Below the pieces are notes generated by a model. The model was not told where the DNA came from, did not search any database, and was given only the letters and a program-made list of their open reading frames with translations. A stretch of DNA of 64,000 nt from Chloroflexota bacterium (GTDB lineage Bacteria; Chloroflexota; Chloroflexia; DAOUBH01): NCBI GenBank assembly GCA_034432775.1, contig DAOUBH010000024.1, positions 15,982 to 79,981 of the forward strand. Direction: 5' to 3'. A program made the translations under genes and the position numbers. How positions within the stretch are numbered: position 1 is the first letter of the stretch; each line of letters begins with the position of its first letter. This document shows positions 1 through 64,000 of the stretch, piece by piece.

Positions 1-85
1 CAAGTACAGCTGGGACAGCATCGCTTCTAAGGTCGCAGCAGTATACCAACGTGTTGTCAGGGAACGTCAGCAGGTGATCTGGTAG
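1..85 (+). CDS. 3' fragment of an upstream gene (C-terminal 27 codons; possibly a glycosyltransferase C-terminus)
   Basis: An open frame runs from the window edge and translates to [27 protein letters not shown], ending at TAG 83-85. The sequence resembles GT4 C-termini. It is too short to be sure. Confidence 0.3.
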
Positions 86-96
86 GGGGCGCAACC

Positions 97-2601
97 GTGA
101 AGGCTGTTGTAATGGCGGGGGGAGAGGGTTCGCGCCTGAGGCCACTGACCTTGCTCAGGCCAAAGCCTATGGTACCTATTGTGAACAAGCCTGTCATGGA
201 ACACATTTTGGACCTTCTCAAACGCCACGGAATTTTCGATGTCATAGTGACCCTTCAATATCTGGCGCCAGTAGTCCAGGACTACTTTGGCGATGGTTCG
301 GCCTTTGGTATGCGGATATCCTATGCGGTAGAGGACGTGCCCTTGGGAACGGCAGGTAGTGTCCGCAATGCTGCCCACCACCTTAACGAGACCTTCCTGG
401 TTATCAGCGGCGATGCCATCACTGACTTCGACCTGGATGCCATAATAGCCTTTCACCGACAGCGGCGGGCCTTGGCCACGCTTACCCTTTATCGAGTTCC
501 GAATCCCTTGGAATACGGCGTGATTATTGCGGATGATGACGGAAGGATCCGCCAGTTCTTGGAAAAGCCCAGTTGGAGCGAAGTTTTCTCTGACACGGTT
601 AACACGGGAATTTACGTTCTGGAACCCGAGATATTCAGTTTCTACGAAGCCAACAAGATGGTGGACTTCAGCAAGGACGTTTTCCCGTACCTCCTTAGGA
701 ACCAGCAGCCTCTCTACGGTTACATAGCTGATGGTTACTGGTGTGATGTAGGCAACCTTGGAGAGTATCTGAGGGCAAACTATGACATCCTAGAGGGCAA
801 GGTGCAAGTAGAACCTCTGGGGGTACGCCTGGCCGAAAATCTTTGGGCTGCCACGGGCGATGTGGAAATAGCTGAGGATGCCCAGTTCCATGGCCCGGTT
901 TGGCTAGGTGATGCCGTTCGTGTCCGCGAGGGAGCTATCGTCCATGGGCCAACGGTCATCCGGGACTCTTCAGTCGTGGGTGCAGGCGCTCATGTGAATC
1001 GCAGTGTGGTATGGCGAGGCGCTTACATTGGGGAACGCAGCCAGATCCGAGGTTCAGTTGTAGGCAAGCAGTGTGTTGTAAAGCCAAAGGCAAACATCTT
1101 CGAAGGTGCAGTGATTGGCGACAACACTGTGATCGGAGAAGGTGCCATAGTGCGGCCCAACGTCAAAATCTGGCCCAATAAAGTTATCGAAAATGGAGCT
1201 GTAGTGGCCAGCAGTGTAGTGTGGGGCACGCAGGTGCGGCGAACCCTGTTTGGTCGATACGGCGCATCGGGATTGGTCAATGTGGATCTGATACCAGAGT
1301 TTGCGACTAAGCTCGGGGTCGCTTATGGCGCAGCTTTGCCAAGAGGATCGGTGGTGACCATCAACAGGGACCCGCATCGAACGGCACGGATGGTAAAGCG
1401 GGCCATTATAAGCGGTATCCCGTCGGCCGGGGTACACGTTTGGGACCTGAAGACCGTACCCATCCCGGTGGCAAGATATGTTACACGGGTCAGCCCTGCC
1501 GTGGGCGGCGTGCACGTGAGGGTCTCGCCGTTCGATCCCAGAGTTATCGATATCAAATTCTTCGATCACCGGGGCCTCGACATTGACAGGGGGATGGAGC
1601 GGAAGATCGAGAATTCCTTCTTCCGTGAGGACTTTCGACGGGTCGATATAGATCAGATCGGAGCCATAGTGGACGCCCCCGGGCTTAGCCAGGAGTACAT
1701 CGATGGATATTTGAAGGCCGTTCGGCGGTCTGCTTTCACAGGGGCTAAAAGGGCCACAGTAGTGATAGATTACGCCGGTTCGATTATCTCCCAGGTTCTT
1801 CCGACCATATTAGGGAAGCTGCAGGGAAATCTGTCCGTGATTGCCCTAAATGCAGCCGTAAGCGAGGCTGCCCTGGTGCTCTCGCCCGAGGAACGCCTCG
1901 AAGCCCTTGCTATGCTGGCAAGTATCACCTCCGCTCTGAAGGCCGACCTTGGAGTGCGCTTCGACCCGGGAGGTGAGCGGCTCTTTGTGGCTGATGGCGC
2001 TGGCGGTATCCTGTCGGGTTGGACGGCACTGGCGGCGATTATGGTTCTACTGGCTTCCGCCGGACAGAGAGGCATCGTCGGGGTTCCCATAACCGCTCCC
2101 ACAATCTTTGAGCGTATTGCTAGGGATACGGGCATGCAGGTCATTCGGACAAAGGCATCGGCCCATGCCCTAATGACTGCGGCTACCAGGGAAGGTATGG
2201 TCCTGTTGGGAGACGAGGACGGGACCGTGATACTGCCCGAGTTCCAGGCGGCGGCCGATGGCCTTTTCGCTGTGGCCAAGATCCTGGAGCTGCTCCTACA
2301 ACAAGATGTGCGCTTGGCGGACGTGGCGAGGGAAATGCCCGATTACCATCTGGCATCGGTGGAGGTAGCTTGTCCCTTCGAGGACAAAGGACGTGTAATG
2401 CGCAGGCTATCCGAAAAGTACAGTGACCTGCCTACGGAACGGACGGACGGGCTGAAATTTCTTCTGGACGATGGCTGGGTGTTGGTACTGCCGGACCCAG
2501 ATCGACCCGTGCTTCGAGTGCTGGCAGAGGCCAGGGATGATCAGCGAGCCACCCAGCTTACGAGCCAGTTTGCTGATGCTATCAACAAGCTTCTGATTTG
2601 A
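97..2601 (+). CDS. Bifunctional sugar-1-phosphate nucleotidylyltransferase (N-terminal, with hexapeptide beta-helix) fused to a phosphoglucomutase/phosphomannomutase domain (C-terminal)
   Basis: GTG start at 97 preceded by RBS tagggggc. N-terminus [19 protein letters not shown] matches the G1P/M1P nucleotidyltransferase signature. Hexapeptide repeats occupy the middle. The C-terminal half ([13 protein letters not shown]...) resembles alpha-D-phosphohexomutase domains. 834 aa. Confidence 0.85.
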
Positions 2602-2633
2602 ATCTGAATCTTTAATTGCGGGAGGGGCTCACG

Positions 2634-4121
2634 TTGAAACGCACCCTAAAAATTTTGATTGTGGCAGCCGAAGCCGTTCCCTTTGCAAAAGTCGGAGGCA
2701 TGGCCGACGTAGTCGGGGCGCTTCCTATTGCCCTGAAGCGACTGGGGCACGACGTTCGTGTCGCCATCCCTAAATATGGGAAGATCAGCGAAAGCGAGTT
2801 TAATCTGTCAAAGGTCGTCGACCCAGTGGCTGTCCCCCTGGATAACCGTGAGGAGCCTGCCACGATTTACTTGGGATACATGCGGGAAGACATACCAGTT
2901 TACTTGGTAGCCAGTCACAAGTATTTTGGTCGGGAGGGCATATACGGTTATCCAGACGATGACGAACGGTTCGTCTTCTTCTGTAGGGCTGTTTTGGAGA
3001 TGTTAAAGCCCCTGGGGTGGGTTCCAGATGTCATCCACTTGAATGACTGGCATACGGCGATAATCGCCAATTGGCTGAAGACAATACTGTCTAACGATCC
3101 GGTATTTTCCCAAATAGCGACTCTCTACACTATCCATAATTTAGCCTACCAGGGTATATTTGGCTATCGTGTGCTGGAGATCGCTGGTCTGTCCCAGTAT
3201 GGGTTCATCTATCACAAAGACGTTAGGGACCTCGACAACGTAGTAGATCTGATGGCTCGAGGAATACTTTTTTCCGATGTCATCACGACCGTCAGCGAGC
3301 GATATGCCCAGGAGATCCTCACTCCGGAGTTCGGGGAGCGCCTCGATCCTTTGCTTAGAGATAGGAAAGATCGCCTCTTCGGCGTACTTAACGGGATCGA
3401 CGTGGAGGCCTTAAATCCAGCCACGGATCCGAACATTGCAGCCACGTACGATACATCTTCATTGGAGAGACGATCGGCTAACAAGTTGGCCCTTCAAAGA
3501 GAGTTCCAACTCGATGAGGATCTCCAACGGCCAGTGGTGGCTATGATCTCCAGGCTTGTCGACCAGAAGGGCCTCGACATTCTAGCCGAAGCCATACATC
3601 CAATGCTGAGGTATCTACCTGTGCAGTTCGTTCTGCTAGGGACGGGCGACCAACACTATCAAGAGTTATTCCGGGCATTGTCGAGCCAGTACCGCGGCCG
3701 AACCGGGGTTGCGTTGACCTTCAACGCTGCACTGGCACAATGCATATATGCGGGTTCGGATATGTTCATGATGCCATCAAGATTTGAACCTTGCGGTCTG
3801 GGCCAGATGATCGCCATGAGGTACGGATCGATACCCATAGTCCGGAGGACAGGAGGACTGGCGGACACAGTAGAAGACTACGACCCTGCTACGGGAGCAG
3901 GCACAGGCTTTGTGTTTGACGATTACAACCCCTGGGCCCTCTTTGCGGCTGTCGTCAGGGCCGTGGAGAACTACCGGGTGCCCGAACGGTGGCGTGGGGT
4001 AATGTTGAACGCCATGGTTAAGGACTTCTCATGGGAGCGTTCGGCGCGTCGTTATGTGGAGCTGTACGAGCTGGCTATCGACTTCAATTTGAAGGATAAA
4101 AACATTGCAGCAGCCACCTAA
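2634..4121 (+). CDS. glgA: Glycogen/starch synthase (GT5, ADP-glucose type)
   Basis: KILIVAAEAVPFAKVGGMADVVGALP matches the GlgA KxGG motif and N-terminus. TTG start at 2634 sits 6 nt after RBS GGGAGGGG (the ORF track starts at 2616). Confidence 0.9.
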   Translation: MKRTLKILIVAAEAVPFAKVGGMADVVGALPIALKRLGHDVRVAIPKYGKISESEFNLSKVVDPVAVPLDNREEPATIYLGYMREDIPVYLVASHKYFGREGIYGYPDDDERFVFFCRAVLEMLKPLGWVPDVIHLNDWHTAIIANWLKTILSNDPVFSQIATLYTIHNLAYQGIFGYRVLEIAGLSQYGFIYHKDVRDLDNVVDLMARGILFSDVITTVSERYAQEILTPEFGERLDPLLRDRKDRLFGVLNGIDVEALNPATDPNIAATYDTSSLERRSANKLALQREFQLDEDLQRPVVAMISRLVDQKGLDILAEAIHPMLRYLPVQFVLLGTGDQHYQELFRALSSQYRGRTGVALTFNAALAQCIYAGSDMFMMPSRFEPCGLGQMIAMRYGSIPIVRRTGGLADTVEDYDPATGAGTGFVFDDYNPWALFAAVVRAVENYRVPERWRGVMLNAMVKDFSWERSARRYVELYELAIDFNLKDKNIAAAT

Positions 4122-5193
4122 AGACCAAGACATCTTGGACCTTCCGGCTCTCGTCACACAGTTGCCGGAAAATGTTCGCAAGAAGTTCGATCGCATTTTC
4201 GACGTCTCTGTGGCCGAGGGTAGTCTTGTGCCACCTCCAGAAATGGTGCCATGGATCGAGAGGCAGTTCGGCTCCTTGGATTTTGTGACCCGCCAGCGCA
4301 TTGTGAAGGTGACCAACAAGGTGGTATGGGAGGGGACACTCTACAATGATTTAAGGTCCAGACGGCCCGTGCAGGTTACGGTCGACGGCGATTTAAGGGC
4401 TTCCATCGAGGAGACCACCGGAGATCCCTTCTGCGCCCCCCATATTGGAACGCCCGCCGATGTATTCGGCAGGGTAAGTGGGCGTTTCAGTGTTTCGGCG
4501 AGCAACGTCGCCAAATACGATGGGTACCATGGGGTCATCGTCTTCGACGAGCACGATCCACTTAAACTCTCAGAGGAACGGGTGCTGGATTATGTTGACA
4601 CGGCCCTCGCCTGGGTCCGGCAGGTACTGCGCGTAGATCCGGAGGCCAAGTATATCTTCATCATGTGGAACTGCCTGTGGAAGAGCGGTGCGTCTATCGT
4701 CCACGGCCACATCCAAGTCACAGCTACTAAGGGCAGGCATTACGCGAAGGTAGAATGGCTGAGGGAAAGCAGCGCCCGCTATCGTGACCTTCATGGATCC
4801 AGCTATTTCGACGATCTCTTTGAAGTGCACCGCGAACTGGGTATCGGCTGGGGTTGGGAAGGGGCGAAGGTCTTTGCCTACCTCGCTCCCATAAAAGAGA
4901 AGGAAGTCTTCCTGTTGGCCCCGGCCTTGGACGTGAGGCTCAAGCGTGCCTTGTGGCGTGTACTCAGCGGTTACTTGAATCTGGGTGTCTCGAGCTTCAA
5001 CGTGGCAATATATATGCCCCCGGCAGGCCCCACGGAGGAAGACTGGTCGCATTTTCCTGTTGTAATCAGAGTCGTGGACCGGGGTGATCCGCGGAATCGT
5101 ACTGCCGATGTGGGCGCCATGGAGCTTTATGCCTCTTCCGTGGTTAGCAGTGATCCCTTCTTCCTGGCCCGCAACCTTCGGGCTTGCTTTTAG
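4105..5193 (+). CDS. GalT-like / HIT-superfamily nucleotidyltransferase or phosphorylase (DUF4921/4931-like)
   Basis: A histidine triad-like IVHGHIQV motif lies in the C-terminal half. 362 aa. Embedded between glgA and the GH57 gene. Overlaps the glgA end by 17 nt. Confidence 0.55.
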   Translation: MQQPPKDQDILDLPALVTQLPENVRKKFDRIFDVSVAEGSLVPPPEMVPWIERQFGSLDFVTRQRIVKVTNKVVWEGTLYNDLRSRRPVQVTVDGDLRASIEETTGDPFCAPHIGTPADVFGRVSGRFSVSASNVAKYDGYHGVIVFDEHDPLKLSEERVLDYVDTALAWVRQVLRVDPEAKYIFIMWNCLWKSGASIVHGHIQVTATKGRHYAKVEWLRESSARYRDLHGSSYFDDLFEVHRELGIGWGWEGAKVFAYLAPIKEKEVFLLAPALDVRLKRALWRVLSGYLNLGVSSFNVAIYMPPAGPTEEDWSHFPVVIRVVDRGDPRNRTADVGAMELYASSVVSSDPFFLARNLRACF

Positions 5194-5196
5194 GCC

Positions 5197-6603
5197 GTGG
5201 GCAAGGCTTATCTCGTAATACACGGTCACTTTTACCAGCCCAATCGTATCGATCCCTTCACTGGAGATGACTACACGGAGCCCGAAGCTGCTCCCTTCAA
5301 AAACTTCAACGAGCTGGTCACTTACCAGTGCTATGGGCCAAATGCCGAACTGAACAACTTTCAACGGATGAGCTTCGACCTGGGGCCAACGTTGGCTCAA
5401 TGGCTGGAACTTCGCCACCCTGATGTCCTAAACAAGATAGTGGAAGCGGACCGTTCTGTGGTCCAACGCTTTGGCTACGGAAACGCGATGGCAGCCCCCT
5501 TTGGGCACGCGATCCTTCCGCTGATTTCCAAGGCCGACAAGCGTCTTCACGTTCGATGGGGCATCCTGGATTTCCATGCCCGTTTCGGCCGAGCTCCTGA
5601 CGGAATGTGGCTCCCGGAGACAGCTGTCGATTTGGAAACGCTGGAGGTATTGGCTGAGGAGGGTATCCGGTTTACACTCTTGGCAGCGTGGCAGCTGCGG
5701 GCCAAACCCGACGTTCCCACTGGTCCCGTGGCGGTACGTCTACCCTCGGGCCGGTTTTTGCACTGTTTTTGCTTCGATCCGCAACTCTCGAAGCATCTCT
5801 CCTTCAATCCCAGGGTCTCGGAAAGTGCCCCCGCCTTCGCGTCCCTGGCCTTACCCATGCGCTTGGATTGGAAGTTGGAGATATCCGGCAACGATCAGCT
5901 GGTTTTGATAGCTACAGATGGGGAGCTTTACGGGCATCACCAGAAATTTAGGGACCTCTTCTTGGCGGACCTCCTGAATCACAGGGCCGAGGAGGCGGGT
6001 TTCACTGTCAGCCCGCTGTCGCTGGTGCACAGGCTGCTTCCGGTACAGGCAGAGGTCGAAATAGAGGAGATGAGTTCTTGGAGCTGCTTCCATCGATTGG
6101 GTCGGTGGACGGGAGGCTGTCCTTGCTCCCCGGGCCACGGGTGGAAGGGACCCTTCAGACTTGCTATGGAGAGTCTATGGCACCAGGTGCGTGAGGTCTT
6201 CCGGAACGAGGTGGGCCGGCTCATCTTAGATCCTGAAAACCTGTTGCTCCAGTATCCTACTGTAAGGGGCCGTCCTAACAGCTTCGCAAGCCTGGCAGCA
6301 AGTTTGGCCAAAGGCTCCCTGTCCCAATCGCAGCTCGATCTGTTGGAGCGTCTGTGCGAAGCTATGTATTACCGTGCCCTTAGCCAAGGCAGCGATGCTC
6401 TCTTCTTCGATGAGTTATCTAGGCTCGAACCTAGGTATGCCCTTGCAGCAGCGAAGCGGGCCCTGCGATTGGTTGGTGAGATGGTGCCTGGGCTGGAGGA
6501 CGATTTCATAAAGCGGCTCTCCGGAGCCACGAGCATCACCACCGGTGCTAAGGCTGTCGACATTTATGTGTCGCTGGGTCCTGAAGGGGGTGATGAAACT
6601 TAA
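5197..6603 (+). CDS. Glycoside hydrolase family 57 protein (putative alpha-1,4-glucan branching enzyme/amylase)
   Basis: The N-terminal HGHFYQPNR motif is the GH57 hallmark. 468 aa. GTG start. Confidence 0.85.
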   Translation: MGKAYLVIHGHFYQPNRIDPFTGDDYTEPEAAPFKNFNELVTYQCYGPNAELNNFQRMSFDLGPTLAQWLELRHPDVLNKIVEADRSVVQRFGYGNAMAAPFGHAILPLISKADKRLHVRWGILDFHARFGRAPDGMWLPETAVDLETLEVLAEEGIRFTLLAAWQLRAKPDVPTGPVAVRLPSGRFLHCFCFDPQLSKHLSFNPRVSESAPAFASLALPMRLDWKLEISGNDQLVLIATDGELYGHHQKFRDLFLADLLNHRAEEAGFTVSPLSLVHRLLPVQAEVEIEEMSSWSCFHRLGRWTGGCPCSPGHGWKGPFRLAMESLWHQVREVFRNEVGRLILDPENLLLQYPTVRGRPNSFASLAASLAKGSLSQSQLDLLERLCEAMYYRALSQGSDALFFDELSRLEPRYALAAAKRALRLVGEMVPGLEDDFIKRLSGATSITTGAKAVDIYVSLGPEGGDET

Positions 6604-7228
6604 GGGAAGCTTCGATGCTGTGATACTGGCCGGAGGCTTCAGCACGCGGATGGGCACCGATAAAGCTGGCCTTTCGCTGTTTGCGGGGGGACCAACACTT
6701 ATCGAGTGGCTGGCCTTCCGGCTCTCCCGGGTGGCCTCGAGTGTCATTGTGGTCAGCAGCAGGCCCGAAACGCCTGTTCCACCGAGGGCCCGAGTTGTGC
6801 CCGATGCAGTGCCTGGGGTAGGTGCCTTGGGCGGAATCTACTCGGGCCTGTTGGCTTCGGCCACAGGTAGGGCTTTCATAGTGGCCACCGATATGCCGTT
6901 GGTGAACCTAAGGGTAGTTCTCTACATGGCGAAAGCCTTAGACGATTTCGATGCGTTGGTGCCGTTTTCAGGGGACCGCGCTGAACCCTTGCACGCCTTT
7001 TACCGAGCCACATGCCTACCGGCGATCGAGCGGGCTATAGCTCGAGGCGATCGGCGCATCATCAGCTTCTTCCCCGAGGTGAGGGTCGCTCATCCGGACA
7101 CCCGGACGTTGAGGCGACTCGATCCCCACGCGAGATCGTTTCTCAATGTAAACACACCTGAGGAATGGCAGTCAGTGAGAGCTATGGTTCGCCGACTAGC
7201 TCGTCGCTACTGGCGGCCAACACTTTGA
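6593..7228 (+). CDS. mobA: MobA-like NTP-transferase domain protein (molybdenum cofactor guanylyltransferase-like)
   Basis: AVILAGGFSTRMGTDKAGL matches the MobA/NTP_transf_3 signature. The likely start is ATG 6593, 11 nt inside the end of the GH57 gene. Confidence 0.7.
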   Translation: MKLKGSFDAVILAGGFSTRMGTDKAGLSLFAGGPTLIEWLAFRLSRVASSVIVVSSRPETPVPPRARVVPDAVPGVGALGGIYSGLLASATGRAFIVATDMPLVNLRVVLYMAKALDDFDALVPFSGDRAEPLHAFYRATCLPAIERAIARGDRRIISFFPEVRVAHPDTRTLRRLDPHARSFLNVNTPEEWQSVRAMVRRLARRYWRPTL

Positions 7229-7929
7229 CCAGCTGGTCGCCAGAGGATAGCCATCCGTTCGCCCACCACCTCGTAGTTCATCAGGAAGCCAAAGAATATT
7301 AAATCGATGCCCAGGAACTGTGAGAGGTAGAACGGTGCTGGAACCCCAAACCGCAACAGGGTGCTCCCCGAGGCTGACACCAAGCCCCCGACGGCTATGA
7401 GGACGTTCGATGCTACCCTGTGAGGATGAGAATGCCGGATAGCGAATATGGCGGCACTGTAGATGGCACCACCGACGAGACCCAAAGTGCCGAAAATGTT
7501 GAAGATTGGCGTGAGTATCCTTACATCTCCTGGGAAACCAACTCCAGAAATTTCCCCCTCCCGCACCACGCTGGCAACGGCTTGGAAATCTACAGGAGAT
7601 GTGAAGGTTCTGTACGCCGCATAAAGGGACGCAAGGAGTAACGCCGCAAAGATATAGTGAGCGGTACGCCGTGGAAAGAGCAGGTAAATGGTACCCATGC
7701 CCAGATATGCGGCCACGTAGAAGGCGCCTGACAGGTACCAGATGCGGTATACAGCCTCGCTCCAAAGGGGTGTAGATGCTAGGTACTGACAAAGGGCCCC
7801 GACCCCGTAAAAAAGTAAGCCCATTGACCACACCAGTTGGTGCATCCTTTTTCGTCGTAGAAACTGGCTAATTACAAGTACGGAGAACAGAAAGCTTATT
7901 GTGGCTGTCAGGCCTGAGAGGAGCGCCAT
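7207..7929 (-). CDS. Integral membrane protein of unknown function
   Basis: 240 aa with multiple hydrophobic helices. GAGGAGG RBS lies upstream. Last gene of the DUF218-HIT-NUDIX operon. Confidence 0.5.
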   Translation of the reverse strand: MALLSGLTATISFLFSVLVISQFLRRKRMHQLVWSMGLLFYGVGALCQYLASTPLWSEAVYRIWYLSGAFYVAAYLGMGTIYLLFPRRTAHYIFAALLLASLYAAYRTFTSPVDFQAVASVVREGEISGVGFPGDVRILTPIFNIFGTLGLVGGAIYSAAIFAIRHSHPHRVASNVLIAVGGLVSASGSTLLRFGVPAPFYLSQFLGIDLIFFGFLMNYEVVGERMAILWRPAGQSVGRQ

Positions 7930-7932
7930 GTT

Positions 7933-8343
7933 CTAATCCTCCTCGGAATTGCTGCCAGGGACTATTCGGTCCTTTAAGATAACCAGGGCTTTCTGTAGTA
8001 ACAGACGGTGGTTTTCTATATTCAGCTTGGTGAGAGCTTCCTCGGGGGTCATTAAGACAGCATCCTTCCCGTCGTGTTCTGGCCACTGCGGGCCAGGTCT
8101 TGCAGTCATGGTAAAGTAGCTCACTTGGAAATCATCGCTGCCCATGGAGTAAAAATCTTCCCCTACAGGATATGGTTCGGAACCCAGCAGACCTGTTTCC
8201 TCCTCAAGCTCACGCAGGGCGGCGCTCTCAGCCGCCTCGCCGTCCTCGATATGTCCTTTAGGGAAGATCCATTCGCCCTTTGGGGTGCGTCGCACGGCGA
8301 CGAGACCGTTCACAAAGGCTATGGCGCCTGCCTCACGGTGCAC
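7933..8343 (-). CDS. NUDIX hydrolase
   Basis: Nudix box GHIEDGEAAESAALRELEEETGL. Confidence 0.8.
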   Translation of the reverse strand: MHREAGAIAFVNGLVAVRRTPKGEWIFPKGHIEDGEAAESAALRELEEETGLLGSEPYPVGEDFYSMGSDDFQVSYFTMTARPGPQWPEHDGKDAVLMTPEEALTKLNIENHRLLLQKALVILKDRIVPGSNSEED

Positions 8344-8857
8344 TTTCCTCCCCCGACGCTAGGATCGTCACTAGGCCTGCCTTGAGTTTGGAATAGGTTG
8401 TGTTTAGAAGTTCAGGCATCACATGCACGTCGGCAAGGACAGGCATGAAATTTGTGTCTCCCATCCATCGTGGGACCACGTGCATATGCACGTGATCGGC
8501 AATTCCAGCACCGGCCACTCGTCCGATGTTTATCCCGATGTTGAAGCCGTCGGGCTGCATGACGTGTCGCAGAAGCCTCTCTGAAAGGCGCACTAATTTT
8601 ATCATCTCAGTGAGTACATCATCCGTAAGGTCCAGCAGATCCGGCACGTGTCGGTATGGAACGATCATGAGGTGACCGTTGTTATAGGGGTACAGGTTCA
8701 TTATGATGTAGCACTCGCCGCCCCGGTACAATATCAGATTGTCTGTGTCGCTGTTCTCCGTAGGTTTTTCGCATAATATGCAGCTTGCTCCCTCCATCTT
8801 TGAGCTCTCTATGTACTGCATGCGCCATGGGGACCAGATTCTGTCCATCGGGCTCAT
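8333..8857 (-). CDS. HIT-family protein (histidine triad nucleotide-binding/ hydrolase or phosphorylase)
   Basis: HVHMHVVPRW matches the HxHxHxx histidine triad. 174 aa. Confidence 0.75.
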   Translation of the reverse strand: MSPMDRIWSPWRMQYIESSKMEGASCILCEKPTENSDTDNLILYRGGECYIIMNLYPYNNGHLMIVPYRHVPDLLDLTDDVLTEMIKLVRLSERLLRHVMQPDGFNIGINIGRVAGAGIADHVHMHVVPRWMGDTNFMPVLADVHVMPELLNTTYSKLKAGLVTILASGEESAP

Positions 8858-9498
8858 GGCTCCTTTAGTAGATTGGTTAGGCTCCCTGATACCACCGCAC
8901 CTGCCTCACGTGCTGCCAGATAACTGACGGCGGCGGTCTCTCTCAAGATGTGGTAAATGCGCCCCCCGGTAGAATAATACCAGTCGTCGGCTGCAGCGGC
9001 TGAGGCGCGGAATCCTTCTCGTCGAAAGAGCCAAACGCTTCGTGTCAGGTGATACCCATCGCTCACCACAATCACATCTCTCCATCCACGCTGCTTGAGA
9101 AGCTCTCCCACGAAACGGGCGGACTCCTCGGTGCTGGTAGCCATGGGCTCCTCAATGATAGCAGAACGCGGAATCCCCAGGCTTTCAAGGATCGATGCCG
9201 CCACGCTAGCTTCGGCGGGCAGCGAGCCTGTCTTACCTCCAGAGGTGATAATGTGACTTGCGTATCCTGTCCTGTAGAGCTCAGCAGCCTTTTCCGCTCG
9301 GCCTCGCAGCGCTGGCGATGGCCGTCCCCCTGGCCATACTGCGGCACCCAGCACAACAATCGCGTCGGAAGTCCGTGGCAGGTAACGTTGTGAGCCGGTG
9401 GCCACGGTCCCGATGAGGAACGTGAAGACTGCCACAACGCCCAGAAGGCTCCACGCTATCACTTTGCCTATCGGCAGTAGTGCGTGGTTTACGGACAT
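8854..9498 (-). CDS. DUF218 (YdcF/ElyC-like) domain protein with N-terminal TM helix
   Basis: IVVLGAAVWPGG...SHIITSGG...EESARF...VIVVSDGYHLTRS is typical of DUF218. Confidence 0.7.
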   Translation of the reverse strand: MSVNHALLPIGKVIAWSLLGVVAVFTFLIGTVATGSQRYLPRTSDAIVVLGAAVWPGGRPSPALRGRAEKAAELYRTGYASHIITSGGKTGSLPAEASVAASILESLGIPRSAIIEEPMATSTEESARFVGELLKQRGWRDVIVVSDGYHLTRSVWLFRREGFRASAAAADDWYYSTGGRIYHILRETAAVSYLAAREAGAVVSGSLTNLLKEP

Positions 9499-9581
9499 AC
9501 GCTCAAAGATTATATCCCTCCGCGCAAGCGGCTGCTGGCATAACTTATAATTGCAGACAGGTTAAGTAAGGAGGACCAGGT

Positions 9582-10823
9582 TTGGAAAAGGTAGTTCTGG
9601 CGTATTCCGGTGGCTTGGATACTTCCGTTGCTATCCGCTGGATAAGGGAGAAGTATGGCGCTGAGGTTGTGACGCTTACGGTGGACCTCGGTGCCATGGA
9701 AAAGGATCTGAGCGAAGTACGCGAAAGGGCACTTCGCATCGGTGCCGTCAAAGCTATAGTGGTGGATGCTAAAGATATCTTTGTGAAATACTTCGTCTGG
9801 CCTGCTCTTCAGGCCAACGCCTTGTATGAGGGCGTCTATCCCCTCGCAACTGCTCTTGGGAGACCCTTGATCGCAAAGCTATTGGTAGATGTAGCGCGGC
9901 AGGAGGGTGCCACGGCTGTGGCGCATGGGAGCACCGGAAAGGGGAACGACCAAGTGCGCTTCGATGTTTCTGTGGCGGCTCTGGCACCCGATCTGAAGAT
10001 CATAGCTCCGGTTCGTGAGTGGGGCATGCGGCGGGACGAAGAGATCGAGTATGCGTATAGGCACAACATTCCAATTCCGGTGACGAAGGAAAGCCCTTAC
10101 AGCATCGACCAAAACCTTTGGGGTAGGAGTATCGAGGCTGGGGTCCTTGAGGACGAGTGGGTCGAACCCCCATCCGAAGTCTTCGCCTGGACGCGGGACC
10201 CATCGCAGACCCCCGACGAGGCTGCGTACGTGGAGATAGAATTCGAGACGGGGATCCCAGTTGCGCTGAATGGTGAGCGGCTAGATGGCGTGACCCTCAT
10301 TGAGCGGCTGAACGAAATCGGAGGACTACATGGTGTTGGAAGGATCGACCACATAGAGAACCGCCTGGTCGGCATCAAGTCGAGGGAGATCTATGAAGCC
10401 CCAGCCGCTGTCATACTCCATAAAGCCCATAAAGATCTTGAGGATCTGACCCTTTCCAAGGACGCGGCCAGGTTCAAGGAGTTGGTGGCCAAAGAATATG
10501 CTGATCTGGTCTACAATGGCCTTTGGTTCAGTTCCTTTCATCGGGACCTGGCGGCCTACGTTGCTAGCTCCCAGAGGTATGTCACGGGTACCGTCAGGGT
10601 GAAACTTCACAAGGGAACAGCGACCGTGGTGGGCCGCAAGAGCCCCTTCTCTCTATACAGACGTTCCCTGGCTACGTACGAAGCCGGAGATACCTTCGAC
10701 CAACGGGCTGCTGTTGGCTTCATCAAGATATGGGGGCTTCCCGTGCGGATCTTTGCCCAGACGCAGCTTCAAGGGCACGCGTCCGACAGGATCTTAAAGT
10801 TAATGGCTGGGGAGGAGGTCTGA
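9582..10823 (+). CDS. argG: Argininosuccinate synthase
   Basis: VVLAYSGGLDTSVAIRWIREKYGAEVV and the rest of the protein are ArgG. TTG start follows RBS TAAGGAGG. Confidence 0.95.
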   Translation: MEKVVLAYSGGLDTSVAIRWIREKYGAEVVTLTVDLGAMEKDLSEVRERALRIGAVKAIVVDAKDIFVKYFVWPALQANALYEGVYPLATALGRPLIAKLLVDVARQEGATAVAHGSTGKGNDQVRFDVSVAALAPDLKIIAPVREWGMRRDEEIEYAYRHNIPIPVTKESPYSIDQNLWGRSIEAGVLEDEWVEPPSEVFAWTRDPSQTPDEAAYVEIEFETGIPVALNGERLDGVTLIERLNEIGGLHGVGRIDHIENRLVGIKSREIYEAPAAVILHKAHKDLEDLTLSKDAARFKELVAKEYADLVYNGLWFSSFHRDLAAYVASSQRYVTGTVRVKLHKGTATVVGRKSPFSLYRRSLATYEAGDTFDQRAAVGFIKIWGLPVRIFAQTQLQGHASDRILKLMAGEEV

Positions 10824-11986
10824 TACCTATCGGTTCTTCCAGTTGTGCCTTTGGTATTTATGTCCATATACCTTTCTGCAGAAGCAAATGTACCTTCTGT
10901 GACTTCAATGCCTATGCAGGCTTAAGAGGCCTCTACGAGGCCTATATTGGGGCACTTTGCCGGGAGATCTTTAATGCTCACTCCGGCATGTGGCCGGAAC
11001 TGGCTACACAGCCTCTTGAGGCTAGGACGGTCTATCTAGGGGGAGGAACGCCTAGTCTCCTCTCATCGACTCAGATTGAGGCCATATTGCACGCTATCAG
11101 AGATCGATTCTGGACCCGCAGCGACATGGAGGTAACTATAGAGGCAAACCCTGGTACGGTCGACCAGAGCTACATGGAGCGTCTGCTTCGACTGGGTGTT
11201 AACAGACTGAGCCTTGGTTTTGAGACACTGGACGATAGGATGTTGCGTCTGTTCCGTCGCGGCCACACCAGTAGGGATTCCTTCGGAGCCTTCCATATGG
11301 CGCGGGCAGCAGGTTTCGACAATGTTAACATTGACCTCATGTATGCCCTCCCTGGACAGACCTTGGAGGACTGGCGCAAGGACCTGGAACAGGTCATCGC
11401 TTTACAGCCCGAGCATGTGTCTGCCTACCAGCTCTCACTACACGAAAACACGGTGCTCTTCAAGCAGGTGGCGCGTGGCCTCGTTCGCCTTCCAGACGAT
11501 GAGCTGAGCGCAGAAATGTACCTCATGGCCTGTGAAATGCTTGGAGCTGCTGGGTATGAGCATTACGAGATCGCCAGCTGGGCTCGTAAACGGTGTCAGC
11601 ATAATCTCATTTATTGGAGAAGAGAGCCATATCTCGGTTTCGGGGCTGGGGCCCATTCGTTTGCGAAAAACGTGAGGTATTGGAATGCCATGCACCCAGC
11701 CGAATACATCCGCAGGGTTATGACAACGGGCCTCGCTGTAGTCGGAAGCGAGAGGGTGGAGGGCGATCTTGCTCTCTCCGAAAAGGCCATGCTAGCTTTA
11801 CGCCTGCGCGATGGCCTTTCCGAGGCTGAGCTTGTCCACGCAAGCTCTGGGCAGCAGTCCCGCATAAGGGAAAGCTTGGAGGCCTTCCGGAGCTTGGCCC
11901 TCGCTGAACGTGGCGGAGACAGATGGAGCCTGACGGAGCGAGGGTGGCTCGTTGCTAATGACTTGTTTGTAAGGCTGCTGCCCTGA
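10820..11986 (+). CDS. hemW: Radical SAM family heme chaperone HemW / coproporphyrinogen-III oxidase-like
   Basis: HIPFCRSKCTFCDF is the CxxxCxxC radical SAM motif at the HemN/HemW N-terminus. No canonical start follows the argG stop, so the start is uncertain (CTG 10820 or ATC 10829 after GGAGGAGG). Confidence 0.8.
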   Translation: MIPIGSSSCAFGIYVHIPFCRSKCTFCDFNAYAGLRGLYEAYIGALCREIFNAHSGMWPELATQPLEARTVYLGGGTPSLLSSTQIEAILHAIRDRFWTRSDMEVTIEANPGTVDQSYMERLLRLGVNRLSLGFETLDDRMLRLFRRGHTSRDSFGAFHMARAAGFDNVNIDLMYALPGQTLEDWRKDLEQVIALQPEHVSAYQLSLHENTVLFKQVARGLVRLPDDELSAEMYLMACEMLGAAGYEHYEIASWARKRCQHNLIYWRREPYLGFGAGAHSFAKNVRYWNAMHPAEYIRRVMTTGLAVVGSERVEGDLALSEKAMLALRLRDGLSEAELVHASSGQQSRIRESLEAFRSLALAERGGDRWSLTERGWLVANDLFVRLLP

Positions 11987-12019
11987 AGTTAACATTAGAT
12001 TTTCCGAAGGACTAGATAT

Positions 12020-12286
12020 ATGGATGCCGTGATGGGTGTTTTTATACGCTTTCTGAGCCTGCTGCTTCAGGTGTTCTGGTGGCTTATCATCGCCAGGGCC
12101 CTTATCTCTTGGTTTGACCCTATGTATCGTAATCCTATATCCCGGTTCCTGTATTCGGTGACCGAACCTATTCTAGCCCCCATCCGATCAGCAATACCAA
12201 TACGCACCTTCATTGACCTGTCGCCCCTCGTTGCGCTACTCTTGATATGGTTCTTGCAGCGAGTACTATCTAGCGTTTCCTATTGA
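12020..12286 (+). CDS. yggT: YggT family membrane protein
   Basis: 88 aa with two TM helices. LIIARALISWFDP matches the YggT/Ycf19 signature. Confidence 0.8.
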   Translation: MDAVMGVFIRFLSLLLQVFWWLIIARALISWFDPMYRNPISRFLYSVTEPILAPIRSAIPIRTFIDLSPLVALLLIWFLQRVLSSVSY

Positions 12287-12331
12287 CCAGCCCGAAATGC
12301 CCCGGCTTGCCTCTTGTCTATGTTTTCTTGG

Positions 12332-13063
12332 TCAGACTTGTAGCAAGTCCGAAAGTGCGACCTGCCGTTGGGCTCCCGAAGACAACTTGAGTGTCGCCCT
12401 GCGACGCAGAAGACTGATCTGTACCAGTGTCGCAGCGCCGTAGGGCGTAGGTACGTCCCGGCCCAGATTTCCCATCAACTTCACCAGAGGGGTATCGAGC
12501 TCTACCTTCCAGCTCGCGGGTACGACCACATTTGTCGACATATCCCATGTCCCTTCGGCTAAACTGGGCGTTGCCACGGAAAGAGAGGTGTCAGGGGGAA
12601 TTTGGGCGAGGTCTGAGGGATTTGGGGGCGACGGAAGCAGCACGATGGACGATCTAAGAGTTACGGAGAGGGCAAGTCTTATCTGTTCGCTGACCTGCGG
12701 CGCATCCCTACTAACTACAACTACGTATCTGCCGACAGGATCGGAAAAGGCGGTCTCTATCTTCAACGATGTCCCAGCTCTGGCGGCAGCATCCCTCACC
12801 CTTGAGAGCAGCTCATCTGGAGTTACAGAGGCCAGCTCCAACCACGATACGGGTCGAGCTATTTCCGGGAGTTGAACATTTGGGTTGCAGCGTACGATAC
12901 CAATACCAGCTGCCGCCACGCGGGCCAGCAACGCCCTTCCACCTGTTTGGAGGAGCACTATTTGATTGCGTCGAGGGGTCGACACACGGCAAGCACACAG
13001 GCTGAGGTGACCTTTGGCTTGCCATTCAACTAAGGCGGCCTGGATCTCAGCTAAGCCGTTCAT
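12332..13063 (-). CDS. Hypothetical protein
   Basis: 243-aa ORF that overlaps the holB stop, so it appears co-transcribed. No motif recognised. Confidence 0.45.
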   Translation of the reverse strand: MNGLAEIQAALVEWQAKGHLSLCACRVSTPRRNQIVLLQTGGRALLARVAAAGIGIVRCNPNVQLPEIARPVSWLELASVTPDELLSRVRDAAARAGTSLKIETAFSDPVGRYVVVVSRDAPQVSEQIRLALSVTLRSSIVLLPSPPNPSDLAQIPPDTSLSVATPSLAEGTWDMSTNVVVPASWKVELDTPLVKLMGNLGRDVPTPYGAATLVQISLLRRRATLKLSSGAQRQVALSDLLQV

Positions 13064-14016
13064 GGGAGTTCCAGGGCTGTAGCCTCTAGGGCTAACCTGA
13101 TGTTGACGTTAAACTGTAGGCGTCGTTGTAGAGTCTGTAGTGCCTTCAGAGCCTTGTGATAGGAGTGAAGGTGTTTGCTATCCCCCTCGGCCAGGCTAGT
13201 GGTTAAAGCCTCCTTCCACCATTGGGTGAATATATCTAGATCGTCCATTAAGGTCCACTTTCCTGTCGCGCGGTACCTATTGGCTAGCTCGGCAGCTGCC
13301 ACGAACCTCTCGAGGAGCCCTGGCGCTGCCAGACCCTTCCATGTTTCCAGCACTTCCCTTCTGGCTTCGACAAGCGAAGGTTCGCTCAACGCTGCTAACG
13401 CCCATCCCGGTCTGCCGTAGGAAAGTCTGGCCAGCTCCTCGGCGCGGGCCGGGTCACATCCTGCCTCGATGAGCCCTTCCCCGATCTGGCCAGCCGGTAC
13501 AGTGGAAAACCGTATCTCTTGGCACCTAGATGACACGGTTTCAGGCAGAGACGAAGCACTGGGAGCGATGAGAACCAAGGTCGTGTAGGCTGATGGCTCT
13601 TCGAGCGTTTTGAGGAGGGCGTTTGCCGCCTCCGAAGTCATCCGGTGGGCATCGTCGATGATGATGAAACGCCGCCTGCTGGTTCCCGGGCGGAGTGATG
13701 CCAGATTGCGGATTTCTCTGGCCACATCGATACCTATTCTGGAAGATTCGCCAGGGCCAACTAGGGTGACGTCTGGATGTGCCCCGGGGATAAGCCGACA
13801 TGATCGGCAGTGGCCGCAGAAATCGTAGGCGCGCCTTGCTTGGGCCAAGCAGTTCGATGTCTTGGCCACAGCAATGGCAACAGCACGCCGGCCCACGCGG
13901 CTGGGGCCGGAGAAAAGATACGCGTGGGCGAGACGGTTCGTTTCCAGTGCCCCAGCGAGGGCCCTTTGCGCTGGTTCATTGCCGATGATCTTCCACTCAG
14001 GACGGAGCAGGCTCAC
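13060..14016 (-). CDS. holB: DNA polymerase III delta-prime subunit
   Basis: AYLFSGPSRVGRRAVAIA.., the CGHCRSC zinc module, FIIIDDAHRMT and LLKTLEEP are HolB/clamp-loader motifs. Confidence 0.85.
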   Translation of the reverse strand: MSLLRPEWKIIGNEPAQRALAGALETNRLAHAYLFSGPSRVGRRAVAIAVAKTSNCLAQARRAYDFCGHCRSCRLIPGAHPDVTLVGPGESSRIGIDVAREIRNLASLRPGTSRRRFIIIDDAHRMTSEAANALLKTLEEPSAYTTLVLIAPSASSLPETVSSRCQEIRFSTVPAGQIGEGLIEAGCDPARAEELARLSYGRPGWALAALSEPSLVEARREVLETWKGLAAPGLLERFVAAAELANRYRATGKWTLMDDLDIFTQWWKEALTTSLAEGDSKHLHSYHKALKALQTLQRRLQFNVNIRLALEATALELP

Positions 14017-14413
14017 TGAGCACTATCGCTTCTGCTCCCGCCCGTATTTCGTCGGGCAGAAGTACGTAAAGCCCCCGGGCATCTGCTATCACGCTGCCAT
14101 CTAAAAGACATGCTTGACCGGCCAGGTCGAGGAACTTTCCCCGTCTCCGTACAATCCATCCCTCGAAACGGATGGTCTGGCCTATCGGGGCGGGTTTTCT
14201 AAATCTTATCTCCACTTTTGCAGTAAACACCCATTCCTGGACCAAATATGCTGCCCTACCGACAGTTTCGTCGAGAAGGGCTCCCAAGATACCCCCATGC
14301 AGTACGCCTGGATATCCCTGATGCTCTGGGCCTGGAGTGAAGGTACACCAGACCTTTCGACCGTCGTCCATGAAGTCGACTTTCAGGCCTATCGGGTTGT
14401 CCCATCCACACAC
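13997..14413 (-). CDS. PaaI-family hotdog-fold acyl-CoA thioesterase
   Basis: GVLHGGILGALLDETVGRAAYL matches the PaaI/YbgC-like thioesterase motif. Confidence 0.75.
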   Translation of the reverse strand: MCGWDNPIGLKVDFMDDGRKVWCTFTPGPEHQGYPGVLHGGILGALLDETVGRAAYLVQEWVFTAKVEIRFRKPAPIGQTIRFEGWIVRRRGKFLDLAGQACLLDGSVIADARGLYVLLPDEIRAGAEAIVLSEPAPS

Positions 14414-14423
14414 AAAGCAGTGT

Positions 14424-15197
14424 CTATACCTTGGCTGCTTTCTTTGCCTGTCGTTCAGGTATCACCTCCACAGGATTAGCCATGCACTGCCTCAGAAGCT
14501 CTTGGAGCCTAGCCTGGGTCTCAGCGGGCAGAGCGGATCCCTTGGAACGTTGCAGCATTCCCCTAAGGCCCTTAGGTGTTGTGACCGGGTAGGGCGGTGA
14601 ATCTACCCGCACTAGTCTAGCCTTGGGGGAAGTAAAGACGACAGTTCCATGAACGGGGCATGATAGCTCGTGGGCCTGTAACCAGGCCCTGAACGCCTCC
14701 AAACGCTTGCTCAGATCTGCGAAAGGATTGCCTAGGGCACGCTGACCCGATCCAAAGATCCGCCTTAGCACACCCATACGCTGTCGCCACTGCCTGCCAT
14801 CGAACTCGAATTCTCCCTCCTGTTCGCGGGCCTCTACGATAGTTATGCCCCCAGGCCCTGAGATGACATGCTCTAAGAGGACACCCCCTGGCAACTCCAC
14901 AAAATTAAAGAGCATGAATTGGTCCCGTAGGCCCCTGAGCTCCCTGTAGAGTACCTCGTCTCCTCGTGGAGACGCCCGCCACTTGCGGAGCTCGTAGATC
15001 CCGGAGTTGAACAGGATCAGACCTGCGAAGAGGACTACATAGAAAGCTATGATTAGGTACTGGAAACTTGTCGGAAGATAAGAGGTTACAAGGGGCCCGG
15101 CCACAGCAACGGCCATTAGCGCCACGCCCAGGCCAAGCATAACCTTCGAGCTGCGTACCTTCTTAGTTATGATAGCCTGATCGGAAACTGCCTGCAC
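14424..15197 (-). CDS. NERD (nuclease-related domain) protein with N-terminal transmembrane segments
   Basis: Two N-terminal TM helices. EHVISGPGGITIVEAREQEGEFEFD resembles the NERD core. Confidence 0.6.
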   Translation of the reverse strand: MQAVSDQAIITKKVRSSKVMLGLGVALMAVAVAGPLVTSYLPTSFQYLIIAFYVVLFAGLILFNSGIYELRKWRASPRGDEVLYRELRGLRDQFMLFNFVELPGGVLLEHVISGPGGITIVEAREQEGEFEFDGRQWRQRMGVLRRIFGSGQRALGNPFADLSKRLEAFRAWLQAHELSCPVHGTVVFTSPKARLVRVDSPPYPVTTPKGLRGMLQRSKGSALPAETQARLQELLRQCMANPVEVIPERQAKKAAKV

Positions 15198-15216
15198 CCC
15201 TTATACCTCAAACCGT

Positions 15217-16656
15217 TCAAGGTTCGAACCGCCTCAGCACAAGACAGGCGTTCTGACCGCCGAAACCGAAGGAGTTGGACACGGCAGCACGCACCGTCAT
15301 CGATCTTGCCTCGTTGGGAACGTAGTCGAGATCGCATTCAGGATCGGGGTGTCGGAGGTTAATGGTGGGATGCACTATTCCCTTATGTATAGTGAGTGCC
15401 GTCGCCACCGCTTCCACGCCCCCAGCACCTCCCAGGAGATGGCCTATCATGGACTTGGTCGAACTTATGGCCAGTTTGTAGGCATGATCGCCGAACACCC
15501 TTTTTATGGCCTTTGTCTCGACCACGTCGTTCAACGGCGTGCCGGTGCCATGGGCATTTATGTAGTCGATCTCTTCTGGCTTCAGGCCTGCATCTACCAG
15601 CGCCAGCGCCATTGCCTGGCTAGCGCCGTCTCCGTCGGGATCAGGTGCCGTTACGTGATAGGCGTCGGAGCTGCTGGCGTATCCCACGACTTCAGCGTAG
15701 ATGTGCGCACCCCTGGCCAAGGCACGGTCTAGCTCCTCAAGAACTAGCACCCCTGCACCCTCACCGGGTACAAAGCCGTTACGGGTGGCGTCGAAAGGTC
15801 TAGAAGACCGGGGAGGGTCGTCGTTGTGGGTACTCAGGGCCCGCATGACTGAGAAACCGGCCAAACCCAGCTCGCAGATAGGGGCCTCAGAGCCACCCGA
15901 GATGACGATGTCAGCATCGCCACGACGGATGGCCTCGTATGCTTCACCGATGGACTGGGTCGAGGCTGCACACGCAGTGGTTATGGTAGAGTTGTAGCCC
16001 TTCACCCCCAATTGGATGGATACCTGGCAAGCAGGCATGTTCGGTAACACTATAGGTACGAAGAAAGGACTCAACCTCATGCCGCCCTTCGCAAGCATGA
16101 GTCGTGCACCTGCCTCGGTCTCGGGAAAGGCTGTGGTACCAGTGCCGAGGATCACCCCGATCGTTGTGGGGTCTTCCGCCGAGAGATCGAGGCCAGCGTC
16201 CTCCACTGCCATCTTCGCCGCGGCAACGGCAAACTGGGTTGCCCGCGACATCCGTCGGGCTTCCTTGGCGTCGATGAACTGGAGTGGATCGAAGCCGCGG
16301 ACCTCGCCAGCTACCTGACACGGATAGTTGGAGGGGTCTGTCAGGGTCATTCTGTCAATACCCGAACGTCCTTCAATGAGCCCCTCCCAAAAGGGCGCGA
16401 GACCTATTCCCAAGGGCGTAACGGCACCCATGCCAGTGATTACAACACGTCGTGGCTTGGTGCGTTTCGCACTGGCCCTAAAGGCCAGCATACGGGCCAG
16501 CTGGTCGACGGTCTCCTCAAGTAAAGCCAACTGTTCTTCTGTCAGCTCTGCCGTCGACAGCATAATGCCGTAGCGGACTAACCTGTCTGAAAGACTTCTA
16601 GGTACGCGATGCAGATCCACACCGACATTACTCCCCAAGGTTTGATGTGAAAACAA
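15217..16656 (-). CDS. fabF: 3-oxoacyl-ACP synthase II (KAS II); N-terminal start uncertain
   Basis: RRVVITGMGAVTPLG, active-site context TACAAS and two HGTGT-type histidines. The ORF carries a ~60-aa N-terminal extension. Alternative starts: ATG 16563 or ATG 16491. Confidence 0.9.
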   Translation of the reverse strand: MFSHQTLGSNVGVDLHRVPRSLSDRLVRYGIMLSTAELTEEQLALLEETVDQLARMLAFRASAKRTKPRRVVITGMGAVTPLGIGLAPFWEGLIEGRSGIDRMTLTDPSNYPCQVAGEVRGFDPLQFIDAKEARRMSRATQFAVAAAKMAVEDAGLDLSAEDPTTIGVILGTGTTAFPETEAGARLMLAKGGMRLSPFFVPIVLPNMPACQVSIQLGVKGYNSTITTACAASTQSIGEAYEAIRRGDADIVISGGSEAPICELGLAGFSVMRALSTHNDDPPRSSRPFDATRNGFVPGEGAGVLVLEELDRALARGAHIYAEVVGYASSSDAYHVTAPDPDGDGASQAMALALVDAGLKPEEIDYINAHGTGTPLNDVVETKAIKRVFGDHAYKLAISSTKSMIGHLLGGAGGVEAVATALTIHKGIVHPTINLRHPDPECDLDYVPNEARSMTVRAAVSNSFGFGGQNACLVLRRFEP

Positions 16657-16660
16657 CGCC

Positions 16661-16711
16661 GTGCTAAACTGGCATTGTGCCTCTCCAGTCTTCAGAAGGT
16701 TAGTTTAGCAC
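16661..16711. promoter_or_regulatory. Perfect 10-bp inverted repeat (GTGCTAAACT ... AGTTTAGCAC, 31-nt spacer) in fabF / GT2-operon divergent region
   Basis: Arms at 16661-16670 and 16702-16711 are perfect reverse complements. Candidate operator or RNA hairpin. Confidence 0.3.
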
Positions 16712-16720
16712 ACGGCAGCA

Positions 16721-17656
16721 ATGGCATCAAACAATCTAGCCTCAATGCGACTCACTGTCGTTTATGTGAACTTTAACGCTACGGACTATTTGCTTCGCTC
16801 TCTGTCGTCACTGCGCGACGAGCTCAGTTCGTGCGCCGACCTGCTTTCGGGCTTCGACGTAACTGTCGTCGACAATGGGTCTGCACGTGGGTCTTTGAGG
16901 GCCCTTCAACGGCTGGGGGAAGTCAAAGTTGTTACCCTTGATCGAAATGTAGGTTTCGCAGCAGCTAACAACCTTGCCTTCAAGATGTTTCCAGCAGATT
17001 TGTACCTCCTACTCAATCCCGACATCGTCCTTCTGCCAGGCTGCCTACGTTCCCTGCTGGATCTTGCGAGGCGAGAAGGTGTGGCCGTCTCGGCGCCACT
17101 GCTGCTTAACCCCGATGGGTCGCTTCAATCGGCAGGCTACCGCTTTCCCACGCTAGTCACCAGTCTTATAGAAGCCTTTCCGGTATCCGGGCGCATCTAT
17201 AACTCTAGGCTCAACGGTAGAGCTAGAATCGCCAGGGCACCATACGAGGTGGATTATGTGCTGGGAGCTGTCATGCTGGTTAACCGTCGCGCCGTGGATC
17301 ACGTTGGGTTAATGGACGAGGGTTACTTCATGTACAGCGAGGAGGTAGACTGGTGTCACCGTTTCCGCATTTGTGGCTGGAAGGTGATGGTCCATCCCAA
17401 AAGTGCAGCCATACACTTTGGTGGCGCGAGCACCGGACAAAGGCCCCAGGAAATGTGGTATTACTTGCAGAGGAGCCGGTACCTTTACTATTCCAAGTAT
17501 TATCCCGGCGGGTTCGTGGAAGGACACCGCTGGATCACCAGAATCGGTACTCTGCGCTTAGCGCTAGCAACCTGGCTTCGTTGGAAAAGGGGGATCGTTA
17601 ACATGGAGGAAAGGGATAGACTCTGGCGACTTTACGGCCAAGTCTTCAGGTTATGA
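16721..17656 (+). CDS. Glycosyltransferase family 2
   Basis: N-terminal VVYVNFN..VVDNGS and a DxD-type GT-A fold pattern. 311 aa. Confidence 0.8.
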   Translation: MASNNLASMRLTVVYVNFNATDYLLRSLSSLRDELSSCADLLSGFDVTVVDNGSARGSLRALQRLGEVKVVTLDRNVGFAAANNLAFKMFPADLYLLLNPDIVLLPGCLRSLLDLARREGVAVSAPLLLNPDGSLQSAGYRFPTLVTSLIEAFPVSGRIYNSRLNGRARIARAPYEVDYVLGAVMLVNRRAVDHVGLMDEGYFMYSEEVDWCHRFRICGWKVMVHPKSAAIHFGGASTGQRPQEMWYYLQRSRYLYYSKYYPGGFVEGHRWITRIGTLRLALATWLRWKRGIVNMEERDRLWRLYGQVFRL

Positions 17657-18408
17657 GGGACCTTCTAACGGTTGTAGTTCTCGCCAAGAACTCCGAGCGT
17701 ACCCTGGGCCTGTGTCTCCACTCATTGCTTCCTCTAGGCGCCACAATGTTGGTTGTCGATGCAGGCAGTACTGACAGAACCGCGCAGGTTGCACGCGAGC
17801 TTGGGGCGGAGGTAGTGTACCATCCCTTTGCAGACTTCGCTTCCCAAAGAAACTGGGCTCTCGGCCTGGTCAGGACCCCGTGGGTGCTATTCGTTGACTC
17901 CGATGAAGAGGTCACAGTCCATCTCGCAGAAGAGATCCAGGAAGCTGTGCGCGCTACCGAGGTTGCGGGCTGGTGGATCCCGCGGAAGAACATCATATTG
18001 GGAAGGTGGGTGAAATACGCAGGATGGTACCCGGACTATCAGCTGAGGCTCTTCCGAGTGGATCGGGGCCGCTTTGACGAGCGTCGGCCTGTCCATGAAC
18101 TTGTGCAGCTCGATGGCCGGACAGGAAAACTTTCGTCTCTGCTTGTCCACAGAAACTATGACAGTTTACGGCAGCTTGTGGCCAAGCAGCGGTTCTATGC
18201 TGTTCTTGCGGCGCGGACGCTTCACTATTCGGGTTATCGACCCCGGCTAAGGAGCCTCCTGGGAATGCCTCCAAGGGAGTTTTGGCGACGGTACGTAACT
18301 TTGAAGGGTTATAAGGAGGGTCTCGTAGGCCTAGTTTTGGCTTCCGTCATGGCCTGGGCCGAGTTTCTCACGCATATGTATCTACTCAGAGGCCATGGGA
18401 GACACTAG
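17653..18408 (+). CDS. Glycosyltransferase family 2 (short form)
   Basis: LTVVVLAKNSERTL...VVDAGSTDRT...VDSDE. Overlaps its neighbours by 4 and 14 nt, suggesting an operon. Confidence 0.75.
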   Translation: MRDLLTVVVLAKNSERTLGLCLHSLLPLGATMLVVDAGSTDRTAQVARELGAEVVYHPFADFASQRNWALGLVRTPWVLFVDSDEEVTVHLAEEIQEAVRATEVAGWWIPRKNIILGRWVKYAGWYPDYQLRLFRVDRGRFDERRPVHELVQLDGRTGKLSSLLVHRNYDSLRQLVAKQRFYAVLAARTLHYSGYRPRLRSLLGMPPREFWRRYVTLKGYKEGLVGLVLASVMAWAEFLTHMYLLRGHGRH

Positions 18409-19366
18409 CGTAGTGGTCGTCAATTGGAATTCAGGCCCGTATCTGGCCCGATGCCTCTCTTCCCTGAGAGGTCAGCAGGGGCTGTCAGAGATAATCGTGG
18501 TCGACAATGCCTCCACAGACGACAGTCTGTGGCTGGCGCGTTCGCTCAAAGACGTTCGCTTTATAGAAATGGGTAGTAACGCGGGCTACGCCTCCGCTGT
18601 AAACGTAGGGCTAAGCGCAAGCAGGGGGCCATACATCGTTTTGTCTAATCCCGATGTAACGTTCTGCGAAGGTTCGATTCTGGCGATGGCCCAGGTCATG
18701 GATAGGTTGCCCTTGGTAGGTATGGTAGGACCTATGTTAGTGAGCCCCGATGGGTCGTACCAACCCTCCGTGCGGCGATTTCCCCACCCAATTTTGTGGG
18801 CTTTCGACGGTACTGTACTGGCAGACCTATGGCCCAACAACCCGTGGCGCAGGTGGTTCCTGGGTTACGATCGCCGTCAGGATCAGGGTGGTCCGGTAGA
18901 TTGGCTCAGTGGGGCTGTCCTAGCAGTGCGCCGGCGGGCGGTCGAAGATGCAGGCGGCATGGATGAGCGCTACTTTATGTATTCGGAGGAGCTCGACTGG
19001 TGCGTGAGGCTCCATCGGCGAGGTTGGCTGGTCTGGTACGAGCCGACGGCAAAGGTTGTCCACTGGGGTCAGATAAGTAGCTCCCAAGTACCGGTCGAGA
19101 CCCACTTGAGGTATCAGGCGAGTCGCCTCAGATACCTTGCCACTTATCACGGCAAAGGATGCGCCCAGCTCTTTTCGTTTCTACTTTATGTAGACTACAG
19201 TGTCCGTCTAGCCCTGGAAGCGACCAAATGGGCCCTAGGGCACCGGCGAGATCTGAGGCGGTACAAGATGCTTCTTTACTGGCAAGTGCTGGTGTCGGCT
19301 TTACTACGGGGTTGGCATCCATCGATAGAGCGGCCCTCTAAGTCAGCGCAGGGGAGCCAAGCTTGA
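18395..19366 (+). CDS. Glycosyltransferase family 2
   Basis: SVVVVNWNSGPYL...IIVVDNASTDDS matches the GT2 pattern (rhamnosyltransferase-like). Confidence 0.8.
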   Translation: MGDTSVVVVNWNSGPYLARCLSSLRGQQGLSEIIVVDNASTDDSLWLARSLKDVRFIEMGSNAGYASAVNVGLSASRGPYIVLSNPDVTFCEGSILAMAQVMDRLPLVGMVGPMLVSPDGSYQPSVRRFPHPILWAFDGTVLADLWPNNPWRRWFLGYDRRQDQGGPVDWLSGAVLAVRRRAVEDAGGMDERYFMYSEELDWCVRLHRRGWLVWYEPTAKVVHWGQISSSQVPVETHLRYQASRLRYLATYHGKGCAQLFSFLLYVDYSVRLALEATKWALGHRRDLRRYKMLLYWQVLVSALLRGWHPSIERPSKSAQGSQA

Positions 19367-20517
19367 GGAACCTGCTTCTTGTCTCGGGGGAGTACCCACC
19401 CACGGTAGGAGGTGTGGCCCATTACTCTTACCGTCTTGTCACGGGGCTAACTGAGATTGGCTGGCTGGTGAAGGTGGCAACGGTAACCCGAAAGCCCAGA
19501 TGGCAACCTCCGGACCATACATTATCCCTTGGATACAGGTGGGGCTGGCCGGCCTTGGCAAGAACGTTACATTTGGCGAAGGTCTTTGGGGCAGATGTCA
19601 TAAGCCTGCAGTATCAGACCGGCTGCTACGCAATGCACCCAGCTGTGAATCTGCTGCCCTTGGCTCTGAAGTTTGCAGGCAGACCTACGGTGACCACCTT
19701 TCACGACATGCTGGCACCTTACTTGTTCCCTAAAGCTGGCCGGATCCGTCAGCTTGCCAACCTGATGTTAGTTGCAGCTAGTGAACGGGTCGTTCTCGTC
19801 GACCCCGGGGACCTGCCAAAGATTCCGGAACGTTTCAGGTCGCGTGTGAGATTGGTGCCCATAGGTCCCAATGTCCTGCCCCCCGAGGTGGTAGATCTGG
19901 ACCATCGTCGAAACTCTTTTGGATACCGCTTGGTGTATTTTGGACTTGCCAACATGTCGAAGGGTTTGGACTTGGCCATAGCGACCATGGCGCGTCTGCT
20001 GGAGATGGGCCCCAACGTTCCCTGGGAGCTGAGAATCGTGGGAGGAGGCGTTGCCACGGACCCGCAGAATGTACAGTATCGCAGACATTGTGTTGAACTG
20101 GTCTCGTTGCTCAAATTGCAGGACAGAGTCACTTTCGTGGGAGAGGTTGGAGAAGAGGAGGTGCGCCGTGAGCTTCTCGGGGCCGATGTAGCTATACTCC
20201 CCTACCGGGACGGTGTCAGCTACCGCCGTGGATCTCTACTGGTGTGCCTAAGCCACGGCCTGCCAGTGGTCACTTGCGGTCCATTGCCCCAGTCACCACC
20301 TCCAGGATGGCCGATTTTCCAAAACGGTTACAACCTGGTGGCTTGTCCTAGCGGCGATCCCGAATGCCTAGCTCAGCAGGTAGCCCGTCTGGCGGATGAA
20401 CACGACGTCAGGTTTGCTATAGCTGGGGCAGCCCTGAAGACAGCTGACTTCTTTCGGTGGGACACTATTTGCTCGCAGATGAGTTCTGTTTTTATCGATG
20501 TGGAGAAGGCTGTTTGA
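19363..20517 (+). CDS. Glycosyltransferase family 4 (GT-B, retaining)
   Basis: MRNLLLVSGEYPPTVGGVAHYSYRL is the GT4 N-terminal signature. 384 aa. Confidence 0.75.
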   Translation: MRNLLLVSGEYPPTVGGVAHYSYRLVTGLTEIGWLVKVATVTRKPRWQPPDHTLSLGYRWGWPALARTLHLAKVFGADVISLQYQTGCYAMHPAVNLLPLALKFAGRPTVTTFHDMLAPYLFPKAGRIRQLANLMLVAASERVVLVDPGDLPKIPERFRSRVRLVPIGPNVLPPEVVDLDHRRNSFGYRLVYFGLANMSKGLDLAIATMARLLEMGPNVPWELRIVGGGVATDPQNVQYRRHCVELVSLLKLQDRVTFVGEVGEEEVRRELLGADVAILPYRDGVSYRRGSLLVCLSHGLPVVTCGPLPQSPPPGWPIFQNGYNLVACPSGDPECLAQQVARLADEHDVRFAIAGAALKTADFFRWDTICSQMSSVFIDVEKAV

Positions 20518-22417
20518 CGACAACCATATGACGCAGCGGGCCCCACTGGTAACCCATTGGGGACCTCTAGCAGCCCTGGCGGCGTTGGCATTTTTGCTAC
20601 GGCGCTATCATCTCGGCTATCAGAGCCTATGGTTCGACGAAGCCGATATCGTGATGAGGGCCCAAGTGCCCCTAGGAGAACTGCTGAGCTCCTTGCTGCG
20701 TCCAGGCGAAAATGGTCCCCTGTACACTCTCCTGCTGCATCTGTGGATCGCCGTGTTCGGTGATGCCGAGACCCGAGTTCGGATGCTCTCGGTGGCCTTT
20801 GGGGTACTTCTGGTGCCGGCGGTCTATTTCCTGGCGGAAAAGTTCTCGGATCGCCGCGCCGGTTTAATCGCTGCCCTGCTGTTAGCTATATCCCCCTTCC
20901 AGATCTGGCAGTCACAGGAAGCGAAGATGTACTCCATGGCTACGTTGCTTGCAGCGACCAGTACCTTGGTGCTCATGGCCTGGAAGTACCTGGGCAAATT
21001 GACTTGGAGCTACCCGATTCTGATGATCGGTGCTATTCTCTCCCACATGCTTTGTATCCTTCTGCTACCCTTTCATCTTCTTGCGCACGCTGCAGGGAGA
21101 ATTGGGCGGAGGCTCCCCATAGCCATCACCACCGTGATCTTAGTGGTATTTGTTGGGATCTTGCTGATGGCTGCTGCCCTAGGTGACACTGGTAGCCATC
21201 CGTATAGGCCCGTGGGAGTTCTCGAAATGTTGCAGGTCATGGCCAAAACCTTTTCCGTGAACCGTGCTGATCCAACTACCGAGCTCACAGGCGCGGTCTC
21301 CTCGGCAGTTCTGGCCTTAGTGGGCATTGTCGCTTTAACACTCTCACGAAGGCAACAGGGGCTGCTCCTTGCGGCGTTCCTGTTCGTGCCACTGGCACCT
21401 TTCATCGTCATTAACCGAACCGTAGGCCTTTTCGAGGAGCGGTACCTGTTCGTCACTTTCCCTCCCTATTTGGTGGCTGTCTCTGTAGGCATTGCGTGGC
21501 TCTGGTCGCGTCGCTGGGTGGTAGGTCTTATGCCATTGGTTCTACTAGTGGGGTTGAGCGGTATAGCTCTCCAGGAAGTCAACTACAGCGATGCTCCCAA
21601 CCGGGAGAACTGGCGCGAGGCAGTACGTTATGTAGCCGAGCACTTTCGAGATGAAGACGCGGTGGCAGTACAACCCGGCTACCTAGTGACAGCGGTGAAT
21701 TATTACGCGAAGCGTTACCCTGACCTAGCAGGAGTTCGGGTGATTACCCCTCCATCTATGAATCGGCCCGATGTGACCGAGAGGTATATGGAGGCGGTGT
21801 TGACGCAGGGCACCATTGGCAAAGAGCGTGTGTGGCTGTTCTACGATGAGAATCGCTCCTCCTTGGAGGATCCTCGGGCTAGGGTTTGGGAATGGTTTCA
21901 CTACAACTGGTTCACCACCTACCAGGAGCCCTACGTTGGCTTCAAGCTGTACAACTACAGCTTTAACGGCCCTTATAAGGTGGCGGCGCCATGGCCACAG
22001 GTCAGGCTCAGAATAAGCTACCTCAACGGATGGAGCTTGATAGGGCTAGATTACGGCACTCCTTTGCGTACTCCCGAGGTCGCTCCAGGTGGACTGCTCC
22101 CACTGACCTTGCGCTGGTTGATCACGGAGGCGCCCATAACGAGCCCACGGGCAATACTGAAACTGGTCGGTTCAGACGGACACACTGCGGTCGTGCAGGA
22201 GGGCCTTCCCCTCAACGGAAACCTGGAGCTATCGAGATTGCGGAAAGGCAGTGATCTGTGGGACTATCGCGATCTCGAGATCCCTCGAGAGCTGAGCCCT
22301 GGCAGGTATGACCTTTACATCGAGGTTTTGGATAGCTATGGGGTACCCATCGAGGCTTTCCTGAGCGGTGGCCTCAAATCGATGGATGTGGCTCTGGACT
22401 CCATATGGGTTCGCTGA
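20498..22417 (+). CDS. GT-C family membrane glycosyltransferase (PMT/ArnT-like, GT39/GT83)
   Basis: 639 aa with >10 TM helices. N-terminal region ...YHLGYQSLWFDEADIV... matches the PMT_2/ArnT loop with the DE motif. Confidence 0.75.
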   Translation: MWRRLFDDNHMTQRAPLVTHWGPLAALAALAFLLRRYHLGYQSLWFDEADIVMRAQVPLGELLSSLLRPGENGPLYTLLLHLWIAVFGDAETRVRMLSVAFGVLLVPAVYFLAEKFSDRRAGLIAALLLAISPFQIWQSQEAKMYSMATLLAATSTLVLMAWKYLGKLTWSYPILMIGAILSHMLCILLLPFHLLAHAAGRIGRRLPIAITTVILVVFVGILLMAAALGDTGSHPYRPVGVLEMLQVMAKTFSVNRADPTTELTGAVSSAVLALVGIVALTLSRRQQGLLLAAFLFVPLAPFIVINRTVGLFEERYLFVTFPPYLVAVSVGIAWLWSRRWVVGLMPLVLLVGLSGIALQEVNYSDAPNRENWREAVRYVAEHFRDEDAVAVQPGYLVTAVNYYAKRYPDLAGVRVITPPSMNRPDVTERYMEAVLTQGTIGKERVWLFYDENRSSLEDPRARVWEWFHYNWFTTYQEPYVGFKLYNYSFNGPYKVAAPWPQVRLRISYLNGWSLIGLDYGTPLRTPEVAPGGLLPLTLRWLITEAPITSPRAILKLVGSDGHTAVVQEGLPLNGNLELSRLRKGSDLWDYRDLEIPRELSPGRYDLYIEVLDSYGVPIEAFLSGGLKSMDVALDSIWVR

Positions 22418-22452
22418 CCAGGGACGAATTTTGAAAAAAGTTGTGTGGCCCC

Positions 22453-22481
22453 TTGAAAGTAGACCGATCCTGTACTAGAAT
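22453..22481 (+). promoter_or_regulatory. Sigma70-like promoter TTGAAA-N17-TAGAAT driving the intergenic RNA
   Basis: TTGAAA 22453-22458, 17-nt spacer, TAGAAT 22476-22481. No ORF lies downstream on this strand. Confidence 0.4.
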
Positions 22482-22487
22482 GATAGT

Positions 22488-22647
22488 GGTCCGAGCAATT
22501 GAGTAGGGTAAACCGGTCGGACCAAAAGGATACCGAACATTGAGTACGGGAAAGTCAGATCGAAAGGTCTGGTGGAACCCGAAAGATGCATAGGGAACCT
22601 GAGGCTGGCCGGGTAAACCGAAAGGTTGCTCGGACCTATTGTTCTTC
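22488..22647 (+). ncRNA. Candidate structured small RNA of unknown class (~150 nt)
   Basis: 5' GGUCCGAGCAA (22488-22498) pairs perfectly with UUGCUCGGACC (22626-22636). Internal GNRA-capped hairpins (GAUCGAAAGGUC, AACCGAAAGGUU). GGGUAAACCG is directly repeated at 22506 and 22611. A U-rich tail follows at 22637-22647. The promoter lies immediately upstream. Between convergent genes. Confidence 0.45.
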
Positions 22648-23112
22648 AAGGCTCTGCAGGTATTCCTCCCAGTACTCCGGGAAGTACCAGTAACGTACCT
22701 TTCCCGTCTTAAGGTACTCTATGAGTGGTTCACGCAGGCTGGGGCTCCTCAGGTAGCTTGGTAGCTCGTTGAGGGGAACCCACTCAGCCTTCTCGACCGT
22801 ATCGTCGCCCGGAACCCGTACTTGCTGAAACCTATCCACCCGGAAGGCGCACGCCAGGTACAGGCGTTTCAGCGTTGTACTGCGGGCCTCGGCGACATAG
22901 GCTAGGGCTCCTGGGGTGACGTCGAGGCCGGCTTCTTCGAGGAGCTCGCGCCGCATGGCATCTATTACACTCTCGCCGTCGTGTGCCCTTCCGCCGGGTA
23001 GGCTCCATACGGGTGGTCGATCCGGGTACCAACGGTTTGCCACGAGAAGCAGCTTCCCGCCCTCGATAATAATCCCCTGCCCAACCCTATAGGCTAGCCA
23101 TCCCTGGAGCAC
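22636..23112 (-). CDS. NUDIX hydrolase
   Basis: Nudix box SLPGGRAHDGESVIDAMRRELLEEAGL. Confidence 0.8.
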   Translation of the reverse strand: MLQGWLAYRVGQGIIIEGGKLLLVANRWYPDRPPVWSLPGGRAHDGESVIDAMRRELLEEAGLDVTPGALAYVAEARSTTLKRLYLACAFRVDRFQQVRVPGDDTVEKAEWVPLNELPSYLRSPSLREPLIEYLKTGKVRYWYFPEYWEEYLQSLEEQ

Positions 23113-23116
23113 CTAA

Positions 23117-24568
23117 TTACCTCTCGCGCCACGTCAGCTCAGGACGACGTGCTGCCAAAGCATCATCCAGTCTCCGTACCGGCGTCTTATGCGGGGCCGA
23201 TCTAACGGTTTCCGGTTCCGACATAGCTTCCCTAGCAATGGACCTCATGACCTCCACAAATCGATCGAGGGTTTCTCTGCTTTCCGTCTCCGTTGGCTCG
23301 ATCATGAGCGCCTCCTCCACGATCAGAGGAAAATAGATCGTGGGAGCATACATGCCATAGTCGAGAATGCGTTTGGCTATGTCAAGAGTCTTCACTCCAT
23401 ATTCTTGCCTATACCGTTTGCCAGAGAGTACAAATTCGTGCATGCAGCGCCTGTCGTAGGCTACGTCGTAGACGTCTTTCAACTTTGTCAAAAGATAGTT
23501 TGCTGCTAGCACTGCGTCTTCGGCAACCTGCCGAAGTCCCTCGGACCCCAAGGATCGTATGTAAGTATAGGCGCGCACATGGACGCCGAAGTTGCCGTAG
23601 AAAGAGCGAACCTTGCCGATAGAGTGCACCGGATGCCGGAAAAAATACTCGGTACGGCCATCGGATGTTCTGGCATCAACCACTGGGTCCGGCAGAAAGT
23701 CAGCCAGGTGCGCCTTAACCCCCACAGGCCCTGCTCCCGGACCGCCCCCGCCATGGGGCGTAGAGAAGGTTTTGTGGAGATTGAAATGCAGGACGTCGAA
23801 TCCCAGGTCGCCGGGCTTGGCTATGCCCAAGATCGCGTTGAGGTTCGCACCGTCTCCATAGACCAGTCCACCCACTCGGTGGACTGCTTCGGTCACCTCT
23901 AGTATATGCTCCTCGAAGAGACCCAAGGTGTTGGGGTTGGTGAGCATAAGGGCAGCCGTTCTGTCCGACAGAAGGGATCTCAAGTGAGATAGGTCTATGT
24001 TGCCCCGAGCATCCGACTTTACCGTTACAACTTTGTAGCCGCAGATCGCAGCCGTGGCCGGATTTGTACCGTGGGCAGAATCGGGGACCAGAACCTCCGA
24101 TCGGGCTGAGTCCCCACGGTAGCGGTGGTATGCTTGGATCATCAGCATTCCTGTGAGCTCGCCGTGAGCTCCGGCGGCTGGGTGCAGTGTCACCGCGTCC
24201 ATGCCGCCAATTTCAGCGAGATAGGTTTGAAGCTCGTACATGATTTGGAGTGCCCCCTGGGCCATCTGTTCTGGGGTTCTCGGGTGAAGGTAGCTGAAGC
24301 CCAGCAGTTGAGCGGCTTCTTCGTTCACCTTGGGGTTGTACTTCATGGTGCAGGAACCTAGAGGGTAAAAGCCGACGTCCACGGCATAGTTCAGTCGAGA
24401 GAGATGGACGAAGTGTCGCACCGCGTCTACCTCGCTGATTTCGGGCAAGGGAAGTGATGCCCTTAGCAGATCCTCCTCCGGAAGAGGCGTTTCAGGGACG
24501 TCCAGCTCCGGAAGCGAGAAGCCCCTTCGGCCCGGCGAAGATATGTCGATAAGCAGTGGCTCTGTCAT
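23117..24568 (-). CDS. gcvPB: Glycine dehydrogenase (decarboxylating) subunit 2 (glycine cleavage P-protein, C-terminal subunit)
   Basis: [17 protein letters not shown] and a PLP-dependent fold throughout. 483 aa. Confidence 0.95.
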
Positions 24569-24908
24569 TGTAGATTAGACCCTCACGGTTTGGGTTTTGC
24601 TCTCACGGCAGCGTTACTGTAATGCTAGTATAGCACGGTGGGTAGATCAGAGCGGTGCTTAGAGGCCGGTGTCTTACATGTCGGGAATAAGCGACCCATT
24701 GCCCCAGTGCACAAACTGCTGTCGCATGTCTGGCTATACTTTGAAGGGACGACTTTGGCTGTGTACTGCCTTTATCTAGACAATGGGGCCGGCATGGTAG
24801 ACTGACTTAGGGCTCGCGGCTAAGGGAATCTCCCCTGCTAACCACTTTTGTTTCTAGCTGCGGCTTCTGGATTAACCTTGTCCAGTCTGTATTTCGGAGG
24901 CGCCGGAA

Positions 24909-25124
24909 GTGTATCGTTGGGAATACATGGCAGTGCCCGTGTTTGCGGATGCCTCGCCATCTGAAATGGAGAAGTTCAATCAGCTAGGCAGCCAGGGATG
25001 GGAGCTAGCCGGATTCACGATGCGCAGCGGCACGACCGTCTACGCCATTTTTAAGAGGCCGCTTCAGGAAGCTTCAGAGAAGGTGGAACTGGCTGATGCC
25101 GGGCCACCCATAATGCCTTGGTAG
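24909..25124 (+). CDS. Small DUF4177-like protein
   Basis: 71 aa. GTG start after a GGAGG RBS. WEYMAVPV...GWELAGF pattern. Confidence 0.5.
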   Translation: MYRWEYMAVPVFADASPSEMEKFNQLGSQGWELAGFTMRSGTTVYAIFKRPLQEASEKVELADAGPPIMPW

Positions 25125-26807
25125 CTACGAGCTGCGCTTGGCTCGCTCTTCCTCAGCCAGAACGCGTCTCAGATGCTTGCCTACCAAGCTTTTGGGCAAC
25201 TCCGCTCTAAACTCGATCTCTCGAGGTCTTTTGTATCCAGCCAAGCGCTCACGCGCAAAGGCCAATAGCTCCTCCTCCGTGGCTTTGACGCCCTCTTTTA
25301 GCACTATGAAGGCCTTCACGGCCTCCCCGGAGTAGGGATCCGGGACCCCGACGGCCACTGCTTCCCGGACTGCAGGGTGCTGGTATAGCACCTCTTCGAC
25401 CTCCCGAGGGAAAACGCTAAAGCCGCCAACCAGGATCATGTCTTTCTTTCGATCCACGATATAGAAGTAACCCTCCTCATCCATCTGCGCAATATCTCCG
25501 GTCAGAAGCCAGCCGTCCTTCAGGGTCGCGGCCGTTTCATCGGGCCTGTTCCAGTAACCCATCATGACCTGGGGCCCTTTTACTGCCAGCTCTCCTGTTT
25601 GGCCAGGGGGGAGTGGCTGTCCTGTATCCAGGTGGAGGATAGCGGCATCGGTATCAGGCACTGGCACTCCGATACTTCCCCATTTGCGTTTCCCGTACAA
25701 TGGGTTGCAGTGGGTCACGGGAGACGCTTCCGTAAGCCCGTATCCTTCCACCAGTTTGCCGCCGGTGAGTTGTTCGAAGCGCTGGGCCACCTCTACCGGA
25801 AGTGGAGCAGCGCCGCTCAAGCAGGCCTTAATGGACTTCAGGTCGTACTGAGCAACGTTCGGATGGTTCACAACGGCCACGTACATAGTTGGCACGCCAG
25901 GGAAAAGGGTCGGCCTGTACCGGTTGATGTCCTTCAGCACCTCCTCGATCTGGAACCTAGGGTGCAGGATGAGCTTGGCAGCTATGGCCACACCGAAGTT
26001 CATGGCTACGGTGAGACCATACACGTGAAAGAAGGGTAGCACAGCCAACAAAACCTCTTCCCCTTCCCGGCAGTCTCTGAACCAAGCCTTACATTGCAGC
26101 GCGTTCGCTACCAAGTTGCGGTGCGAAAGCATCGCTCCCTTTGGAATTCCAGTTGTTCCGCCAGTGTATTGAAGTTGGGCGAGGTCGGAAGGGTCCAAAG
26201 GGACTGCCTGGAATTGGTCGCCTGGCGCAGAGGTCATCTGCGAAAAAGGCACGACGTCTCGCGCCCATGGAAATTCTGGCCAAGTGCCCTCGCGGCGAGC
26301 CTTCAAAGGGTATAGGAACCTTAGCATGGCCGGAAAGTATTCGTTGATGCGGGTAACGACAACGTATTCGAGCGAAGTGCCAGTTCGTATTTGGGCGAGT
26401 CTTTCGTAGACCCTGTCCAGCACGACCGCGAACCGTGCCGAGGAGTCGCGAAGCTGCCCTTCAAGCTCCCGTGGTGTGTAGAGGGGGTTCGTGGGCACGA
26501 CGATCGCACCGGTCATTAAACTGCCGAAGTAGGCTACTATGAACTGTGGACAATTCGGAAGAGCTATCGCGATCCGGTCGCCCTTCCGGATCCCCATACG
26601 CTGAAGCCCAGCTGCGAACGACCTGGCTTGGTTCCAAAGCTGCTGGTAGGTAAGCTTGGCCCCGAAGAAAACGGTTGCAACGTTGCCGGGATGTACTTCC
26701 GCCGATCGACGTAAAATTTCGGGCAGAGCAATTTCCGGATATTGCAATGCAATGGGCACCCCTTGGTCGTAGGCCGAGAACCAGACTCGATCCGTGGATG
26801 CTGTCAT
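25125..26807 (-). CDS. fadD: Long-chain fatty acid--CoA ligase (AMP-binding)
   Basis: AMP-binding motif LQYTGGTTGIPKGAMLSHRNL. 560 aa. Confidence 0.9.
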   Translation of the reverse strand: MTASTDRVWFSAYDQGVPIALQYPEIALPEILRRSAEVHPGNVATVFFGAKLTYQQLWNQARSFAAGLQRMGIRKGDRIAIALPNCPQFIVAYFGSLMTGAIVVPTNPLYTPRELEGQLRDSSARFAVVLDRVYERLAQIRTGTSLEYVVVTRINEYFPAMLRFLYPLKARREGTWPEFPWARDVVPFSQMTSAPGDQFQAVPLDPSDLAQLQYTGGTTGIPKGAMLSHRNLVANALQCKAWFRDCREGEEVLLAVLPFFHVYGLTVAMNFGVAIAAKLILHPRFQIEEVLKDINRYRPTLFPGVPTMYVAVVNHPNVAQYDLKSIKACLSGAAPLPVEVAQRFEQLTGGKLVEGYGLTEASPVTHCNPLYGKRKWGSIGVPVPDTDAAILHLDTGQPLPPGQTGELAVKGPQVMMGYWNRPDETAATLKDGWLLTGDIAQMDEEGYFYIVDRKKDMILVGGFSVFPREVEEVLYQHPAVREAVAVGVPDPYSGEAVKAFIVLKEGVKATEEELLAFARERLAGYKRPREIEFRAELPKSLVGKHLRRVLAEEERAKRSS

Positions 26808-27760
26808 TGGTTACCTCCTTCTAACTCGCACACTGCTGGTATCCCCCCGACGCTTACAGCCTCCGATATAGCGGTCCGAACCGCCTGGGCCGCCAGCTCG
26901 GAACAGAGCACGCCCAGCTGCATCCGCAGGCCGGGAGCTAAAGGTCCCGATCGCCCAGTGCTGACGGCGAAGGCTACGTCGCCATCGAACAAGGTGTGAG
27001 CAGGTTGAACCACCCTAGCAATTCCCGTATTGCAGCCTCTAGCCATCATTGCCAATAGGTCTCGGTCTATCTCCAAATCAGTAACCGCGACTGTGAGGAC
27101 CGTATGGGACTGGACTCTTAGGATTTCAGCCTGAAAAATGATTTCATGCCTCACGAAGCCTCCCTTGTCGCTTCGAGCTCCAGCTACAATTGTGCCACAA
27201 GGGTCAATCACGTTGCCCAGGCTATTGACCACAGCGAGTACAGCGACGGTGCCTCCAGCGCATTGAGCTGCCGATGCACCTAGTCCGCCTTTAGTGGCAC
27301 GGTCAGCACCTAGAAACCTGCCAACCACGGCGCCTGTGCCGGCCCCAACCGAGCCCATGGAATGCCTGCTGCTGCAGGCGACAGCGGCTGCCAGCTTGCC
27401 TTCCCAAGCTCCTGGATATGCTGTGCTATCTCCTACATCGAGGTCGTAGATTACGGCCGAAGCTACTATGGGCACTGGTCCAGCGGGGGTTGGCAGGCCT
27501 ATGCCTCGCTCGCGGAGAAATTGAGCGACCCCATCGGCTGCCGCCAAGCCAAAGGCGCTGCCGCCGGAGAGGACTATGGCGTTTACTCCAGCAACGAGTC
27601 TACCCGGATGCAGAAGGTCTGTTTCCCTTGTGCCAGGGGCACCGCCCGCGATATCTACCGCCGCAGGGCAGAGCCTATCAAAGAGTATGACGGTACATCC
27701 TGTGGCTCTAAGACGGTCCGTGTACTGACCCACGGCCACGCCAGGCACATTCGTGATCAT
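26804..27760 (-). CDS. DmpA/S58 (P1) family aminopeptidase
   Basis: MITNVPGVAVGQYTD..ATGCTVILF is the DmpA N-terminus. The internal start ATG 27760 with a GGAG RBS is preferred over the ORF-track start, which overlaps folC. Confidence 0.8.
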   Translation of the reverse strand: MITNVPGVAVGQYTDRLRATGCTVILFDRLCPAAVDIAGGAPGTRETDLLHPGRLVAGVNAIVLSGGSAFGLAAADGVAQFLRERGIGLPTPAGPVPIVASAVIYDLDVGDSTAYPGAWEGKLAAAVACSSRHSMGSVGAGTGAVVGRFLGADRATKGGLGASAAQCAGGTVAVLAVVNSLGNVIDPCGTIVAGARSDKGGFVRHEIIFQAEILRVQSHTVLTVAVTDLEIDRDLLAMMARGCNTGIARVVQPAHTLFDGDVAFAVSTGRSGPLAPGLRMQLGVLCSELAAQAVRTAISEAVSVGGIPAVCELEGGNQ

Positions 27761-27815
27761 GGGTAATCTCCAAATAAGAGTTTTGACGGTCCAAGGCCAA
27801 TAGCAATATACTCTC

Positions 27816-29177
27816 ATGGTGAACTACGGGGAAGCCTTGGGCTACATCTACAGTTTGACAGATTACGAGCGGCTGACGCGTCGGCCTGGTAGCTTCAATT
27901 TGGACCGCATCAGCCAGCTTCTGAAACTGCTGGGAGAGCCTCAGAGGGATTTTCCGTCCTTTTTGGTGGCCGGTACCAAGGGGAAGGGATCGACAGCTGC
28001 CCTTATAGCTTCGGCGCTGAGAAGCCAGGGTTACATGGTGGGCCTCTACACCCAGCCACATCTTCACTCTTACAGGGAGCGTATCCAGATCAATGGTCGC
28101 CCCATCTCGAAGGAGGACGTTGTTGACGGCGTGCTGGCCCTTGCGCCCCTTATCGACGCCATGGCTCGCGAAGGGATGGGCCCCAGTACCTACGAGGCCA
28201 CTACTGCCCTTGCTTTTAGGCACTTTGCCCTCAGCGGGGTGGATGTTGCTGTCCTCGAAGTAGGCTTGGGTGGTCGTCTAGACGCAACAAATATCGTCAC
28301 TCCGATGGTGTCGGTCATTACGCCTATCAGTCTGGACCATACCGAAGTCCTTGGCGAGACAGTTGGCCAGATAGCCTGGGAAAAGGCTGGCATTATTAAG
28401 GAGGGTGGCCACGTGGCCACCGCACAGACCTATCCAGAAGCCCTCGCTGTGATAAAGGAGGTAGCTGCTAGCAGGCATGCAAAGCTTACCCTGGTCGGGC
28501 GCGAGGTCTCTCTGCTACAGAGGTGGCTTAGCTTCGACCACGTTCGTGCCTTGGGACAGACGCTCACCCTGGGCTTGAGTTCTGCCCTCCAACCGCAGGG
28601 CTGGCCATCAAGGTTGACCGTGGAAATACCTCTCCTTGGCATACATCAGTGCACGAATGCCGCCCTGGCGGTAGGCACCCTGGCTCGAGCATCGCAAGCT
28701 GGAATGCTGCATGTCACTTCGGGGGCCCTGATCGAGGGCTTTCGAAATGTTGCCTGGCCAGCCCGAATGGAGGTGTTGGCTACAGCACCTACGGTGGTTG
28801 CGGATGGGGCGCACAACCGGGATTCCATGCGTTATCTTATGCTGTCCCTGAAAGAAGAGTTCACCTATGGGCGGCTCCATGTCGTCTTCGGATCGTCGTC
28901 AGACAAGGATATAGCGGCCATGGCCGAAGAGATCGCCGCCGAGGCCGACTCGGTGATAGCTACCAGTTCGCATCATCCAAGGGCGGCATCCGCAGGGGTC
29001 ATAGCAGACCATTGCAAACGTGCTGGCCTCCCCGTTGCTGTTGCCAAGGACGTCGGCGAAGCTCTGGATCTGGCCTTCACCAAGGCAGCCCGGGACGACC
29101 TGATCTGCGTGACAGGCTCACTTTTCCTGGCAGCAGAAGCCCGGCAGATATTCGGCGTGCCCGTAGAATTCGATTAG
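27816..29177 (+). CDS. folC: Bifunctional folylpolyglutamate synthase / dihydrofolate synthase
   Basis: P-loop [18 protein letters not shown] and Mur-ligase family architecture. The -10 TATACT lies 5 nt before the ATG, so the mRNA is possibly leaderless. Confidence 0.9.
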
Positions 29178-30193
29178 GCCAAGGGCCGACCGATGGCCTC
29201 GGCGACTGCCCTCACCCTCGGCATCAACCGCTGAAAGTTCTCAAAGTTGAGCGACTGCGCACCATCACTCAGGGCATAGTCCGGGTTGGGATGCACCTCG
29301 ATCAGCAGACCATCAGCTCCAGCCGCTATTGAGGCCAAAGCCAGTGGCTCCACCAAGTACCATTTGCCCGTGCCGTGGCTCGGGTCCGCTATAACTGGGA
29401 GATGGCTTAGGCGCTTAGCCAACGGTATCGCGCTGACGTCCATAGTGTTCCTAGTCGACGTCTCGAAAGTGCGGATCCCCCTCTCGCAGAGCATCACTTT
29501 CCAGTTGCCCTGAGACAGGATGTACTCTGCGGCCAGCAGCCATTCTTCTATGGTCGCTGATAGGCCCCTCTTTAGAAGGATCGGTTTGCCCGAGCGTGCT
29601 GCCTCTTCTAGCAAGGTGTAGTTCTGCATGTTCCGTGCGCCGATCTGCAAGATGTCGGCGTATTCAGCAACCAGCGGCACGTCGAGCGGCGACATCACTT
29701 CCGTGATGATCTTCAGGCCCGTTTCCTCACGAGCCTTGGCAAGTATCTTGAGGCCGGCTTCCCCGAGACCACGAAACAGGTATGGCGAGGTCCTTGGCTT
29801 GAAAGCACCCCCTCTGAGGATCCTAGCTCCCGCTGCAGATACTGCCCTGGCTGTCGATAGGGTCTGCTCTTCGCTCTCAACGGAGCACGGCCCCGCCATG
29901 ACCACCACATGGGGCCCACCAATCGAGAGTCCGTCCAAGTTCACTACCGTATCCTCTGGATGGAACTCCCTGCTGGCCAGCTTGTACCTCTTGGAGATCC
30001 TGACGGCTTGTTCAACGCCCGGCAGGGTCTCGACCATTTCCAAGAGTTCATCAGGGATGGGGCTTCCCAGTACACCGATGATGGACCGCTCCCGTCCCTG
30101 AGATACATGGGTTCCGAATCCCGCCTCTTGGATCCTGCGCACCACATGTTCGATCTCGGAGCTGTTAGCTCCAACTCTCATGATTACCATCAT
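29174..30193 (-). CDS. aroF: 3-deoxy-7-phosphoheptulonate (DAHP) synthase, type I-beta with N-terminal regulatory domain
   Basis: [15 protein letters not shown]...[17 protein letters not shown] is the KDSA/AroF-type DAHPS core. A ~70-aa N-terminal ACT/FL-like domain precedes it. Confidence 0.85.
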
Positions 30194-30213
30194 CCTATTG
30201 TTCCTCCTAGGGA

Positions 30214-30573
30214 CTATTCCAGGTCTGGTCTGAGTGCTGTGGCGCCCCTAAGATATATATGCCGCATTTCGTCCTGAGATCTATCGGTATTCACATGTAA
30301 CAGCACACGGATACACCGTGGGAGGGCGCCTTGTACGTCTATTTCCTGAGCACAAATAAGAGGGGTTTTGGTCCAGCCTAGCTCCCGCGCGGCCCGCGCG
30401 GGAAATACGGATGTGAGGTCCCGTGTCGCAGTGAAAAGTACGCTGGCGATCTCGTGAGGCTCAATATGGTTGGCCTCCAAGATCTTAAGGAGGAGCTCCT
30501 TTGTGGCTTGTATAATCTCCTCTGGATCGTCCCGCTGAACGGTAGTGGCACCGCGAATTCCTCTGCAGGGCAA
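30214..30573 (-). CDS. aroH: Chorismate mutase, AroH class
   Basis: [44 protein letters not shown] matches B. subtilis AroH almost along its whole length. Confidence 0.85.
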
Positions 30574-30632
30574 CGTAGCCGCCGAAACTTGGTAACTTCA
30601 GTCAATGTATAGTATCCTATCAACTGGCTTCC

Positions 30633-31130
30633 ATGTCAAGGCCTTTTGGAAGCCAACGAGCCAGCATGTGGCCTCCCTCGTTGTCATGTATAGTGAGACC
30701 GCGAGGTTCAGCGGAGATGTCCGGTCTGCGTACCTCGATGCTGCCGCCCCTAAGTACAACCGCGGTCGACGGCAATGCCGTGAACCTGCAGGCTTTCAGG
30801 CACAGGGTGCCGCTGCTCCTGGTCTTCATACATCGCATGGATTGCCCCGATTGCCTCCCGGCACTAGATGGTGCCAGGGCAGCGCACGAAAGGTTTCCGG
30901 AAGTACGGGCCATCGTGGCCGGGGCGTTCTCTGTCACTATACCCGATTGGGCCGAAGCCGTGATCACCGACCAGGAGCGGTTAGTTCGTTGGCTCTGGTA
31001 CGAGTCCCCTTCCCTACCCCTGATAGTCGTAGCCGACAAGTACGCCGCGATTCGACGCGTGATACGAAGGGACTTTGCCCTCTCTCTAATCAGTGAGCTT
31101 GGGCTCCTGGACCACGAATGCCCTGAATGA
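30633..31130 (+). CDS. Thioredoxin-fold (redoxin/AhpC-TSA-like) protein; start uncertain
   Basis: LLLVFIHRMDCPDCLPAL has a CxxC in thioredoxin-fold context. Alternative starts: ATG 30666 or ATG 30717. Confidence 0.45.
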   Translation: MSRPFGSQRASMWPPSLSCIVRPRGSAEMSGLRTSMLPPLSTTAVDGNAVNLQAFRHRVPLLLVFIHRMDCPDCLPALDGARAAHERFPEVRAIVAGAFSVTIPDWAEAVITDQERLVRWLWYESPSLPLIVVADKYAAIRRVIRRDFALSLISELGLLDHECPE

Positions 31131-31194
31131 GGTATACCAGAGGGGCCCGGGCCGGCCCCCTCTGAGGATTGAGGGCGATTTTACGCCTCGGGAG

Positions 31195-31533
31195 TTACCC
31201 CTCGGGCTCTTCCCGAGGCTGTTCTCCCTCGAAGGGGACTCTCATGCGTTGACCTACCTGACTAGCCGTCTCTTGGACTTTGCTGATGGTCTGCTCGATG
31301 ACTTCCTTGCTCCGGGCAGCGTACTGATCGGTAAACTCCCGCGCTTTGCTCCCAAGATCCTCAGCCCGTTGCCGTGCCTTCTCCCTCAGCTCGGCGCTCC
31401 TCTCCAAAAGCTCCTCACGCATCTGTTGGCCCGACTTGGGTGCTAGCATCAAGGCCAAGCCCGCACCCAGCAGTGCACCCAAAACCAACCCCAGCAGGAA
31501 CCCACCGTCTCGAGAACCACCATTGCCAGCCAT
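31195..31533 (-). CDS. YtxH-family (DUF948-partner) stress protein
   Basis: The N-terminal TM GFLLGLVLGALLGAGLALMLAPKSGQQMREEL matches the YtxH signature. Charged helical tail. Confidence 0.7.
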   Translation of the reverse strand: MAGNGGSRDGGFLLGLVLGALLGAGLALMLAPKSGQQMREELLERSAELREKARQRAEDLGSKAREFTDQYAARSKEVIEQTISKVQETASQVGQRMRVPFEGEQPREEPEG

Positions 31534-31539
31534 TGAGTG

Positions 31540-31902
31540 TCACCTCCTTCGCCGAAGTATCCGCCGACTTGCCCCCCGAAGCCAAGCTGCCGCACTAGCT
31601 ATCTTTACCACCGGGTTGACAACACTTTCGCCCAAAAACTGTGCTGTTCCCTGTACGGTGTCGAGGGTAGACGTTGCTTTCTCTAGCACGGGTATTATGC
31701 CGTCCTTTATCACTAGAATGCTCCAAGTGAGAACCAGTACCGACATGAGCAGGACGATGCCATTAAGTACCCATAGGGCTGCCAAAACCACGATGGCAAT
31801 GTCGCGGAGCCCTGCCAAGGGAAGTGTGACTGCCAGGACAGCAATGCCAGCCACTATTATGACCAAGGCCAGTAGAGGGACTATAAGTATCATGCCACGC
31901 AT
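31540..31902 (-). CDS. DUF948-like membrane protein
   Basis: Two TM helices plus a helical C-terminus. Positioned immediately upstream of the YtxH gene, as in the Firmicutes ytxG/H pair. Confidence 0.6.
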   Translation of the reverse strand: MRGMILIVPLLALVIIVAGIAVLAVTLPLAGLRDIAIVVLAALWVLNGIVLLMSVLVLTWSILVIKDGIIPVLEKATSTLDTVQGTAQFLGESVVNPVVKIASAAAWLRGASRRILRRRR

Positions 31903-31942
31903 GAGGCGGTAGCTCCTGGCTTCAATGGCTAATTCCAGTATA

Positions 31943-32179
31943 TCATGCTCCCAAAATCTTGACGCTTACTATCGCGATGATGGCGCCCAGGCTCCCCTCG
32001 ATAACTGGCGTCTGGCCCACTCGCGGCAGTCCGGTGTCCAGGCTCATGGCTGCCCAGTAGCCCAGCAAGAAACCAAACAAAGAAGCGAGCCAGTAATAGA
32101 AGATCCCGACTGGTCTTCGGCCAAACAGGCCATGGCCGAGGAAACCAAAGAAACTGGCCGTCAGGAATCCGAGGATCAG
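31943..32179 (-). CDS. GlsB/YeaQ/YmgE (transglycosylase-associated) family small membrane protein; non-ATG start; not in ORF track
   Basis: Manual translation gives ...LILGFLTASFFGFLGHGLFGRRPVGIFYYWLASLFGFLLGYWAAMSLDTGLPRVGQTPVIEGSLGAIIAIVSVKILGA*. This resembles E. coli YeaQ (three TM helices, GxxGxxG). The start is probably CTG 32179 or ATC, overlapping the mnmA stop. Confidence 0.4.
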   Translation of the reverse strand: MILGFLTASFFGFLGHGLFGRRPVGIFYYWLASLFGFLLGYWAAMSLDTGLPRVGQTPVIEGSLGAIIAIVSVKILGA

Positions 32180-33270
32180 ACTGGGAGGTATGTCCCTGAT
32201 GACCTCGATCGGATGATCCCTCCGCCCAGAACTTCGTCGCCATGGTAAAACACTGCTACCTGCCCTGGCGCCACCGCTCTTGCCGGCGCGTCGAGCTCCA
32301 CCTCAGCTCGACTGGTCCCCAACACTCTGACTGTGGCTGCAAGCTCGCCGGATCGGTATCTGAGTTTTACAGCGGCCCTGAACACACTGTCGGGCGGTGT
32401 CCCTGCCACAAAGGAGACCTCTTCCAGTTCGATGGTACGCACCATCAGATCTTCAGCAGGGCCAACGACCACGGTGCGCGTTTCTGGCTGTATGTCCACC
32501 ACATACAAGGGGGATCCAGTGGCGACCCCGATGCCTCTTCTCTGCCCCACGGTGAAAAACGCTATCCCAGGGTGCTGTCCAAGCACCTGACCTGATGTAT
32601 CCACAATCGGTCCTGGTTCGAGGGCCTGGCGCCGGTAGTTGGCCACAAAAGCCCGGTAGTCGCCATGAGGTACGAAGCAGATCTCCTGGCTGTCGGGCTT
32701 ATTTGCCACTATTAGGCCGAGCTGCTCCGCCATGGCTCGCACCTGGGATTTGTGGTAGGTGCCTATAGGCAGCAGGAGTCTCCTCAGCTGGTGCTGTTGC
32801 AACATGTAGAGCACATAGCTTTGGTCCTTGCTTGCATCCGAGGCCTTAAGCAGCCGAAGACGTTCCCCTGTACCCTCGATACGGGCATAATGCCCTGTGG
32901 CAACATACTCGATGCCCAAGGCGTCGGCCTTTTTCATGAGTGCATCGAACTTTATGTACCTATTGCACGCCACGCAGGGGTTAGGGGTTCGGCCCTTCAA
33001 GTATTCATCGGCAAAGTAGTCCACCACTCGCGCCCGAAATTCGGCCTCAAGGTTTATTATGTAGTGGGGTATGTCCAGGGCGTGAGCCACCCGTCGGGCG
33101 TCCAAGGCGTCGTCCAGGGTGCAGCATGACCTGTTCAGAGAATATTCGCCCCCGCCCTGTGCTACTAGTCTCATGGTGACACCTATGACATCGTAGCCTT
33201 TCTGCTTTAGAAGAGCGGCAGCAACAGCGCTGTCGACGCCACCGCTCATAGCCACTAACACGCTAGCCAT
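32176..33270 (-). CDS. mnmA: tRNA-specific 2-thiouridylase
   Basis: PP-loop VLVAMSGGVDSAVAAALL, then the CVACNRYIKF and DSQEICF cysteine motifs. Confidence 0.95.
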   Translation of the reverse strand: MASVLVAMSGGVDSAVAAALLKQKGYDVIGVTMRLVAQGGGEYSLNRSCCTLDDALDARRVAHALDIPHYIINLEAEFRARVVDYFADEYLKGRTPNPCVACNRYIKFDALMKKADALGIEYVATGHYARIEGTGERLRLLKASDASKDQSYVLYMLQQHQLRRLLLPIGTYHKSQVRAMAEQLGLIVANKPDSQEICFVPHGDYRAFVANYRRQALEPGPIVDTSGQVLGQHPGIAFFTVGQRRGIGVATGSPLYVVDIQPETRTVVVGPAEDLMVRTIELEEVSFVAGTPPDSVFRAAVKLRYRSGELAATVRVLGTSRAEVELDAPARAVAPGQVAVFYHGDEVLGGGIIRSRSSGTYLPV

Positions 33271-33303
33271 GGTCCGTACGAGTCCCTTCCTGCACGTTGT
33301 GTC

Positions 33304-33780
33304 TTACTTCAGTTCCAGTATATAGGCTGTTTCGTCGCATGTCGGCAGCTTGGCGCACTTGAGACAATCAGCCCACACTTTTTGAGGTAGCCGGCTCTTC
33401 TCGATGGGCTGGAATCCGAGCTTCTCAAAGAATCCCCCAGAATAAGACAGCGTAAAGAGCCTCTTAATACCGAGCTCCGTCGCTTCACCTATGCAGGCCA
33501 ACACGAGCCGTGATCCGAGGCCGAGGCCTTGATAGGCCGGATCTACAGCGAGGGACCTCAATTCCGCGAGGTCGCGCCAGTAGATGCGGAGAGCACAGCA
33601 GCCCACCACCCTATCGCGGTCGCGCATGACAGTGAAGTCTCTAATGTGCTGGTATATATCAGCCAGAGTGCGGGGTAGCAACAGGCCCCCACGCTGGGCG
33701 TAGTAGTTGACAAGTTTGTGGATTCCCTCGGCATCGGCGAGGGTTGCCTTGGCTAGTTCTATCTGGCTGCTGATAGTCAA
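33304..33780 (-). CDS. GNAT family N-acetyltransferase (short ArgA-like N-acetylglutamate synthase candidate)
   Basis: Acetyl-CoA binding motif RSLAVDPAYQGLGLGSRLV. 158 aa. Confidence 0.75.
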   Translation of the reverse strand: MTISSQIELAKATLADAEGIHKLVNYYAQRGGLLLPRTLADIYQHIRDFTVMRDRDRVVGCCALRIYWRDLAELRSLAVDPAYQGLGLGSRLVLACIGEATELGIKRLFTLSYSGGFFEKLGFQPIEKSRLPQKVWADCLKCAKLPTCDETAYILELK

Positions 33781-34718
33781 TGTGCTACACCCCTCGCAGT
33801 GTCTGCCCTGGCCACGGAGACCGACGATCCCTCGCTTCGGAGCACAGTGGCGAGGGCAGCTATGGCGACCTCTATCATGGCAGGGTCCGGTTCCCTCGTA
33901 GTTAGGCGTTGTAGCGCCATAGAGGGTGCCATGGCCAGGCGCACGGCTGGCAACCGGTAATACGTGGCGGCCAACCTGACGATTTCATAGGCTAGCGCTG
34001 CGATTACTGGTACGAGCACGATCCTCGACACAACCCGAAGGATCGGGTCGGGCCTTCCTAAAAATGCGAAGACAACAACTGACACGGCTACAACCAGGAG
34101 GAGAAATCCGGTTCCACACCTCGGATGCTGTAGACTATGTCGTCGAACGGCCTCAACAGTGAGTGGTTCTCCAGCTTCGAAGGCGTTGATGGTCTTGTGC
34201 TCTGCGCCGTGATAGCAGAAGACCCTGCGAATCTCAGGAACAAAACCAATGCCAGCCAAGTAAAGCACCAGGATTCCCAGGCGGAAGGTGCCTTCAATGA
34301 GGTTGCTCATCACATCGGAACCAACCCATTGGTCTAGCAGGCTTGCGCCCACGAGCGGTGCTAACATAAACAGGGCGATAGCCAACGTGAGGGACACCAG
34401 AAGCGTGGCCCATAGTGTAGGACCTTCCAGCTTTGCCTCGTTCGCGCCGATAGCGGCGTTTGCAGAAAAAGAAAGGCTCCTCAGTCCCAGAACCATCATC
34501 TCCCACAACAGGAGGACCCCCCGCACTAAGGGGATGCGCTGCAGCTTGCCATCGCGAAGGGAGCTCGGAAGGGGGTTTTCAGCCACGATTAGCTGTCCGG
34601 AAGGCAGTCTCACAGCCACCGCGTAAGTGGTCCGGCCCCGCATCATAACCCCTTCGATGACAGCTTGACCGCCATAAAAGAATCTGGACACTCTTAACCT
34701 CCGCCACAATTTTAGCAC
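33777..34718 (-). CDS. DUF1385 (YqhQ-like) membrane protein
   Basis: FYGGQAVIEGVMMRG matches the N-terminal DUF1385 signature. Multiple TM helices. Confidence 0.75.
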   Translation of the reverse strand: MLKLWRRLRVSRFFYGGQAVIEGVMMRGRTTYAVAVRLPSGQLIVAENPLPSSLRDGKLQRIPLVRGVLLLWEMMVLGLRSLSFSANAAIGANEAKLEGPTLWATLLVSLTLAIALFMLAPLVGASLLDQWVGSDVMSNLIEGTFRLGILVLYLAGIGFVPEIRRVFCYHGAEHKTINAFEAGEPLTVEAVRRHSLQHPRCGTGFLLLVVAVSVVVFAFLGRPDPILRVVSRIVLVPVIAALAYEIVRLAATYYRLPAVRLAMAPSMALQRLTTREPDPAMIEVAIAALATVLRSEGSSVSVARADTARGVAH

Positions 34719-34777
34719 CGTTCGAGATAGGACCTATTGTCTTCCCTCAGTTAAGTCGGTAACAGTGCCTTCGGCCT

Positions 34778-36604
34778 TTGAGCCAACCTGGGTTGGGGTC
34801 ACGGAACATCGTTTGTTCGCTGTCAGCCGGAGAAGAGGGTGGTGTACCGCCTTATGGCAAGGTCCCCTGGGCTGCGGGCTACAATAGACACGGTATCATC
34901 ACTTATCATCGCGTTGAGGTGACGCGGTTGGGTACGCATGGGGTTTTAGGTTGCCTTTGGCGCGTGCCCGAAGAGGTCCCGACAGCTGAAGCAGGGTTAT
35001 ACGAGGGTTTGCCCCGATGGGTGGCCCAGTTCCTGTGGAACCGAGGCATAAGGTCCCCGGCTGCCTTGGCCTCGTACCTTTATGGGAAAGGCATAGCCTC
35101 GGACCCATGGGGCTTTCAACAGATGGAAAAGGCAGTGCAGCTAATTCTGGAGGCAAAGCTAAGGGGTGCCGAAGTGCTGATTTACGGTGACTTCGATGTA
35201 GATGGCCTCACAGCAGTGGCACTCCTTGTAGAAGGATTGGCACGTCTTGGACTGTCGATCAAGCCTCACATCCCCACCCGGGCCGAGGGCTATGGCCTGC
35301 GGATGGACCGACTTGAAGCGATCGGTGGGCGTTTGATTATAGCGGTGGACTGCGGCGTCGCGGATGGTGTTGCCATCGATTCGCTGCGTCGCAGGGGTAT
35401 CCAAACGATCGTGGTTGATCACCATCAGTTGCCTCCCGAGCTTCCCCCGGCGGCTGCGATACTTCATCCACAGCTTTCCTCCCTTGGAGTACCTTACTCC
35501 AGCGTTGGGATAGCCTTCAATCTCCTTCGGGCTCTCGCCGATGCTTCGGGAAAGGATCTTGGACTTCGGTCGTTGTTGGATTTGGTAGCCTTAGGTACGT
35601 TGGCTGACATGGCTGCGCTGGTGGGAGAAAACAGGGCGCTTGTCAGGTATGGACTCGCTGTTCTTCGGCAGAATCCCAGGCCGGGGCTGCGGAGCCTCAT
35701 GGATAAGGCAGGTTTGAGGCAGAGTCATATAAACAGTCGCACAGTTGCCTTCGCTCTAGCGCCTCGCATCAATGCTCCTGGTAGGTTATCGGTCGCAGGT
35801 CCGGTCCTGGAACTGCTCACAACTTATGATGCTGCTAGAGCGGACCATTTAGCTGAATGGGTCGAGGGCCACAACTACCTACGACGGGAGTGGTTTTCGG
35901 CTGTGCACCGGCAGGCGCATCCAGAGGTGCTGCGCCAGATCGAAAGGGGACGTAGGTGCGTAGTGGTAGCTGGGGACGGGTGGCCTCCGGGCTTAATGGG
36001 ACTTCTGGCGGCAAGGATTGTAGAGGAGTTCTGGGTGCCAGCTGTAGCCTTGGCCAAAGTCGACGGGACCTGGAGGGGGTCCATCCGTACTCCCCCGGGG
36101 ATCTCCTCGGTGGGAATGCTGATGGCAGCTTCCCATGTCCTGATGGCGTATGGCGGACATCAGGGAGCAGGTGGCCTCACCTTGGCCGAGGAAAGGTTAC
36201 CGGAACTGGTAAAGCTGTTGGAGGATCTGGCGAAAGTTGCTGAGCCTGCGGAACCCAAGGTGCTTTCCATCGATGCCCACATATCATTTCAGGAGCTTGC
36301 ACCTTCACTGAAAGGTGATTTGTCGAAACTGGAGCCCTTTGGGGAAGGCAATCCCGAGCCCGTATTGTTGCTCAAAGATGTATGGGTCCGCACGATTGCG
36401 GCCGTGGGATCCGCTGGGGCCGTGAAGCTTCGAATAGGCTCAGCAGGCGGTCCTGACACTATAAGCGCCAGCCTCTACAGGAATGCTCGCGAATGGCGTG
36501 ATCCTGGCGAGATTGGGATGGCGGTAATCCGCGCGCGTATGCCCCGAGGCCACGGCCTCGACTTAGAATTCCTGGACTTTTATCCAGGGACTGCTGCCTT
36601 ATAA
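34778..36604 (+). CDS. recJ: Single-stranded-DNA-specific exonuclease RecJ (DHH/DHHA1)
   Basis: DHH motifs LIYGDFDVDGLTAVALL and VVDHHQ. C-terminal DHHA1 GGHQGAGG. The true start may be the internal GTG at 34919. Confidence 0.85.
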   Translation: MSQPGLGSRNIVCSLSAGEEGGVPPYGKVPWAAGYNRHGIITYHRVEVTRLGTHGVLGCLWRVPEEVPTAEAGLYEGLPRWVAQFLWNRGIRSPAALASYLYGKGIASDPWGFQQMEKAVQLILEAKLRGAEVLIYGDFDVDGLTAVALLVEGLARLGLSIKPHIPTRAEGYGLRMDRLEAIGGRLIIAVDCGVADGVAIDSLRRRGIQTIVVDHHQLPPELPPAAAILHPQLSSLGVPYSSVGIAFNLLRALADASGKDLGLRSLLDLVALGTLADMAALVGENRALVRYGLAVLRQNPRPGLRSLMDKAGLRQSHINSRTVAFALAPRINAPGRLSVAGPVLELLTTYDAARADHLAEWVEGHNYLRREWFSAVHRQAHPEVLRQIERGRRCVVVAGDGWPPGLMGLLAARIVEEFWVPAVALAKVDGTWRGSIRTPPGISSVGMLMAASHVLMAYGGHQGAGGLTLAEERLPELVKLLEDLAKVAEPAEPKVLSIDAHISFQELAPSLKGDLSKLEPFGEGNPEPVLLLKDVWVRTIAAVGSAGAVKLRIGSAGGPDTISASLYRNAREWRDPGEIGMAVIRARMPRGHGLDLEFLDFYPGTAAL

Positions 36605-36637
36605 TCCAGAGAGGCAAACTCCAGATCGGGGCTGTCA

Positions 36638-37915
36638 GTGGCGAAAGTTGCGTTGATTAATCTCGGATGCAAAGTGAACATCGCAGAACTTCAGGACCTT
36701 GGAGAGAGGCTTTCAAGGCTGGGATATTGCCTAGTAGACCAGGAGGATAGGGCCGACTTGTACGTCCTCAATACTTGCACTGTGACCCATGTTGCGGATC
36801 GCAAGAGCCGCCAGATAGCTCGACGGCTCAAGCGGATGAATCCCAAGGCGACGGTGCTGGCCACTGGGTGCTACGTTGAGCTCCTCTGTCGATCAGGTCA
36901 ATGGCTCGACGGCGTGGATATCATGGTACGCCAGGCCGAAAAATCTACCCTGGAGGAGACTATTCTGGGGCTTTTGCCGCCTCAGGGCGGCTGGTCACCA
37001 GAGAGCGGCATGCCGCGCCCATCCCGTACCCGCGGGTTTGTTAAGGTGCAGGACGGTTGCAACGAATACTGCACTTTCTGCACTATCCCTGTGGCCAGGG
37101 GCGGTTTTCTGTGGAGTGCATCGCCCGATGCGATCTTGGATGAGGTGCGTAGACGCCTTTCTGCTGGTCACAAGGAAATAGTGATCACTGGTGTCCACCT
37201 GGGGAAATACCGTTTCCGTCAGGATGGATCGCGGCTTAAGGTTTTTGACATCCTGAAGCTTATCTTGCGTGAGACCGATGTCTCACGGTTGCGTGTGAGC
37301 TCCATCGAACCCCACGACTTCGATCCCAGGCTTATCGAACTCTGGGCTGACCCGAGGGTGTGCCGGCACGTACACCTGGCCCTGCAGAGTGGCTGTGACA
37401 GAACCCTCAAGAGGATGAGAAGGGGCTACACTGTCCAGGATTTTGCAGATCTGCTAGAGAAATTAAGGGCCGCGGTACCAGATATCAGCATTACAACAGA
37501 TATCATAGTGGGTTTTCCGGGTGAAACAGACGAAGAATTCTGGGAAAGCTACAGCTTTGCTGAAGCCGTTGGGTTTAGCCGGATCCACGTCTTTCCCTTC
37601 TCACCGCGACCTGGCACTCCAGCAGCAGCCATGCCGGACCAGGTGCCGGCAGAGGTAAAGCGCTATAGGGTCAGTTGCTTCCTTGAATTGGGGGCAAGGT
37701 CGGCACATGCCTGGCACCAGAAATTCGTGGGGCGTATGGCTTCGGTCCTCTGGGAAATGGTTCGCCCTTCACCGGACGGCCCTGTCTGGGAAGGGTACAC
37801 CGACAACTATGTCCGCGTGCGTTTGGTTTCGCGGCGACCTCTGTTGAACACTGTGACCAGTGTTGCCCTGGTGGGTGCAGACCCCCAGGGAGTCGTGGCC
37901 CAAGAAGTAATGTGA
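36638..37915 (+). CDS. mtaB: Radical SAM methylthiotransferase, MiaB/RimO family (MtaB-like)
   Basis: N-terminal MTTase domain LINLGCKVN. Radical SAM CNEYCTFCTIP. C-terminal TRAM. Confidence 0.85.
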   Translation: MAKVALINLGCKVNIAELQDLGERLSRLGYCLVDQEDRADLYVLNTCTVTHVADRKSRQIARRLKRMNPKATVLATGCYVELLCRSGQWLDGVDIMVRQAEKSTLEETILGLLPPQGGWSPESGMPRPSRTRGFVKVQDGCNEYCTFCTIPVARGGFLWSASPDAILDEVRRRLSAGHKEIVITGVHLGKYRFRQDGSRLKVFDILKLILRETDVSRLRVSSIEPHDFDPRLIELWADPRVCRHVHLALQSGCDRTLKRMRRGYTVQDFADLLEKLRAAVPDISITTDIIVGFPGETDEEFWESYSFAEAVGFSRIHVFPFSPRPGTPAAAMPDQVPAEVKRYRVSCFLELGARSAHAWHQKFVGRMASVLWEMVRPSPDGPVWEGYTDNYVRVRLVSRRPLLNTVTSVALVGADPQGVVAQEVM

Positions 37916-39234
37916 CGGAGACAGCAGTGACCATAGAGAGATACGCGCATCCCAAGATGGCACAACTTTGGAGCGAGCAGGCCAAGTTCGAGAGATGGCT
38001 GCAAGTGGAGTTGGCTGTGACCGAAGCCTGGGCCCAATTGGGCGAGGTACCCCGCGAGGCTTTGCCCCTTCTGAGGAAAGCCACTGTCGATGCAAAAAGG
38101 GTGAAGGAACTCGAGGCCGTTACGGATCACGATGTCGTAGCTTTCCTGCAGGCAGTGAGCGAGACCTTGGGTCCAGAGGCAAGATACTTACATCTTGGGC
38201 TCACCAGTTCCGATGTGATTGACACGGCCCTTGCCCTTCAGGTGCGGGATAGCATCGATGTAATCCTGGAAGAGTTAGTGGCGTTGGAGCGAACGACCAC
38301 GGAACTGGCCCTCCGTCACAAGCGCACGCTGATGATAGGTCGCACCCATGGTGTCCATGCGGAACCAACCACTTTCGGCCTCAAGTTGCTCGGTTGGGTG
38401 CAGGAGCTCCGACGTCACAAAGGGCGGCTCCTTGCAGCCCGGGATGATATCAGCTACGGCAAGATATCTGGCGCTGTGGGGACTCATGCTACCGTTCCTC
38501 CCCAAATTGAGGAGATTGCTTGCAGGAAGTTGGGGCTCAAGCCAGAGCCCGTGTCCACGCAAATCGTTCCTCGCGATCGACATGGAGCAGTGGTAGCGGC
38601 TTTGGCCCTTCTGGCGTCATCGTTGGAGAAGTTTGCCACGGAAATACGCCATCTGCAGCGCACTGAGGTCAGGGAGGTGGAGGAGCCCTTTTCTCCAGGT
38701 CAGAAGGGCTCCTCGGCGATGCCCCATAAAAGAAACCCCCATAAGTGCGAGCGTATCACCGGGCTAGCGAGGGTCGTGAGGTCATACGCGGTGTCGGCGT
38801 TGGAAAACGTTGCCCTATGGCACGAGCGTGATATAAGTCACAGTTCAGTGGAGCGCATAATTCTTCCCGGTGCTTTTGGATTGGTGGCTTACATGCTGGT
38901 TTCCTTCCGCACAATGCTGGAGGGCCTTGTGGTCTACCCAGAACGCATGTTGCAGAATCTCGACCTCACCCGAGGACTCGTATTTTCACAACGTGTGCTT
39001 CTCGCACTCATAGAGAAGGGACTGTCCCGGCAGGAGGCCTATGATGTGGTCCAGCGGCTGTCCATGCAGGCTTGGGAGGGTCCAGCGTCTTTTAGGGAGC
39101 TGCTTGAGGAGGACCCGAAGGTTTCCGCGGTGCTTTCCAGGGTTGAGGTTGACGAGCTGTTCAACTATGAATACTACCTGAAATACGTGGACGTTGCGTA
39201 TCAGCGTTCTGGGCTGGAGGACTCGGAGTCGTAA
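37912..39234 (+). CDS. purB: Adenylosuccinate lyase
   Basis: ERYAHPKMAQLWSEQAKFERWLQVELAV and the fumarate-lyase signature GSSAMPHKRNP. Confidence 0.95.
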   Translation: MTETAVTIERYAHPKMAQLWSEQAKFERWLQVELAVTEAWAQLGEVPREALPLLRKATVDAKRVKELEAVTDHDVVAFLQAVSETLGPEARYLHLGLTSSDVIDTALALQVRDSIDVILEELVALERTTTELALRHKRTLMIGRTHGVHAEPTTFGLKLLGWVQELRRHKGRLLAARDDISYGKISGAVGTHATVPPQIEEIACRKLGLKPEPVSTQIVPRDRHGAVVAALALLASSLEKFATEIRHLQRTEVREVEEPFSPGQKGSSAMPHKRNPHKCERITGLARVVRSYAVSALENVALWHERDISHSSVERIILPGAFGLVAYMLVSFRTMLEGLVVYPERMLQNLDLTRGLVFSQRVLLALIEKGLSRQEAYDVVQRLSMQAWEGPASFRELLEEDPKVSAVLSRVEVDELFNYEYYLKYVDVAYQRSGLEDSES

Positions 39235-40604
39235 GCTTCATGTCCGGCTCCTTGGCTTGCTTCCGCCAGTTCGGCAGTCAGGTAGTCTACGAACTGCTTG
39301 GCGGTGCGCCCAGTCCAGCCGCCTTGCCACTGGGCCCACTGAAGGGCTCGTTTCCGCAACACGGCAGGGTCGATTGACAGATGCCGCCTTCTGGCTAGCC
39401 CCTCGACAATTGCCAAAAACTCTCCTTGACCGGGCGTGACAAAGGTCAAGTGCAATCCAAACCTGTCCGCCAAGGATAGCTTCTCCTGCTGGGTGTCCCG
39501 CGAGTGAAGGTCGGCATCCATGTGCCTGTCGTGGAAGGACTCGCGAACCAGATGTCTCCGGTTTGAGGTGGCATACACAATCACGTTGTCGGGCCTTGCC
39601 TCTACAGTCCCCTCCAGGGCTGCTTTAAGGACCTTGTACTGAGTCTCATGCTCCTCAAAGGACAGATCGTCAACAAAAACTATGAATTTTTCAGGGCGGT
39701 TCCGCAAGCACGTCGCTATCCGTGGGAAATCGGCCAGATGCTCCTTTGCCACTTCCACTAGCCTAAGGCCTTGATGCGCAAATTCGTTGAGCAGCGCCTT
39801 TACCAGAGAGGATTTGCCAGTTCCTGCGTCTCCATAAAGCAGGACATTGTTGGCTGGCAGACCTGCCAAGAAGTGGCGGGTGTTGGAAATGAGAAGCCGT
39901 TGCTCCCTCTCATTGCCTATAAGGTCGGCCAAGGTTATGGGGTCGGGATGAGCTATAGGTTCGAGGTACCCATCGCCGTCCCGGTGCACCCAGCGGAACG
40001 CCCGGTATCGTGCAAAGGGTCCTGTGCCGTGTCGTGTCCAATAGTGCTCTAGGGCAGCCAATACTTCGCCAGCATTCTCCGACGACGCCAGGATACGCCT
40101 GGTCTGTGCTTCAGAGGGCAACAGGGGCCTACGCGCATGGGCTCCGAAGTGCTCCCAGTCAATCCGAAAGATCTGATCGGAGATATGTTGGGATACCATA
40201 AGGTGGAGTCCCTCCATGCCGACCTTCCATAACCGTCTGAGACAGCCTAGTTCCTGCTCGGCCAGATTGAGCAGGCCGGCGTCACAGGATGCGAGCCCCT
40301 GTTGCGCCACCGTCCTCGCTAGGATGTTATCGTCCTCCATCACGAGAGATATGAGATGTTCCCTGAGGGGGTCGCCGTCAGGCACTGTGCCCTGCTCGAT
40401 AGCCGCCATCAGCGACCGGGCAAGCTCGGTGTAGGCGTGAACTACTGCTCTAGCATGGGCTCGCCAAGCGAGCCGCCGCAGGAGAGCTCGTAGCTTCTCA
40501 ACGGTGCCGTCGCCCGTCAATCTGTGGAATATGACCAGGCTGTCAATGCCGGTAATGAGGTCCTGGAGTTCCTCGCTATTCAGGTTTGCATCCTCTCGGA
40601 TCAA
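39201..40604 (-). CDS. DUF815 / COG2607 AAA+ ATPase
   Basis: The C-terminal half (LIGNEREQRLLISNTRHFLAGLPANNVLLYGDAGTGKSSLVKAL) has a Walker A and matches DUF815. 467 aa. Overlaps the purB 3' end convergently. Confidence 0.75.
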   Translation of the reverse strand: MIREDANLNSEELQDLITGIDSLVIFHRLTGDGTVEKLRALLRRLAWRAHARAVVHAYTELARSLMAAIEQGTVPDGDPLREHLISLVMEDDNILARTVAQQGLASCDAGLLNLAEQELGCLRRLWKVGMEGLHLMVSQHISDQIFRIDWEHFGAHARRPLLPSEAQTRRILASSENAGEVLAALEHYWTRHGTGPFARYRAFRWVHRDGDGYLEPIAHPDPITLADLIGNEREQRLLISNTRHFLAGLPANNVLLYGDAGTGKSSLVKALLNEFAHQGLRLVEVAKEHLADFPRIATCLRNRPEKFIVFVDDLSFEEHETQYKVLKAALEGTVEARPDNVIVYATSNRRHLVRESFHDRHMDADLHSRDTQQEKLSLADRFGLHLTFVTPGQGEFLAIVEGLARRRHLSIDPAVLRKRALQWAQWQGGWTGRTAKQFVDYLTAELAEASQGAGHEAYDSESSSPER

Positions 40605-40635
40605 GTTGCACCATGAATCCTAACATAGCCGTGCC

Positions 40636-40664
40636 TTGACAATGAGGCGCATAGGTTGTAATCT
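40636..40664 (+). promoter_or_regulatory. Sigma70-like promoter TTGACA-N17-TAATCT upstream of Rad52-like gene
   Basis: TTGACA 40636-40641. TAATCT 40659-40664. Confidence 0.4.
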
Positions 40665-40673
40665 TAAAAAATA

Positions 40674-40685
40674 GAACGCATGTTC
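40674..40685. promoter_or_regulatory. LexA (Cheo-type) SOS box GAACGCATGTTC
   Basis: AGAACGCATGTTCG matches the Gram-positive/Chloroflexi LexA consensus CGAACRNRYGTTCG, with a perfect GAAC-N4-GTTC core. It sits between the predicted -10 and the RBS of the Rad52-like gene, ~70 nt from the divergent DUF815 start. Confidence 0.5.
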
Positions 40686-40695
40686 GGGTAGGAGG

Positions 40696-41256
40696 ATGGA
40701 GCAGGGCAGGAGTTTCGATCCGGGGAGGTATCTGAGGAAGCTGGGATCTGGCGAGTATCTTGAAGTGAAGTGGCGGTTACTTTGGCTTCGCACGGAGCAT
40801 CCTGAGGCTGTCATTTCGACAGAACTCGTGGAACACCGAGATGGTTTTGCTCTGTTCCGGGCGCAGGTCACGATACCCGGGAGCGGCTCGGCCACGGGCT
40901 GGGGCTCTGAAACAAGCCAAGATTTCTCTGACTACATCGAGAAGGCCGAGACCAAGGCCCTAGGTAGGGCCCTGGCGGCCCTCGGGTATGGGACGCAGTT
41001 CTGCCACGACTTCGACATGGGGCCGGACCAGCTCGGTGGGGAGCGTGTCGTGGACAGCCCTGTGGAAGTGTCCGAGGCTACGGAACGACAGATCAAGGCC
41101 ATCTACAGTACGGGAAGGAGGGTCGCAGGCCTATCGGAACAGCAGGTCGTGGACGAAAGCATCCGTCTTTACGGAAGGAAGCCCGAAGAGCTTAATCGAC
41201 GCGAAGCATCCGACTACATTAGCCGGCTGTCGGGAGACCGTGGATTGAGGAGATAG
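40696..41256 (+). CDS. Rad52/Rad22-family single-strand annealing protein (DdrA-like)
   Basis: YLEVKWR...; ...VTIPGSGSATGWGSE...YIEKAETKALGRALAALGYG parallels the Rad52 core and Deinococcus DdrA (..AYKAAVSDALKRCAVQFGIG). The start is uncertain because the RBS abuts the ATG. Confidence 0.55.
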   Translation: MEQGRSFDPGRYLRKLGSGEYLEVKWRLLWLRTEHPEAVISTELVEHRDGFALFRAQVTIPGSGSATGWGSETSQDFSDYIEKAETKALGRALAALGYGTQFCHDFDMGPDQLGGERVVDSPVEVSEATERQIKAIYSTGRRVAGLSEQQVVDESIRLYGRKPEELNRREASDYISRLSGDRGLRR

Positions 41257-41260
41257 GTGG

Positions 41261-41485
41261 ATGACTACACAAACTGTCGACAAGACAGCTACGAGCCAGG
41301 AGGGTTATACGAGGCTTACCCTGCGGAGGCAGGAATTGGAGCAGCGTTTAGAGGAACTGTGGAGGCTCGTCGACACGCTCAAGGCGCAAGGGAAACCCTA
41401 TAGGTCGGCTGAAGACAGGCTCCTGCGCCTGCTCCGAAGTTACGAGAAACTGTGCGAGGTCATCGATCGCTACTACCCAGGTTGA
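41261..41485 (+). CDS. Small coiled-coil protein, unknown function
   Basis: 74 aa with a heptad-like LEQRLEELWRLVDTLKA. Lies 4 nt after the Rad52-like gene, so likely co-transcribed. Confidence 0.4.
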   Translation: MTTQTVDKTATSQEGYTRLTLRRQELEQRLEELWRLVDTLKAQGKPYRSAEDRLLRLLRSYEKLCEVIDRYYPG

Positions 41486-41964
41486 GACGCTCTGCGATCT
41501 GCCTCGGCCAGGGCCCTTTCCACAGCCTCCTCCGGGGTTTCAACTGCATGCACAGCAGCTGGCCTTCCATTTCTGATGCAGGTCCAGGTGTTCAAGCCGA
41601 TCACGGGCTTGCCTAGTTTCAGTGCCAGCGCTATCTCCGATAAAGTGCCGTACTCGCCCCCTATGGCTATTACCGCATCAGAGCTAGCCACAATATAGAG
41701 GTTTCGCGCGTGGCTGGCCCCGGTAGCGATGGCCACGGAAAGGTAAGGATTACCCTGCTCCACTTCGAGGCCAGGTAGAAGGCCTACTACGACACCGCCA
41801 GCGGTGAAGGCGCCGCGGGCGGCGGCCTCCATAACGCCGCCAAGTCCCCCGCATATCACCGTAGCTCCCCGCTGTGCGAGAAGCCGGCCCACCGCTTCGC
41901 CGACCGCGGCCGTTGCATCATCACACTGGCTTGCTCCACACACGGCAATCTGCCTCCTAACCAT
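41473..41964 (-). CDS. TIGR00725 family protein (SLOG/LOG-like Rossmann fold)
   Basis: IAVCGAS...VICGGLGGVMEAAARGA...IAIGGEYGTLSEIALALKLGKPVIGL. Confidence 0.75.
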   Translation of the reverse strand: MVRRQIAVCGASQCDDATAAVGEAVGRLLAQRGATVICGGLGGVMEAAARGAFTAGGVVVGLLPGLEVEQGNPYLSVAIATGASHARNLYIVASSDAVIAIGGEYGTLSEIALALKLGKPVIGLNTWTCIRNGRPAAVHAVETPEEAVERALAEADRRASQPG

Positions 41965-42556
41965 GTCCGTCCCTCAGGGGGAAGGTAGCCAGCCGTTCGT
42001 ACACGGCACCACCTCTCTGCAAATGACTTCTCATAAGAGACACATGAGTCACCACAAACTCGATCCTTACTTCGCGGAGACGATGCGCTACGTTGCCCAG
42101 GCTGACCAGTTCACTCCTAGATAGGCGCCTGCGGACCCTTGCCAAGGTCAGGTGTGGGGAAAAGGCTCGTGCTTCCCGCGGGAGGTTGAGTCTTGCGAGA
42201 GCTTCATCTAGAGAGACTGCCAGTTTTGACAGCGGCGTAACATCCCCTGTGATGCCGAGCCATATTACCCTTGGGCTATCTGCGGACGGAAAGACGCCTA
42301 GACCACTGATGACGACCCTGAAAGGTCGATAGCCGCCCACTGCGGGGGCAGCCAGACGTTCGATTTCGGGCACCAACGTTGCTGGCACGTTGCCCAGGAA
42401 TTTCAACGTGATGTGGACCATATTGGGTCTAACGTAAGCTAGATCAGGGAGCGCATCCCGAACTATCTGCTGAACTTGCCCAACGCGCACCAAGGCGTCT
42501 TGGGGCAACTCTATGGCAAGAAAAGCTCTTACATCCGACCCTGCCGATGTGGTCAT
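41957..42556 (-). CDS. thpR: RNA 2',3'-cyclic phosphodiesterase (2H family)
   Basis: Two H-x-T-x motifs (HITLKFLG and HLTLARV) are spaced as in LigT/ThpR. Confidence 0.8.
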   Translation of the reverse strand: MTTSAGSDVRAFLAIELPQDALVRVGQVQQIVRDALPDLAYVRPNMVHITLKFLGNVPATLVPEIERLAAPAVGGYRPFRVVISGLGVFPSADSPRVIWLGITGDVTPLSKLAVSLDEALARLNLPREARAFSPHLTLARVRRRLSRSELVSLGNVAHRLREVRIEFVVTHVSLMRSHLQRGGAVYERLATFPLRDGHG

Positions 42557-45500
42557 GCCTTTCTTAGGGCCAGCGTCACTTTCTGGCCGTCCACATTGGC
42601 TGTAGTGGTATAAGCACCCGTTGGAGGTTCTTCCAGTAGAAGCTGAACGGCCAAAGTTTCGGTGGCTATGTACTCCCTGGCTGCTTCCACAGCCTCCTTC
42701 AGGGCTGTGTCTCCCCTTATGTAGAGCACAATGCGGTCGTCGATATTCAAGCCAGCAGATTTCCTGGCTTGCTGTATGTGCCGCACAAGCTCCCTGGCTA
42801 TTCCTTCGCGTCGAAGCTCATCGGTCAGGGTCAGGTCGACAGCAACTGCAAATCCGTATTCACTGGCGGCTGAGTACCCCGGCTTGGCCCTGAGTTCCAC
42901 GATCAGTTCTTCAGGCTCTAGTTCCAAGCTCTCCCCGTCCACAATGACAGTGATGGGCTCGTGTCGCCTCACCTTTCGAGCTATTTCTGTCGTGTCGAGA
43001 GACCTCAGGTAGTCCTTAACACGGTCGTACAGCCGCCCCAGCTTTGGCGCCAGTACTTCCCCATTAGGTTTCACTTCGTAGGTCGCGATTTCATCCTCCC
43101 TCTCCACGAACCTTACTGCCTTCACGTTGAGCTCATCCTGAATGAGATCAAGAAGAGGCTGTACTGCCGAACTAACAGAGGGATCCTCCGACCATATCTG
43201 TAGCTCCCTCAGCGGCTGTCTGACCTTCACCTTGGCCTTATTTCTTGCGGCTCTGCCGAGCGCAACGATCCGCATGGCTGCACCCATAGAGGCGATGAGA
43301 TCTTCGTCGATCAGGCTAACGTCCGGCTCCGGATAGTCCAGAAGGTGCACGCTCTCGGGTGCGGATGGATCTACAGACCGCACAAGGTTCTGATACATGC
43401 GTTCTGCAAGGAAGGGCATTATGGGGGCTATCAGTGTCGCAAGGGTTGTGAGCACCTCATAGAGGGTCTTGTATGCTGCTGCCTTATCTGTATCGTTCTC
43501 GCTCTTCCAGAACCTTCGCCGGCTCCGCCGTATGTACCAGTTAGAGAGGTCATCGATGAGTCTCTCGACGTCGCGGGTGAGGGCCGCGACGTTGAACCGG
43601 TCCAGCTCTTCGTTGGCGGTGCCGACGACCTGGTGCAGACGGGCCAAGATCCAGCGGTCCAGGAGGGATCTGCGATCTATGGGAAGCTCGTAGCTCCTTG
43701 GGTTCACCTTGTCGAGGTTTGCATAGGTCACGAAGAAAGAGTAAGCGTTCCAAAGGACCAACAGCCTACGCTTGACCTCTTCTGCTGGACCCCAGCCAAA
43801 GAGGAGATTCTGCTGAATGTTCTGGGAGGCGTACATCCATCGCATCACGTCGGCGCCCATGCGCTCGGCGGCTTCGTCGAACCAGATGGCGTTTCCCAGG
43901 CTCTTGTGCATCGGGCGACCTATTTCGTCGTAGACCTTCTCGTATACCATAGCGCACCGATAGGGCGCCATGCCTTCCAGGGTGACGCTCATGAACAGCA
44001 TGGAGTAGAACCAGAGGCGTATCTGTTCACGCATCTCGACGATGTAGTCCGCAGGAAACCATTGCTGCCAGTAGCTCCGGTCGTACAGGTAATTCAGGGT
44101 GGAGTAAGGCACGATGCCAGCATCAAGCCAACAGTCTCCAACTTCCGGAATGCGCCGCACCGGTTGACCGCAACCGCTGCAGGCGATCACCACATCATCG
44201 ATCCAGGGTCGGTGGAGTTCCACCAATCTATCCAGGCCCGAGATGGCCCTTTCCGCAAGCTCCTTTCGGCTGCCGACTACGGTAAGCTTGCCGCAGCTCC
44301 CACAGGGGTAGAAGGGGAGCGGGAGCCCCCAGTAACGTCGCCGGGAGATCACCCAGTCGTGCATATTGTTGAGCCAGTCTTCCATGCGCTTCAGGGCATA
44401 CCCGGGGATCCACTCGACGGTCCGGGCTGCTTCAATAAGTTTTGGCCTTATCTCTTGAACGGAGATGAACCACTCGTCAACCAACCGGAAGACCAGTTCT
44501 TCGCCACAGCGCCAGCATACCGGATATCGGTGTGTGTAGTCTTGTGTTCTATACAGGTAACCCTTTTGTCTGAGATTTTCCACTATCCGCGGAGCGCTCT
44601 CTCGCACATTGGATCCCGTGAGTTCCCCGAACCCTTCCAGGAATTGACCGTCCTCGCTGAGAGGTGCTATGACGCTGAGGCCGTGCTCTCGCCCGAGCTC
44701 GAAGTCCTCTTGACCGCATCCTGGAGCTATGTGGACGATACCCGTGCCCTCTTCCTCTCCCACCTGATCCCACGGTATCACCCTATGGTTCACACCTTGT
44801 TGGACTGGCAGCTCGTCAAAGGGGCCTCTGTATCGCCATCCCAACAATTCGCGCCCCTTCAGGACCGCTACTACCTCGTAGGGGCCCTGGATTGCAGAAT
44901 CCAAGGTGCCCCTTGAGAGATAGTAATATTCATTGTCTTGACGTACCTTGACGTACTCTAGGTCTGGGTGGACAGCTACAGCGGTGTTAGATGTCAGTGT
45001 CCACGGCGTCGTGGTCCAAACGAGCAAGTATTCCTGAGGTCGGCCTTCCAGGGGGAGCTTTAGAAAGATTGACAGGTGAGTTATGTCCCTGTAAGAGTCA
45101 AGCATCTCGTGCTGAGACAAGGATGTGCCACACCGGATGCACCAGGGCATGGTCTGGTGGCCCTGATATAGCCATCCCAGTTCATGGCAGCGTTTGAGGA
45201 AATACCAGATGTGCTCCTCATTTTCGTCGGACATGGTGTAGTAGGAGTTCGGCCAATCCATCCATTGGCCGAGCCGAATGGACTGTTGCGTCTGTATCTT
45301 GGAGTAATAGAGTACGCGTTCTTTACACTTACGAGAGAAATTCTCGAGCCCGTAGGCCTCGATTTCACGCTTGGAGTTTAGACCCAGCTCCTTTTCTACC
45401 TCCACTTCTACCCAGAGGCCTTGACTGTCGAAGCCATTTTGGAATCGCTGGTCGTAGCCCTTCATGGCCTTGTAGCGCTGATATATGTCCTTGTAGGTCC

Positions 45501-45684
45501 GACCCCAGGCATGGTGGACCCCCATCGGGTTGTTGGCTGTAATGGGACCGTCTATGAAGGACCATCGAGGCTTGCCCCGGTTCTTTTCGACCAATTTGTA
45601 GAAGATACGCTTCCGTTCCCAGAACTCTAGAATTTCATGCTCGTGGTTCGGAAAGTCCAGTCTACTGGCAACTGGCTGAAACAT
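42553..45684 (-). CDS. ileS: Isoleucine--tRNA ligase, type 2 (eukaryote-like)
   Basis: HMG-type class I motif PMGVHHAWGRT. KMSKS-like KSLGN. 1043 aa with a type-2 C-terminal region lacking the type-1 zinc finger. Confidence 0.95.
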   Translation of the reverse strand: MFQPVASRLDFPNHEHEILEFWERKRIFYKLVEKNRGKPRWSFIDGPITANNPMGVHHAWGRTYKDIYQRYKAMKGYDQRFQNGFDSQGLWVEVEVEKELGLNSKREIEAYGLENFSRKCKERVLYYSKIQTQQSIRLGQWMDWPNSYYTMSDENEEHIWYFLKRCHELGWLYQGHQTMPWCIRCGTSLSQHEMLDSYRDITHLSIFLKLPLEGRPQEYLLVWTTTPWTLTSNTAVAVHPDLEYVKVRQDNEYYYLSRGTLDSAIQGPYEVVAVLKGRELLGWRYRGPFDELPVQQGVNHRVIPWDQVGEEEGTGIVHIAPGCGQEDFELGREHGLSVIAPLSEDGQFLEGFGELTGSNVRESAPRIVENLRQKGYLYRTQDYTHRYPVCWRCGEELVFRLVDEWFISVQEIRPKLIEAARTVEWIPGYALKRMEDWLNNMHDWVISRRRYWGLPLPFYPCGSCGKLTVVGSRKELAERAISGLDRLVELHRPWIDDVVIACSGCGQPVRRIPEVGDCWLDAGIVPYSTLNYLYDRSYWQQWFPADYIVEMREQIRLWFYSMLFMSVTLEGMAPYRCAMVYEKVYDEIGRPMHKSLGNAIWFDEAAERMGADVMRWMYASQNIQQNLLFGWGPAEEVKRRLLVLWNAYSFFVTYANLDKVNPRSYELPIDRRSLLDRWILARLHQVVGTANEELDRFNVAALTRDVERLIDDLSNWYIRRSRRRFWKSENDTDKAAAYKTLYEVLTTLATLIAPIMPFLAERMYQNLVRSVDPSAPESVHLLDYPEPDVSLIDEDLIASMGAAMRIVALGRAARNKAKVKVRQPLRELQIWSEDPSVSSAVQPLLDLIQDELNVKAVRFVEREDEIATYEVKPNGEVLAPKLGRLYDRVKDYLRSLDTTEIARKVRRHEPITVIVDGESLELEPEELIVELRAKPGYSAASEYGFAVAVDLTLTDELRREGIARELVRHIQQARKSAGLNIDDRIVLYIRGDTALKEAVEAAREYIATETLAVQLLLEEPPTGAYTTTANVDGQKVTLALRKA

Positions 45685-45700
45685 TTCGATCCTCCATTGG

Positions 45701-46035
45701 TCAGAATAGAAAGAGGTCTCATCCTTAAGGACGAGACCATAGACGTCATGAGAGGTCCCGCGGTACCACCCTGATTAGTGCTCCGCACTCCCTCCTTACG
45801 GGTGCTTTTAGACACCCGCGCCGAGGATAACGGTCGGCGGAACCGGCCGAGCCTACTGGGCTCAGGGCCGTTCGGTCGGCAGCTCGGGAACGATTTTCGG
45901 TCGACCTCTGGGGCTCCGCTCCCACCGTCCGGAGCTCGCTGTGCCCATCGTTACGACCTACTCTTTTCCGTCGTCGCCTGTAACTATGGGCTGTGTTTCA
46001 AATATTAAGATATCCCCTGGCTGAGCCGATGTCAA
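45701..46035 (-). ncRNA. T-box riboswitch leader of ileS (with terminator/antiterminator)
   Basis: The minus strand has the T-box sequence AAUCAGGGUGGUACCGCGGG (plus 45759-45772 and flanks). A terminator hairpin GGUCUCGUCC-UUAA-GGAUGAGACC plus UCUUUCUAUUCU (45701-45738) sits just 5' of the ileS RBS. A TTGACA-N17-TATCTT promoter is at ~46008-46036. The candidate Ile specifier AUC lies in GAAAAUCG (plus 45892-45894). Confidence 0.8.
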
Positions 46036-46042
46036 ATAGCGT

Positions 46043-48094
46043 TTATTTTTCAGCTGGCTCGAGGGACACGGCGGCAACTTGTATCCCAAGGCTTCTTGGA
46101 TCTGATGGCACTGAGTGTGCATCGTCCACTTTTATTTCCAGGAGCACCATCTGCCCCGCTATCAAGTGCCCCGCTACCTCCAAAGTTTGCCAACGCCAGT
46201 CACCTTCCATTGCAACGGCGGTACCAATGGGTGCTCCCGATAGATACAGGCGAAAAGTTGTCCCGTGCGTTTTGGTCGATGCGCAGAGAACTTTGAGGCG
46301 GACTCTGCTACTCGGGGCCCATAGCCTCACCTGTGCCCGTGCCCCGGTCCACCGGTATGACAGTCCACCCGAGGTTTCCGGGCCGTAGAACCCCCGGACG
46401 TATCCAAGATCGTCTGTACCGATGTGTAGCGAGGATCTGGGTGGAACTGGGAGATGGTCCCATGACCAGGTTTCAGCCCAGAGGGCTACTGGACCGCGAT
46501 CCGGTGGCGGCATACCTAGCCCAACTTGGCGGGTCAGCCACACCTGCCAGGCTCCGATTCTCGGATCCTCTAGCCAGATTCCACGGGCCTGTCCCAGAAA
46601 TCGGAAGGCCGATGTGGTTGCCCCATGCTTTCCGAGCAACCTGCCTAGAGCCAGATAGAAGTCGGGCTGAGCTTTCATGCCAATGGCCTTTAGGAACGCT
46701 CTTTCGGCAAGGCCGGTCATCCCGGCAGCTTCGGCTGCTCTCCCAACGGTGTACACTGTGTGAGCAGCCAAGTCTTGGGACCAGGCAGGGAAGAGGAGCG
46801 AAAGAGAGAGGACGATTAAAAGGATGGGTGCAATGGCGGAAAAGAGCAGCGATCTGTCCCACCGGAGGTGCCACGGTACAGCAGAAACCAGAGGCACCAC
46901 GTAGGGGAGAAAAGCCAGCTTGTAGCGGAACACCGGCTCGATGAATATGGCTGTGGCAGTCTGACCTGCTATCAGCAGAATCGTCATGGTTCGGTACGAG
47001 GAGCCTTTCACGAGCCCTAACCCTACGGCTGCCAGAGCAGTCAAGGCCAGATACCATACAGTACCCACTGAGGCGAATATGGTTTGTACCCAGGAAGCGA
47101 CCGCTGGGAACCTGCTGCGAAGGTATATACCCCATTCCCTATATCTATCAACAGTCCAGGAGTACCGAAGGCGGTCCAGGGCCCGCAAGGCAAATTGCCG
47201 TGGGTGTCCCACGATCCACTCTATGGCTCTACTCACTCCATAGCTTTCCCTGTCTCCTGGATTGGATATACGCATCAGATCGGAGTAGACCTGCGTCCGT
47301 GTTAGGTCGGTGTTGTGCTGGTAGAGATTGACTCCCAACGTTGTGTCCAGGAGGATGAACCTTTGATAGGCCAACCAGTTGCGTATGGTCCATGGAGCCA
47401 GACAGGCTGCCAAGACTGCGAAGAACAGGCCCAGAACCGCTATCCTTTCGTACAGGCGCCATTCGCGCCGACAGAGAGTCCATAGCGCAAGGAGGAACAC
47501 GAAAGGCAGCACCGAAGCGCGGCTGAGAAGTCCAAGGCCCATGAAGAATCCCGCAACGGCGAACCGCTTAAGTTGTCGGTTTTTGAGGCCTGCTAGAATG
47601 CTGGTCAGGGCAGCAAGTGTAAGAAAGGTCGTTAAGCCTTCAGCAAAGAGGTATTGGCTGGCCACAGGGGCCGTTGGATCAAGTGCCAGGATAACACCCG
47701 CAAGACGCGCGGCTTTTGGCCCATATTCGATGTTGGCCGCTAGGTATGCCACTAGGGCGGTGAGTGCTCCGATGGCCGCCTGGAAGAGTTGCATTGGGAG
47801 AAGGTCACCATGCCCCATGGACAGGAAGAAGGCCAAAACCAAAGGGTAGAGCGGGGGCCTGATCCATGGCCACTTGTCAGCGAAGTTGCCTGTTTCAAGC
47901 AATGATCTTGCCAGGCCGAAGTAGTTGCCCTCGTCTCCCCTGAGCACGTAGTCGACGTTGGGTGTGCCGCCTGATGGGAAGATAGCCCGCCAAAGAAAGG
48001 CTAAGACCAGTACGGCCGAGACCCACATCCAACGGCTATACTTTGTGGGAAATATCCTGTGCTTGTGATCCCAATTACCGGCCCGTTGCATCAT
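46043..48094 (-). CDS. GT-C family membrane glycosyltransferase (ArnT/PMT-like) with large C-terminal extracytoplasmic domain
   Basis: 683 aa. N-terminal TM helices with ...GDEGNYFGLARSL...WPWIRPPLYP.. resemble ArnT/PMT loop 1. Confidence 0.7.
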   Translation of the reverse strand: MMQRAGNWDHKHRIFPTKYSRWMWVSAVLVLAFLWRAIFPSGGTPNVDYVLRGDEGNYFGLARSLLETGNFADKWPWIRPPLYPLVLAFFLSMGHGDLLPMQLFQAAIGALTALVAYLAANIEYGPKAARLAGVILALDPTAPVASQYLFAEGLTTFLTLAALTSILAGLKNRQLKRFAVAGFFMGLGLLSRASVLPFVFLLALWTLCRREWRLYERIAVLGLFFAVLAACLAPWTIRNWLAYQRFILLDTTLGVNLYQHNTDLTRTQVYSDLMRISNPGDRESYGVSRAIEWIVGHPRQFALRALDRLRYSWTVDRYREWGIYLRSRFPAVASWVQTIFASVGTVWYLALTALAAVGLGLVKGSSYRTMTILLIAGQTATAIFIEPVFRYKLAFLPYVVPLVSAVPWHLRWDRSLLFSAIAPILLIVLSLSLLFPAWSQDLAAHTVYTVGRAAEAAGMTGLAERAFLKAIGMKAQPDFYLALGRLLGKHGATTSAFRFLGQARGIWLEDPRIGAWQVWLTRQVGLGMPPPDRGPVALWAETWSWDHLPVPPRSSLHIGTDDLGYVRGFYGPETSGGLSYRWTGARAQVRLWAPSSRVRLKVLCASTKTHGTTFRLYLSGAPIGTAVAMEGDWRWQTLEVAGHLIAGQMVLLEIKVDDAHSVPSDPRSLGIQVAAVSLEPAEK

Positions 48095-48397
48095 TGGTTT
48101 TTCAGGCAGCCAAGGCGCATAGAGTATGGGACATGCTAGCTACGTGATGGGGCGAGGTTTACCCGACGTGCCTCCTGCGGCCAATTTTAGCACGTGGCAA
48201 TCGTTCGACCTAGCGTGTTTCAGCGACCGGACATAGGAGGCTATCGGTGCAATTAGTCATAGTCTATTACTTCGGGAACGATACTGATACTGTGTCCCTT
48301 TCTGATATCCAGTGGCTGGGTTCCCAGGGATTGGCCTAGCACCTGCGGGTAAGTTTCCGGTCTGAGAGTAGATGTCGCGCGCGTAGGAGGTCTTTAT

Positions 48398-48730
48398 ATG
48401 GAAGCCTTTCTCAAGGCCATGGGGCTCTTCATGCTTGCTGGACTCGCCGAGATCGGGGGCGGATGGCTTGTGTGGCAGTGGATCCGTGAAGGCAGATCTT
48501 TACTGCATGGTGTTTTGGGGGCGCTGGTGCTTGTAGTTTATGGATTCGTGCCTACATTACAGGCCAGTCCCCATTTTGGGCGCGTGTACGCTGCCTACGG
48601 TGGAATGTTTATAGTATTGTCGCTGGCGTGGGGCAGGGCCTTTGACGGCTTCATGCCCGATCGATGGGATGTCCTTGGTGCTTTTGTCTGTTTCTTGGGA
48701 GTCGTAATTATATTTTTCGGTCCGCGATAG
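48398..48730 (+). CDS. ynfA: YnfA/UPF0060 family small membrane protein
   Basis: LAGLAEIGGGWLVWQW...GRVYAAYGGMFIV closely parallels E. coli YnfA. Confidence 0.8.
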   Translation: MEAFLKAMGLFMLAGLAEIGGGWLVWQWIREGRSLLHGVLGALVLVVYGFVPTLQASPHFGRVYAAYGGMFIVLSLAWGRAFDGFMPDRWDVLGAFVCFLGVVIIFFGPR

Positions 48731-48849
48731 ACCCTATACCCACAAGCGCACCTCTCCAGGCGTTAGTTGTCCCCAGCGCAGGACGCACCCCGTGCAAGGG
48801 CCGAGCAGACCCTCTTAGGTCTTCCCTGCTCCAGATTGTAGGCTGGGGC

Positions 48850-50280
48850 TTATTCGGCACAGCAGGACAGCATTGCGGGATCCTTATAACGCGAGATGGC
48901 CACAAGCTTTAACGCCTCTGCCATGGTAGGATAGACATGTATCATGTCTATAAAGTCGTCTATTTTGGCGCCGAACCTCAGGGCCATGGCTGCTTCGTGG
49001 ATGACCTCAGCGGCATCCCGCATCACTAAGGACACCCCAAGGACCTGATTACTGTCAGCGTCAGCCACCATCTTCACGATGCCTCGCGTATCCCTGGTAG
49101 CCCCAGCCCTAGGGACGATATCCATGGACAAGGTATTGCACCAGCATTTGTGCCCCTTTGCCATAGCCCGTGCCTCGGTTAATCCAACGGTTGCTACCTG
49201 GGGATCAGTGAAAATGGCACGAGGGATCACCGAGTGGTCGACCTTTCTCATCGTCCCTGAGAGGGCGTTCAACGCCGCGATACTGCCGTCGTGGGCGCCA
49301 ACTGGCGTTGCCAGCTGACTGCCCGTATGGCGTCCGATCACATCTCCAGCCGCCCATATGTGCGGAACGTTGGTCTGCAAATAATCGTTGACGGGAACGA
49401 ACCCGGCACCGTCGGTCCGGACGCCAGCCTTTTCGAGGGCCAGGCTGTCCGTGTTGGGTATGCGACCCGTCGCGACGAGTAGACTGCTGGCGGAAAGCTC
49501 CTGCTCTCGGCCTCCTTGGCTCACGATTACCACAATCTGCTGTCCTTTCTGCTGGATCCGCTTCACATGGCCGTTGGTGACTATGGTCACGCCATCGCTC
49601 CTAAGTAAGTCGGTAATTGCCGTAGATACTTCGGGCTCGTGGTCTTTGAGGATCCTTGGCCCTCTTTCCAGAAGGGTTACCTTTGTTCCGAAGCGCTGAA
49701 ACATCTGACCCAGCTCTAAAGCTATGTATCCTCCGCCCAGAATGATGAGGGAAGCGGGCAGTTCCCACATTTCAGCAGCTTCCCCAGCTGTCAGCAGATC
49801 GGAGGTCATGTACGGGACCTCCTCGAGACCTTCGACGTCGGGGATATACGGGCGGCTACCAGTGGCTATAAGGAAGTGCTCTGCTTCCAAAATTTGTCCG
49901 TCCACGGCGATGGCCCGGGGTGACACAAAGTGGGCCTGGCCGTAATAGACGTCGATACGATCGGAGGCGTCGACGATGGAATGGTATTTCTGGCGCCTGA
50001 AATGTTCAACTACCTGGTCCTTCTGGCTCACCAGTTGACGGAAGTCTATCTCGATTGTGCAAGCCCTGAGCCCGCGGTACCGGGGATGGGATGCTTCCCA
50101 GACGATCCTGGCGGCTTCGATCAGATTTTTGCTGGGGAGACATCCTCGGCTCACACAGGTGCCACCCAAGGTACGGCTCTCGCACATGGCGGCGGTCTTG
50201 CCGAGTTCGGCGGCCTTTATAGCTGCCGCAAAGGCTGTGGAACCTGAGCCGAGGATGATCATGTCGTATCGCTTGTTCAT
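48850..50280 (-). CDS. Mercuric reductase-like flavoprotein disulfide oxidoreductase, core only (no NmerA/HMA domain)
   Basis: GGTCVSRGCLPSK redox-active disulfide. FAD/NAD Rossmann motifs. The C-terminal vicinal cysteines (LSCCAE) are diagnostic of MerA rather than Lpd/GR. Confidence 0.7.
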   Translation of the reverse strand: MNKRYDMIILGSGSTAFAAAIKAAELGKTAAMCESRTLGGTCVSRGCLPSKNLIEAARIVWEASHPRYRGLRACTIEIDFRQLVSQKDQVVEHFRRQKYHSIVDASDRIDVYYGQAHFVSPRAIAVDGQILEAEHFLIATGSRPYIPDVEGLEEVPYMTSDLLTAGEAAEMWELPASLIILGGGYIALELGQMFQRFGTKVTLLERGPRILKDHEPEVSTAITDLLRSDGVTIVTNGHVKRIQQKGQQIVVIVSQGGREQELSASSLLVATGRIPNTDSLALEKAGVRTDGAGFVPVNDYLQTNVPHIWAAGDVIGRHTGSQLATPVGAHDGSIAALNALSGTMRKVDHSVIPRAIFTDPQVATVGLTEARAMAKGHKCWCNTLSMDIVPRAGATRDTRGIVKMVADADSNQVLGVSLVMRDAAEVIHEAAMALRFGAKIDDFIDMIHVYPTMAEALKLVAISRYKDPAMLSCCAE

Positions 50281-50402
50281 CTGCTACACCCCACGAATAT
50301 TTAGCGTTGCTCACCTTAATGGTTGCCTGATAAGTCTTCCTAAGGTGGACCTTGGGATCCGAACGAAAGGCGTGGCTCCTAACGGCACGACGGCGATTGG
50401 CC

Positions 50403-50936
50403 CTAACAACAGGGGCCGCCCTTCTGTTGGGGTGTCAGCAGCTTTTCAACTACGACCTTTAGGGTGTTATAGTCGGTCGGGACCTCGTCTCGGTACACCA
50501 CATTGCCGTAGGTGTCGAGAACGACGGTAGTGTCAAGATACCTAACCTGAAACGCCTGTGCTGCCTCTCCCCATCGGTCAATGGCCCATGAGTAAGTGGC
50601 TCGGGGTATCAACGTGCGAAACTTAACTACATTCTGTGGAGTTTCGTCGGGTTCCACATCTACCGCGATCACCTGTAGTCCCTTGGATCCGTATTGCTCA
50701 TATATATCGGCCAAAGCCCTCGCTTCGGGTATGCACGCTGTGCACCAGGCCGCCATAAAGTAGAGGACTAGCGGCTGGTCCGGCCGCCGAGCGACAGTTA
50801 AGGTTCCACCGTCCACGTTTTCCAACCTGATGCCGGATATCGGAGACTTCGGGCCTGGAACACCGTTCTGGGACGGTAGTGAGACTTGGCTCCTCACGAG
50901 AAGCAGTGTTACGGCCAGTATCGTTGCGACCAGCAA
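50403..50936 (-). CDS. TlpA/ResA-like thioredoxin-fold thiol:disulfide oxidoreductase with N-terminal membrane anchor
   Basis: N-terminal TM helix, then LVLYFMAAWCTACIPEA with a CxxC in redoxin context. Confidence 0.7.
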   Translation of the reverse strand: MLVATILAVTLLLVRSQVSLPSQNGVPGPKSPISGIRLENVDGGTLTVARRPDQPLVLYFMAAWCTACIPEARALADIYEQYGSKGLQVIAVDVEPDETPQNVVKFRTLIPRATYSWAIDRWGEAAQAFQVRYLDTTVVLDTYGNVVYRDEVPTDYNTLKVVVEKLLTPQQKGGPCC

Positions 50937-51023
50937 TACTGTCCCTATTCCAAGGCTTCGACCGAGGAGATTGTTCCTTAATAGGAATGTGAACGTACCC
51001 CGATTTATGGTCTCTTCTGCCCA

Positions 51024-51674
51024 TCAGGGTTCCTCCCTGTCCACATACCTTCGTGGAAGCGAAACCTCTGGTTGGCGGCACGTTGTGCAAAAGGCATCGG
51101 AGGGGCGTCCGCCTTGTTTTGCGGTACGTGCAAATTGTTGTACGATTATCGCCCTGACGATGTAGTGGACATTTACGATTACAGCGACAAAAGCCAGAAG
51201 GGCCAACACCGCCTGCCTGTATGCAAAGAACAGGGACACTGGCTCCCAACGGAAGGGAAGAGCGAAGCCTAGGTCCCAAAGGACCCTTAACAAGGCAACC
51301 ATCAAAGCAGCGCCGGTAAGCAGGAAATAGGCTACTCTCAAGGCTGCATTGCGGCTGCGCCTTGCGGAGATGGCGGCCAACCCAGCGACTAGCACTGCCA
51401 TGGGCGCTTCGAACTGGTTGAGGACCGCCAGCGCTCCCACTCCCCCGAGCATCGCAACTGTCTGAGCCAACCATGTGAGCAAGAACGGGCCGCAGCAGGC
51501 AGTGGCTGCGAGCGCGGCAGCGCCTACGGCAGCCACGATCCCCGTCACGCCGTTGACATGCGATCCGCTATCGGGAGCTGTCCCTCTAGAGGCATCCGAT
51601 GTCCGGCCAACCTCCTCGGGCGGCGAACCGATCGAAGTTGGGTGCGGGCCTAGCTCCTTTGATTCCACTGTCAA
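51024..51674 (-). CDS. MerT-like mercuric transport membrane protein (vicinal-Cys TM motif)
   Basis: TM1 AALAATACCGPFLL carries a CC pair followed by proline as in MerT. A second pair, CTTC, is near the C-terminus. 3-4 TM helices. Positioned between merA and the thioredoxin gene. Confidence 0.5.
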   Translation of the reverse strand: MTVESKELGPHPTSIGSPPEEVGRTSDASRGTAPDSGSHVNGVTGIVAAVGAAALAATACCGPFLLTWLAQTVAMLGGVGALAVLNQFEAPMAVLVAGLAAISARRSRNAALRVAYFLLTGAALMVALLRVLWDLGFALPFRWEPVSLFFAYRQAVLALLAFVAVIVNVHYIVRAIIVQQFARTAKQGGRPSDAFCTTCRQPEVSLPRRYVDREEP

Positions 51675-51715
51675 CCTCCGGCAGTAATGTCATGGTCCTG
51701 GCAGGTTTTCAGCCG

Positions 51716-53341
51716 CTATCCAGCGCAGCAGGAGAGCTTGCTCACGTCTCGGTGCACGCCTTGCGCAGCCAGTTTCAGTGACTCGGCCATGGTCAAATAG
51801 GGGGCAAAGGAGTCTGCCAGGTCACTCAGCGTTATTCCAAATCTCATTCCTAAAGCCGCTGCGTAGATTACTTCGCCAGCGTTTTCGGCCACAATGTGGC
51901 AGCCTAACAGGCGACCGGTGGCTGAATCGAACACCAGCTTCACGATCCCATGGGTGTAGCCGTTTACCAGTGCCCTGGGTACTTGGTCCAGAGGTAGCAG
52001 AGAGACTCCGACATCGAGGCCAGCATCTCCGGCCTGAGCCTCCGACATTCCCACAGAGGCGATCTGAGGCATGGTGAAGGTGACTCTGGGCACTATCGAT
52101 AGGTCCACGGGCGTTTCCTTTCCTAAAAGGATGTTCTCCGCCGCGAGCTTGCCTTGGTAGGCGGCTACATATACGAACTGAGGACCACCCGTTACGTCTC
52201 CGGCTGCCCATACACTTGGGTTGGTGGTGCGTAACGTAGCATCCACCTTGATAGCCCCTCTGGGGTCCGTGGCGATGCCTGCCCTTTCGAGACCGAGTTC
52301 AGCGGTGTTCGGTCTTCTTCCCGTGGCTACCAGCACGCTGTCTGCTTGCCAGGAGGCCTCGCGGCCGTTTATCGCGACACGGATTGTGCCGTTACTGATC
52401 TCCAGGATTTCTGCACCTGTAACGATCTCTATGCCCTCGTTAACCAGTGCATCATGCATGGCGGTGCTGAGTTCAGGTTCTTCGAAGGGAGCTATGCGGG
52501 GCATCATCTCGAAGACTGTCACCTTGGAGCCCACCCGAGCGAAGTACTGTCCTAGCTCTAGGCCTATGGCATTGCCCCCTATCACCGCTAGGCTCCGAGG
52601 GGGTACAAGGACGTTCAAGGCTGATGTGCTGGTAAGGTAGTCGACCTTTTCGATGCCCGGTATCGGCGGGATCCATGGTGAGGCGCCGGTGGCAATAAGA
52701 TAGGCTTTGGCCTTGAACCTTCGATTGCCTACTTCTACATGCTGCTGGTCGATGAACCGTGCAGTCCCCGGGATGAGTTCCCATCCGTATGCTTCGATCA
52801 AGTCGATGTACTTCCTTTCTCTCAAGGCGGCCACCAGGGCATCTTTTTGGCCCACGATTCGCGGAACCAGCCCAGAGGGATCGATATTGAGACCAATTTT
52901 CTGGGAGGTGTACAGATCCTCTGCTCCTTTAAGCAGGGCCTTGGAAGGGATACATCCCACGTTAACACAGGTTCCGCCTACCGTGCCCCGCTCTACCATT
53001 ATCACTTTGGCTCCGAGCTCCGTAGCTCGGATGGCAGCGGCAAAAGCGGCCGCACCAGAGCCGATGACCAGCAGGTCTGCGTCGTAAGGCCCCGGTCCAC
53101 TGCTGCCCGCACTCGGAGGCCTCTCTGGTTTGGGGTGCCCGCCTGTATATCCCGCCCGATCCACAGCTCTCTTGAACTGTACGGGGTCGACGGAAGGATC
53201 TGCCAGAAAGGTGGCCCGCCCGTGGATGTGGTCGACTTGGATATTCTTAGCTCCTGCCTGTTCCAATGCCGTCGCGACCCGGATTTCGCAGTCATGGCAC
53301 GTCATGCCTTGTACTGTCATTTCGTATGCACGTAGGTTCAT
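51716..53341 (-). CDS. merA: Mercuric reductase (NmerA HMA domain + catalytic core)
   Basis: HMA motif VQGMTCHDCEIRV. Active site GGTCVNVGCIPSK. C-terminal LSCCAG. Preferred start is ATG 53341 (MNLRAYEMTVQGMTC) with a GGAAGGGG RBS. Confidence 0.9.
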   Translation of the reverse strand: MNLRAYEMTVQGMTCHDCEIRVATALEQAGAKNIQVDHIHGRATFLADPSVDPVQFKRAVDRAGYTGGHPKPERPPSAGSSGPGPYDADLLVIGSGAAAFAAAIRATELGAKVIMVERGTVGGTCVNVGCIPSKALLKGAEDLYTSQKIGLNIDPSGLVPRIVGQKDALVAALRERKYIDLIEAYGWELIPGTARFIDQQHVEVGNRRFKAKAYLIATGASPWIPPIPGIEKVDYLTSTSALNVLVPPRSLAVIGGNAIGLELGQYFARVGSKVTVFEMMPRIAPFEEPELSTAMHDALVNEGIEIVTGAEILEISNGTIRVAINGREASWQADSVLVATGRRPNTAELGLERAGIATDPRGAIKVDATLRTTNPSVWAAGDVTGGPQFVYVAAYQGKLAAENILLGKETPVDLSIVPRVTFTMPQIASVGMSEAQAGDAGLDVGVSLLPLDQVPRALVNGYTHGIVKLVFDSATGRLLGCHIVAENAGEVIYAAALGMRFGITLSDLADSFAPYLTMAESLKLAAQGVHRDVSKLSCCAG

Positions 53342-53357
53342 GGTTAAGCCCCTTCCC

Positions 53358-53723
53358 TTATGTTCTTGAGCAGGTGACGACGCGGCTGAAATTGCGGGAG
53401 AGCGATTCATGGGCCAAGGCCAGTATCTGCTGCACGTTTGGATCGGCTATACGGTAGTACATACGTTGCCCGTCCCGCCTTGCGGTTACAAAGTTGCACC
53501 ACCTCAGGCAGGCCAAATGGTTGGATATGCGGGGCTGCTTCATTCCCAAATGTTCTGACAGTTCTTCTACGCTCTTTTCGCCTTCGAGAAGGGCCTCGAG
53601 AATCCCAAGTCTCACGGGGTCGTCAAGCCCGCGGAACCACTTGGCAAGGGCCTCGAGGTGATCCCAGCCTTCGAGGAGATCCATTGATTCATGCGTAAGT
53701 TCGCGGGTGTGATTGCCAGTCAT
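53358..53723 (-). CDS. ArsR/SmtB-family metalloregulator (mer operon regulator candidate)
   Basis: wHTH region LGDPVRLGILEAL..EKSVEEL..HLGMKQPRISNHLACLRW. First gene of the mer operon. Confidence 0.8.
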   Translation of the reverse strand: MTGNHTRELTHESMDLLEGWDHLEALAKWFRGLDDPVRLGILEALLEGEKSVEELSEHLGMKQPRISNHLACLRWCNFVTARRDGQRMYYRIADPNVQQILALAHESLSRNFSRVVTCSRT

Positions 53724-53741
53724 GCCGCACTCCTCAGAGTT

Positions 53742-53778
53742 ATATCATAATATTATAATACACGTTACATGCTGTCAA
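53742..53778 (-). promoter_or_regulatory. mer operon promoter (TTGACA / TATAAT) overlapped by AT-rich imperfect inverted repeat (candidate ArsR-type operator)
   Basis: The minus strand reads TTGACA-gcatgtaacgtgtat-TATAAT-attatgatata...GAGGAG-N6-ATG. The repeat TATTATAAT/ATTATGATA has one mismatch and overlaps the -10. Confidence 0.4.
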
Positions 53779-53921
53779 GCTGCTAGGCATTCTTAGGGGC
53801 GTCGTCGAGTGAGGAACGACGCAAGCGTTCATCGAGCAGATCGAAGGACCTGCAAATAGTCAGGCCCTGGCATGAGAGTCCCAGGGCCTTTAGATCGGAT
53901 TGGATATATTGGCTGACGGGT

Positions 53922-53992
53922 GGGCCTGGCAGGATTCGAACCTGCGACCTGTCGATTATGAGTCGATTGCGCTACCGCTGCGCCACAGGCCC
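53922..53992 (-). tRNA. tRNA-Met (anticodon CAT; elongator type or Ile2-lysidine; 3' CCA not fully encoded)
   Basis: A manual cloverleaf fits: acceptor GGGCCUG/CAGGCCC, D-arm GCGC-AGCGGUA-GCGC, anticodon loop CUCAUAA, T-arm GCAGG-UUCGAAU-CCUGC, discriminator A. G1-C72 is paired, so it is not an initiator. Confidence 0.85.
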
Positions 53993-54004
53993 CTATCACT
54001 TAAC

Positions 54005-54033
54005 ATTATACTTTTCCGGCTTCGCCCTATCAA
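54005..54033 (-). promoter_or_regulatory. tRNA-Met promoter TTGATA-N17-TATAAT
   Basis: The minus strand reads TTGATAgggcgaagccggaaaagTATAATgttaagtgata, followed directly by the tRNA 5' end. Confidence 0.5.
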
Positions 54034-54207
54034 GGCAGACTGCCTTTTCTGCCGCCACGAACGCGTGCACTATCGTGTCACACCTGTCCGCGATTTCCGC
54101 GCCTATTGTGTCAATGCTATACTCTTCATAGTGTCGAGGACATGCCCACGGTACATCGCGTCGCGCCGTAGAAGCCATCCGGACCGCCGAGGCACAAGAT
54201 ACGGCCG

Positions 54208-54474
54208 TTAGGATGACCCCCCGAGACGCGACCATAGGTCTTCTGGCCAGTCGCGATCGGGCGCCAAATCGGCCTCGAAATCCACATGGCCGCCTTCTCT
54301 CAGCTTGGCCCGGAACAGCCCCACAGGCTTACCGTTGACGAACACGTGCAGTACTGCCGTGGCTGCCCTGAACTTAAGAAGCACTTCATAGGCAAGGTCC
54401 GCTTGTGAGCCGTCAGACCGTCGCAGGGTAGCAGTTCCAACTGCTAGTCGTTGTGTTCTCATCTCATGCCCCAT
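54208..54474 (-). CDS. Hypothetical small protein
   Basis: 88-aa ORF with no recognised motif. Confidence 0.3.
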   Translation of the reverse strand: MGHEMRTQRLAVGTATLRRSDGSQADLAYEVLLKFRAATAVLHVFVNGKPVGLFRAKLREGGHVDFEADLAPDRDWPEDLWSRLGGSS

Positions 54475-54525
54475 CGCTCACCCGAGGTACCCAACCGCTC
54501 GGCAGCACATAGATAGATGTCGACC

Positions 54526-54750
54526 TCAGTAGCAACAACTTTCCTTGTAGCCACACTTTGGGCAGAAGGAAAGTCGTCCACCAGCAAGACTCGGCATCAC
54601 ATGGCCACAGTTCGGGCATTCGTGCAGTTTTTCCGGTGGCGCTAGCACGTTGTCTAACTTCAGTCTATTTCCGCTCTCTCTTGATGACTTCTCTTGTCGG
54701 TCAGTTTCCCTTTGATTCGGCATCCTTAGGTCTCGCCTTGGCCCTTTCAA
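54526..54750 (-). CDS. Zinc-ribbon domain small protein
   Basis: CPNCGHV...CPKCGY gives two CxxC pairs at the C-terminus. Start uncertain. Confidence 0.4.
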   Translation of the reverse strand: MKGPRRDLRMPNQRETDRQEKSSRESGNRLKLDNVLAPPEKLHECPNCGHVMPSLAGGRLSFCPKCGYKESCCY

Positions 54751-54985
54751 TGCGATCTGCTATTCGAGCTCGGGCTATCTGTAGTCGCCTGATCTCGTCC
54801 TTTCGCAGTTCCTCCTGTGCCTCAGCCCTTTGAGCTTCATGAAGTAGCTCCATGAGCTGGTATACCTCTTCGCGGCTCATGGACAGGGTTACTTGTCGAC
54901 CCCTCAGCTGTAGCCAGAACAGCTCGCCTTCCTGCCAGATGTCACCTAGGGGGTTGGATGCCAGAAGCCTTCCATAAAAAAGCAT
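54701..54985 (-). CDS. Hypothetical small protein with charged helical C-terminus
   Basis: 94-aa ORF. A TATAAT-like element lies ~25 nt upstream. Confidence 0.3.
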   Translation of the reverse strand: MLFYGRLLASNPLGDIWQEGELFWLQLRGRQVTLSMSREEVYQLMELLHEAQRAEAQEELRKDEIRRLQIARARIADRIERAKARPKDAESKGN

Positions 54986-55231
54986 GGCAGATATGCTCCA
55001 GATACCTTACGTGAATTATAGGGCTACCTACAGCTCTTGTGGTACCATACTGGATGGGTCCTGCGCAGTGCGCGGCGCTGTTCGAAGTCTTGATCCAACA
55101 CTAACGAACAGGGGCCTGGTCGCTGGCGCTTGCTCAGGGTGGGATAGACCACTAGGGCAGGTTTGCTGGCAGAAGACCCCACCTGGCTAGGCCGGGTTCA
55201 CAGACTTTGCAGCCTACGGCTGGGCGGGACC

Positions 55232-55519
55232 CTACCCTTGATCGACAGGGGATTTGGCTGCCAGAAGTTTGTTAAGCTTCATGGTGAGGCGAGACTTCCG
55301 CCGAGCCGCATTGTTACGATGGATAACGCCTTTCTTGACGGCTCGGTCGATCTCGCTAATAGCTTCCCGCAGATACGTTATAGCCTTGGCGGGATCGCTT
55401 GTGGCTGCCAATAGAGTCTTCTTGGTTCTTGTTTTAATGGCCGACTTAACAGCTCGATTGCGCATTCGGCGTTTGATCGACTTTGTTAACTGTCGGATTG
55501 CTGATCGAGTGTTGGGCAA
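55232..55519 (-). CDS. rpsT: 30S ribosomal protein S20
   Basis: NTRSAIRQLTKSIKRRMRNRAVKS...AARRKSRL. Proposed TTG start at 55519, 7 nt after GGGAGGTG (the ORF track's upstream ATG is unlikely). Confidence 0.85.
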   Translation of the reverse strand: MPNTRSAIRQLTKSIKRRMRNRAVKSAIKTRTKKTLLAATSDPAKAITYLREAISEIDRAVKKGVIHRNNAARRKSRLTMKLNKLLAAKSPVDQG

Positions 55520-55597
55520 CGGTTTGCACCTCCCTTTTGTACTATCCGAATAGCCATTATACATGCCTAGCTGCTCGCGAATGAAAAGGTTAGTCGC

Positions 55598-57169
55598 ATG
55601 TACGCCCGCAATGCTCTATTGATGATGGGGTCCTTTCTTGGTAGCAGGCTCCTGGGTCTCATTCGTGAGCAAGTTATTGCGTCGAAATTTGGCACATCTC
55701 CCGAGTACGACGCCTATTTGGCTGCCTTCAGGATCCCCGACTTTTTGTATCTCGTGATCATGGGTGGGGCTCTGGGGTCAGCCATGATACCTCTCCTGGC
55801 CGAATACTGGGCTCGTGACGACTCTGAGGGCGCCCAAGAGCTTGCGAGTGCGGTTCTGACACTGGGGACAGCTGCGATGCTTTTGGCGGGGACCCTGGCG
55901 CTGATCGCTGCTGAACCCCTAATGAGGTACGTGGTAGCTCCTGGCCTGACAGAGGCTGAGCTCGAGTTATCGATTAGCCTGACACGGGTCCTGCTTCTTT
56001 CTCCCGTGGCCTTGGGGGCAGCGGGGGTCGTTATGGCTTTCCTAAACTCCAGGCACAGGTATATTGGGCCGGCCGTAGCACCGCTGGCCTACAACGGCTC
56101 CATTATTGTGGCCGCTGTAGCGTTAGCGCCCGTCTACGGCATATATGGTCTCGCCGCAGGGGTAATCGTCGGCGCAGTCCTGAACTTTGGCGTCCAGCTG
56201 CCGGAACTTCTGCTACTAGGATACAGCCTCAGACCAAGCCTTCGGTGGCACAATCCAGTTTTGAGAAGGCTTCTCGCACTCATCTTTCCCAGGCTCTTCG
56301 GGCAGGCTGTCTATCAACTGAACTTTGTAGTTATGACGGCCATTGCATCGGGCCTTGTGGCGGGCAGTATATCGGCACTAAACTATAGCCATCTCCTCAT
56401 GATGCTACCCCACGGCATCTTCGCGATGAGCATAGCTGTCACGTCTTTCCCTGTCATGGCCGAGCTGGTGGCCCACAGGAATAAGGCAGGGCTGCAGCGT
56501 GCTGTGTCGTCGGCCCTCGGCATGGTTCTCTTCCTTGGACTGCCGTCAGCCATAGGTCTCAGTTTTCTAGGGCGACCGGTAGTGCGGCTCCTCTTCGAGT
56601 CTGGGGCCTTCAGCGCGGGGTCCACTGAGATGGTGGTCCGAGCTCTAACCTTTATGGCCTTCGGCGTGGTGCCTTACGGTGCCGTAGAGGTGCTGACCCG
56701 CGTTTTTTACGCTCTGGGCGATACCAAACGGCCTGTGGCGGTCGGCGTAATCACTGTCGGGGCGAATCTCATTATGGCGTTGCTGCTGTCGCGGAGCATG
56801 GCTCATTCAGGCCTGGCCCTGGCACTAGTAATATCTACTACCATTGAAATGGTGTTGTTGGCTGTGCTGTTGGGCCGGCACATAGGTAGCAGTTGGGTTT
56901 GGGAGCTAGCTCCGTCGGTGTTGAGATCTGCGGCATCAGCGGTGGTTCTTGTACTCCTCCTATGGGCGGCTATAACCTTAGACGGGGAGTTTCTCTCGGG
57001 CCACCGAAATTTGCAGTCGATAATTGGTCTAGTTCTTACAGTGAGCTGTGGCGCAGCAGTCTATTTGGGAATGAGCCTTGCTCTCGGCTCGCCTGAAGCC
57101 GCCATGCTGACGAAGGTGCCCAAGCAGTTATTTCATGGTGAAGGTTCGGCTTCTACCGACGGAGGATAG
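55598..57169 (+). CDS. murJ: Lipid II flippase MurJ (MviN)
   Basis: 523 aa with ~14 TM helices. N-terminal ..FLGSRLLGLIREQVIASKFGTSPEYDAYLAAFRIPDFLY is the MurJ signature. Confidence 0.9.
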   Translation: MYARNALLMMGSFLGSRLLGLIREQVIASKFGTSPEYDAYLAAFRIPDFLYLVIMGGALGSAMIPLLAEYWARDDSEGAQELASAVLTLGTAAMLLAGTLALIAAEPLMRYVVAPGLTEAELELSISLTRVLLLSPVALGAAGVVMAFLNSRHRYIGPAVAPLAYNGSIIVAAVALAPVYGIYGLAAGVIVGAVLNFGVQLPELLLLGYSLRPSLRWHNPVLRRLLALIFPRLFGQAVYQLNFVVMTAIASGLVAGSISALNYSHLLMMLPHGIFAMSIAVTSFPVMAELVAHRNKAGLQRAVSSALGMVLFLGLPSAIGLSFLGRPVVRLLFESGAFSAGSTEMVVRALTFMAFGVVPYGAVEVLTRVFYALGDTKRPVAVGVITVGANLIMALLLSRSMAHSGLALALVISTTIEMVLLAVLLGRHIGSSWVWELAPSVLRSAASAVVLVLLLWAAITLDGEFLSGHRNLQSIIGLVLTVSCGAAVYLGMSLALGSPEAAMLTKVPKQLFHGEGSASTDGG

Positions 57170-57175
57170 ACGGTC

Positions 57176-58207
57176 ATGCAGGGAGATAGATTTGAGTTCA
57201 TAGTCGGCAGTCCTGTCTATGTAGAGAATAAGGAGGTTGGAAGGCTGGAGTCCATCGTCTATAGTCCATCCCAGAAGCGGATAGTGGCGCTGGTAGTGGG
57301 GCATGGGACACTACTCCACGAGGATATTGTAGTGCCAGCGGAGGTAGTACAGGAAGCTAACGAGAGGGGTGTATGGCTGACAGGTACTCTTCAAGAGCTG
57401 AATCGAATGAAAACCTATCGGCCCCAAGAGTATGTCCATGCGCCTCAGGCGTGGAAGGAATCAGAAGGTCTACAGCGACAGAGAATCCTCTTCGCAATTC
57501 CAGGCGTCCACAGTGGCCTTAGGTCCGCCGAAAAAGGGGCCGCCCGAGCTCATGGGGAGGAAGTCAGCATCAGCAGAACCACCCGCGTCGTGAGCCATGC
57601 AGGCCCCCTGGGAAACGTTCAAATCCTCTTTGTAGACGGGGTTACCGGCCTTGTCTCACAGGTTGGCGTGCAGAGCGTGCCGGTGTTGGGGAGAGCTGTA
57701 ATAGTGCCTTTGGACTGGGCATCGTCGATTAGCGAGGACGAGATTTTCGTGGAAGCCGATAGGGAACAGCTCGAACGGCTTCCCGAATATCGACCGGACG
57801 ACGAGATCGCCGAAGACATTAGACAAGCCCTTTGGTCCGTGTATCCCATAAGGTCCATGGAGCTTGATGCCATCGAGGTATTGGTCCAGGACGGCATAGT
57901 TACCCTCAGGGGCAATGTAGCTAGCCCCTCACATCGCTACTTGGCTGTTCAAGCTGTCAAGAAGGTCCCTGGTGTGCTTCATGTAGTTGATGAACTCGTG
58001 GCGGATGATGATCTTGAGGCGGAAGTGGCGCACGAGTTGGCCAACGACCAACAGCTAGTGGGTCTCCTCCTACGAGTCGATAGTCACCTAGGCGTGATCA
58101 CCTTCGAGGGTAGGGTCCCGACGCCAGAGCTACAGCAACGGGCGGTCGCCATAGCCGAGCGGGTGCCGGGGGTTCGCGAGGTGATAAGCCACATCGTTGT
58201 GAAATAG
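57176..58207 (+). CDS. PRC-barrel plus tandem BON domain protein
   Basis: The N-terminus resembles a PRC barrel. C-terminal repeats (IVTLRGNVASP..AVQAVKKVPGV and ITFEGRVPTPELQQRAVAIAERVPGV) are BON-like. Confidence 0.6.
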   Translation: MQGDRFEFIVGSPVYVENKEVGRLESIVYSPSQKRIVALVVGHGTLLHEDIVVPAEVVQEANERGVWLTGTLQELNRMKTYRPQEYVHAPQAWKESEGLQRQRILFAIPGVHSGLRSAEKGAARAHGEEVSISRTTRVVSHAGPLGNVQILFVDGVTGLVSQVGVQSVPVLGRAVIVPLDWASSISEDEIFVEADREQLERLPEYRPDDEIAEDIRQALWSVYPIRSMELDAIEVLVQDGIVTLRGNVASPSHRYLAVQAVKKVPGVLHVVDELVADDDLEAEVAHELANDQQLVGLLLRVDSHLGVITFEGRVPTPELQQRAVAIAERVPGVREVISHIVVK

Positions 58208-58256
58208 TACCAGCTTGAAGGGCCCATGTCGGGTATACTGAAGGGTTGGGGCACAC

Positions 58257-60065
58257 ATGTGGGACCAGCGACGGATCCGTAACTTTTGCATCATTGCGCA
58301 TATCGATCACGGGAAGTCTACCCTGGCCGACCGGCTGCTGGAGCACACGCGCACCATTGATAAACGGCAGATGGTGGAGCAGGTGCTCGACTCCATGGAC
58401 CTGGAGCGAGAGAAAGGCATAACCATAAAGGCCAGGGCGGTGCGCATGATCTATCAGGCTGCAGATGGCCAGGAGTACCAGCTCAATCTGGTGGACACTC
58501 CCGGCCATGTCGACTTCTCCTACGAAGTGAGCCGAAGCATGGCTGCAACGGAGGGCGCTCTATTGGTGGTGGATGCCAGCCAAGGGGTAGAGGCGCAGAC
58601 CCTCGCCAATGCCCATTTAGCCATGGCCAACGATCTTCGGCTAATACCGGTGGTAAATAAGATCGACCTGCCCAACGCGGAACCGGAGCGTGTTGCTCGC
58701 GAGGTTGAAGACATCTTTGCTATTCCTAGAGAAGAGGTGATCTTCGCCTCGGCAAAGGAAGGTATCGGAACGGAGGAGATCTTAGAGGCTATCGTCGAGC
58801 GTATACCTCCTCCGTCTGGAAACCTACGGGTGCCGCTACGGGCGCTCATTTTCGATTCCCATTACGATCCCTTCAAGGGCGTAGTTGCCTACGTTAGGGT
58901 GGTCGACGGGTATGTGCGCCAAGGGGACCAGATAATGCTTATGTCAACTGGGAAGCGTGCCGAGGTGCTGGAACTGGGAGTTTTTAGGCCCAATATGACG
59001 CCTGTACCAGAACTTTCGGCGGGTGAGGTCGGCTATATAGCCACCGGGCTGAAGGTGGTGGGTGATTGTAGAGTTGGAGATACCATCACCCTGGCGGATT
59101 GTCCGGCGGATGCACCCTTGCCTGGTTACGATCCTCCCAAACCCATGGTTTTTGCTGGCCTTTATCCTGTGGTAGGCGATCAGTTCGGCCTGTTGAGGGA
59201 TGCCCTGGAGAAGCTCAAGCTGAATGACGCGTCGTTGCTTTTCGAGCCCGAATCGTCCTTGGCCCTTGGCTTTGGTTTCCGATGCGGCTTTTTGGGTTTG
59301 CTGCACATGGAGATCGTCAAGGAGCGCTTGGAGCGTGAATACAAGATACCGATCCTAATCACTGCACCGAGCGTTGAATACCATGTTTTGACCACATCTG
59401 GGGAGATCCTTTACGTAAACAACCCGTCACAGTTGCCCAGTCTCTCTGAGGTAGCTGCCATCGAGGAACCATGGGTGCACATAACCGTAGTTACTCCCAG
59501 CCGGTACATCGGGACGGTTATGGAGTTAGTGGTGTCGCGTCGCGGCGAGCTAGAACGCATGGATTATATCGACGAGCAGCGGGTGGTCCTTAGCTATCAG
59601 ATGCCCTTGAGTGAGCTTATTGTAGACTTCTATGACCAGTTGAAGAGCCGTACTCAGGGTTACGCATCGCTAGACTACGCTTTCATGGGGTATCGAGCCT
59701 CAGACCTGGTGAAAGTGGATGTCCTGGTACATGGCCAGACAGTGGACGCCCTATCGTTTATTTGCCATCGTGAGAAGGCCTACAGCAGGGCAAGAGTGCT
59801 GGTCGAGAAGCTGCGGGAACTTATACCGCGCCAGCTCTTCGAGGTTCCTATTCAGGCTGCCATAGGTAGTCGGGTGATTGCTAGGGAGACCATCCGCGCC
59901 ATGAGGAAAAACGTGCTTGACAAATGCTACGGCGGCGATGTTACCAGAAAGCGAAAGCTTCTTGAAAAGCAGAAGGAAGGCAAGGCCCGCATGAAGATGA
60001 TCGGAACAGTAGAGGTTCCCCAGGAGGCATTTCTTGCCCTGCTGACCTTGTCCCAGGAGCATTAG
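58257..60065 (+). CDS. lepA: Elongation factor 4
   Basis: [30 protein letters not shown], and the C-terminal LepA-specific region. Confidence 0.95.
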
Positions 60066-60068
60066 AGG

Positions 60069-61556
60069 GTGGGCAGGGTCATAGTAGTGGGGCTCGGACC
60101 CGGAGGCGCTGAGCTGTTGACCGTTCAGGCTCGTGACCTTCTACAGGGCGATCTGCCCATTTATCTGCGGACCTCCCGACATCCTGCCGTTCAGGAGCTG
60201 GGCCTTGCCAGCCGGGCAGAGTCCTTCGACGGGGTGTACGAGGCCGCCAATAGTTTCGATGAGGTGTATCATCGCATCGTCGAGAGGCTTCTTCAGGCTG
60301 TCTCGATGGCACCGTCTGTGGTTTATGCAGTACCCGGTCATCCCCTTTTCGGAGAGCGCCCGACCCGCTTGCTGCTGGAAAGGGCGGCCTCGGGTGTTGT
60401 GGACGTCACAGTTGTTCCGGGGTTGAGTTTCGTAGACGCAGTTGTCGCGGTCCTTGGAATTGATCCACTGGAGGGCGGCCTGCAGATAGTCGACGGGTTG
60501 GAGCTGGCATATCGGGATGATTTGGAAGATTTCGACCCGTTGCCCCTGCCAGTGGCGGGGTTGGTTGCACCGTATCGGCCGCTTTTGGTGGCTCAGATGT
60601 ACTCACAGGAGGTCGCCAGCCTAGTTAAGGTCGCACTGGGAGAACTATACCCCGACACCTGGCCCGTAAAACTCATTAAATATGATGTGTGGCTGGCAGA
60701 ACAGCGGCTTGTAGAACTGCCTCTTTCGGAGATCGATCGGGGACCCGCTGTAGACCACCTTACAACTCTCTTTGTACCGGCCCTTGCTCCTTTGGAAGCG
60801 ACTAAGACTTTCGAGAGCCTGGCCTATGTCATTTGGAGACTGCGAGGCCCAGGCGGATGTCCCTGGGATCGTGAACAGACGTCGCACACCATTAAGAGCT
60901 ACTTAGTAGAGGAGACCTATGAGGCGCTGGAGGCTTTGGAGACGGAAGATTGGGAGGGTTTTGTAGAGGAGCTTGGCGATGTGCTCCTACAAGTGGTGCT
61001 CCACAGCCAGATCGGATCGGAAGAGGATCTCTTCGATATCACAGCAGTCTTACAAAGAGTGTCGGAGAAGCTGATAAGGCGGCATCCTCACGTTTTTGGT
61101 ACTGCCCATGCGAGCAGTGCTAGTGAGGTGCTGCGTTCCTGGGAGGCGCTGAAGGCACAGGAGCGTCAAGGGGCACCCAAGCCCTTGGTGGAAGGCATCC
61201 CTGCTGGTATGCCTGCGCTTGCTTATGCTAATGAGCTCCTTAGGCGTGCTCAGAAGCTGGGGTTCGAATGGCCATCCAAGGCGGAAGCCATGGCTAAGGT
61301 GAAGGAAGAGCTGGCGGAATTAGAGGCAGCGACCGGGGGTGACTTGCGGGAAGAGCTTGGAGACCTGCTTCTTGCCCTGGTGAAACTAGCCCAGTGGCTT
61401 CGGGTGGACCCCGAGGAAGCCTTGCGGCTTGCCAATAGGAAGTTCACAGACCGTCTACGCCGGCTTGTAGAAGCCCTATCGGCTGAGAGTACATCCTTAG
61501 GGGATGCCCCTGCAGAGCGTGTCCGGGAACTTTGGGAGCAAATTAAGAGTTCATGA
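60069..61556 (+). CDS. mazG: Tetrapyrrole-methylase-like domain fused to MazG NTP pyrophosphohydrolase (YabN-like)
   Basis: N-terminal [10 protein letters not shown] methylase-like fold. C-terminal MazG EExxE motifs ([17 protein letters not shown]). Confidence 0.85.
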
Positions 61557-61569
61557 AGGAGCTCGAAGC

Positions 61570-63345
61570 GTGGCCAAAGAGATCACATGTGGGCAGTTGA
61601 GATCATCGGATGCGGGGAAAAGGGTAACCCTCTTCGGGTGGGTCTTCCGCCGGAGAGACCACGGGGGTTTGATCTTTGTAGACCTCCGGGACCGGTGGGG
61701 GGTAACACAGGTGGTGTTCAATCCTCTGATATCCCATGAGGCCCACCAGGCTGCCAAAGATTTGAAGCCCGAATATGTGGCGCGTGTAATGGGACGTGTC
61801 GAACGCCGGCCAGCGGGCACGGAGAACCCCAACTTGCCTACAGGCGAGATAGAGGTTTTGGCAGAGGACCTCGAAATTCTGAATGCCTCTAAGGTGCCGC
61901 CCTTCTATTCGAGCGATACGGGCAACATCGACGAGGCCGCCCGCCTGAAGTACCGCTACTTGGACCTGAGGCGACCCCGGATGCAACGAAACCTGATGCT
62001 ACGCCACAGGGTCATCAAGTACATCCGCGACTTTTTGGATCAGCGCGACTTTGTGGAGGTTGAAACGCCCATCTTGATCAAGAGCACACCGGAAGGTGCA
62101 CGCGACTATTTGGTCCCCAGCCGTTTGCATCCCGGAAAGTTTTATGCGCTTCCTCAGTCCCCCCAGCAGCTCAAACAGCTTCTCATGGTGGCGGGCTTCG
62201 AACGCTATTACCAGATCGCCAGGTGCTTTCGAGACGAAGACCTTAGGGCTGATCGCCAGCCCGAGTTTACCCAGCTTGACCTGGAGATGTCCTTTGTTGA
62301 TCAAGAAGACATCCTGAGCCTCATTGAAGAGCTGTTTACAAGCCTGGTAGAGCAGCTTACGGACAAGAGGATTCTCTTCAAACCCTTTCCGAGGATCAAG
62401 TACCTAGAAGCCATCGATAGATTCGGAACAGATAAGCCCGATTTGCGGTTCGGGTTGGAGATACGAGATGTAAGTGACCTAGCTATGCGCGGGGAGTTCG
62501 GTGTATTCCGGGAAGTAATAGCAAACGGTGGCGTCGTGCGAGGCATAGCTGTACCCGGCCGATCTGGGATCACTCGTAGACAGGTTGACGAGCTTACCGA
62601 GATGGCTCGCGAATGGGGCGCCAGGGGACTAGTCACGGTCGCCGTCGAAGCCGAGGGATTTCGATCGCCTATATCTAGATACTATAGTTCGGATGTGATG
62701 CATGAGATGAGGCTGAGGCTTGGTGGGGCCACGGGTGACCTGCTCCTCCTGGTGGCCGATCAGAGGCCCGTTGTGGCTGAAGTCCTTGGGAAGATGCGTT
62801 TAGAGTGGGCCCGAAGGCTGTCCTTGCTCGACAACTCCGTGATGGCGTTTGCTTGGATCCTTGAACCTCCTCTGCTGGAATGGAACGAACAGGAGGGCCG
62901 CTTCTACGCTGTACACCACCCGTTCACAGCTCCCTTCGACGAAGACATAGATTTGCTCGACCGCGAGCCTCACAGGGTGCGGGCCAAGGCCTACGACATT
63001 GTCTGTAACGGATATGAGCTCGGTAGCGGGAGCATCAGGATCCATAGGCGCGAGCTTCAGAACAAAGTTTTTGCTCTCTTAGGTTACAGTCAGGAGGAGG
63101 TGCACCAGCGGTTCGGACATTTGCTTACAGCCTTCGACTATGGCGCCCCTCCGCATGGAGGAATAGCACCTGGCATCGATCGGCTCGTCATGCTGTTGGC
63201 AGACGAAACTACGATTCGAGAAGTGATTGCCTTCCCCAAGACGCAGAGTGCTATGGACCTCATGACAGATGCCCCGTCGCCGGTGAGTGACGAGCAGTTG
63301 CGCGAGCTCCATATAAGGATCGTCTTGGACGACGATAGCGTCTAA
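61570..63345 (+). CDS. aspS: Aspartate--tRNA ligase
   Basis: [32 protein letters not shown] is the anticodon-binding OB fold. Class II motifs [18 protein letters not shown] and GGIAPGIDR. Proposed GTG start at 61570 after AAGGAG. Confidence 0.95.
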
Positions 63346-64000
63346 GGCGACCACGAGACGCCCCCGTTGGGGTCTATTGGCAGGTTGAAGGTTATCTGTT
63401 CGGGGCGCGATACAGTTAGCGATCCGTCAGGGTTAAATGTGAGCGCCACAGTCCAGAGATTGAAGATACCCCGGTCTTCCACAAGGAACGCAAGCCGCTG
63501 CCCGTCAGGAGACCAGGCGGGTGAACGAGCGGTTGCGAGATCTGTGATACGTTGCGGGCCGGCACCAGCAGCTGTTGTAAGCCATATGTCGGTGCCCATT
63601 TCAGCGTTCCTTCCGGCAAAGGCGATGAGATCGCCTTGTGGGGACCATGCCGGATCGTAGGCTCCTCGGGGCACATCGGTTAGCTTCTTCCAGATGCCTG
63701 ACCGAAGGTCAAGAAGCCATAGTTGGGTGGTGTCATCGCTGAAGGCGGACGCGACAATTCTCGATCCATCTGGTGCGCACGACGGCTTTCCCAGGCCTCG
63801 TGTGCCTGGTGGCGACATTGCCAGCCGGCTCCTCCGTCCCGACAGGTCTACCTGCCACAGGGCCAGATCAGGCGTGCCGGCGTCGCTCAAATAGGCAAGC
63901 CTTTGCCCGTCGAGCCAACAGGGATTAAAAGCCCAGACGCTGTTCAGCACGTATCCTTGTGAGCCCTGAGGTAAAGGGCTCTTATTCTTGGTAAGTTGCT
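63342..64000 (-). CDS. TolB-like beta-propeller (PD40/WD40-like repeats) protein, partial at window edge
   Basis: Repeated [11 protein letters not shown] / [14 protein letters not shown]40 motifs. The N-terminus may lie beyond position 64000. Confidence 0.6.

Follow-up and report, generated by a model that had tools for sequence, protein, structure and literature searches.

What is encoded, if anything, in the short interval between a glycosyltransferase gene and the genes that converge on it? Within the window (the whole 64-kb stretch of DNA analysed here), a gene for a PMT_2/family-39-type glycosyltransferase (20498-22417, + strand) is followed by a NUDIX hydrolase gene (22636-23112, - strand) that forms, with gcvPB, a convergent operon. 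A sequence-only reading of the interval had proposed a structured non-coding RNA of no recognised class, transcribed from its own promoter. Our analysis bears out the core of that proposal, and we are highly confident that positions 22488-22636 of the + strand constitute a genuine functional RNA gene. On what the RNA does, our answer is more tentative.

A 149-nt element under strong purifying selection

The comparison covers six distinct sequences from syntenic loci of related uncultured genomes (among them GCA_964583015.1, GCA_900175145.1, and GCA_900175155.1), which represent about four species of a single clade. All six variants are exactly 149 nt long, free of indels, and 89-99% identical. 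Between the same lineages, the NUDIX proteins are 61-65% identical and the GcvPB proteins 82-83%; the third codon positions of the flanking genes have fallen to 36-45% identity, near saturation, the intergenic spacer upstream retains about 53%, and the second codon positions of GcvPB are about 90% identical. The conserved block begins and ends with the first and last base pair of the helix that closes the predicted RNA. Strong purifying selection on the element is evident from these figures, and a plain bidirectional terminator or antisense role, which had also been entertained at first, cannot explain 149 nt of near-invariant sequence. The element occupies the same syntenic site in all lineages, an observation that carries little information since all of the loci come from one clade. 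Purine skew is maximal over the element (GC skew 0.29, AT skew 0.35). It is a single-copy feature: a covariance model search found no second copy in the window, and there are no further copies in approximately 100 kb of related loci.

The proposed sigma70-like promoter, TTGAAA-N17-TAGAAT, is present at 22453-22481, where a promoter scan identified it as the sole promoter-like site in 22000-23200 (0.4 expected), and relatives keep its hexamers in position in all cases. The -35 hexamer TTGAAA (22453-22458) is preceded by a conserved CCC and appears as TTGCGG in relatives, its TTG being invariant and fixed in position in all six variants; the -10 hexamer TAGAAT (22476-22481) appears in relatives as TATAAT or TACACT. 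The spacer of 17 nt is kept in length, not in sequence, across all variants. In every variant 6 nt separate the end of the -10 element (TAnAnT) from the first base of the closing helix, and this fixed gap predicts a transcription start near 22486-22488. Upstream of the -35 hexamer, an A/T-rich block, CGAATTTTGAAAAAAG (22425-22440), is kept as CGAATTTGTGGAAAAC in other clade members while the intergenic DNA around it diverges, and it is a candidate UP-like element. A sigma-70-type promoter, possibly extended by this block, would start transcription at the foot of the closing helix.

The other end of the RNA is less sharply defined. The U-rich tail noticed in the first reading (UAUUGUUCUU, 22637-22646) is U-rich in all variants, and its other strand supplies the last NUDIX codons. 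The overlap with the NUDIX stop codon (22636-22638, - strand) amounts to one base in common with the closing helix, and in every relative the stop codon abuts or overlaps the last base of the RNA. Since a terminator scan called no canonical intrinsic terminator at the locus, the 3′ end of the RNA is uncertain; either an alternative 12-bp hairpin (22607-22636) or the closing helix itself precedes the U tail. No same-strand ORF lies downstream to be regulated, the genes that follow lying on the - strand, convergent with the RNA, over more than 2 kb, and on these grounds we rejected a riboswitch or other cis-regulatory leader.

A predicted rod and the variation that fits it

The + strand of the element has a predicted minimum free energy of -66.2 kcal/mol (z = -5.25), and none of 200 shuffled sequences folds equally well; the - strand folds at -47.8 kcal/mol (z = -3.1). 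The predicted structure is a single long irregular hairpin, a rod, which is the minimum free energy fold of all six variants (-58 to -70 kcal/mol). Its body consists of eight short helices and seven purine-rich internal loops, the largest being 5 x 5 nt. The consensus fold is unbranched, contains no predicted multi-helix junction or pseudoknot, and has almost no single-stranded stretch longer than 5 nt.

The rod is closed by the inverted repeat 22488-22498 / 22626-22636, recognised from the start as a perfect 11-bp long-range helix, which as RNA reaches 13 bp with two U-G pairs. A bare 11-mer inverted repeat is not rare within the window; the significance of the closing helix comes from the fold and its conservation and not from the repeat as such. 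Its strands, GGUCCGAGCAAUU (22488-22500) and GGUUGCUCGGACC (22624-22636), are paired in 100% of cells over the 13 pairs, and an A-to-G change in variant L046 yields a U-G pair on the + strand. Adjoining this helix is a module in which GAGUA (22501-22505) lies opposite GAAA (22620-22623), both strands invariant in all variants; the flanking pair 22506/22619 changes from G-C to A-U in two of them. There follows a symmetric internal loop of GUAAA (22508-22512) opposite an identical GUAAA (22613-22617), which in L002 has one base changed per side (GCAAA / GUACA). The next helix pairs CCGGUCGG-A-CC-A (22513-22524) with positions 22600 and 22603-22612 of the 3′ strand (22600-22612); its pair 22517/22608 occurs as U-G, U-A, C-G, and once C-A, and its pair 22524/22600 as A-U or G-C.

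The central segment has helices of 2-4 bp between purine-rich loops, AAA, AUA, and GAA on its nearly invariant 5′ strand (22525-22541) and CAUA and GAA on its 3′ strand (22585-22599). Positions 22589 and 22596 within it vary together (C/A, A/U, A/C). Beyond this segment a second module, GAGUA plus one variable base (22542-22547; AAGUA in L008) opposite GAAA (22581-22584; CAAA in L005), is a direct repeat of the first, at 87% over 15 nt. The apical hairpin (22554-22573) has an 8-bp stem and a GAAA loop, which is GAAG in L002; pair 22555/22572 changes in that variant from U-G to G-C, and two more apical pairs alternate between wobble and Watson-Crick.

Several direct repeats are there, including those described in the sequence-only reading: GGGTAAACCG occurs twice, as do GGAACC(C/T)GA and ATTGAGTA(G/C)GG(T/G)AAA, and the two GGGUAAACC repeats lie opposite each other as the symmetric internal loop of the best-supported fold. 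The proposed set of GNRA hairpins has to be revised. In the best-supported fold there is an apical GAAA loop, except in the one lineage with GAAG, but AACC-GAAA-GGUU is the 3′ strand of an internal loop. The signature 5′-AGUA / 5′-GAA flanked by helices occurs twice, at 22501-22505/22620-22623 and at 22542-22546/22581-22584. Internal loops of this type form the bulged-G (loop E / sarcin-ricin) motif, which proteins commonly recognise, and from their sequence signature we suspect that both GAGUA/GAAA loops adopt it.

All of the variation among relatives is compatible with the rod, compensatory changes included. Of all cells, 99.6% are paired on the + strand; both partners have changed in three pairs, and in seven pairs one-sided changes are wobble-compatible. 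The observed covariation score was reached by one of 500 shuffles, and in slid controls the paired fraction dropped to 21-51%. Drawn from six sequences of one clade, this covariation amounts to three or four independent changes, with most helices showing no variation at all. The strand is clear. Eight invariant G-U pairs are present on the + strand only, and two changes private to L046 create U-G pairs there; because a new G-U pair would become a C-A mismatch when read from the - strand, the variation points to an RNA read from the + strand, for which the covariance model score is 192.5 bits, against 16.7 bits for the - strand. The near invariance of the helical positions would be odd for a purely structural RNA, and it allows for other constraints, such as alternative pairings, extended pairing with a target, or signals of the convergent genes.

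The G-U-specific changes also count against readings in which something other than an RNA is conserved, namely a small - strand protein, a miniature inverted-repeat mobile element, or a DNA-level site, all of which together we consider extremely improbable. The gap is not entirely free of open reading frames, as had been claimed, for a mechanical 91-aa ORF (22374-22649, - strand) crosses it; one - strand frame stays open through the element in all variants, and substitutions are somewhat more frequent at third codon positions (53/36/14). Two of the three - strand frames are open, however, as expected for a pyrimidine-rich strand, the mod-3 bias in variable columns (11/3/7) is not significant, and conservation ends at the helix and not at a start or stop codon. 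No Pfam or NCBIfam family matches the ORF, its ends differ in every lineage, and a gene is called at the site on no contig; these variable ends, together with the lack of family matches and of gene calls, rule it out as a gene. The terminal inverted repeats would suit a mobile element, but the element is single copy in the window and in about 100 kb of related loci, every lineage has it at one and the same site, and selection opposes its change.

One of the alternative pairings merits closer attention. The 5′ strand of the closing helix, which contains GGUCCGA, can also pair with a nearer segment (22487-22494 with 22517-22524, 8 bp), and the two helices had been presented as mutually exclusive. 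The nearer helix exists in all variants, but it costs about 14 kcal/mol relative to the rod. It is conceivable that the rod interconverts with a three-hairpin form to govern termination or read-through antisense into the NUDIX-gcvPB operon, doubling as the 3′ end structure of that operon. All variants allow four strands to re-pair in this way (22488-22494 with 22517-22523 and 22607-22616 with 22626-22636), and these strands are almost invariant, as would be expected of sequences with two partners apiece; the 5′ hairpin is predicted to be the folded state while the first 120 nt or so are being transcribed; and the closing helix is abutted by the NUDIX stop codon in all relatives and followed by the U-rich tail. 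Nevertheless, the alternative form is the less stable one in all six variants, and its helices are 95.8% paired with zero double changes, compared with 99.6% for the rod. The central 90 nt, equally conserved, play no part in the exchange, and a helix stands before the U tail in both conformations, so that switching would not obviously alter termination. We regard such a switch as unlikely; given the energy difference, the nearer helix looks like a co-transcriptional intermediate.

Searches for relatives and a possible function

None of the 4227 covariance models of Rfam 15 matched the locus at gathering thresholds. Even at E<=10, the interval 22350-22750 returned only two chance matches, FMR1-AS1 and sR44, outside or at the edge of the element, and three homologous loci returned none at E<=5. 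Searches of plasmids and phages by blastn gave no match, nor did a five-sequence covariance model, run with filters off, on distant relatives reached through homologs of NUDIX (52%), PMT_2 (36-38%), and GcvPB (68%). Degenerate two-motif DNA patterns, which need both GAGUA-type motifs and would therefore let diverged homologs escape, matched viral contigs 12 times, all in AT-rich coding sequence or by chance, and GTDB species-representative genomes twice, both times at the tuf-rpsJ junction of Parvibaculales, which we attribute to chance. The 18 matches in JGI metagenome contigs were tandem repeats with a single exception, L032; this is the FWWL01000279 contig, known beforehand, and it served as a positive control for that scan. 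The phage, plasmid, viral, species-representative genome, and JGI metagenome scans thus hold no homologs outside the clade, and on this evidence the family is confined to a few uncultured Chloroflexota-like bacteria that form a small and phylogenetically isolated group. A literature search on the assembly accessions found no paper.

The RNA might work through tertiary structure without a dedicated protein, whether by binding ligands in tandem duplicated pockets, by assembling itself into a homo-oligomer, or as a ribozyme. Conservation extends to almost every position, in the loops too, all loops are rich in A and G, as is typical of A-minor and non-canonical packing, the GAGUA/GAAA module is duplicated, and a CC(C/U)(A/G)AGG segment opposite an A-rich bulge may loosely resemble a tetraloop-receptor. 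We nonetheless think this quite unlikely. The change of the apical loop to GAAG in L002 makes a docking tetraloop unlikely, the fold has no predicted junction or pseudoknot, there is no gene to regulate in cis, and the ribozyme and riboswitch models in Rfam show no similarity. It seems still more doubtful that the RNA is a conventional trans-acting small RNA that controls mRNAs by base pairing through a short seed. Its own promoter and its intergenic position would fit, but hardly any stretch is single-stranded for more than 5 nt, conservation spans all 149 nt and not a seed, and a Rho-independent terminator hairpin was not found.

The reading that we favor, tentatively, is that of a stand-alone gene for a stable RNA of about 150 nt, belonging to an undescribed, clade-restricted family and acting in trans by binding protein, as a scaffold or a decoy; this mechanism is the most tentative part of the description. 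The 13-bp helix would join the two ends of the RNA, an arrangement seen in other stable RNAs, and the twin GAGUA/GAAA modules may be where a single protein, or a dimer, docks. A bolder version, which we consider unlikely, would make the element the first representative of a hitherto undescribed class of stable RNAs, one that this isolated lineage keeps as constant as ribosomal RNA, its tandem bulged-G modules mimicking loop E / sarcin-ricin surfaces and so capturing a translation factor, a ribosomal protein, a nuclease, or a toxin, or nucleating a new ribonucleoprotein particle.

Whatever its partners, an RNA more resistant to change than second codon positions in a core metabolic enzyme, and that matches none of 4227 families, implies a demanding and undescribed function. 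Only a handful of known bacterial stand-alone RNAs are so tightly conserved: SRP RNA, 6S, RNase P, tmRNA, and Y RNA. Each of these anchors a basic cellular machine. Since the RNA is small and single copy, with clearly defined duplicated modules, synthesis, probing, use as bait, and imaging are feasible even without a cultured host. The case is also a reminder of the amount of structured RNA that may stay hidden in thinly sampled phyla.

Comparison with known RNAs

Several resemblances find no support in Rfam. Short words (CCGAAC, GAGUAGGG, ACCGAAAGG, GGUCCGAG) recall 5S rRNA, SRP RNA, the glycine riboswitch, and ykkC, but the corresponding models do not bear out the likeness. With 5S rRNA in particular, the element has only such short words in common (e.g., CCGAAC and GAGUAGGG); the Rfam model is not matched, and the fold is unbranched where 5S rRNA has a three-way junction.

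The element begins with GUGGUCCGAGC, and the first 7 nt of its closing helix (22488-22494) are GGUCCGA, the heptamer contacted by Xenopus Ro60; the bacterial form of the Ro60-contact sequence is GNCGAA(N)G (PMC4201824). In Y RNAs, which are 80-130 nt long (a size similar to the 149 nt here) and combine a long stem with internal loops, this heptamer belongs to the stem in which the two ends of the RNA pair, close to the 5′ terminus (PMC4201824). The terminal stem, the position of GGUCCGA, and the short helices and internal loops are thus features in common with metazoan Y1-Y5, Deinococcus Yrn1, and Salmonella YrlA/YrlB. A divergent bacterial Y RNA, its terminal stem bound by the Ro60/Rsr ring through GGUCCGA and its remainder tethering an effector such as an exoribonuclease, would explain the general architecture, and we give this little credence. 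A match of 7 nt is weak evidence; GGUCCGAG is also found in unrelated RNAs. The closing helix is perfect, lacking the bulged cytidine in all six variants; neither ARAGORN nor Rfam finds a tRNA-like module, the only tRNA in the window being tRNA-Met at 53919-53992 (ARAGORN, Rfam tRNA model); and no Y-RNA-type model matches even at E<=10. Bacterial Y RNAs normally adjoin rsr (PMC4201824), but a Pfam scan found a TROVE domain in none of 20 large ORFs across the 64 kb, and there is no TROVE gene among the called genes within +/-10 kb in relatives. With one expected feature found and four absent, we set the Y RNA reading aside; the element also differs in its body, which is a continuous rod where Y RNAs have a large open loop.

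6S RNA (SsrS) is closer to the role proposed here, as a trans-acting, protein-binding decoy: it too is rod-shaped, measures about 150-190 nt, has a promoter to itself, and is closed at its ends by a long helix. The large central bubble by which 6S RNA mimics an open promoter is missing from the element, which gives no score against the 6S model, and the window encodes a canonical 6S RNA elsewhere (55055-55234, Rfam). 4.5S SRP RNA likewise folds as one irregular hairpin whose termini are paired, with an apical tetraloop, very high conservation, and conserved purine-rich internal loops, which in SRP RNA bind protein. It differs from the element, which is without a domain-IV signature and has an 8-bp apical stem and a tetraloop that is not invariant (GAAG in L002); SRP models gave no match at the locus at E<=10 and none at the homologous loci.

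The nearest likeness of the paired modules themselves is to RNAs that carry the bulged-G motif, a motif and not a family: the sarcin-ricin loop of 23S rRNA, loop E of eukaryotic 5S rRNA, and loop E of the viroid PSTVd, in which 5′-(G)AGUA / 5′-GAA(A) is likewise flanked by Watson-Crick or wobble pairs. Unlike these, the element is chromosomal, promoter-driven, and not ribosomal, and it carries the module in tandem along one rod. In the viroid, loop E also sits in a rod-like RNA, and in this respect the element, as predicted, resembles it.

Conservation of the Element and Its Promoter

The candidate RNA (22488-22636, + strand, 149 nt) lies in a gap of 218 nt between two stop codons, bordered upstream by a PMT_2-type glycosyltransferase gene (20498-22417, +) and downstream by a convergent NUDIX gene (22636-23112, -). 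Syntenic loci of relatives, located in other assemblies and in metagenomes through the neighbour proteins NUDIX, PMT_2, and GcvPB, yielded six distinct versions of the element: that of the window and those of loci L006, L002 (identical in L003, L004, and L032), L005 (identical in L044), L008, and L046. Counted from one end of the closing helix to the other, each is exactly 149 nt and free of indels, and they share 89.3-99.3% identity. In the same genomes, protein identity is 61-65% for NUDIX and 82-83% for GcvPB, third codon positions are near saturation (36-45% identical), second codon positions of GcvPB are approximately 90% identical, and the intergenic sequence preceding the element is approximately 53% identical. 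On these figures, purifying selection on the element is stronger than on a core enzyme's most constrained positions; conservation starts and stops exactly at the closing helix.

The promoter proposed in the sequence-only reading, TTGAAA-N17-TAGAAT, is present at 22453-22481 and is the sole sigma-70-like site that a promoter scan detects in 22000-23200, where 0.4 are expected. In all variants CCC precedes the -35 TTG, the -10 hexamer reads TAnAnT, 17 nt separate the hexamers, and 6 nt separate the end of the -10 hexamer from the helix; the spacer keeps its length, its sequence being unrelated between lineages. Kept hexamers flanking a diverged spacer are what a working promoter would be expected to show, and their position suggests a likely transcription start at approximately 22486-22488, the foot of the closing helix. 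Also conserved, further upstream, is an A/T-rich block (22425-22440), a possible UP-like element.

A cluster of five glycosyltransferase genes (three GT2, one GT4/GT1, and one PMT_2; 16721-22417, +) ends just upstream of the RNA, and another PMT_2 gene is found at 46043-48094 (-). The partner of gcvPB (23117-24568, -) is the NUDIX gene, not gcvT or gcvPA, and this pair is kept across the clade; Rfam 15 detects no glycine riboswitch anywhere in the window.

Fold and Alternative Pairing

The + strand RNA folds as a single long irregular hairpin (-66.2 kcal/mol, z = -5.25) that none of 200 shuffles equals, and the - strand folds much worse (-47.8 kcal/mol, z = -3.1). The consensus fold of A3, the six-sequence alignment of element versions, is the same unbranched rod, with eight helices and seven internal loops, all purine-rich. 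Its closing helix, noticed earlier by eye, is an 11-nt perfect inverted repeat (22488-22498/22626-22636), or 13 bp when two U-G pairs are included. A bare 11-mer inverted repeat is not statistically rare within the window; the case for the element rests on the fold and the comparative data. In A3 (n = 6), standard pairs account for 99.6% of cells. Both partners change in three pairs (22506/22619, G-C to A-U; 22524/22600, A-U to G-C; 22555/22572, U-G to G-C), seven show one-sided, wobble-compatible changes, and the single unpaired cell is C-A. Only one of 500 column shuffles reaches the covariation score, and pairing falls to 21-51% in a slid-partner control. Given six sequences from about four species, with most helices never varying, we regard the structural support from variation as real but thin. 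Four observations favour the + strand: eight invariant G-U pairs that exist on it only; two changes private to L046 that give U-G pairs on the + strand and C-A mismatches on the - strand; a purine skew peak over the element; and a covariance model score of 192.5 bits (+) versus 16.7 bits (-).

The direct repeats noted from sequence are all present. Two internal loops (22501-22505/22620-22623 and 22542-22546/22581-22584, +) set 5'-(AUU)GAGUA against 5'-(C)GAAAG; they are copies of one module, reflecting an internal duplication. We take the GAGUA/GAAAG sequence to be the signature of the bulged-G (loop E/sarcin-ricin) motif, which often serves in protein recognition. The two GGGUAAACC repeats oppose each other in a symmetric GUAAA/GUAAA loop, which L002 changes once per strand to GCAAA/GUACA (22509 and 22616; A3 columns 24 and 131), turning the U-A that would oppose there into C-C. 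An 8-bp hairpin with a GAAA loop caps the rod; because this loop reads GAAG in one lineage, it is unlikely to be a conserved GNRA docking element. Unpaired positions 22589 and 22596 (A3 columns 104 and 111), on the 3' strand of the central loops, co-vary (C/A, A/U, A/C) and may form a non-canonical or tertiary contact. That the RNA is a protein-free tertiary structure, whether ligand-binding, self-assembling, or catalytic, seems to us distinctly unlikely.

A nearer complement to the 5' strand had also been pointed out, and we find it as an 8-nt segment (22517-22524). Its pairing with the 5' strand, combined with a hairpin of the 3' strand's own, gives a three-hairpin form that is possible in six of six variants, the rod being more stable by approximately 14 kcal/mol. 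Folding predictions place the RNA in the 5' hairpin state only until approximately 120-130 nt have been transcribed, and the alternative helices fit the variation less well (95.8% paired, no double change specific to them). We read the three-hairpin form as a probable co-transcriptional intermediate, the 3' hairpin of which, with the U-rich tail (22637-22646), may aid termination; the promoter/terminator scan called no canonical intrinsic terminator at the locus. A conformational or antisense element controlling the convergent NUDIX-gcvPB operon is an unlikely reading. With no same-strand gene downstream, the RNA is no ordinary leader or riboswitch.

Known Families, Non-RNA Readings, and Distribution

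Rfam 15 (4227 models) found a T-box, tRNA, and 6S RNA elsewhere in the window and no known family at the locus; searches at E<=10 on 22350-22750 gave only two chance matches, and those at E<=5 on three homologous loci gave none. ARAGORN reported no tRNA-like or tmRNA-like gene at the locus. The T-box leader (45724-45983, -, 95.3 bits) lies directly upstream of a class-I aminoacyl-tRNA synthetase ORF (42553-45684, -, 1043 aa; tRNA-synt_1, Anticodon_1, DUF5915), probably IleRS. A canonical 6S RNA (55055-55234, +, 54.2 bits) precedes a MurJ gene (55598-57169), so the genome has its 6S RNA already, separate from the candidate. The approximately 1-kb stretch between tRNA-Met (53919-53992, -) and this 6S RNA (53993-55054) holds no ORF of at least 150 aa.

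A 91-aa - strand ORF spans the element and its frame is open in all variants, but the pyrimidine richness of that strand leaves two of its three frames open. Searches of Pfam and NCBIfam gave the ORF no match, and none of the contigs examined has a gene call at the site. We rejected a protein gene because the limits of conservation are set by the helix instead of by a start or stop codon, and because each lineage has different ORF ends; a repeat or mobile element was rejected because neither the window nor any fetched locus has more than one copy. Any non-RNA explanation is extremely improbable. Between two small genes of a relative (L044 3057-3096), the RNA model gives a weak palindromic match (14.3 bits, E ~0.03), probably no more than a hairpin or terminator.

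Exact-pattern scans of viral contigs, 185,579 species-representative genomes, and JGI metagenomes, which would miss diverged homologs, returned nothing beyond chance matches and one already-known contig. Plasmid and phage collections held no similar DNA, and the next-closest relatives showed neither synteny nor a covariance-model match. Among 5.8 billion proteins, GcvPB identity is 82-83% inside the clade and at most 68% for all others, the nearest named sequences being from Chloroflexi/Chloroflexota, Thermomicrobia, and Thermobaculum. From the scans, the model searches, and this gap, the RNA appears restricted to a Chloroflexota-like clade that is isolated and sparsely sampled.

Proposed Function

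All features listed in the sequence-only reading are present, and its interpretation, a promoter-equipped structured RNA of no known class, is supported in its essentials. We are highly confident that a functional RNA gene occupies the locus, a conclusion much more secure than any function assigned to it, and see in it a well-supported candidate for a new small structured RNA family that is rare, clade-restricted, and under unusually strong sequence constraint. A small RNA acting by base pairing is quite improbable. A divergent Y RNA, which we hold to be very unlikely, is suggested by the element's first bases, GUGGUCCGAGC, carrying GGUCCGA. In Y RNAs this sequence is contacted by Ro60 and lies near the 5' end of the terminal stem (PMC4201824); here too it sits close to the 5' end of a stem that joins the two termini. 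However, the closing helix has no bulge, no tRNA-like module or Rfam match was found, and no TROVE protein turned up in a scan of 20 large ORFs from the window or in the relatives' flanks.

The reading we tentatively favour, at somewhat less than even probability, is that the RNA would serve as a trans-acting scaffold or decoy with two equivalent protein-docking sites. We favour it because the element resembles stable protein-binding RNAs (6S, SRP RNA, and Y RNAs) in its positionally conserved promoter, its termini locked in a long helix, its full-length conservation including the loops, its purine-rich loops, and its duplicated bulged-G module.

Follow-up and report, generated by a model that had tools for sequence, protein, structure and literature searches.

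The 186-aa gene at positions 40696-41256 of the window (the whole 64-kb stretch of Chloroflexota DNA that was analysed) is probably an uncharacterised damage-induced repair factor, since its family combines a predicted Rad52-type fold with a predicted LexA operator that is nearly always found upstream. We consider it fairly probable that the gene is a host-chromosomal, LexA-repressed member of the Rad52-fold SSAP superfamily that forms a sequence family of its own, PF27148. On our best reading the product would be an ssDNA-annealing or ssDNA-binding protein; we infer both its regulation and its activity.

Layout of the locus

The sequence features that a sequence-only reading of this DNA had described (the ORFs, the 4-nt gap, the box and the divergent 467-aa gene) are all present, and GWGSE...YIEKAETKALGRALAALGYG lies within the 186-aa translation. 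The locus consists of the following elements:

39201-40604, minus strand: 467-aa DUF815 AAA+ ATPase ORF (Pfam DUF815, E=1e-99), divergent and judged to lie outside the module
40636-40641, plus strand: -35 hexamer TTGACA of the putative annealase promoter, assigned by eye; the layout recurs in 78 box-aligned loci
40659-40664, plus strand: weak -10 hexamer TAATCT, assigned by position, with a 17-nt spacer to the -35
40673-40686, plus strand: predicted LexA operator AGAACGCATGTTCG, an exact match overlapping the likely transcription start
40690-40695, plus strand: Shine-Dalgarno sequence AGGAGG, read from the sequence, abutting the ATG of the 186-aa gene
40696-41256, plus strand: 186-aa ORF (annealase-like gene), from the ORF call
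40714-40998, plus strand: N-terminal annealase-like domain, residues 7-101, from the AlphaFold model; its long helix carries EKAETKALGRALAALGYG
40999-41076, plus strand: disordered linker, residues 102-127 (pLDDT <50 at residues 102-124)
41077-41235, plus strand: C-terminal three-helix domain, residues 128-180, from the AlphaFold model
41261-41485, plus strand: 74-aa ORF, from the ORF call, after a 4-nt gap

The intergenic region shared by the two divergent genes, earlier put at 90 bp, measures 91 bp (40605-40695). The box core GAACGCATGTTC (GAAC-N4-GTTC, 40674-40685, inside AGAACGCATGTTCG) lies between the -10 and the ribosome-binding site, as had been proposed, when TTGACA-17-TAATCT, box and AGGAGG are read by eye. 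A consensus promoter scanner did not call the annealase promoter because the -10 matches at just 3 of 6 positions; in the close relative L002 this hexamer is TATACT. The start codon of the 186-aa gene is backed by the family alignment, and its zero spacing to the Shine-Dalgarno sequence is unusual.

No phage or integrase genes occur within 10 kb on either side of the locus, where the neighbours are housekeeping genes, and GC content is even (0.54-0.60). These observations support the chromosomal location claimed by the sequence-only reading. Within the 64-kb window, no nuclease partner gene adjoins the 186-aa gene, and neither LexA, RecA nor other canonical SOS genes were found.

Conservation of the LexA-type box

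Within the 64-kb window alone, the single box is not above chance: one perfect GAAC-N4-GTTC was found against 0.87 expected, and 19 sites with one mismatch against 21 expected. We therefore rest the case on 82 non-redundant Chloroflexota homologue loci other than the window locus. A perfect box stands upstream of the homologue in 58 of these, a number that rises to 79 when one mismatch is allowed; the box lies between the -10 and the Shine-Dalgarno sequence, so that the LexA-type box first proposed for the 186-aa gene recurs across its family. Over some 790 kb of these loci the background density is 0.028 perfect boxes per kb, at which about 0.7 upstream boxes would be expected by chance, as against the 58 observed. 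Alignment of 78 loci on the box revealed a conserved layout of TTGACA-17-TAnAAT, about 6 nt, and TA-GAAC-AnAT-GTTC-T, in which the box arms are essentially invariant and the 4-nt spacer and flanks are variable.

In 2002, Fernandez de Henestrosa and colleagues reportedly found that LexA of Dehalococcoides ethenogenes, a member of the Chloroflexi, binds the GAAC-N4-GTTC motif. Elsewhere in the homologue loci there are 22 other perfect boxes, 8 of them placed 23-25 nt upstream of ruvB, a canonical SOS gene; where the sequence upstream of ruvB is intact, a perfect box precedes 15 of 17 copies. GAAC-N4-GTTC is the established LexA motif in Firmicutes and Actinobacteria, and the family consensus, GAAC-AnAT-GTTC, is identical to this Gram-positive box (PMC3323433). 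Together, these data support the box as a putative conserved operator of the Gram-positive LexA type for the annealase gene family.

Predicted fold and domains of the encoded proteins

Precomputed annotation places the 186-aa protein in PF27148 (Slr1353_N), an uncharacterised family; the protein has 3698 homologues, and all among the matches listed are PF27148. The sequence-only reading had assigned it to the Rad52/Rad22 fold and called it DdrA-like. With regard to family this did not hold, as neither Pfam Rad52_Rad22 nor SSAP_Sak matched the protein at E<=1. PDB sequence searches gave no match with the single sequence or the profile, and hhalign of the family profile against Sak returned a probability below 1%; the best local alignment to Sak covers the expected strand-helix segment and is not significant (z=1.5). 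Since there is neither a Pfam match nor profile similarity to Sak, "DdrA-like" applies by fold and analogy only.

The fold itself was supported by modelling. The AlphaFold model (mean pLDDT 82) has a beta-beta-beta-alpha core, and the best Foldseek match in the PDB is the staphylococcal phage 80alpha Sak (Pfam SSAP_Sak; 8qe9, E 6.9e-4; for 8pq8, TMt 0.50 and rmsd 3.8 over 112 columns), with human RAD52 (8rjw, 5jrb, 8bjm, 1kn0) and yeast Mgm101 (9yi9) also among the top matches; these matches to solved structures score marginally (E 7e-4 to 6e-2, TM 0.3-0.5). Further down the same list come dsRBD proteins, and the beta-beta-beta-alpha unit is a small one. In BFVD, 65 matches were obtained at E<=1e-3, the named ones being ERF, RecT, SAK3, Rad52/59/22 and SSAP models. 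One phage protein with an annotated PDDEXK exonuclease VIII-like domain matches at 37% identity over 117 of its 405 residues and may be a nuclease and annealase-like fusion. We predict from these models that the 186-aa protein has a Rad52-like annealase fold.

In the model, the N-terminal domain runs from a helix through three long beta strands to a long helix (H24-34, E39-48, E51-60, E64-73, H80-95; pLDDT about 90-95), with invariant residues taken from homologue alignments. The linker, whose length varies widely among homologues, bears a VVDSPV motif (V119, D120 and P122 are invariant in A1) and an FCxDFD stretch of conserved acidic and aromatic character. The C-terminal helices (H130-142, H148-159, H168-179; pLDDT >90) form a possible partner-binding module; two homologues gave DUF3072 matches below threshold. 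In lambda Red-beta, too, a small three-helix bundle is tethered to the annealing domain, where it serves as the docking site for the exonuclease and for the SSB tail. The Foldseek match to this bundle with its SSB peptide (8tfu; E 0.17, TMt 0.63) is weak and covers 66 columns, and since small folds of this kind are very common, it is a lead only; unlike in Red-beta, no exonuclease partner gene adjoins the 186-aa gene.

The 74-aa ORF, described earlier as a coiled coil starting 4 nt after the 186-aa gene, gave a single-sequence model with two long antiparallel helices, a helical hairpin (pLDDT 87). In 31 of the 82 loci a homologue follows the annealase gene in the same orientation, at spacings from a 3-nt overlap to 55 nt, with the family consensus RLEDGY..I..A...G.DV..WE..W..LL.EYE..CD; profile and structure searches yielded no family match and no informative fold match. 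These data support a real, partly conserved partner, present in only part of the 82 loci, and with its 4-nt gap the gene is probably co-transcribed with the 186-aa gene.

Among known systems, DdrA of Deinococcus radiodurans is the best functional analogy, being host-chromosomal, of Rad52-type fold, damage-induced and active on ssDNA ends. However, DdrA belongs to Pfam Rad52_Rad22, and is controlled through the DdrO/PprI radiation-desiccation response motif and not by LexA; the 186-aa family occurs in another phylum and has its own C-terminal three-helix domain. The 80alpha Sak, which gave the best structural match (E 6.9e-4; TMt 0.50 for the domain without its C-terminal part), shares the two-part build of N-terminal annealing domain and C-terminal helical region, and the equivalent GS.T..D..I.KA....-helix segment is where its best local alignment comes to lie; yet it is a phage gene beside a phage SSB, whereas the 186-aa gene belongs to the host, is conserved and has a LexA-type box. 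RAD52 (N-terminal domain) and Mgm101 share the beta-beta-beta-alpha ssDNA-binding core but differ from the predicted model in sequence and geometry (identity 14-17%, TM 0.3-0.4, rmsd 4.6-6.4 A). Closer in sequence is a protein of the Thermus phages P23-45, P74-26, G20c and TSP4 (41% identity over 152 aligned positions, E=4e-30), homologous in the N-terminal domain and a VxDSPV motif and encoded in a replication/recombination module, where its neighbours are a DNA helicase, a Holliday-junction resolvase and a primase; it differs in being phage-encoded, with another C-terminal region and no LexA context, and the literature searched held no experimental characterisation of it. Cyanobacterial Slr1353 (NCBIfam NF058667) has its N-terminal domain in PF27148 as well, but NF058667 scores 17 bits against a cutoff of 100, placing the 186-aa protein in a different subfamily; for slr1353 the literature searched mentions just an antisense RNA and no known function for the family.

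Gene neighbourhood, alternatives and proposed mechanism

The annealase-like family is conserved across Chloroflexota, with a relative encoded in 340 species-level genomes. Its divergent neighbour is dnaN-recF in 38 loci and, in 12 Dehalococcoidia loci, a xerC/D-like gene of ordinary two-domain Xer architecture; ruvB lies within 5.6 kb in 22 Chloroflexota loci, and the setting is a housekeeping context in all loci examined. From this distribution, the housekeeping neighbours and the even GC, we argue that the gene is chromosomal and vertically inherited. By comparison, only 2 of 84 loci, those of the window genome and L002, have DUF815 within 6 kb of the annealase gene; in L002 some 730 bp separate the two genes, and the box has remained with the annealase gene. 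Within 3 kb of DUF815, none of 33 metagenomic loci carries the annealase gene or the small ORF; upstream sequence was usable in 26 of them, all lacking a perfect box, although some may use another LexA motif. The ATPase was accordingly rejected as a module member and is judged an unrelated local neighbour.

The gene could be LexA-repressed and yet encode an ssDNA-binding or end-protection factor (DdrA- or SSB-like) that would coat 3' ends or gaps and shield them from nucleases, rather than an annealase. DdrA, the known bacterial host Rad52 relative that mainly protects 3' ends, is a precedent; moreover, no exonuclease partner adjoins the gene in the window, and three P23-45 variant records (PQ158664-PQ158666) call the Thermus phage homologue an "ssDNA binding protein". 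That name is a depositor's label and not an experiment, however, and we regard this reading as unlikely given fold matches to the proven annealases Sak, RAD52, Mgm101, ERF and RecT and the exonuclease VIII-like phage protein, which recalls the classic exonuclease-plus-annealase pairing. A phage-related role, prophage-like or anti-phage, for a domesticated or remnant phage recombination gene would fit the fact that annealases are typically phage genes, and homologues do occur in phages (phrog_27776, E=1.5e-21; phrog_11717, E=1.1e-10; Thermus Oshimavirus; many BFVD models). Such a role in place of host repair is nevertheless highly improbable, considering the housekeeping contexts, the window free of phage genes, retention in 340 species-level genomes with the operator conserved, the even GC, the ordinary Xer neighbours and a PADLOC search without matches.

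More improbable still is the module that the sequence-only reading had proposed, in which annealase and DUF815 ATPase form one LexA-controlled two-gene repair unit around the shared 91-bp control region. The box is about 70 nt upstream of the DUF815 start in the window genome, so LexA could in principle act on both promoters, and the adjacency is retained in the closest relative; the rarity of the pairing, the position of the box in that relative, the metagenomic DUF815 loci and the usual dnaN or xerC/D-like divergent partners all speak against it. Least probable is that the palindrome arose by chance or serves a non-LexA regulator: one perfect site per 64 kb is indeed chance level, the window holds no lexA gene and the operator is predicted, but its constant place in the promoter across 58 to 79 of 82 loci, its presence at 15 of 17 ruvB genes, its match to the Gram-positive LexA box and the reported Dehalococcoides ethenogenes LexA binding argue for LexA.

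For the LexA-repressed annealase, the dnaN-recF (38 loci) and ruvB (within 5.6 kb, 22 loci) neighbours count in favour; counting against it are the missing sequence-level link to known annealase families, the marginal Foldseek scores, the lack of an adjoining nuclease gene and, in the window genome, the weak -10, the Shine-Dalgarno sequence abutting the ATG and the absence of a canonical SOS gene from the window. The data show the operator-like motif and how well it is conserved, the arrangement of the promoter, the predicted fold, where the family occurs and which genes surround it; on these we infer a model that also covers binding by LexA, induction by damage, binding or annealing of ssDNA, the oligomeric state, and what the C-terminal domain and small protein do. 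In this model LexA would, in undamaged cells, occupy the GAAC-N4-GTTC operator, which comes shortly after the -10, and block transcription. DNA damage would lead to RecA-stimulated LexA self-cleavage and derepression of the annealase promoter, and the annealase would be made along with the 74-aa helical-hairpin protein in lineages having that gene. The N-terminal domain would then bind ssDNA at resected breaks or gaps and anneal complementary strands or protect 3' ends, while the C-terminal three-helix domain, on its disordered linker, may recruit a partner, for example SSB, RecA or a nuclease.

Locus layout and a predicted LexA operator

The sequence-only reading proposed that a LexA-controlled gene for a Rad52/DdrA-like protein and a divergent DUF815 ATPase gene form a damage-inducible repair module. 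The three ORFs that it described are all present, with coordinates that match, and are arranged with their putative signals as follows.

Features of the locus (window positions)
39201-40604, minus strand: DUF815 AAA+ ATPase, 467 aa (ORF; Pfam match)
40636-40641, plus strand: -35 hexamer TTGACA (read by eye)
40659-40664, plus strand: -10 hexamer TAATCT, 17-nt spacer from the -35 (read by eye)
40673-40686, plus strand: box AGAACGCATGTTCG, with the core GAAC-N4-GTTC, GAACGCATGTTC, at 40674-40685, between the -10 and the Shine-Dalgarno sequence
40690-40695, plus strand: Shine-Dalgarno sequence AGGAGG, touching the ATG (read by eye)
40696-41256, plus strand: 186-aa annealase-like protein (ORF)
41261-41485, plus strand: 74-aa ORF, after a 4-nt gap from the 186-aa gene

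The divergent intergenic region between the DUF815 gene and the 186-aa gene (hereafter the annealase gene) is 91 bp long. A consensus promoter and terminator scan of 40500-41700 gave no calls; the annealase promoter was missed by the scanner because its -10 fits at only 3 of 6 positions. The spacing between AGGAGG and the ATG is zero (40690-40698), with a similar layout in the closest relative, locus L002 (GAAGGGGATG), and may reflect unusual initiation or pairing through an upstream GGGTAGG. The 20 kb around the locus carry housekeeping genes only (tRNA_Me_trans of the tRNA 2-thiouridylase type, recJ, a methylthiotransferase-type gene with UPF0004 and Radical_SAM domains, purB, SLOG/LOG-like, LigT and IleRS) and GC content is flat across it (0.54-0.60), which upholds the chromosomal location claimed from the sequence. 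The 74-aa ORF and a convergent SLOG/LOG-like gene (41473-41964, minus strand) share 13 nt at their 3′ ends (41473-41485), with no intrinsic terminator detected between them.

In Firmicutes and Actinobacteria, LexA recognises GAAC-N4-GTTC (PMC3323433). The 64-kb window contains one perfect copy against 0.87 expected, and 19 one-mismatch sites against 21 expected. Because these counts do not differ from chance, the window alone is unable to support an operator claim, and homologous loci were therefore compared across genomes. Sites within one mismatch of the box sequence itself number 3 in the window against 0.16 expected. The 12-mer AGAACGCATGTT of the box is repeated exactly, as GAACGCATGTTG, in purB at 38940-38951, one mismatch short of the full box; this site encodes the peptide P-E-R-M-L-Q and is most likely a coincidence under coding constraint.

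A relative of the 186-aa protein is encoded by 340 species-level genomes, nearly all of those listed being Chloroflexota. For the comparison we took 80 loci from different species-level genomes and three from an exact look-up, 82 non-redundant loci in all. Just 5′ of the homologue, 58 of the 82 have a perfect box, and the count rises to 79 when one mismatch is allowed; the remainder of these loci (~790 kb) has 0.028 perfect boxes per kb, a density at which fewer than one would be expected by chance. When 78 loci were aligned on the box, the arms were essentially invariant, the inner four bases and the flanks varied, and the layout was fixed as TTGACA, 17 nt, TAnAAT, ~6 nt, TA-GAAC-AnAT-GTTC-T. 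In the closest relative, whose protein is 76% identical by tblastn, this position is occupied by GAACTTTTGTTC. The LexA-type box noted earlier is thus borne out as a motif, conserved at orthologous promoters above background and at a fixed distance from the -35 and -10; judged from these alignments, the layout is the phylogenetic footprint of a putative operator overlapping the transcription start. Two perfect boxes precede some homologues (L072 at 3521 and 3550, L076 at 5918 and 5945, and also L041, L060, L077, L036 and L043), either with one between the -35 and -10 and one past the -10, or ~57 nt apart (L041, L060 and L077). Such pairs suggest tighter or cooperative repression in those lineages.

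The identity of the motif is addressed by the 22 other perfect boxes in the compared loci, 8 of which lie 23-25 nt upstream of a Pfam-identified ruvB (L017 10462, L035 7947, L047 7912, L062 4331, L072 7492, L076 9955, L077 12454 and L079 10606). Seventeen ruvB genes in these other Chloroflexota loci have intact upstream sequence; the box is perfect at 15 of them and has a single mismatch at the other two. With ruvB a canonical member of the SOS response, the motif behaves like an SOS operator in those genomes. LexA of Dehalococcoides ethenogenes, a member of the Chloroflexi, was reportedly shown by Fernandez de Henestrosa et al. in 2002 to have the same motif. A tblastn search of the window with E. 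coli LexA, RecA, UvrA, SSB and DinF and with Chloroflexota RuvB, DnaN and RecF detected none of these genes. In the open-access literature we came across no description of an SOS regulon in Chloroflexi or of a host annealase regulated by LexA. In L077, a long ORF joins RuvB and QueA domains, possibly an ORF-calling artefact.

Sequence family and predicted fold of the 186-aa protein

The 186-aa protein matched no family in an hmmscan of Pfam-A at E<=1, Rad52_Rad22 (PF04098, which includes DdrA) and SSAP_Sak (PF06378) included. The Pfam copy scanned evidently lacked PF27148 (Slr1353_N), to which a precomputed Pfam assignment places an identical protein (P0001). A large-database search returned 3698 relatives, with all 120 among the matches listed already annotated as PF27148, and an exhaustive profile search gave 6450 clusters at 50% identity (E<=1e-3). 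The sole NCBIfam match was NF058667, slr1353 family protein (17.1 bits against a cutoff of 100, E=0.0054, residues 40-104 only); PHROG matches were to families of unknown function (phrog_27776, E=1.5e-21), and neither this protein nor the 74-aa ORF matched a PADLOC defence-system model. In the open-access literature we found no functional work on PF27148, slr1353 appearing only in an antisense-RNA listing.

The family alignment has three parts: a conserved N-terminal domain, in which Y21, R27, W30, GWGSE and EKAETKALGRALAALGYGTQF are invariant or nearly so, a variable linker with VVDSPV, and a conserved C-terminal domain of ~55 aa. The linker (residues 102-127, 40999-41076) holds two conserved short motifs, an acidic/aromatic FCxDFDF and VVD(S/A)PV, with V119, D120 and P122 invariant; these look like short linear interaction motifs. 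The only matches to fused domains in long family members (320-530 aa) were two sub-threshold hits to DUF3072 in the C-terminal region. Labels are doubtful for P0004 from locus L005, P0103 and several JGI entries: JGI gives several of the long variants the name 'YbdZ (MbtH family)', apparently a mis-annotation, and some homologues belong to MAGs assigned to Sphingomonadaceae or Bathyarchaeota, where they probably represent mis-binned Chloroflexota contigs.

Among GenBank phages, a sequence homologue occurs only in the Thermus Oshimavirus phages P23-45, P74-26, G20c and TSP4. Their protein is 41% identical over 152 aligned positions (E=4e-30), covering the N-domain and the second linker motif, there VxDSPV. 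The phage gene adjoins DNA helicase, Holliday-junction resolvase and primase genes, and three records for P23-45 variants label it 'ssDNA binding protein'.

Sequence comparison with known annealases was uniformly negative. PDB sequences gave no matches to the single sequence (phmmer) or to the profile, and hhalign of a shallow or a diverse family alignment against Sak or a Sak alignment gave probabilities below 1%; 80alpha Sak itself matches PF06378 at 5.9e-39. The best local alignment to Sak pairs GSETSQDF..IEKAETKALGRALAALGYG with GSATTFD..INKAQKRCFVKASALHGLG in an equivalent strand-helix segment and is not significant (Smith-Waterman with shuffling, z=1.5). On the Pfam, PDB-sequence, hhalign and Smith-Waterman results, the protein does not belong by sequence to a named annealase family.

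The AlphaFold model, built with the family alignment, has a mean pLDDT of 82. Its N-domain consists of a helix (24-34), three long antiparallel strands (39-48, 51-60 and 64-73) and a long helix (80-95), with pLDDT about 90-95 in the strands and last helix; a beta-beta-beta-alpha unit of this kind is typical of Rad52-type annealases. The model leaves residues 102-124 disordered and folds residues 130-179 into a three-helix bundle, which weakly resembles the SSB-binding Red-beta C-terminal domain (8tfu, TMt 0.63, E 0.17). The top Foldseek matches in the PDB, and the nearest structures to the model, were 80alpha Sak (8qe9, E 6.9e-4; 8pq8, TMt 0.50, rmsd 3.8 Å over 112 columns) and many human RAD52 entries, together with yeast Mgm101; these scores are marginal, and dsRNA-binding domains occur lower in the same list. 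Of predicted viral structures (BFVD), 65 matched at E<=1e-3, and those that bear a name are ERF, RecT, Sak3, Rad52/59/22 and 'DNA single-strand annealing protein'. Third in rank is a 405-aa phage protein annotated with a PDDEXK exonuclease VIII-like domain; its match, at 37% identity across 117 columns, hints that the exonuclease and annealase of the classic pairing are fused there. The predicted structure thus has the beta-beta-beta-alpha core and annealases as its best neighbours, with marginal PDB E-values. Since the Sak profile and alignment nulls stand beside these structural matches, the Rad52-like call is made at fold level only: as modeled, the 186-aa protein is a separate sequence family with a predicted Rad52-like fold. 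The earlier Rad52/DdrA-like assignment accordingly holds for the fold, by AlphaFold, Foldseek and BFVD, and fails for family membership, there being no Rad52_Rad22 or SSAP_Sak match.

Neighbouring genes

The 467-aa protein is a clear DUF815 member (PF05673, E=1e-99, 333 bits, residues 199-445 against profile positions 2-248 of 249), with generic P-loop matches only in PADLOC. Its proposed pairing with the annealase is not conserved. DUF815 lies within 6 kb of the annealase in 2 of 84 loci, the window genome and its closest relative; in the latter the two genes are ~730 bp apart and the box remains beside the annealase. In the reverse direction, across 33 metagenomic DUF815 loci (38-62% identity, taxonomy unknown), neither the annealase gene nor the small ORF occurred within 3 kb, and no perfect box preceded DUF815 in the 26 whose upstream region could be used. 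We therefore reject DUF815 as an annealase partner on conservation and conclude from these gene orders that the pairing is a lineage-specific accident. In the window genome, LexA at the predicted operator (40674-40685) might influence the DUF815 promoter. The ~700 bp between DUF815 and the annealase promoter in L002 (5154-5860; 91 bp in the window) lack recognisable genes, the two ORFs called there having no Pfam match. The N-terminal ~200 aa of the DUF815 protein (residues 1-198, 40009-40604) have no Pfam match either, and because metagenomic relatives mostly align from residue 11-77 onwards only, this N-terminus is variable or the TTG start was placed too far upstream.

The 74-aa ORF, noted earlier for its position 4 nt downstream, fared better. 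When ORFs downstream of the annealase on the same strand were searched iteratively with a profile, a homologue turned up in 31 of 82 loci, starting between a 3-nt overlap and 55 nt past the annealase stop. The homologues share the core RLEDGY..I..A...G.DV..WE..W..LL.EYE..CD, and the window copy is a divergent member. A word-indexed homologue search returned only the protein itself, and Pfam, PHROG and NCBIfam gave nothing significant. It is predicted to fold as a two-helix antiparallel hairpin (pLDDT 87), and a fold search gave generic antiparallel helical hairpins only, all at E>0.3. We regard it as a real gene and a putative operon partner restricted to certain lineages.

No partner exonuclease gene of a Red/RecET-type pair adjoins the annealase, whose neighbours in the window are DUF815, the 74-aa ORF, SLOG/LOG-like, LigT and IleRS. 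Elsewhere in the Chloroflexota it is divergent from dnaN-recF, ~150-470 nt apart, in 38 of 82 loci (L003, L017, L023 and 35 others), so that in these Thermomicrobiales-type genomes the LexA box also lies in the dnaN upstream region. It is divergent from a xerC/D-like recombinase gene in 12 Dehalococcoidia loci, and ruvB lies 1-5.6 kb downstream in 22 loci; the remaining neighbours are ordinary metabolic genes.

Proposed role in the SOS response

The core of known SOS regulons consists of recA, lexA, uvrA/B, ruvAB and translesion polymerases, and bacterial annealases are mostly phage genes. From the computed operator and fold we infer LexA binding, induction and activity, and we consider it fairly probable that the gene encodes a LexA-repressed, damage-induced protein that anneals ssDNA or protects its ends and has a partner-recruiting C-terminal domain. 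LexA sitting on the operator at the transcription start would repress the promoter; upon DNA damage, LexA cleavage would allow the annealase to be made, with the small protein where present. The N-domain, probably oligomeric, would bind ssDNA at resected ends or gaps and promote annealing or end protection, and the tethered C-terminal bundle and conserved linker motifs would recruit partners. That the protein solely binds and protects ssDNA seems to us unlikely. For the annealing or end-protecting protein under LexA, the nearest functional analogue is DdrA, likewise a damage-induced host Rad52 relative; DdrA differs in being a Rad52_Rad22 member and in belonging to another regulon. To our knowledge, DdrA is the one well-known host Rad52 relative, part of the Deinococcus radiation response.

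PF27148 is already catalogued but uncharacterised; in our reading it is a putative Rad52-fold annealase family that was recruited as a conserved host SOS gene. Taken as a whole, a wider picture is tentative, and we lean slightly against it holding in every part: Chloroflexota, and perhaps cyanobacteria through Slr1353 proteins, would possess a dedicated host Rad52-fold annealase that is among the phylum's most consistently LexA-controlled genes, serving an SOS-induced single-strand-annealing or RecA-mediator pathway absent from model bacteria, with a lineage-specific hairpin partner and an ancestry common with a Thermus phage replication-module protein. If true, the SOS response would gain a new effector class, a host annealase spread across the phylum and governed by a strictly conserved LexA operator; a large uncharacterised family would acquire a function, and RecA-independent annealing repair in bacteria would become directly testable. 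The family also has thermophilic members (Thermomicrobium, Thermorudis and the Thermus phages), which could serve as thermostable annealases in recombineering or in vitro applications.

Follow-up and report, generated by a model that had tools for sequence, protein, structure and literature searches.

Do the genes on the minus strand between positions 48850 and 53778 of a 64 kb stretch of DNA from an uncultured Chloroflexota bacterium (the window) form a genuine Hg(II) detoxification operon, and is that operon a long-term resident of the chromosome or a resistance island acquired at the neighboring tRNA gene? A sequence-only reading of the window had placed five minus-strand ORFs here, encoding an ArsR regulator, a MerA, a membrane protein, a thioredoxin and a second MerA-like protein, and all five lie where it placed them. 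What could be observed directly was the gene content, the motifs, family scores and folds, as well as how the locus and its operator are conserved.

Our working model, which we regard as probable, is that this is a genuine chromosomal, vertically inherited Hg(II) detoxification operon, having an ArsR-regulated, thioredoxin-containing design otherwise seen in Actinobacteria.

Gene order, regulatory region and ArsR

The cluster runs from a predicted promoter and palindromic operator through arsR, merA1, a gene for a protein with four transmembrane helices (the 4-TM protein) and a thioredoxin gene to merA2. All of the genes are on a single strand with intergenic gaps of 16, 47, 87 and 122 bp, no terminator-like site was found on the operon's strand, and the same arsR-merA1-membrane-trx-merA2 order is also seen at three other loci (L003, L005 and L093); we therefore regard the five genes as one operon. 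A separate promoter for MerA2 might lie inside the 122-bp gap.

The family scores and motifs given below support the earlier description of the cluster as a mer operon that encodes an ArsR-type regulator, one full-length MerA and a further reductase that has no NmerA. The operon has no merB, and a CcdA-like partner for the thioredoxin is absent from the window. No MerR-family gene is present among the genes called within 10 kb on either side or among the seven ORFs scanned. For MerP (a small secreted HMA protein with the motif GMTCxxC), no HMA gene was called nearby, and a scan of the full 64 kb found, apart from the NmerA of MerA1, no motif of the HMA/MerP type in any ORF that has mer context. 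These results agree with the claim that the locus has neither a merP nor a MerR-family merR.

A sigma-70-type promoter (TTGACA, 17 nt, TAATAT; 53750..53778, minus strand) is predicted from a consensus scan with 10 of 12 matches, and its outer edge, 53778, is exactly the end coordinate given in the sequence-only reading. The TTGAC of the -35 element can be aligned with sequence upstream of the arsR genes in L003 and L005. Overlapping the -10 element is an imperfect palindrome, GTATTATAATATTATGATAT (53742..53761, minus strand), which is a candidate ArsR operator. Its aligned counterpart in L005 is a perfect 20-bp palindrome, ATATCATGATATCATGATAT, and that in L003 is AAATCATGATATCATGATGT; the palindrome occupies the same position, between the -35 element and arsR, in the window and in both of these loci.

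The arsR gene (53358..53723, minus strand) encodes a 121 aa metalloregulator of the ArsR/SmtB family, with a winged-helix HTH_5 domain (E=1e-15) and an NF033788 score of 92.8 bits against a cutoff of 55. Its cysteines, in C-L-R-W-C in the recognition-helix region and in a C-terminal VVTCSRT, point to a CmtR-like thiolate site: in an alignment with CmtR (Rv1994c of M. tuberculosis; 2jsc), the two from the helix fall exactly on Cys57 and Cys61, and the third, in the C-terminal tail, likewise shares its position with CmtR. The CLRxC motif is common to the mer-linked ArsRs of at least 12 other loci, and the three-cysteine pattern is conserved in mer-linked ArsRs. CmtR, the nearest characterized relative of the site, senses Cd and Pb, not Hg, whereas the window ArsR sits in a mercury context and scores 69 with the NCBIfam CmtR equivalog, below the cutoff of 150. 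ArsR-regulated mer operons are documented, making up 8.1% of operons (PMC3466566). Metal-free ArsR dimer would bind the palindrome over the -10 element and hold the operon repressed, and Hg(II) bound at the three-thiolate site, formed by the two cysteines of the recognition-helix region and the one in the C-terminal tail, would release it.

The two MerA-type proteins

Published criteria for MerA are a redox-active CxxxxC, a C-terminal vicinal CC pair and Tyr at the positions of Bacillus residues 264 and 605 (PMC3466566). The threshold for calling a MerA was 454.45 bits, the cutoff that NCBIfam has curated for its equivalog TIGR02053. The merA1 gene (51716..53341, minus strand) encodes a full-length protein that scores 544.5 bits with this model and has an N-terminal HMA domain (NmerA; E=3.7e-7). 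Its ORF spans 51716-53410; translation likely begins at M24 (53341), which yields the 541 aa protein called in the NCBI record, and an alternative ATG lies upstream at 53410. MerA1 has GMTCHDC in the HMA domain, GGTCVNVGCIPSK, and SCCAG at its C-terminal end, and its best PDB match is Lysinibacillus MerA (5x1y, E=3e-154). The segments GGTCVNVGC, RKY, APYLTM and SCCAG align with 5x1y and 1zk7, and MerA1 has the CxxxxC, the vicinal CC and both signature tyrosines. In a neighbor-joining (NJ) tree it is nested among characterized MerAs, grouping with Lysinibacillus 5x1y at 84% and with Tn501 at 95% bootstrap, and it is closest to Firmicutes-type MerA. By every sequence criterion applied, MerA1 is predicted to be a mercuric reductase.

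The merA2 gene (48850..50280, minus strand) encodes a core-only protein of 476 aa belonging to an SCCAE/HVYPTMAE clade. Its TIGR02053 score is 523.8 bits, and the next-best model, lipoamide dehydrogenase, gives 375 bits, which is under that model's own cutoff. MerA2 contains GGTCVSRGCLPSK and ends in LSCCAE; GGTCVSRGC, RQKY, HVYPTM and LSCCAE align with 5x1y and 4ywo, and the CxxxxC, the CC pair and both signature tyrosines are all in place. The alignment and the absence of an HMA domain confirm the earlier observation that the second reductase keeps the redox disulfide and LSCCAE and lacks NmerA. Many proteins from Chloroflexota that bear the name mercury(II) reductase share 64-71% identity with MerA2, and a survey of species-representative genomes gave 527 loci.

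MerA1 and MerA2 are 41% identical and fall in separate, well-supported clades, which speaks against the local duplication implied by calling them paralogs. The proposed phylogenetic check on MerA2 came out midway. All CC-tailed MerAs, including the MerA2 clade (itself at 100% bootstrap), group against CC-less paralogues and other flavoprotein disulfide reductases at 98%, but in this NJ tree with few references the MerA2 clade is sister to, and not nested in, the clade of the three characterized reference enzymes (Tn501, Lysinibacillus and M. sedula; 71%). Because its clade is sister to the characterized MerAs and not nested among them, we can only infer mercuric reductase activity for MerA2. 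More than one merA copy is a common finding; less ordinary is a conserved operon that maintains MerAs from two different clades.

The membrane protein, the thioredoxin and a possible thiol relay

The gene following merA1 (51024..51674, minus strand) encodes the 4-TM protein, a candidate Hg(II) transporter from an unclassified family. It has four predicted helices, with ATACCGPF (hence ACCGP) within the first and CTTC within a C-terminal tail; the topology, which we take from where the charges lie and from the helices of the AF2 model, would make this tail cytoplasmic. A Cys pair, vicinal or nearly so, in the first TM helix together with a cytoplasmic Cys is the MerT-type motif arrangement. The AF2 model (pLDDT 74) has four long helices, for which no PDB fold match was found. 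No Pfam or NCBIfam family was matched, homology to MerT, MerC, MerF, MerE or MerH was not detectable, and the family profile gave no match to the small mer membrane proteins of Actinobacteria or Firmicutes. The earlier label of MerT-like holds for the CC motif and the topology, which resemble those of MerT, MerC or MerF, but family membership is not supported: the Pfam MerT model gives E=4.2 and 7.9 bits, below its cutoff of 32.9, and the MerC, MerF and MerE models gave no match. The family is tiny, with 2 matches among 5.8e9 proteins and 23 among 1.84e9 representatives. ACCG(P) is near-invariant in 24 family members, most of which have Cys in the C-terminal tail, and relatives have MerA, MerB or MerE-like genes as neighbors in five contexts that are not orthologous (L008, L009-11, L014, L098 and L099).

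The next gene (50403..50936, minus strand) encodes a membrane-anchored thioredoxin of the ResA/TlpA fold (AhpC-TSA E=7e-15; Redoxin E=1e-12) with the active site WCTAC and a tail ending in GGPCC. Its start is uncertain: the ORF is open up to 51023, that is, to the stop of the membrane protein gene, which is in the same frame with a single TGA between the two, and the sole canonical in-frame start, a TTG, cuts the signal anchor short. The sequence-only reading had missed this start-codon problem. In the AF2 model (pLDDT 85) residues 168-177 are disordered, and a Foldseek comparison matches the model to ResA (1su9) with a TM of 0.86 and rmsd of 1.6 A; the fold class is that of ResA, DsbE, DsbF or StoA. 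ResA/TlpA-type reductases serve cytochrome maturation. Like these, the window protein combines a thioredoxin fold, a CxxC active site and an N-terminal membrane anchor. It differs in standing in a mer operon and not in a cytochrome c maturation context, in falling under the NCBIfam cutoffs for ResA (46.8 vs 170) and TlpA (28.3 vs 230), in belonging to a TlpA subfamily with an invariant LDTT or LDST in place of the usual cis-Pro, and in its Cys-Cys tail. From the motif alignment, the cis-Pro appears to be replaced by Asp. The CC tail also occurs in the orthologues P0124 and P0125 and is absent from more distant relatives and from the actinobacterial mer TlpAs; the disordered Cys-Cys tail was seen in this lineage only, a less ordinary feature.

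Where orthologues have the N terminus intact, the stretch ahead of the anchor helix is positively charged, and the thioredoxin domain is therefore placed outside the cell. The earlier idea that this protein may substitute for MerP has a precedent, since its closest plasmid homologues are the TlpA proteins inside actinobacterial CcdA-TlpA-merA-merB operons. A homologous TlpA is also found in an ArsR-2TM(CC)-TlpA-CcdA operon, and the thioredoxin has a CcdA-like membrane protein, of the electron-transfer kind, as its partner in L005 and L008 as well as at about 18 more mer loci. TrxA- and CcdA-domain proteins have been listed as actinomycete 'mercury transporters', along with an ArsR-type MerR (review, PMC12195606).

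Each of the transfer steps in this system, the division of labor between the reductases, and Hg(II) as the effector are what we infer from these features. Outside the cell, the anchored thioredoxin-fold protein would capture Hg(II) through its flexible Cys-Cys tail, its WCTAC, or both. Thiol ligand exchange would then move Hg(II) to the TM1 Cys-Cys of the 4-TM protein and on to the Cys of its cytoplasmic tail. The NmerA of MerA1 may take Hg(II) from protein thiols and pass it to the C-terminal CC and the redox-active CxxxxC of MerA1, while MerA2, which has no NmerA, may directly reduce Hg(II) carried on small thiols. The Hg(0) produced in the cytoplasm would then exit the cell.

Two other readings assign different work to parts of the operon. 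The thioredoxin and the 4-TM protein could protect or repair extracytoplasmic thiols, by reducing disulfides or by removing Hg from proteins of the envelope, with Hg entering the cell by another path. Such a role would suit the ResA, DsbE, DsbF or StoA type of fold and the CcdA-like pairing at other mer loci, a classic reductant-supply pair, and many mer operons function without a dedicated transporter (PMC3466566). We nevertheless consider it rather unlikely, since loss of the cis-Pro argues against an ordinary oxidoreductase cycle, the lineage-specific Cys-Cys, carried on a disordered extension, copies the tail with which MerA captures Hg, and the window retains the thioredoxin beside a CC-bearing membrane protein yet has no CcdA partner. 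MerA2, for its part, could be a related flavoprotein disulfide reductase whose substrate is another thiophilic metal, a persulfide or a disulfide, or it could work as a partner, re-reducing the thioredoxin or transport module. Its clade's sister position and lack of NmerA are in keeping with this, as are an invariant CWC motif specific to the clade, GRHTGSQLATPVGAH in place of the GGPQFVYVAAY segment, and the fact that no characterized member of the clade was found. However, M. sedula MerA, a solved mercuric reductase, has a similarly divergent segment, GGKMLEALAGRQG; the TIGR02053 score of MerA2 is far above those of all other flavoprotein disulfide reductase models; every published signature position is present; and the tree sets MerA2 with the CC-tailed enzymes. 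Genomic context adds to this, a MerA2-type gene being the immediate successor of merB plus a small HMA gene in L014, and of a mer-type ArsR in many loci. A different substrate for MerA2 is thus improbable, and reduction of Hg(II) is the function we favor.

Inheritance of the locus and comparison with known systems

A tRNA-Met gene (CAT; 53919..53992, minus strand; ARAGORN and Rfam) abuts the operon with its 3' end, as had been noted, and the operon starts 141 bp downstream of that end. This position, the frequent mobility of mer genes, and the affinities of MerA1 with Firmicutes-type MerA and of ArsR and TlpA with actinobacterial plasmid genes would fit a resistance island that arrived by horizontal transfer and integrated at the 3' end of the tRNA, a possibility the sequence-only reading had raised. 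The surrounding sequence makes such an island very unlikely. The genes called within 10 kb on either side include no integrase, transposase or recombinase, and no repeat of the tRNA-Met 3' end was found even at 3 mismatches, as that reading had itself remarked in part. The suggested comparison of GC with the flanks revealed no shift, the value staying level at 0.55-0.58 over the region. The locus lies at the same place in both of the other genomes whose sequence extends far enough (L003 and L005), in the identical order LepA-BON-MurJ-S20-tRNA-Met-arsR-merA1-membrane-trx-merA2-YnfA-PMT_2-IleRS, with tRNA-Met likewise preceding arsR; two further short contigs hold parts of the same operon. When these genomes are compared, identity is 39-73% for the mer proteins, and the flanking MurJ (60%), BON (57%) and PMT_2 (50%) fall in that range. 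The synteny refutes a recent island; the tRNA is a conserved neighbor and not an att site. Given the affinities of MerA1, ArsR and TlpA, an ancient lateral origin of parts of the operon is plausible.

Compared with the Tn21/Tn501 and Bacillus systems (MerR-MerT-MerP-(MerC/F/E)-MerA), the window operon is alike in its full-length MerA1 and in the proposed thiol relay, which would pass from an outside binder to a TM1 CC, a cytoplasmic Cys, NmerA, the MerA C-terminal CC and finally the active site. It differs in having an ArsR/SmtB regulator in place of MerR, no HMA-type MerP, a membrane protein that fails the MerT, MerC, MerF and MerE models, and an extra core-only MerA.

The actinobacterial mer of the Streptomyces lividans type, with an ArsR-family 'MerR', a TlpA-like 'ORF3/MerP', a CcdA-like 'MerT', MerA and MerB, was compared using examples from Arthrobacter pJ340-69, Rhodococcus pCP2 and Mycobacterium pSMC-4_3. 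Shared features are an ArsR with the C-x3-C plus C-terminal Cys pattern (45.5% identical to that of the pSMC-4_3 mer locus), a membrane-anchored TlpA (34-37% identical, with FMA(A/S)WCxxC and LD(T/S)T motifs), a small membrane protein whose TM1 carries CC, and a downstream MerA. Unlike these systems, the window locus is chromosomal and syntenic, not on a transposon, and has neither CcdA nor merB; its 4-TM protein has no detectable homology to the 2-TM CC proteins found there, and its thioredoxin has the added Cys-Cys tail. The second 'mercuric reductase' of pSMC-4_3 has no C-terminal CC, whereas the window appears to have two bona fide MerAs. Most of the design is already known, as the Gram-positive type and from ArsR-regulated mer operons with a TlpA-like thioredoxin on actinobacterial plasmids; what is less ordinary here is the unclassified Cys-pair membrane family, the lineage-only Cys-Cys tail of the thioredoxin, and the presence of two MerA clades in one operon.

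The mer operon and its inheritance

Five consecutive genes separated by short gaps occupy the minus strand at 48850-53778 and form a genuine mer operon, as the sequence-only reading had claimed. They are arsR, which encodes an ArsR/SmtB regulator (53358-53723); merA1, which encodes a full-length MerA (ORF 51716-53410, with a likely start at 53341, 16 bp past arsR, matching the NCBI gene call); a gene for a membrane protein that could be assigned to no family (51024-51674); a gene for a thioredoxin-fold protein (50403-50936); and merA2, which encodes a MerA lacking the N-terminal metal-binding domain (48850-50280). A sequence match to a promoter, TTGACA-17-TAATAT, lies at 53778-53750 on the same strand, and no terminator-like site was found within the cluster on that strand.

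In alignment, the helix cysteines of ArsR (C-L-R-W-C) fall on Cys57 and Cys61 of CmtR, and a third Cys lies in the C-terminal tail. The CLRxC motif, usually accompanied by the distal Cys, is present in the MerA-adjacent ArsRs of a dozen other loci and also in the ArsR of a Mycobacterium plasmid mer locus, which is 45.5% identical to the window ArsR. Upstream of arsR and over the -10 element is a palindrome that is conserved in the orthologous loci. In the window this candidate operator is imperfect; its counterpart in L005 (a 300-kb JGI contig) forms a perfect 20-bp palindrome. These sequence features would fit an autoregulated repressor-operator arrangement; mer operons under ArsR control have been documented (PMC3466566).

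A tRNA-Met gene (53919-53992) has its 3’ end toward the operon promoter, which had been read as a hint of a genomic island. Several results speak against this. The gene order LepA-BON-MurJ-S20-small ORFs-tRNA-Met, continuing as arsR-merA1-membrane-trx-merA2-YnfA-PMT_2-IleRS, is identical in L003 (assembly GCA_900175145.1) and L005, and parts of the operon are found on two short contigs, L092 and L093. Amino acid identities of the window proteins to those of L003 and L005, respectively, are 69 and 73% for ArsR, 58 and 57% for MerA1, 54 and 39% for the membrane protein, 50 and 49% for the thioredoxin and 68 and 70% for MerA2, versus 87 and 86% for LepA, 83 and 88% for IleRS, 60 and 60% for MurJ and 50 and 48% for PMT_2, and the divergence of the mer genes therefore matches that of their neighbours. 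GC content is flat across the region, no integrase was found near the operon, and no repeat of the tRNA-Met 3’ end was found. The operon was already present in the common ancestor of the window, L003 and L005 genomes. An older lateral origin of parts of the operon is plausible, because MerA1, ArsR and the TlpA-like thioredoxin are closest to genes of Firmicutes and Actinobacteria.

The flanks hold other features. Between S20 and tRNA-Met (54208-54985, minus strand) are three small ORFs of 88, 74 and 94 aa, the second with CPNC...CPKC zinc-ribbon motifs, which are 47-77% identical to their counterparts in L003 and L005. A 6S RNA gene (55055-55234, plus strand; Rfam RF00013 at 54.2 bits, gathering score 46.4) is placed between these ORFs and the S20 gene. 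On the other side of the operon, a T-box leader (45724-45983, minus strand; RF00230 at 95.3 bits, gathering score 93) immediately precedes the isoleucyl-tRNA synthetase gene (42553-45774, minus strand).

Two reductases from different clades

Both reductases score above the curated cutoff of 454.45 bits for TIGR02053, the NCBIfam MerA equivalog (544.5 bits for MerA1 and 523.8 for MerA2), and all other flavoprotein disulfide reductase models fall under their own cutoffs for both. The residues were compared by aligning the two proteins with the solved MerA structures from Lysinibacillus (5x1y), Tn501 (1zk7) and Metallosphaera (4ywo). Both keep the redox CxxxxC and the C-terminal Cys-Cys, the equivalent of Tn501 Y194 (RKY in MerA1, QKY in MerA2) and that of Y535 (PYLTM and VYPTM). 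The published criteria for MerA are the CxxxxC, both tyrosines and the C-terminal Cys-Cys (PMC3466566). The scores and alignments bear out the earlier description of a second reductase that has the redox disulfide and C-terminal Cys pair and lacks the N-terminal HMA domain (NmerA).

MerA1 and MerA2 are only 41% identical and so are not the product of a local duplication; they also lie in different clades, and the term paralogs in that sense has to be dropped. In a neighbour-joining tree (100 bootstraps), the sequences with a Cys-Cys tail all group apart from the paralogues without this pair (98% bootstrap), and MerA1 clusters with the Lysinibacillus and Tn501 enzymes (84-95%). MerA2 belongs to a clade with 100% support, whose hallmarks are HVYPTMAE and a C-terminal SCCAE, and which is sister to, rather than nested in, the clade containing all three characterised references (71%). 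The phylogenetic check suggested along with the sequence-only reading thus places MerA2 on the Cys-Cys-tailed side and outside the characterised group. The MerA2 clade comprises 527 loci in species-representative genomes, mostly of Chloroflexota, with others in Planctomycetota, Acidobacteriota and Armatimonadota, and its proteins are routinely named mercury(II) reductase. Mercuric reductase activity of MerA2 is a strong prediction from sequence and not a demonstrated fact, since no characterised member of the clade was found. Synechocystis Slr1849 was considered as such a member and dropped; according to one review, Synechocystis encodes no MerA by the usual criteria. The size of this clade and its position outside the characterised group matter to metagenomic merA surveys.

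Twelve aligned members of the SCCAE clade all have a C-W-C motif at the position of MerA2 residues 379-381 (49138-49146, minus strand), which is missing from MerA1 and the three reference MerAs. In both window reductases the dinucleotide fold has a Glu at the end of its second strand (VTVFEMMPRI in MerA1, approximately 52480-52510, and VTLLERGPRI in MerA2, approximately 49660-49690, both minus strand), at a position of the NAD(P)H motif where an Ala or Gln precedes an Arg in the Tn501, Lysinibacillus and M. sedula enzymes. In related flavoenzymes, Glu at this position goes with NADH rather than NADPH, and this residue suggests that both MerAs may likewise use NADH.

Among 80 MerA2-type loci in named genomes, five (L014, L021, L029, L074 and L080) have a Cys-Cys-tailed MerA of the NmerA type no more than 8 kb away. 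Genomes with more than one merA copy are common (777 of 6274; PMC8261052). The second ‘mercuric reductase’ of pSMC-4_3 from Mycobacterium was rejected as an earlier case of two MerAs in one operon, as it is without the C-terminal Cys-Cys.

The ACCGP membrane protein and the thioredoxin

The membrane protein (51024-51674) matches no Pfam or NCBIfam family. A Pfam scan allowing E values up to 10 returned only MerT, at E=2.6-4.2, with the window protein reaching 4.2 at best, and ‘MerT-like’ is therefore not sustained as a family label. Kinship to the small mer membrane proteins of actinobacteria and Firmicutes was also rejected, a profile of the ACCGP family scoring them near or below zero. The AlphaFold model has four long helices (pLDDT 74), and a Foldseek comparison of this model with PDB structures yielded no hit under E=1. 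A word-indexed search of 5.8 billion proteins returned the protein itself and one relative, a HMMER profile search of 1.84 billion representatives recovered 23 family proteins, and scanning the species-representative genome collection with the alignment found no relative. Members are 150-230 aa long; their first helix holds an A-C-C-G(P) that is near-invariant, and they share the motifs GG, Y/F-E, LRxxW-D/E and FxxRQ and a basic C-terminal tail that usually has Cys residues.

Genomic context is the main functional evidence for this family. Besides the orthologous loci, members stand beside mercury genes in five non-orthologous contexts: adjoining MerA and a TlpA-like protein (L008); adjoining MerT-like and HMA genes, not far from MerA and MerB (L009-L011); between MerA and MerB (L014); upstream of a MerE-like gene (L098); and overlapping the start of a MerA whose cluster also includes ArsR, MerE-like, redoxin and DsbD-like genes (L099). 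A further member lies on a short contig, L100, on which no mercury gene was found. L014 (1-9431), from a named Chloroflexota MAG (isolate A0_26), is a larger cluster. Its reductase genes are an NmerA-type MerA and a MerA2-type gene, and it also has ArsR, TlpA, MerB, a MerE-like protein, a small HMA gene, a truncated ACCG membrane gene, two beta-propeller-like proteins and a lipoprotein bearing a CC motif.

The thioredoxin is confidently modelled by AlphaFold with a ResA/TlpA-type fold (pLDDT 85; TM 0.86 and rmsd 1.6 A against ResA), an N-terminal helix, and ten disordered final residues ending in Cys-Cys. In orthologues whose N terminus is intact, the anchor helix comes after a stretch of positive charge, which places the thioredoxin domain outside the cell. 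The Cys-Cys tail is present only in the window protein and two orthologues (GGPCC, RAGCC and TPGCC) and was not found in more distant relatives or in actinobacterial TlpA proteins. The motif LD(T/S)T (residues 134-137; 50520-50535, minus strand) is invariant in the mer-linked TlpA subfamily of Chloroflexota and Actinobacteria, including L094 and L095, and by alignment we infer that it occupies the usual ResA/TlpA cis-proline position by the active site. The closest annotated homologues are TlpA proteins of actinobacterial plasmid operons, arranged CcdA-TlpA-merA-merB and ArsR-2TM(CC)-TlpA-CcdA, and in a review TrxA- and CcdA-domain proteins of this kind are listed among the mercury transporters of actinomycetes (PMC12195606). 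There is thus a precedent for a thioredoxin as a substitute for MerP, and the proposal by itself is not novel.

The start of the window thioredoxin gene is odd. At 50937-51026 (minus strand) its frame is in frame with the membrane gene and open back to the single TGA of that gene. A good Shine-Dalgarno sequence and an ATG overlapping this TGA (GGGAGGaaccctgATG) are in the +1 frame relative to the thioredoxin, and in frame the only canonical start is a TTG, at the cost of a shortened signal anchor. Because the two genes are separate in L005, in different frames and with a normal ATG, an assembly indel is the simplest reading, and a 1-nt assembly error is likely. Selenocysteine insertion or readthrough at the TGA was considered because the two ORFs share a frame, but the same L005 arrangement makes an indel or the TTG start more likely; a non-canonical start or a frameshift is a less probable alternative. 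In L003 (10577-11981) the thioredoxin gene is split, with the anchor in one frame and the domain in another that runs into a 375-aa ORF; either an assembly error or a pseudogene is the probable explanation. The closely related L093 has an intact gene of 209 aa ending in GCC.

Many of the 80 MerA2-type loci have a TlpA-like gene, which is usually accompanied by one for a CcdA-like membrane protein. L005 has such a protein between the thioredoxin and merA2 (8716-9408), with about six predicted helices and the motifs SPCGLAVLP and SCSLP; it has no Pfam match, and by tblastn its homologues adjoin TlpA-like genes in about 20 MerA2-type loci. A CcdA partner in the window was rejected, as tblastn with the L005 protein finds none there or in L003. 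The gene is missing from the window, L003 and L093, and it occurs together with the ACCGP protein in L005 and L008.

A possible uptake relay and known mer systems

Mercury resistance beyond Proteobacteria and Firmicutes is known mostly as gene lists. It is possible, though we hold it as tentative and on balance doubtful, that the ACCGP protein and the Cys-Cys-tailed thioredoxin form an undescribed Hg(II) uptake relay, with the two reductases splitting the forms of mercury between them. The thioredoxin would catch Hg(II) outside the cell through its flexible MerA-like Cys-Cys tail and pass it to the ACCGP protein, which would be a transporter of a new family; MerA1, with its NmerA domain, would handle protein-bound mercury, and the core-only MerA2 would handle mercury bound to small thiols. 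The candidate transporter family is very rare (23 proteins in 1.84 billion representatives), yet it repeatedly adjoins mer genes. A thioredoxin that had acquired a MerA-style tail for Hg(II) capture would be a natural experiment in the evolution of metal hand-off modules, and the conserved pair of an NmerA-bearing and a core-only reductase would allow the long-discussed role of NmerA to be compared inside one organism.

The sequence-only reading was correct in what it observed and largely right in interpretation; the exceptions are the suggestion of an island and the family name given to the membrane protein. Experiments would be worthwhile on the family of the ACCGP membrane protein, on the thioredoxin with its Cys-Cys tail and on the tandem of two MerA clades, which is conserved. 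The ACCGP protein is like MerT, MerC and MerF in motif and topology, although membership in those families is not detectable. The ArsR/TlpA design of the operon is already known, and the mer paradigm is not overturned.
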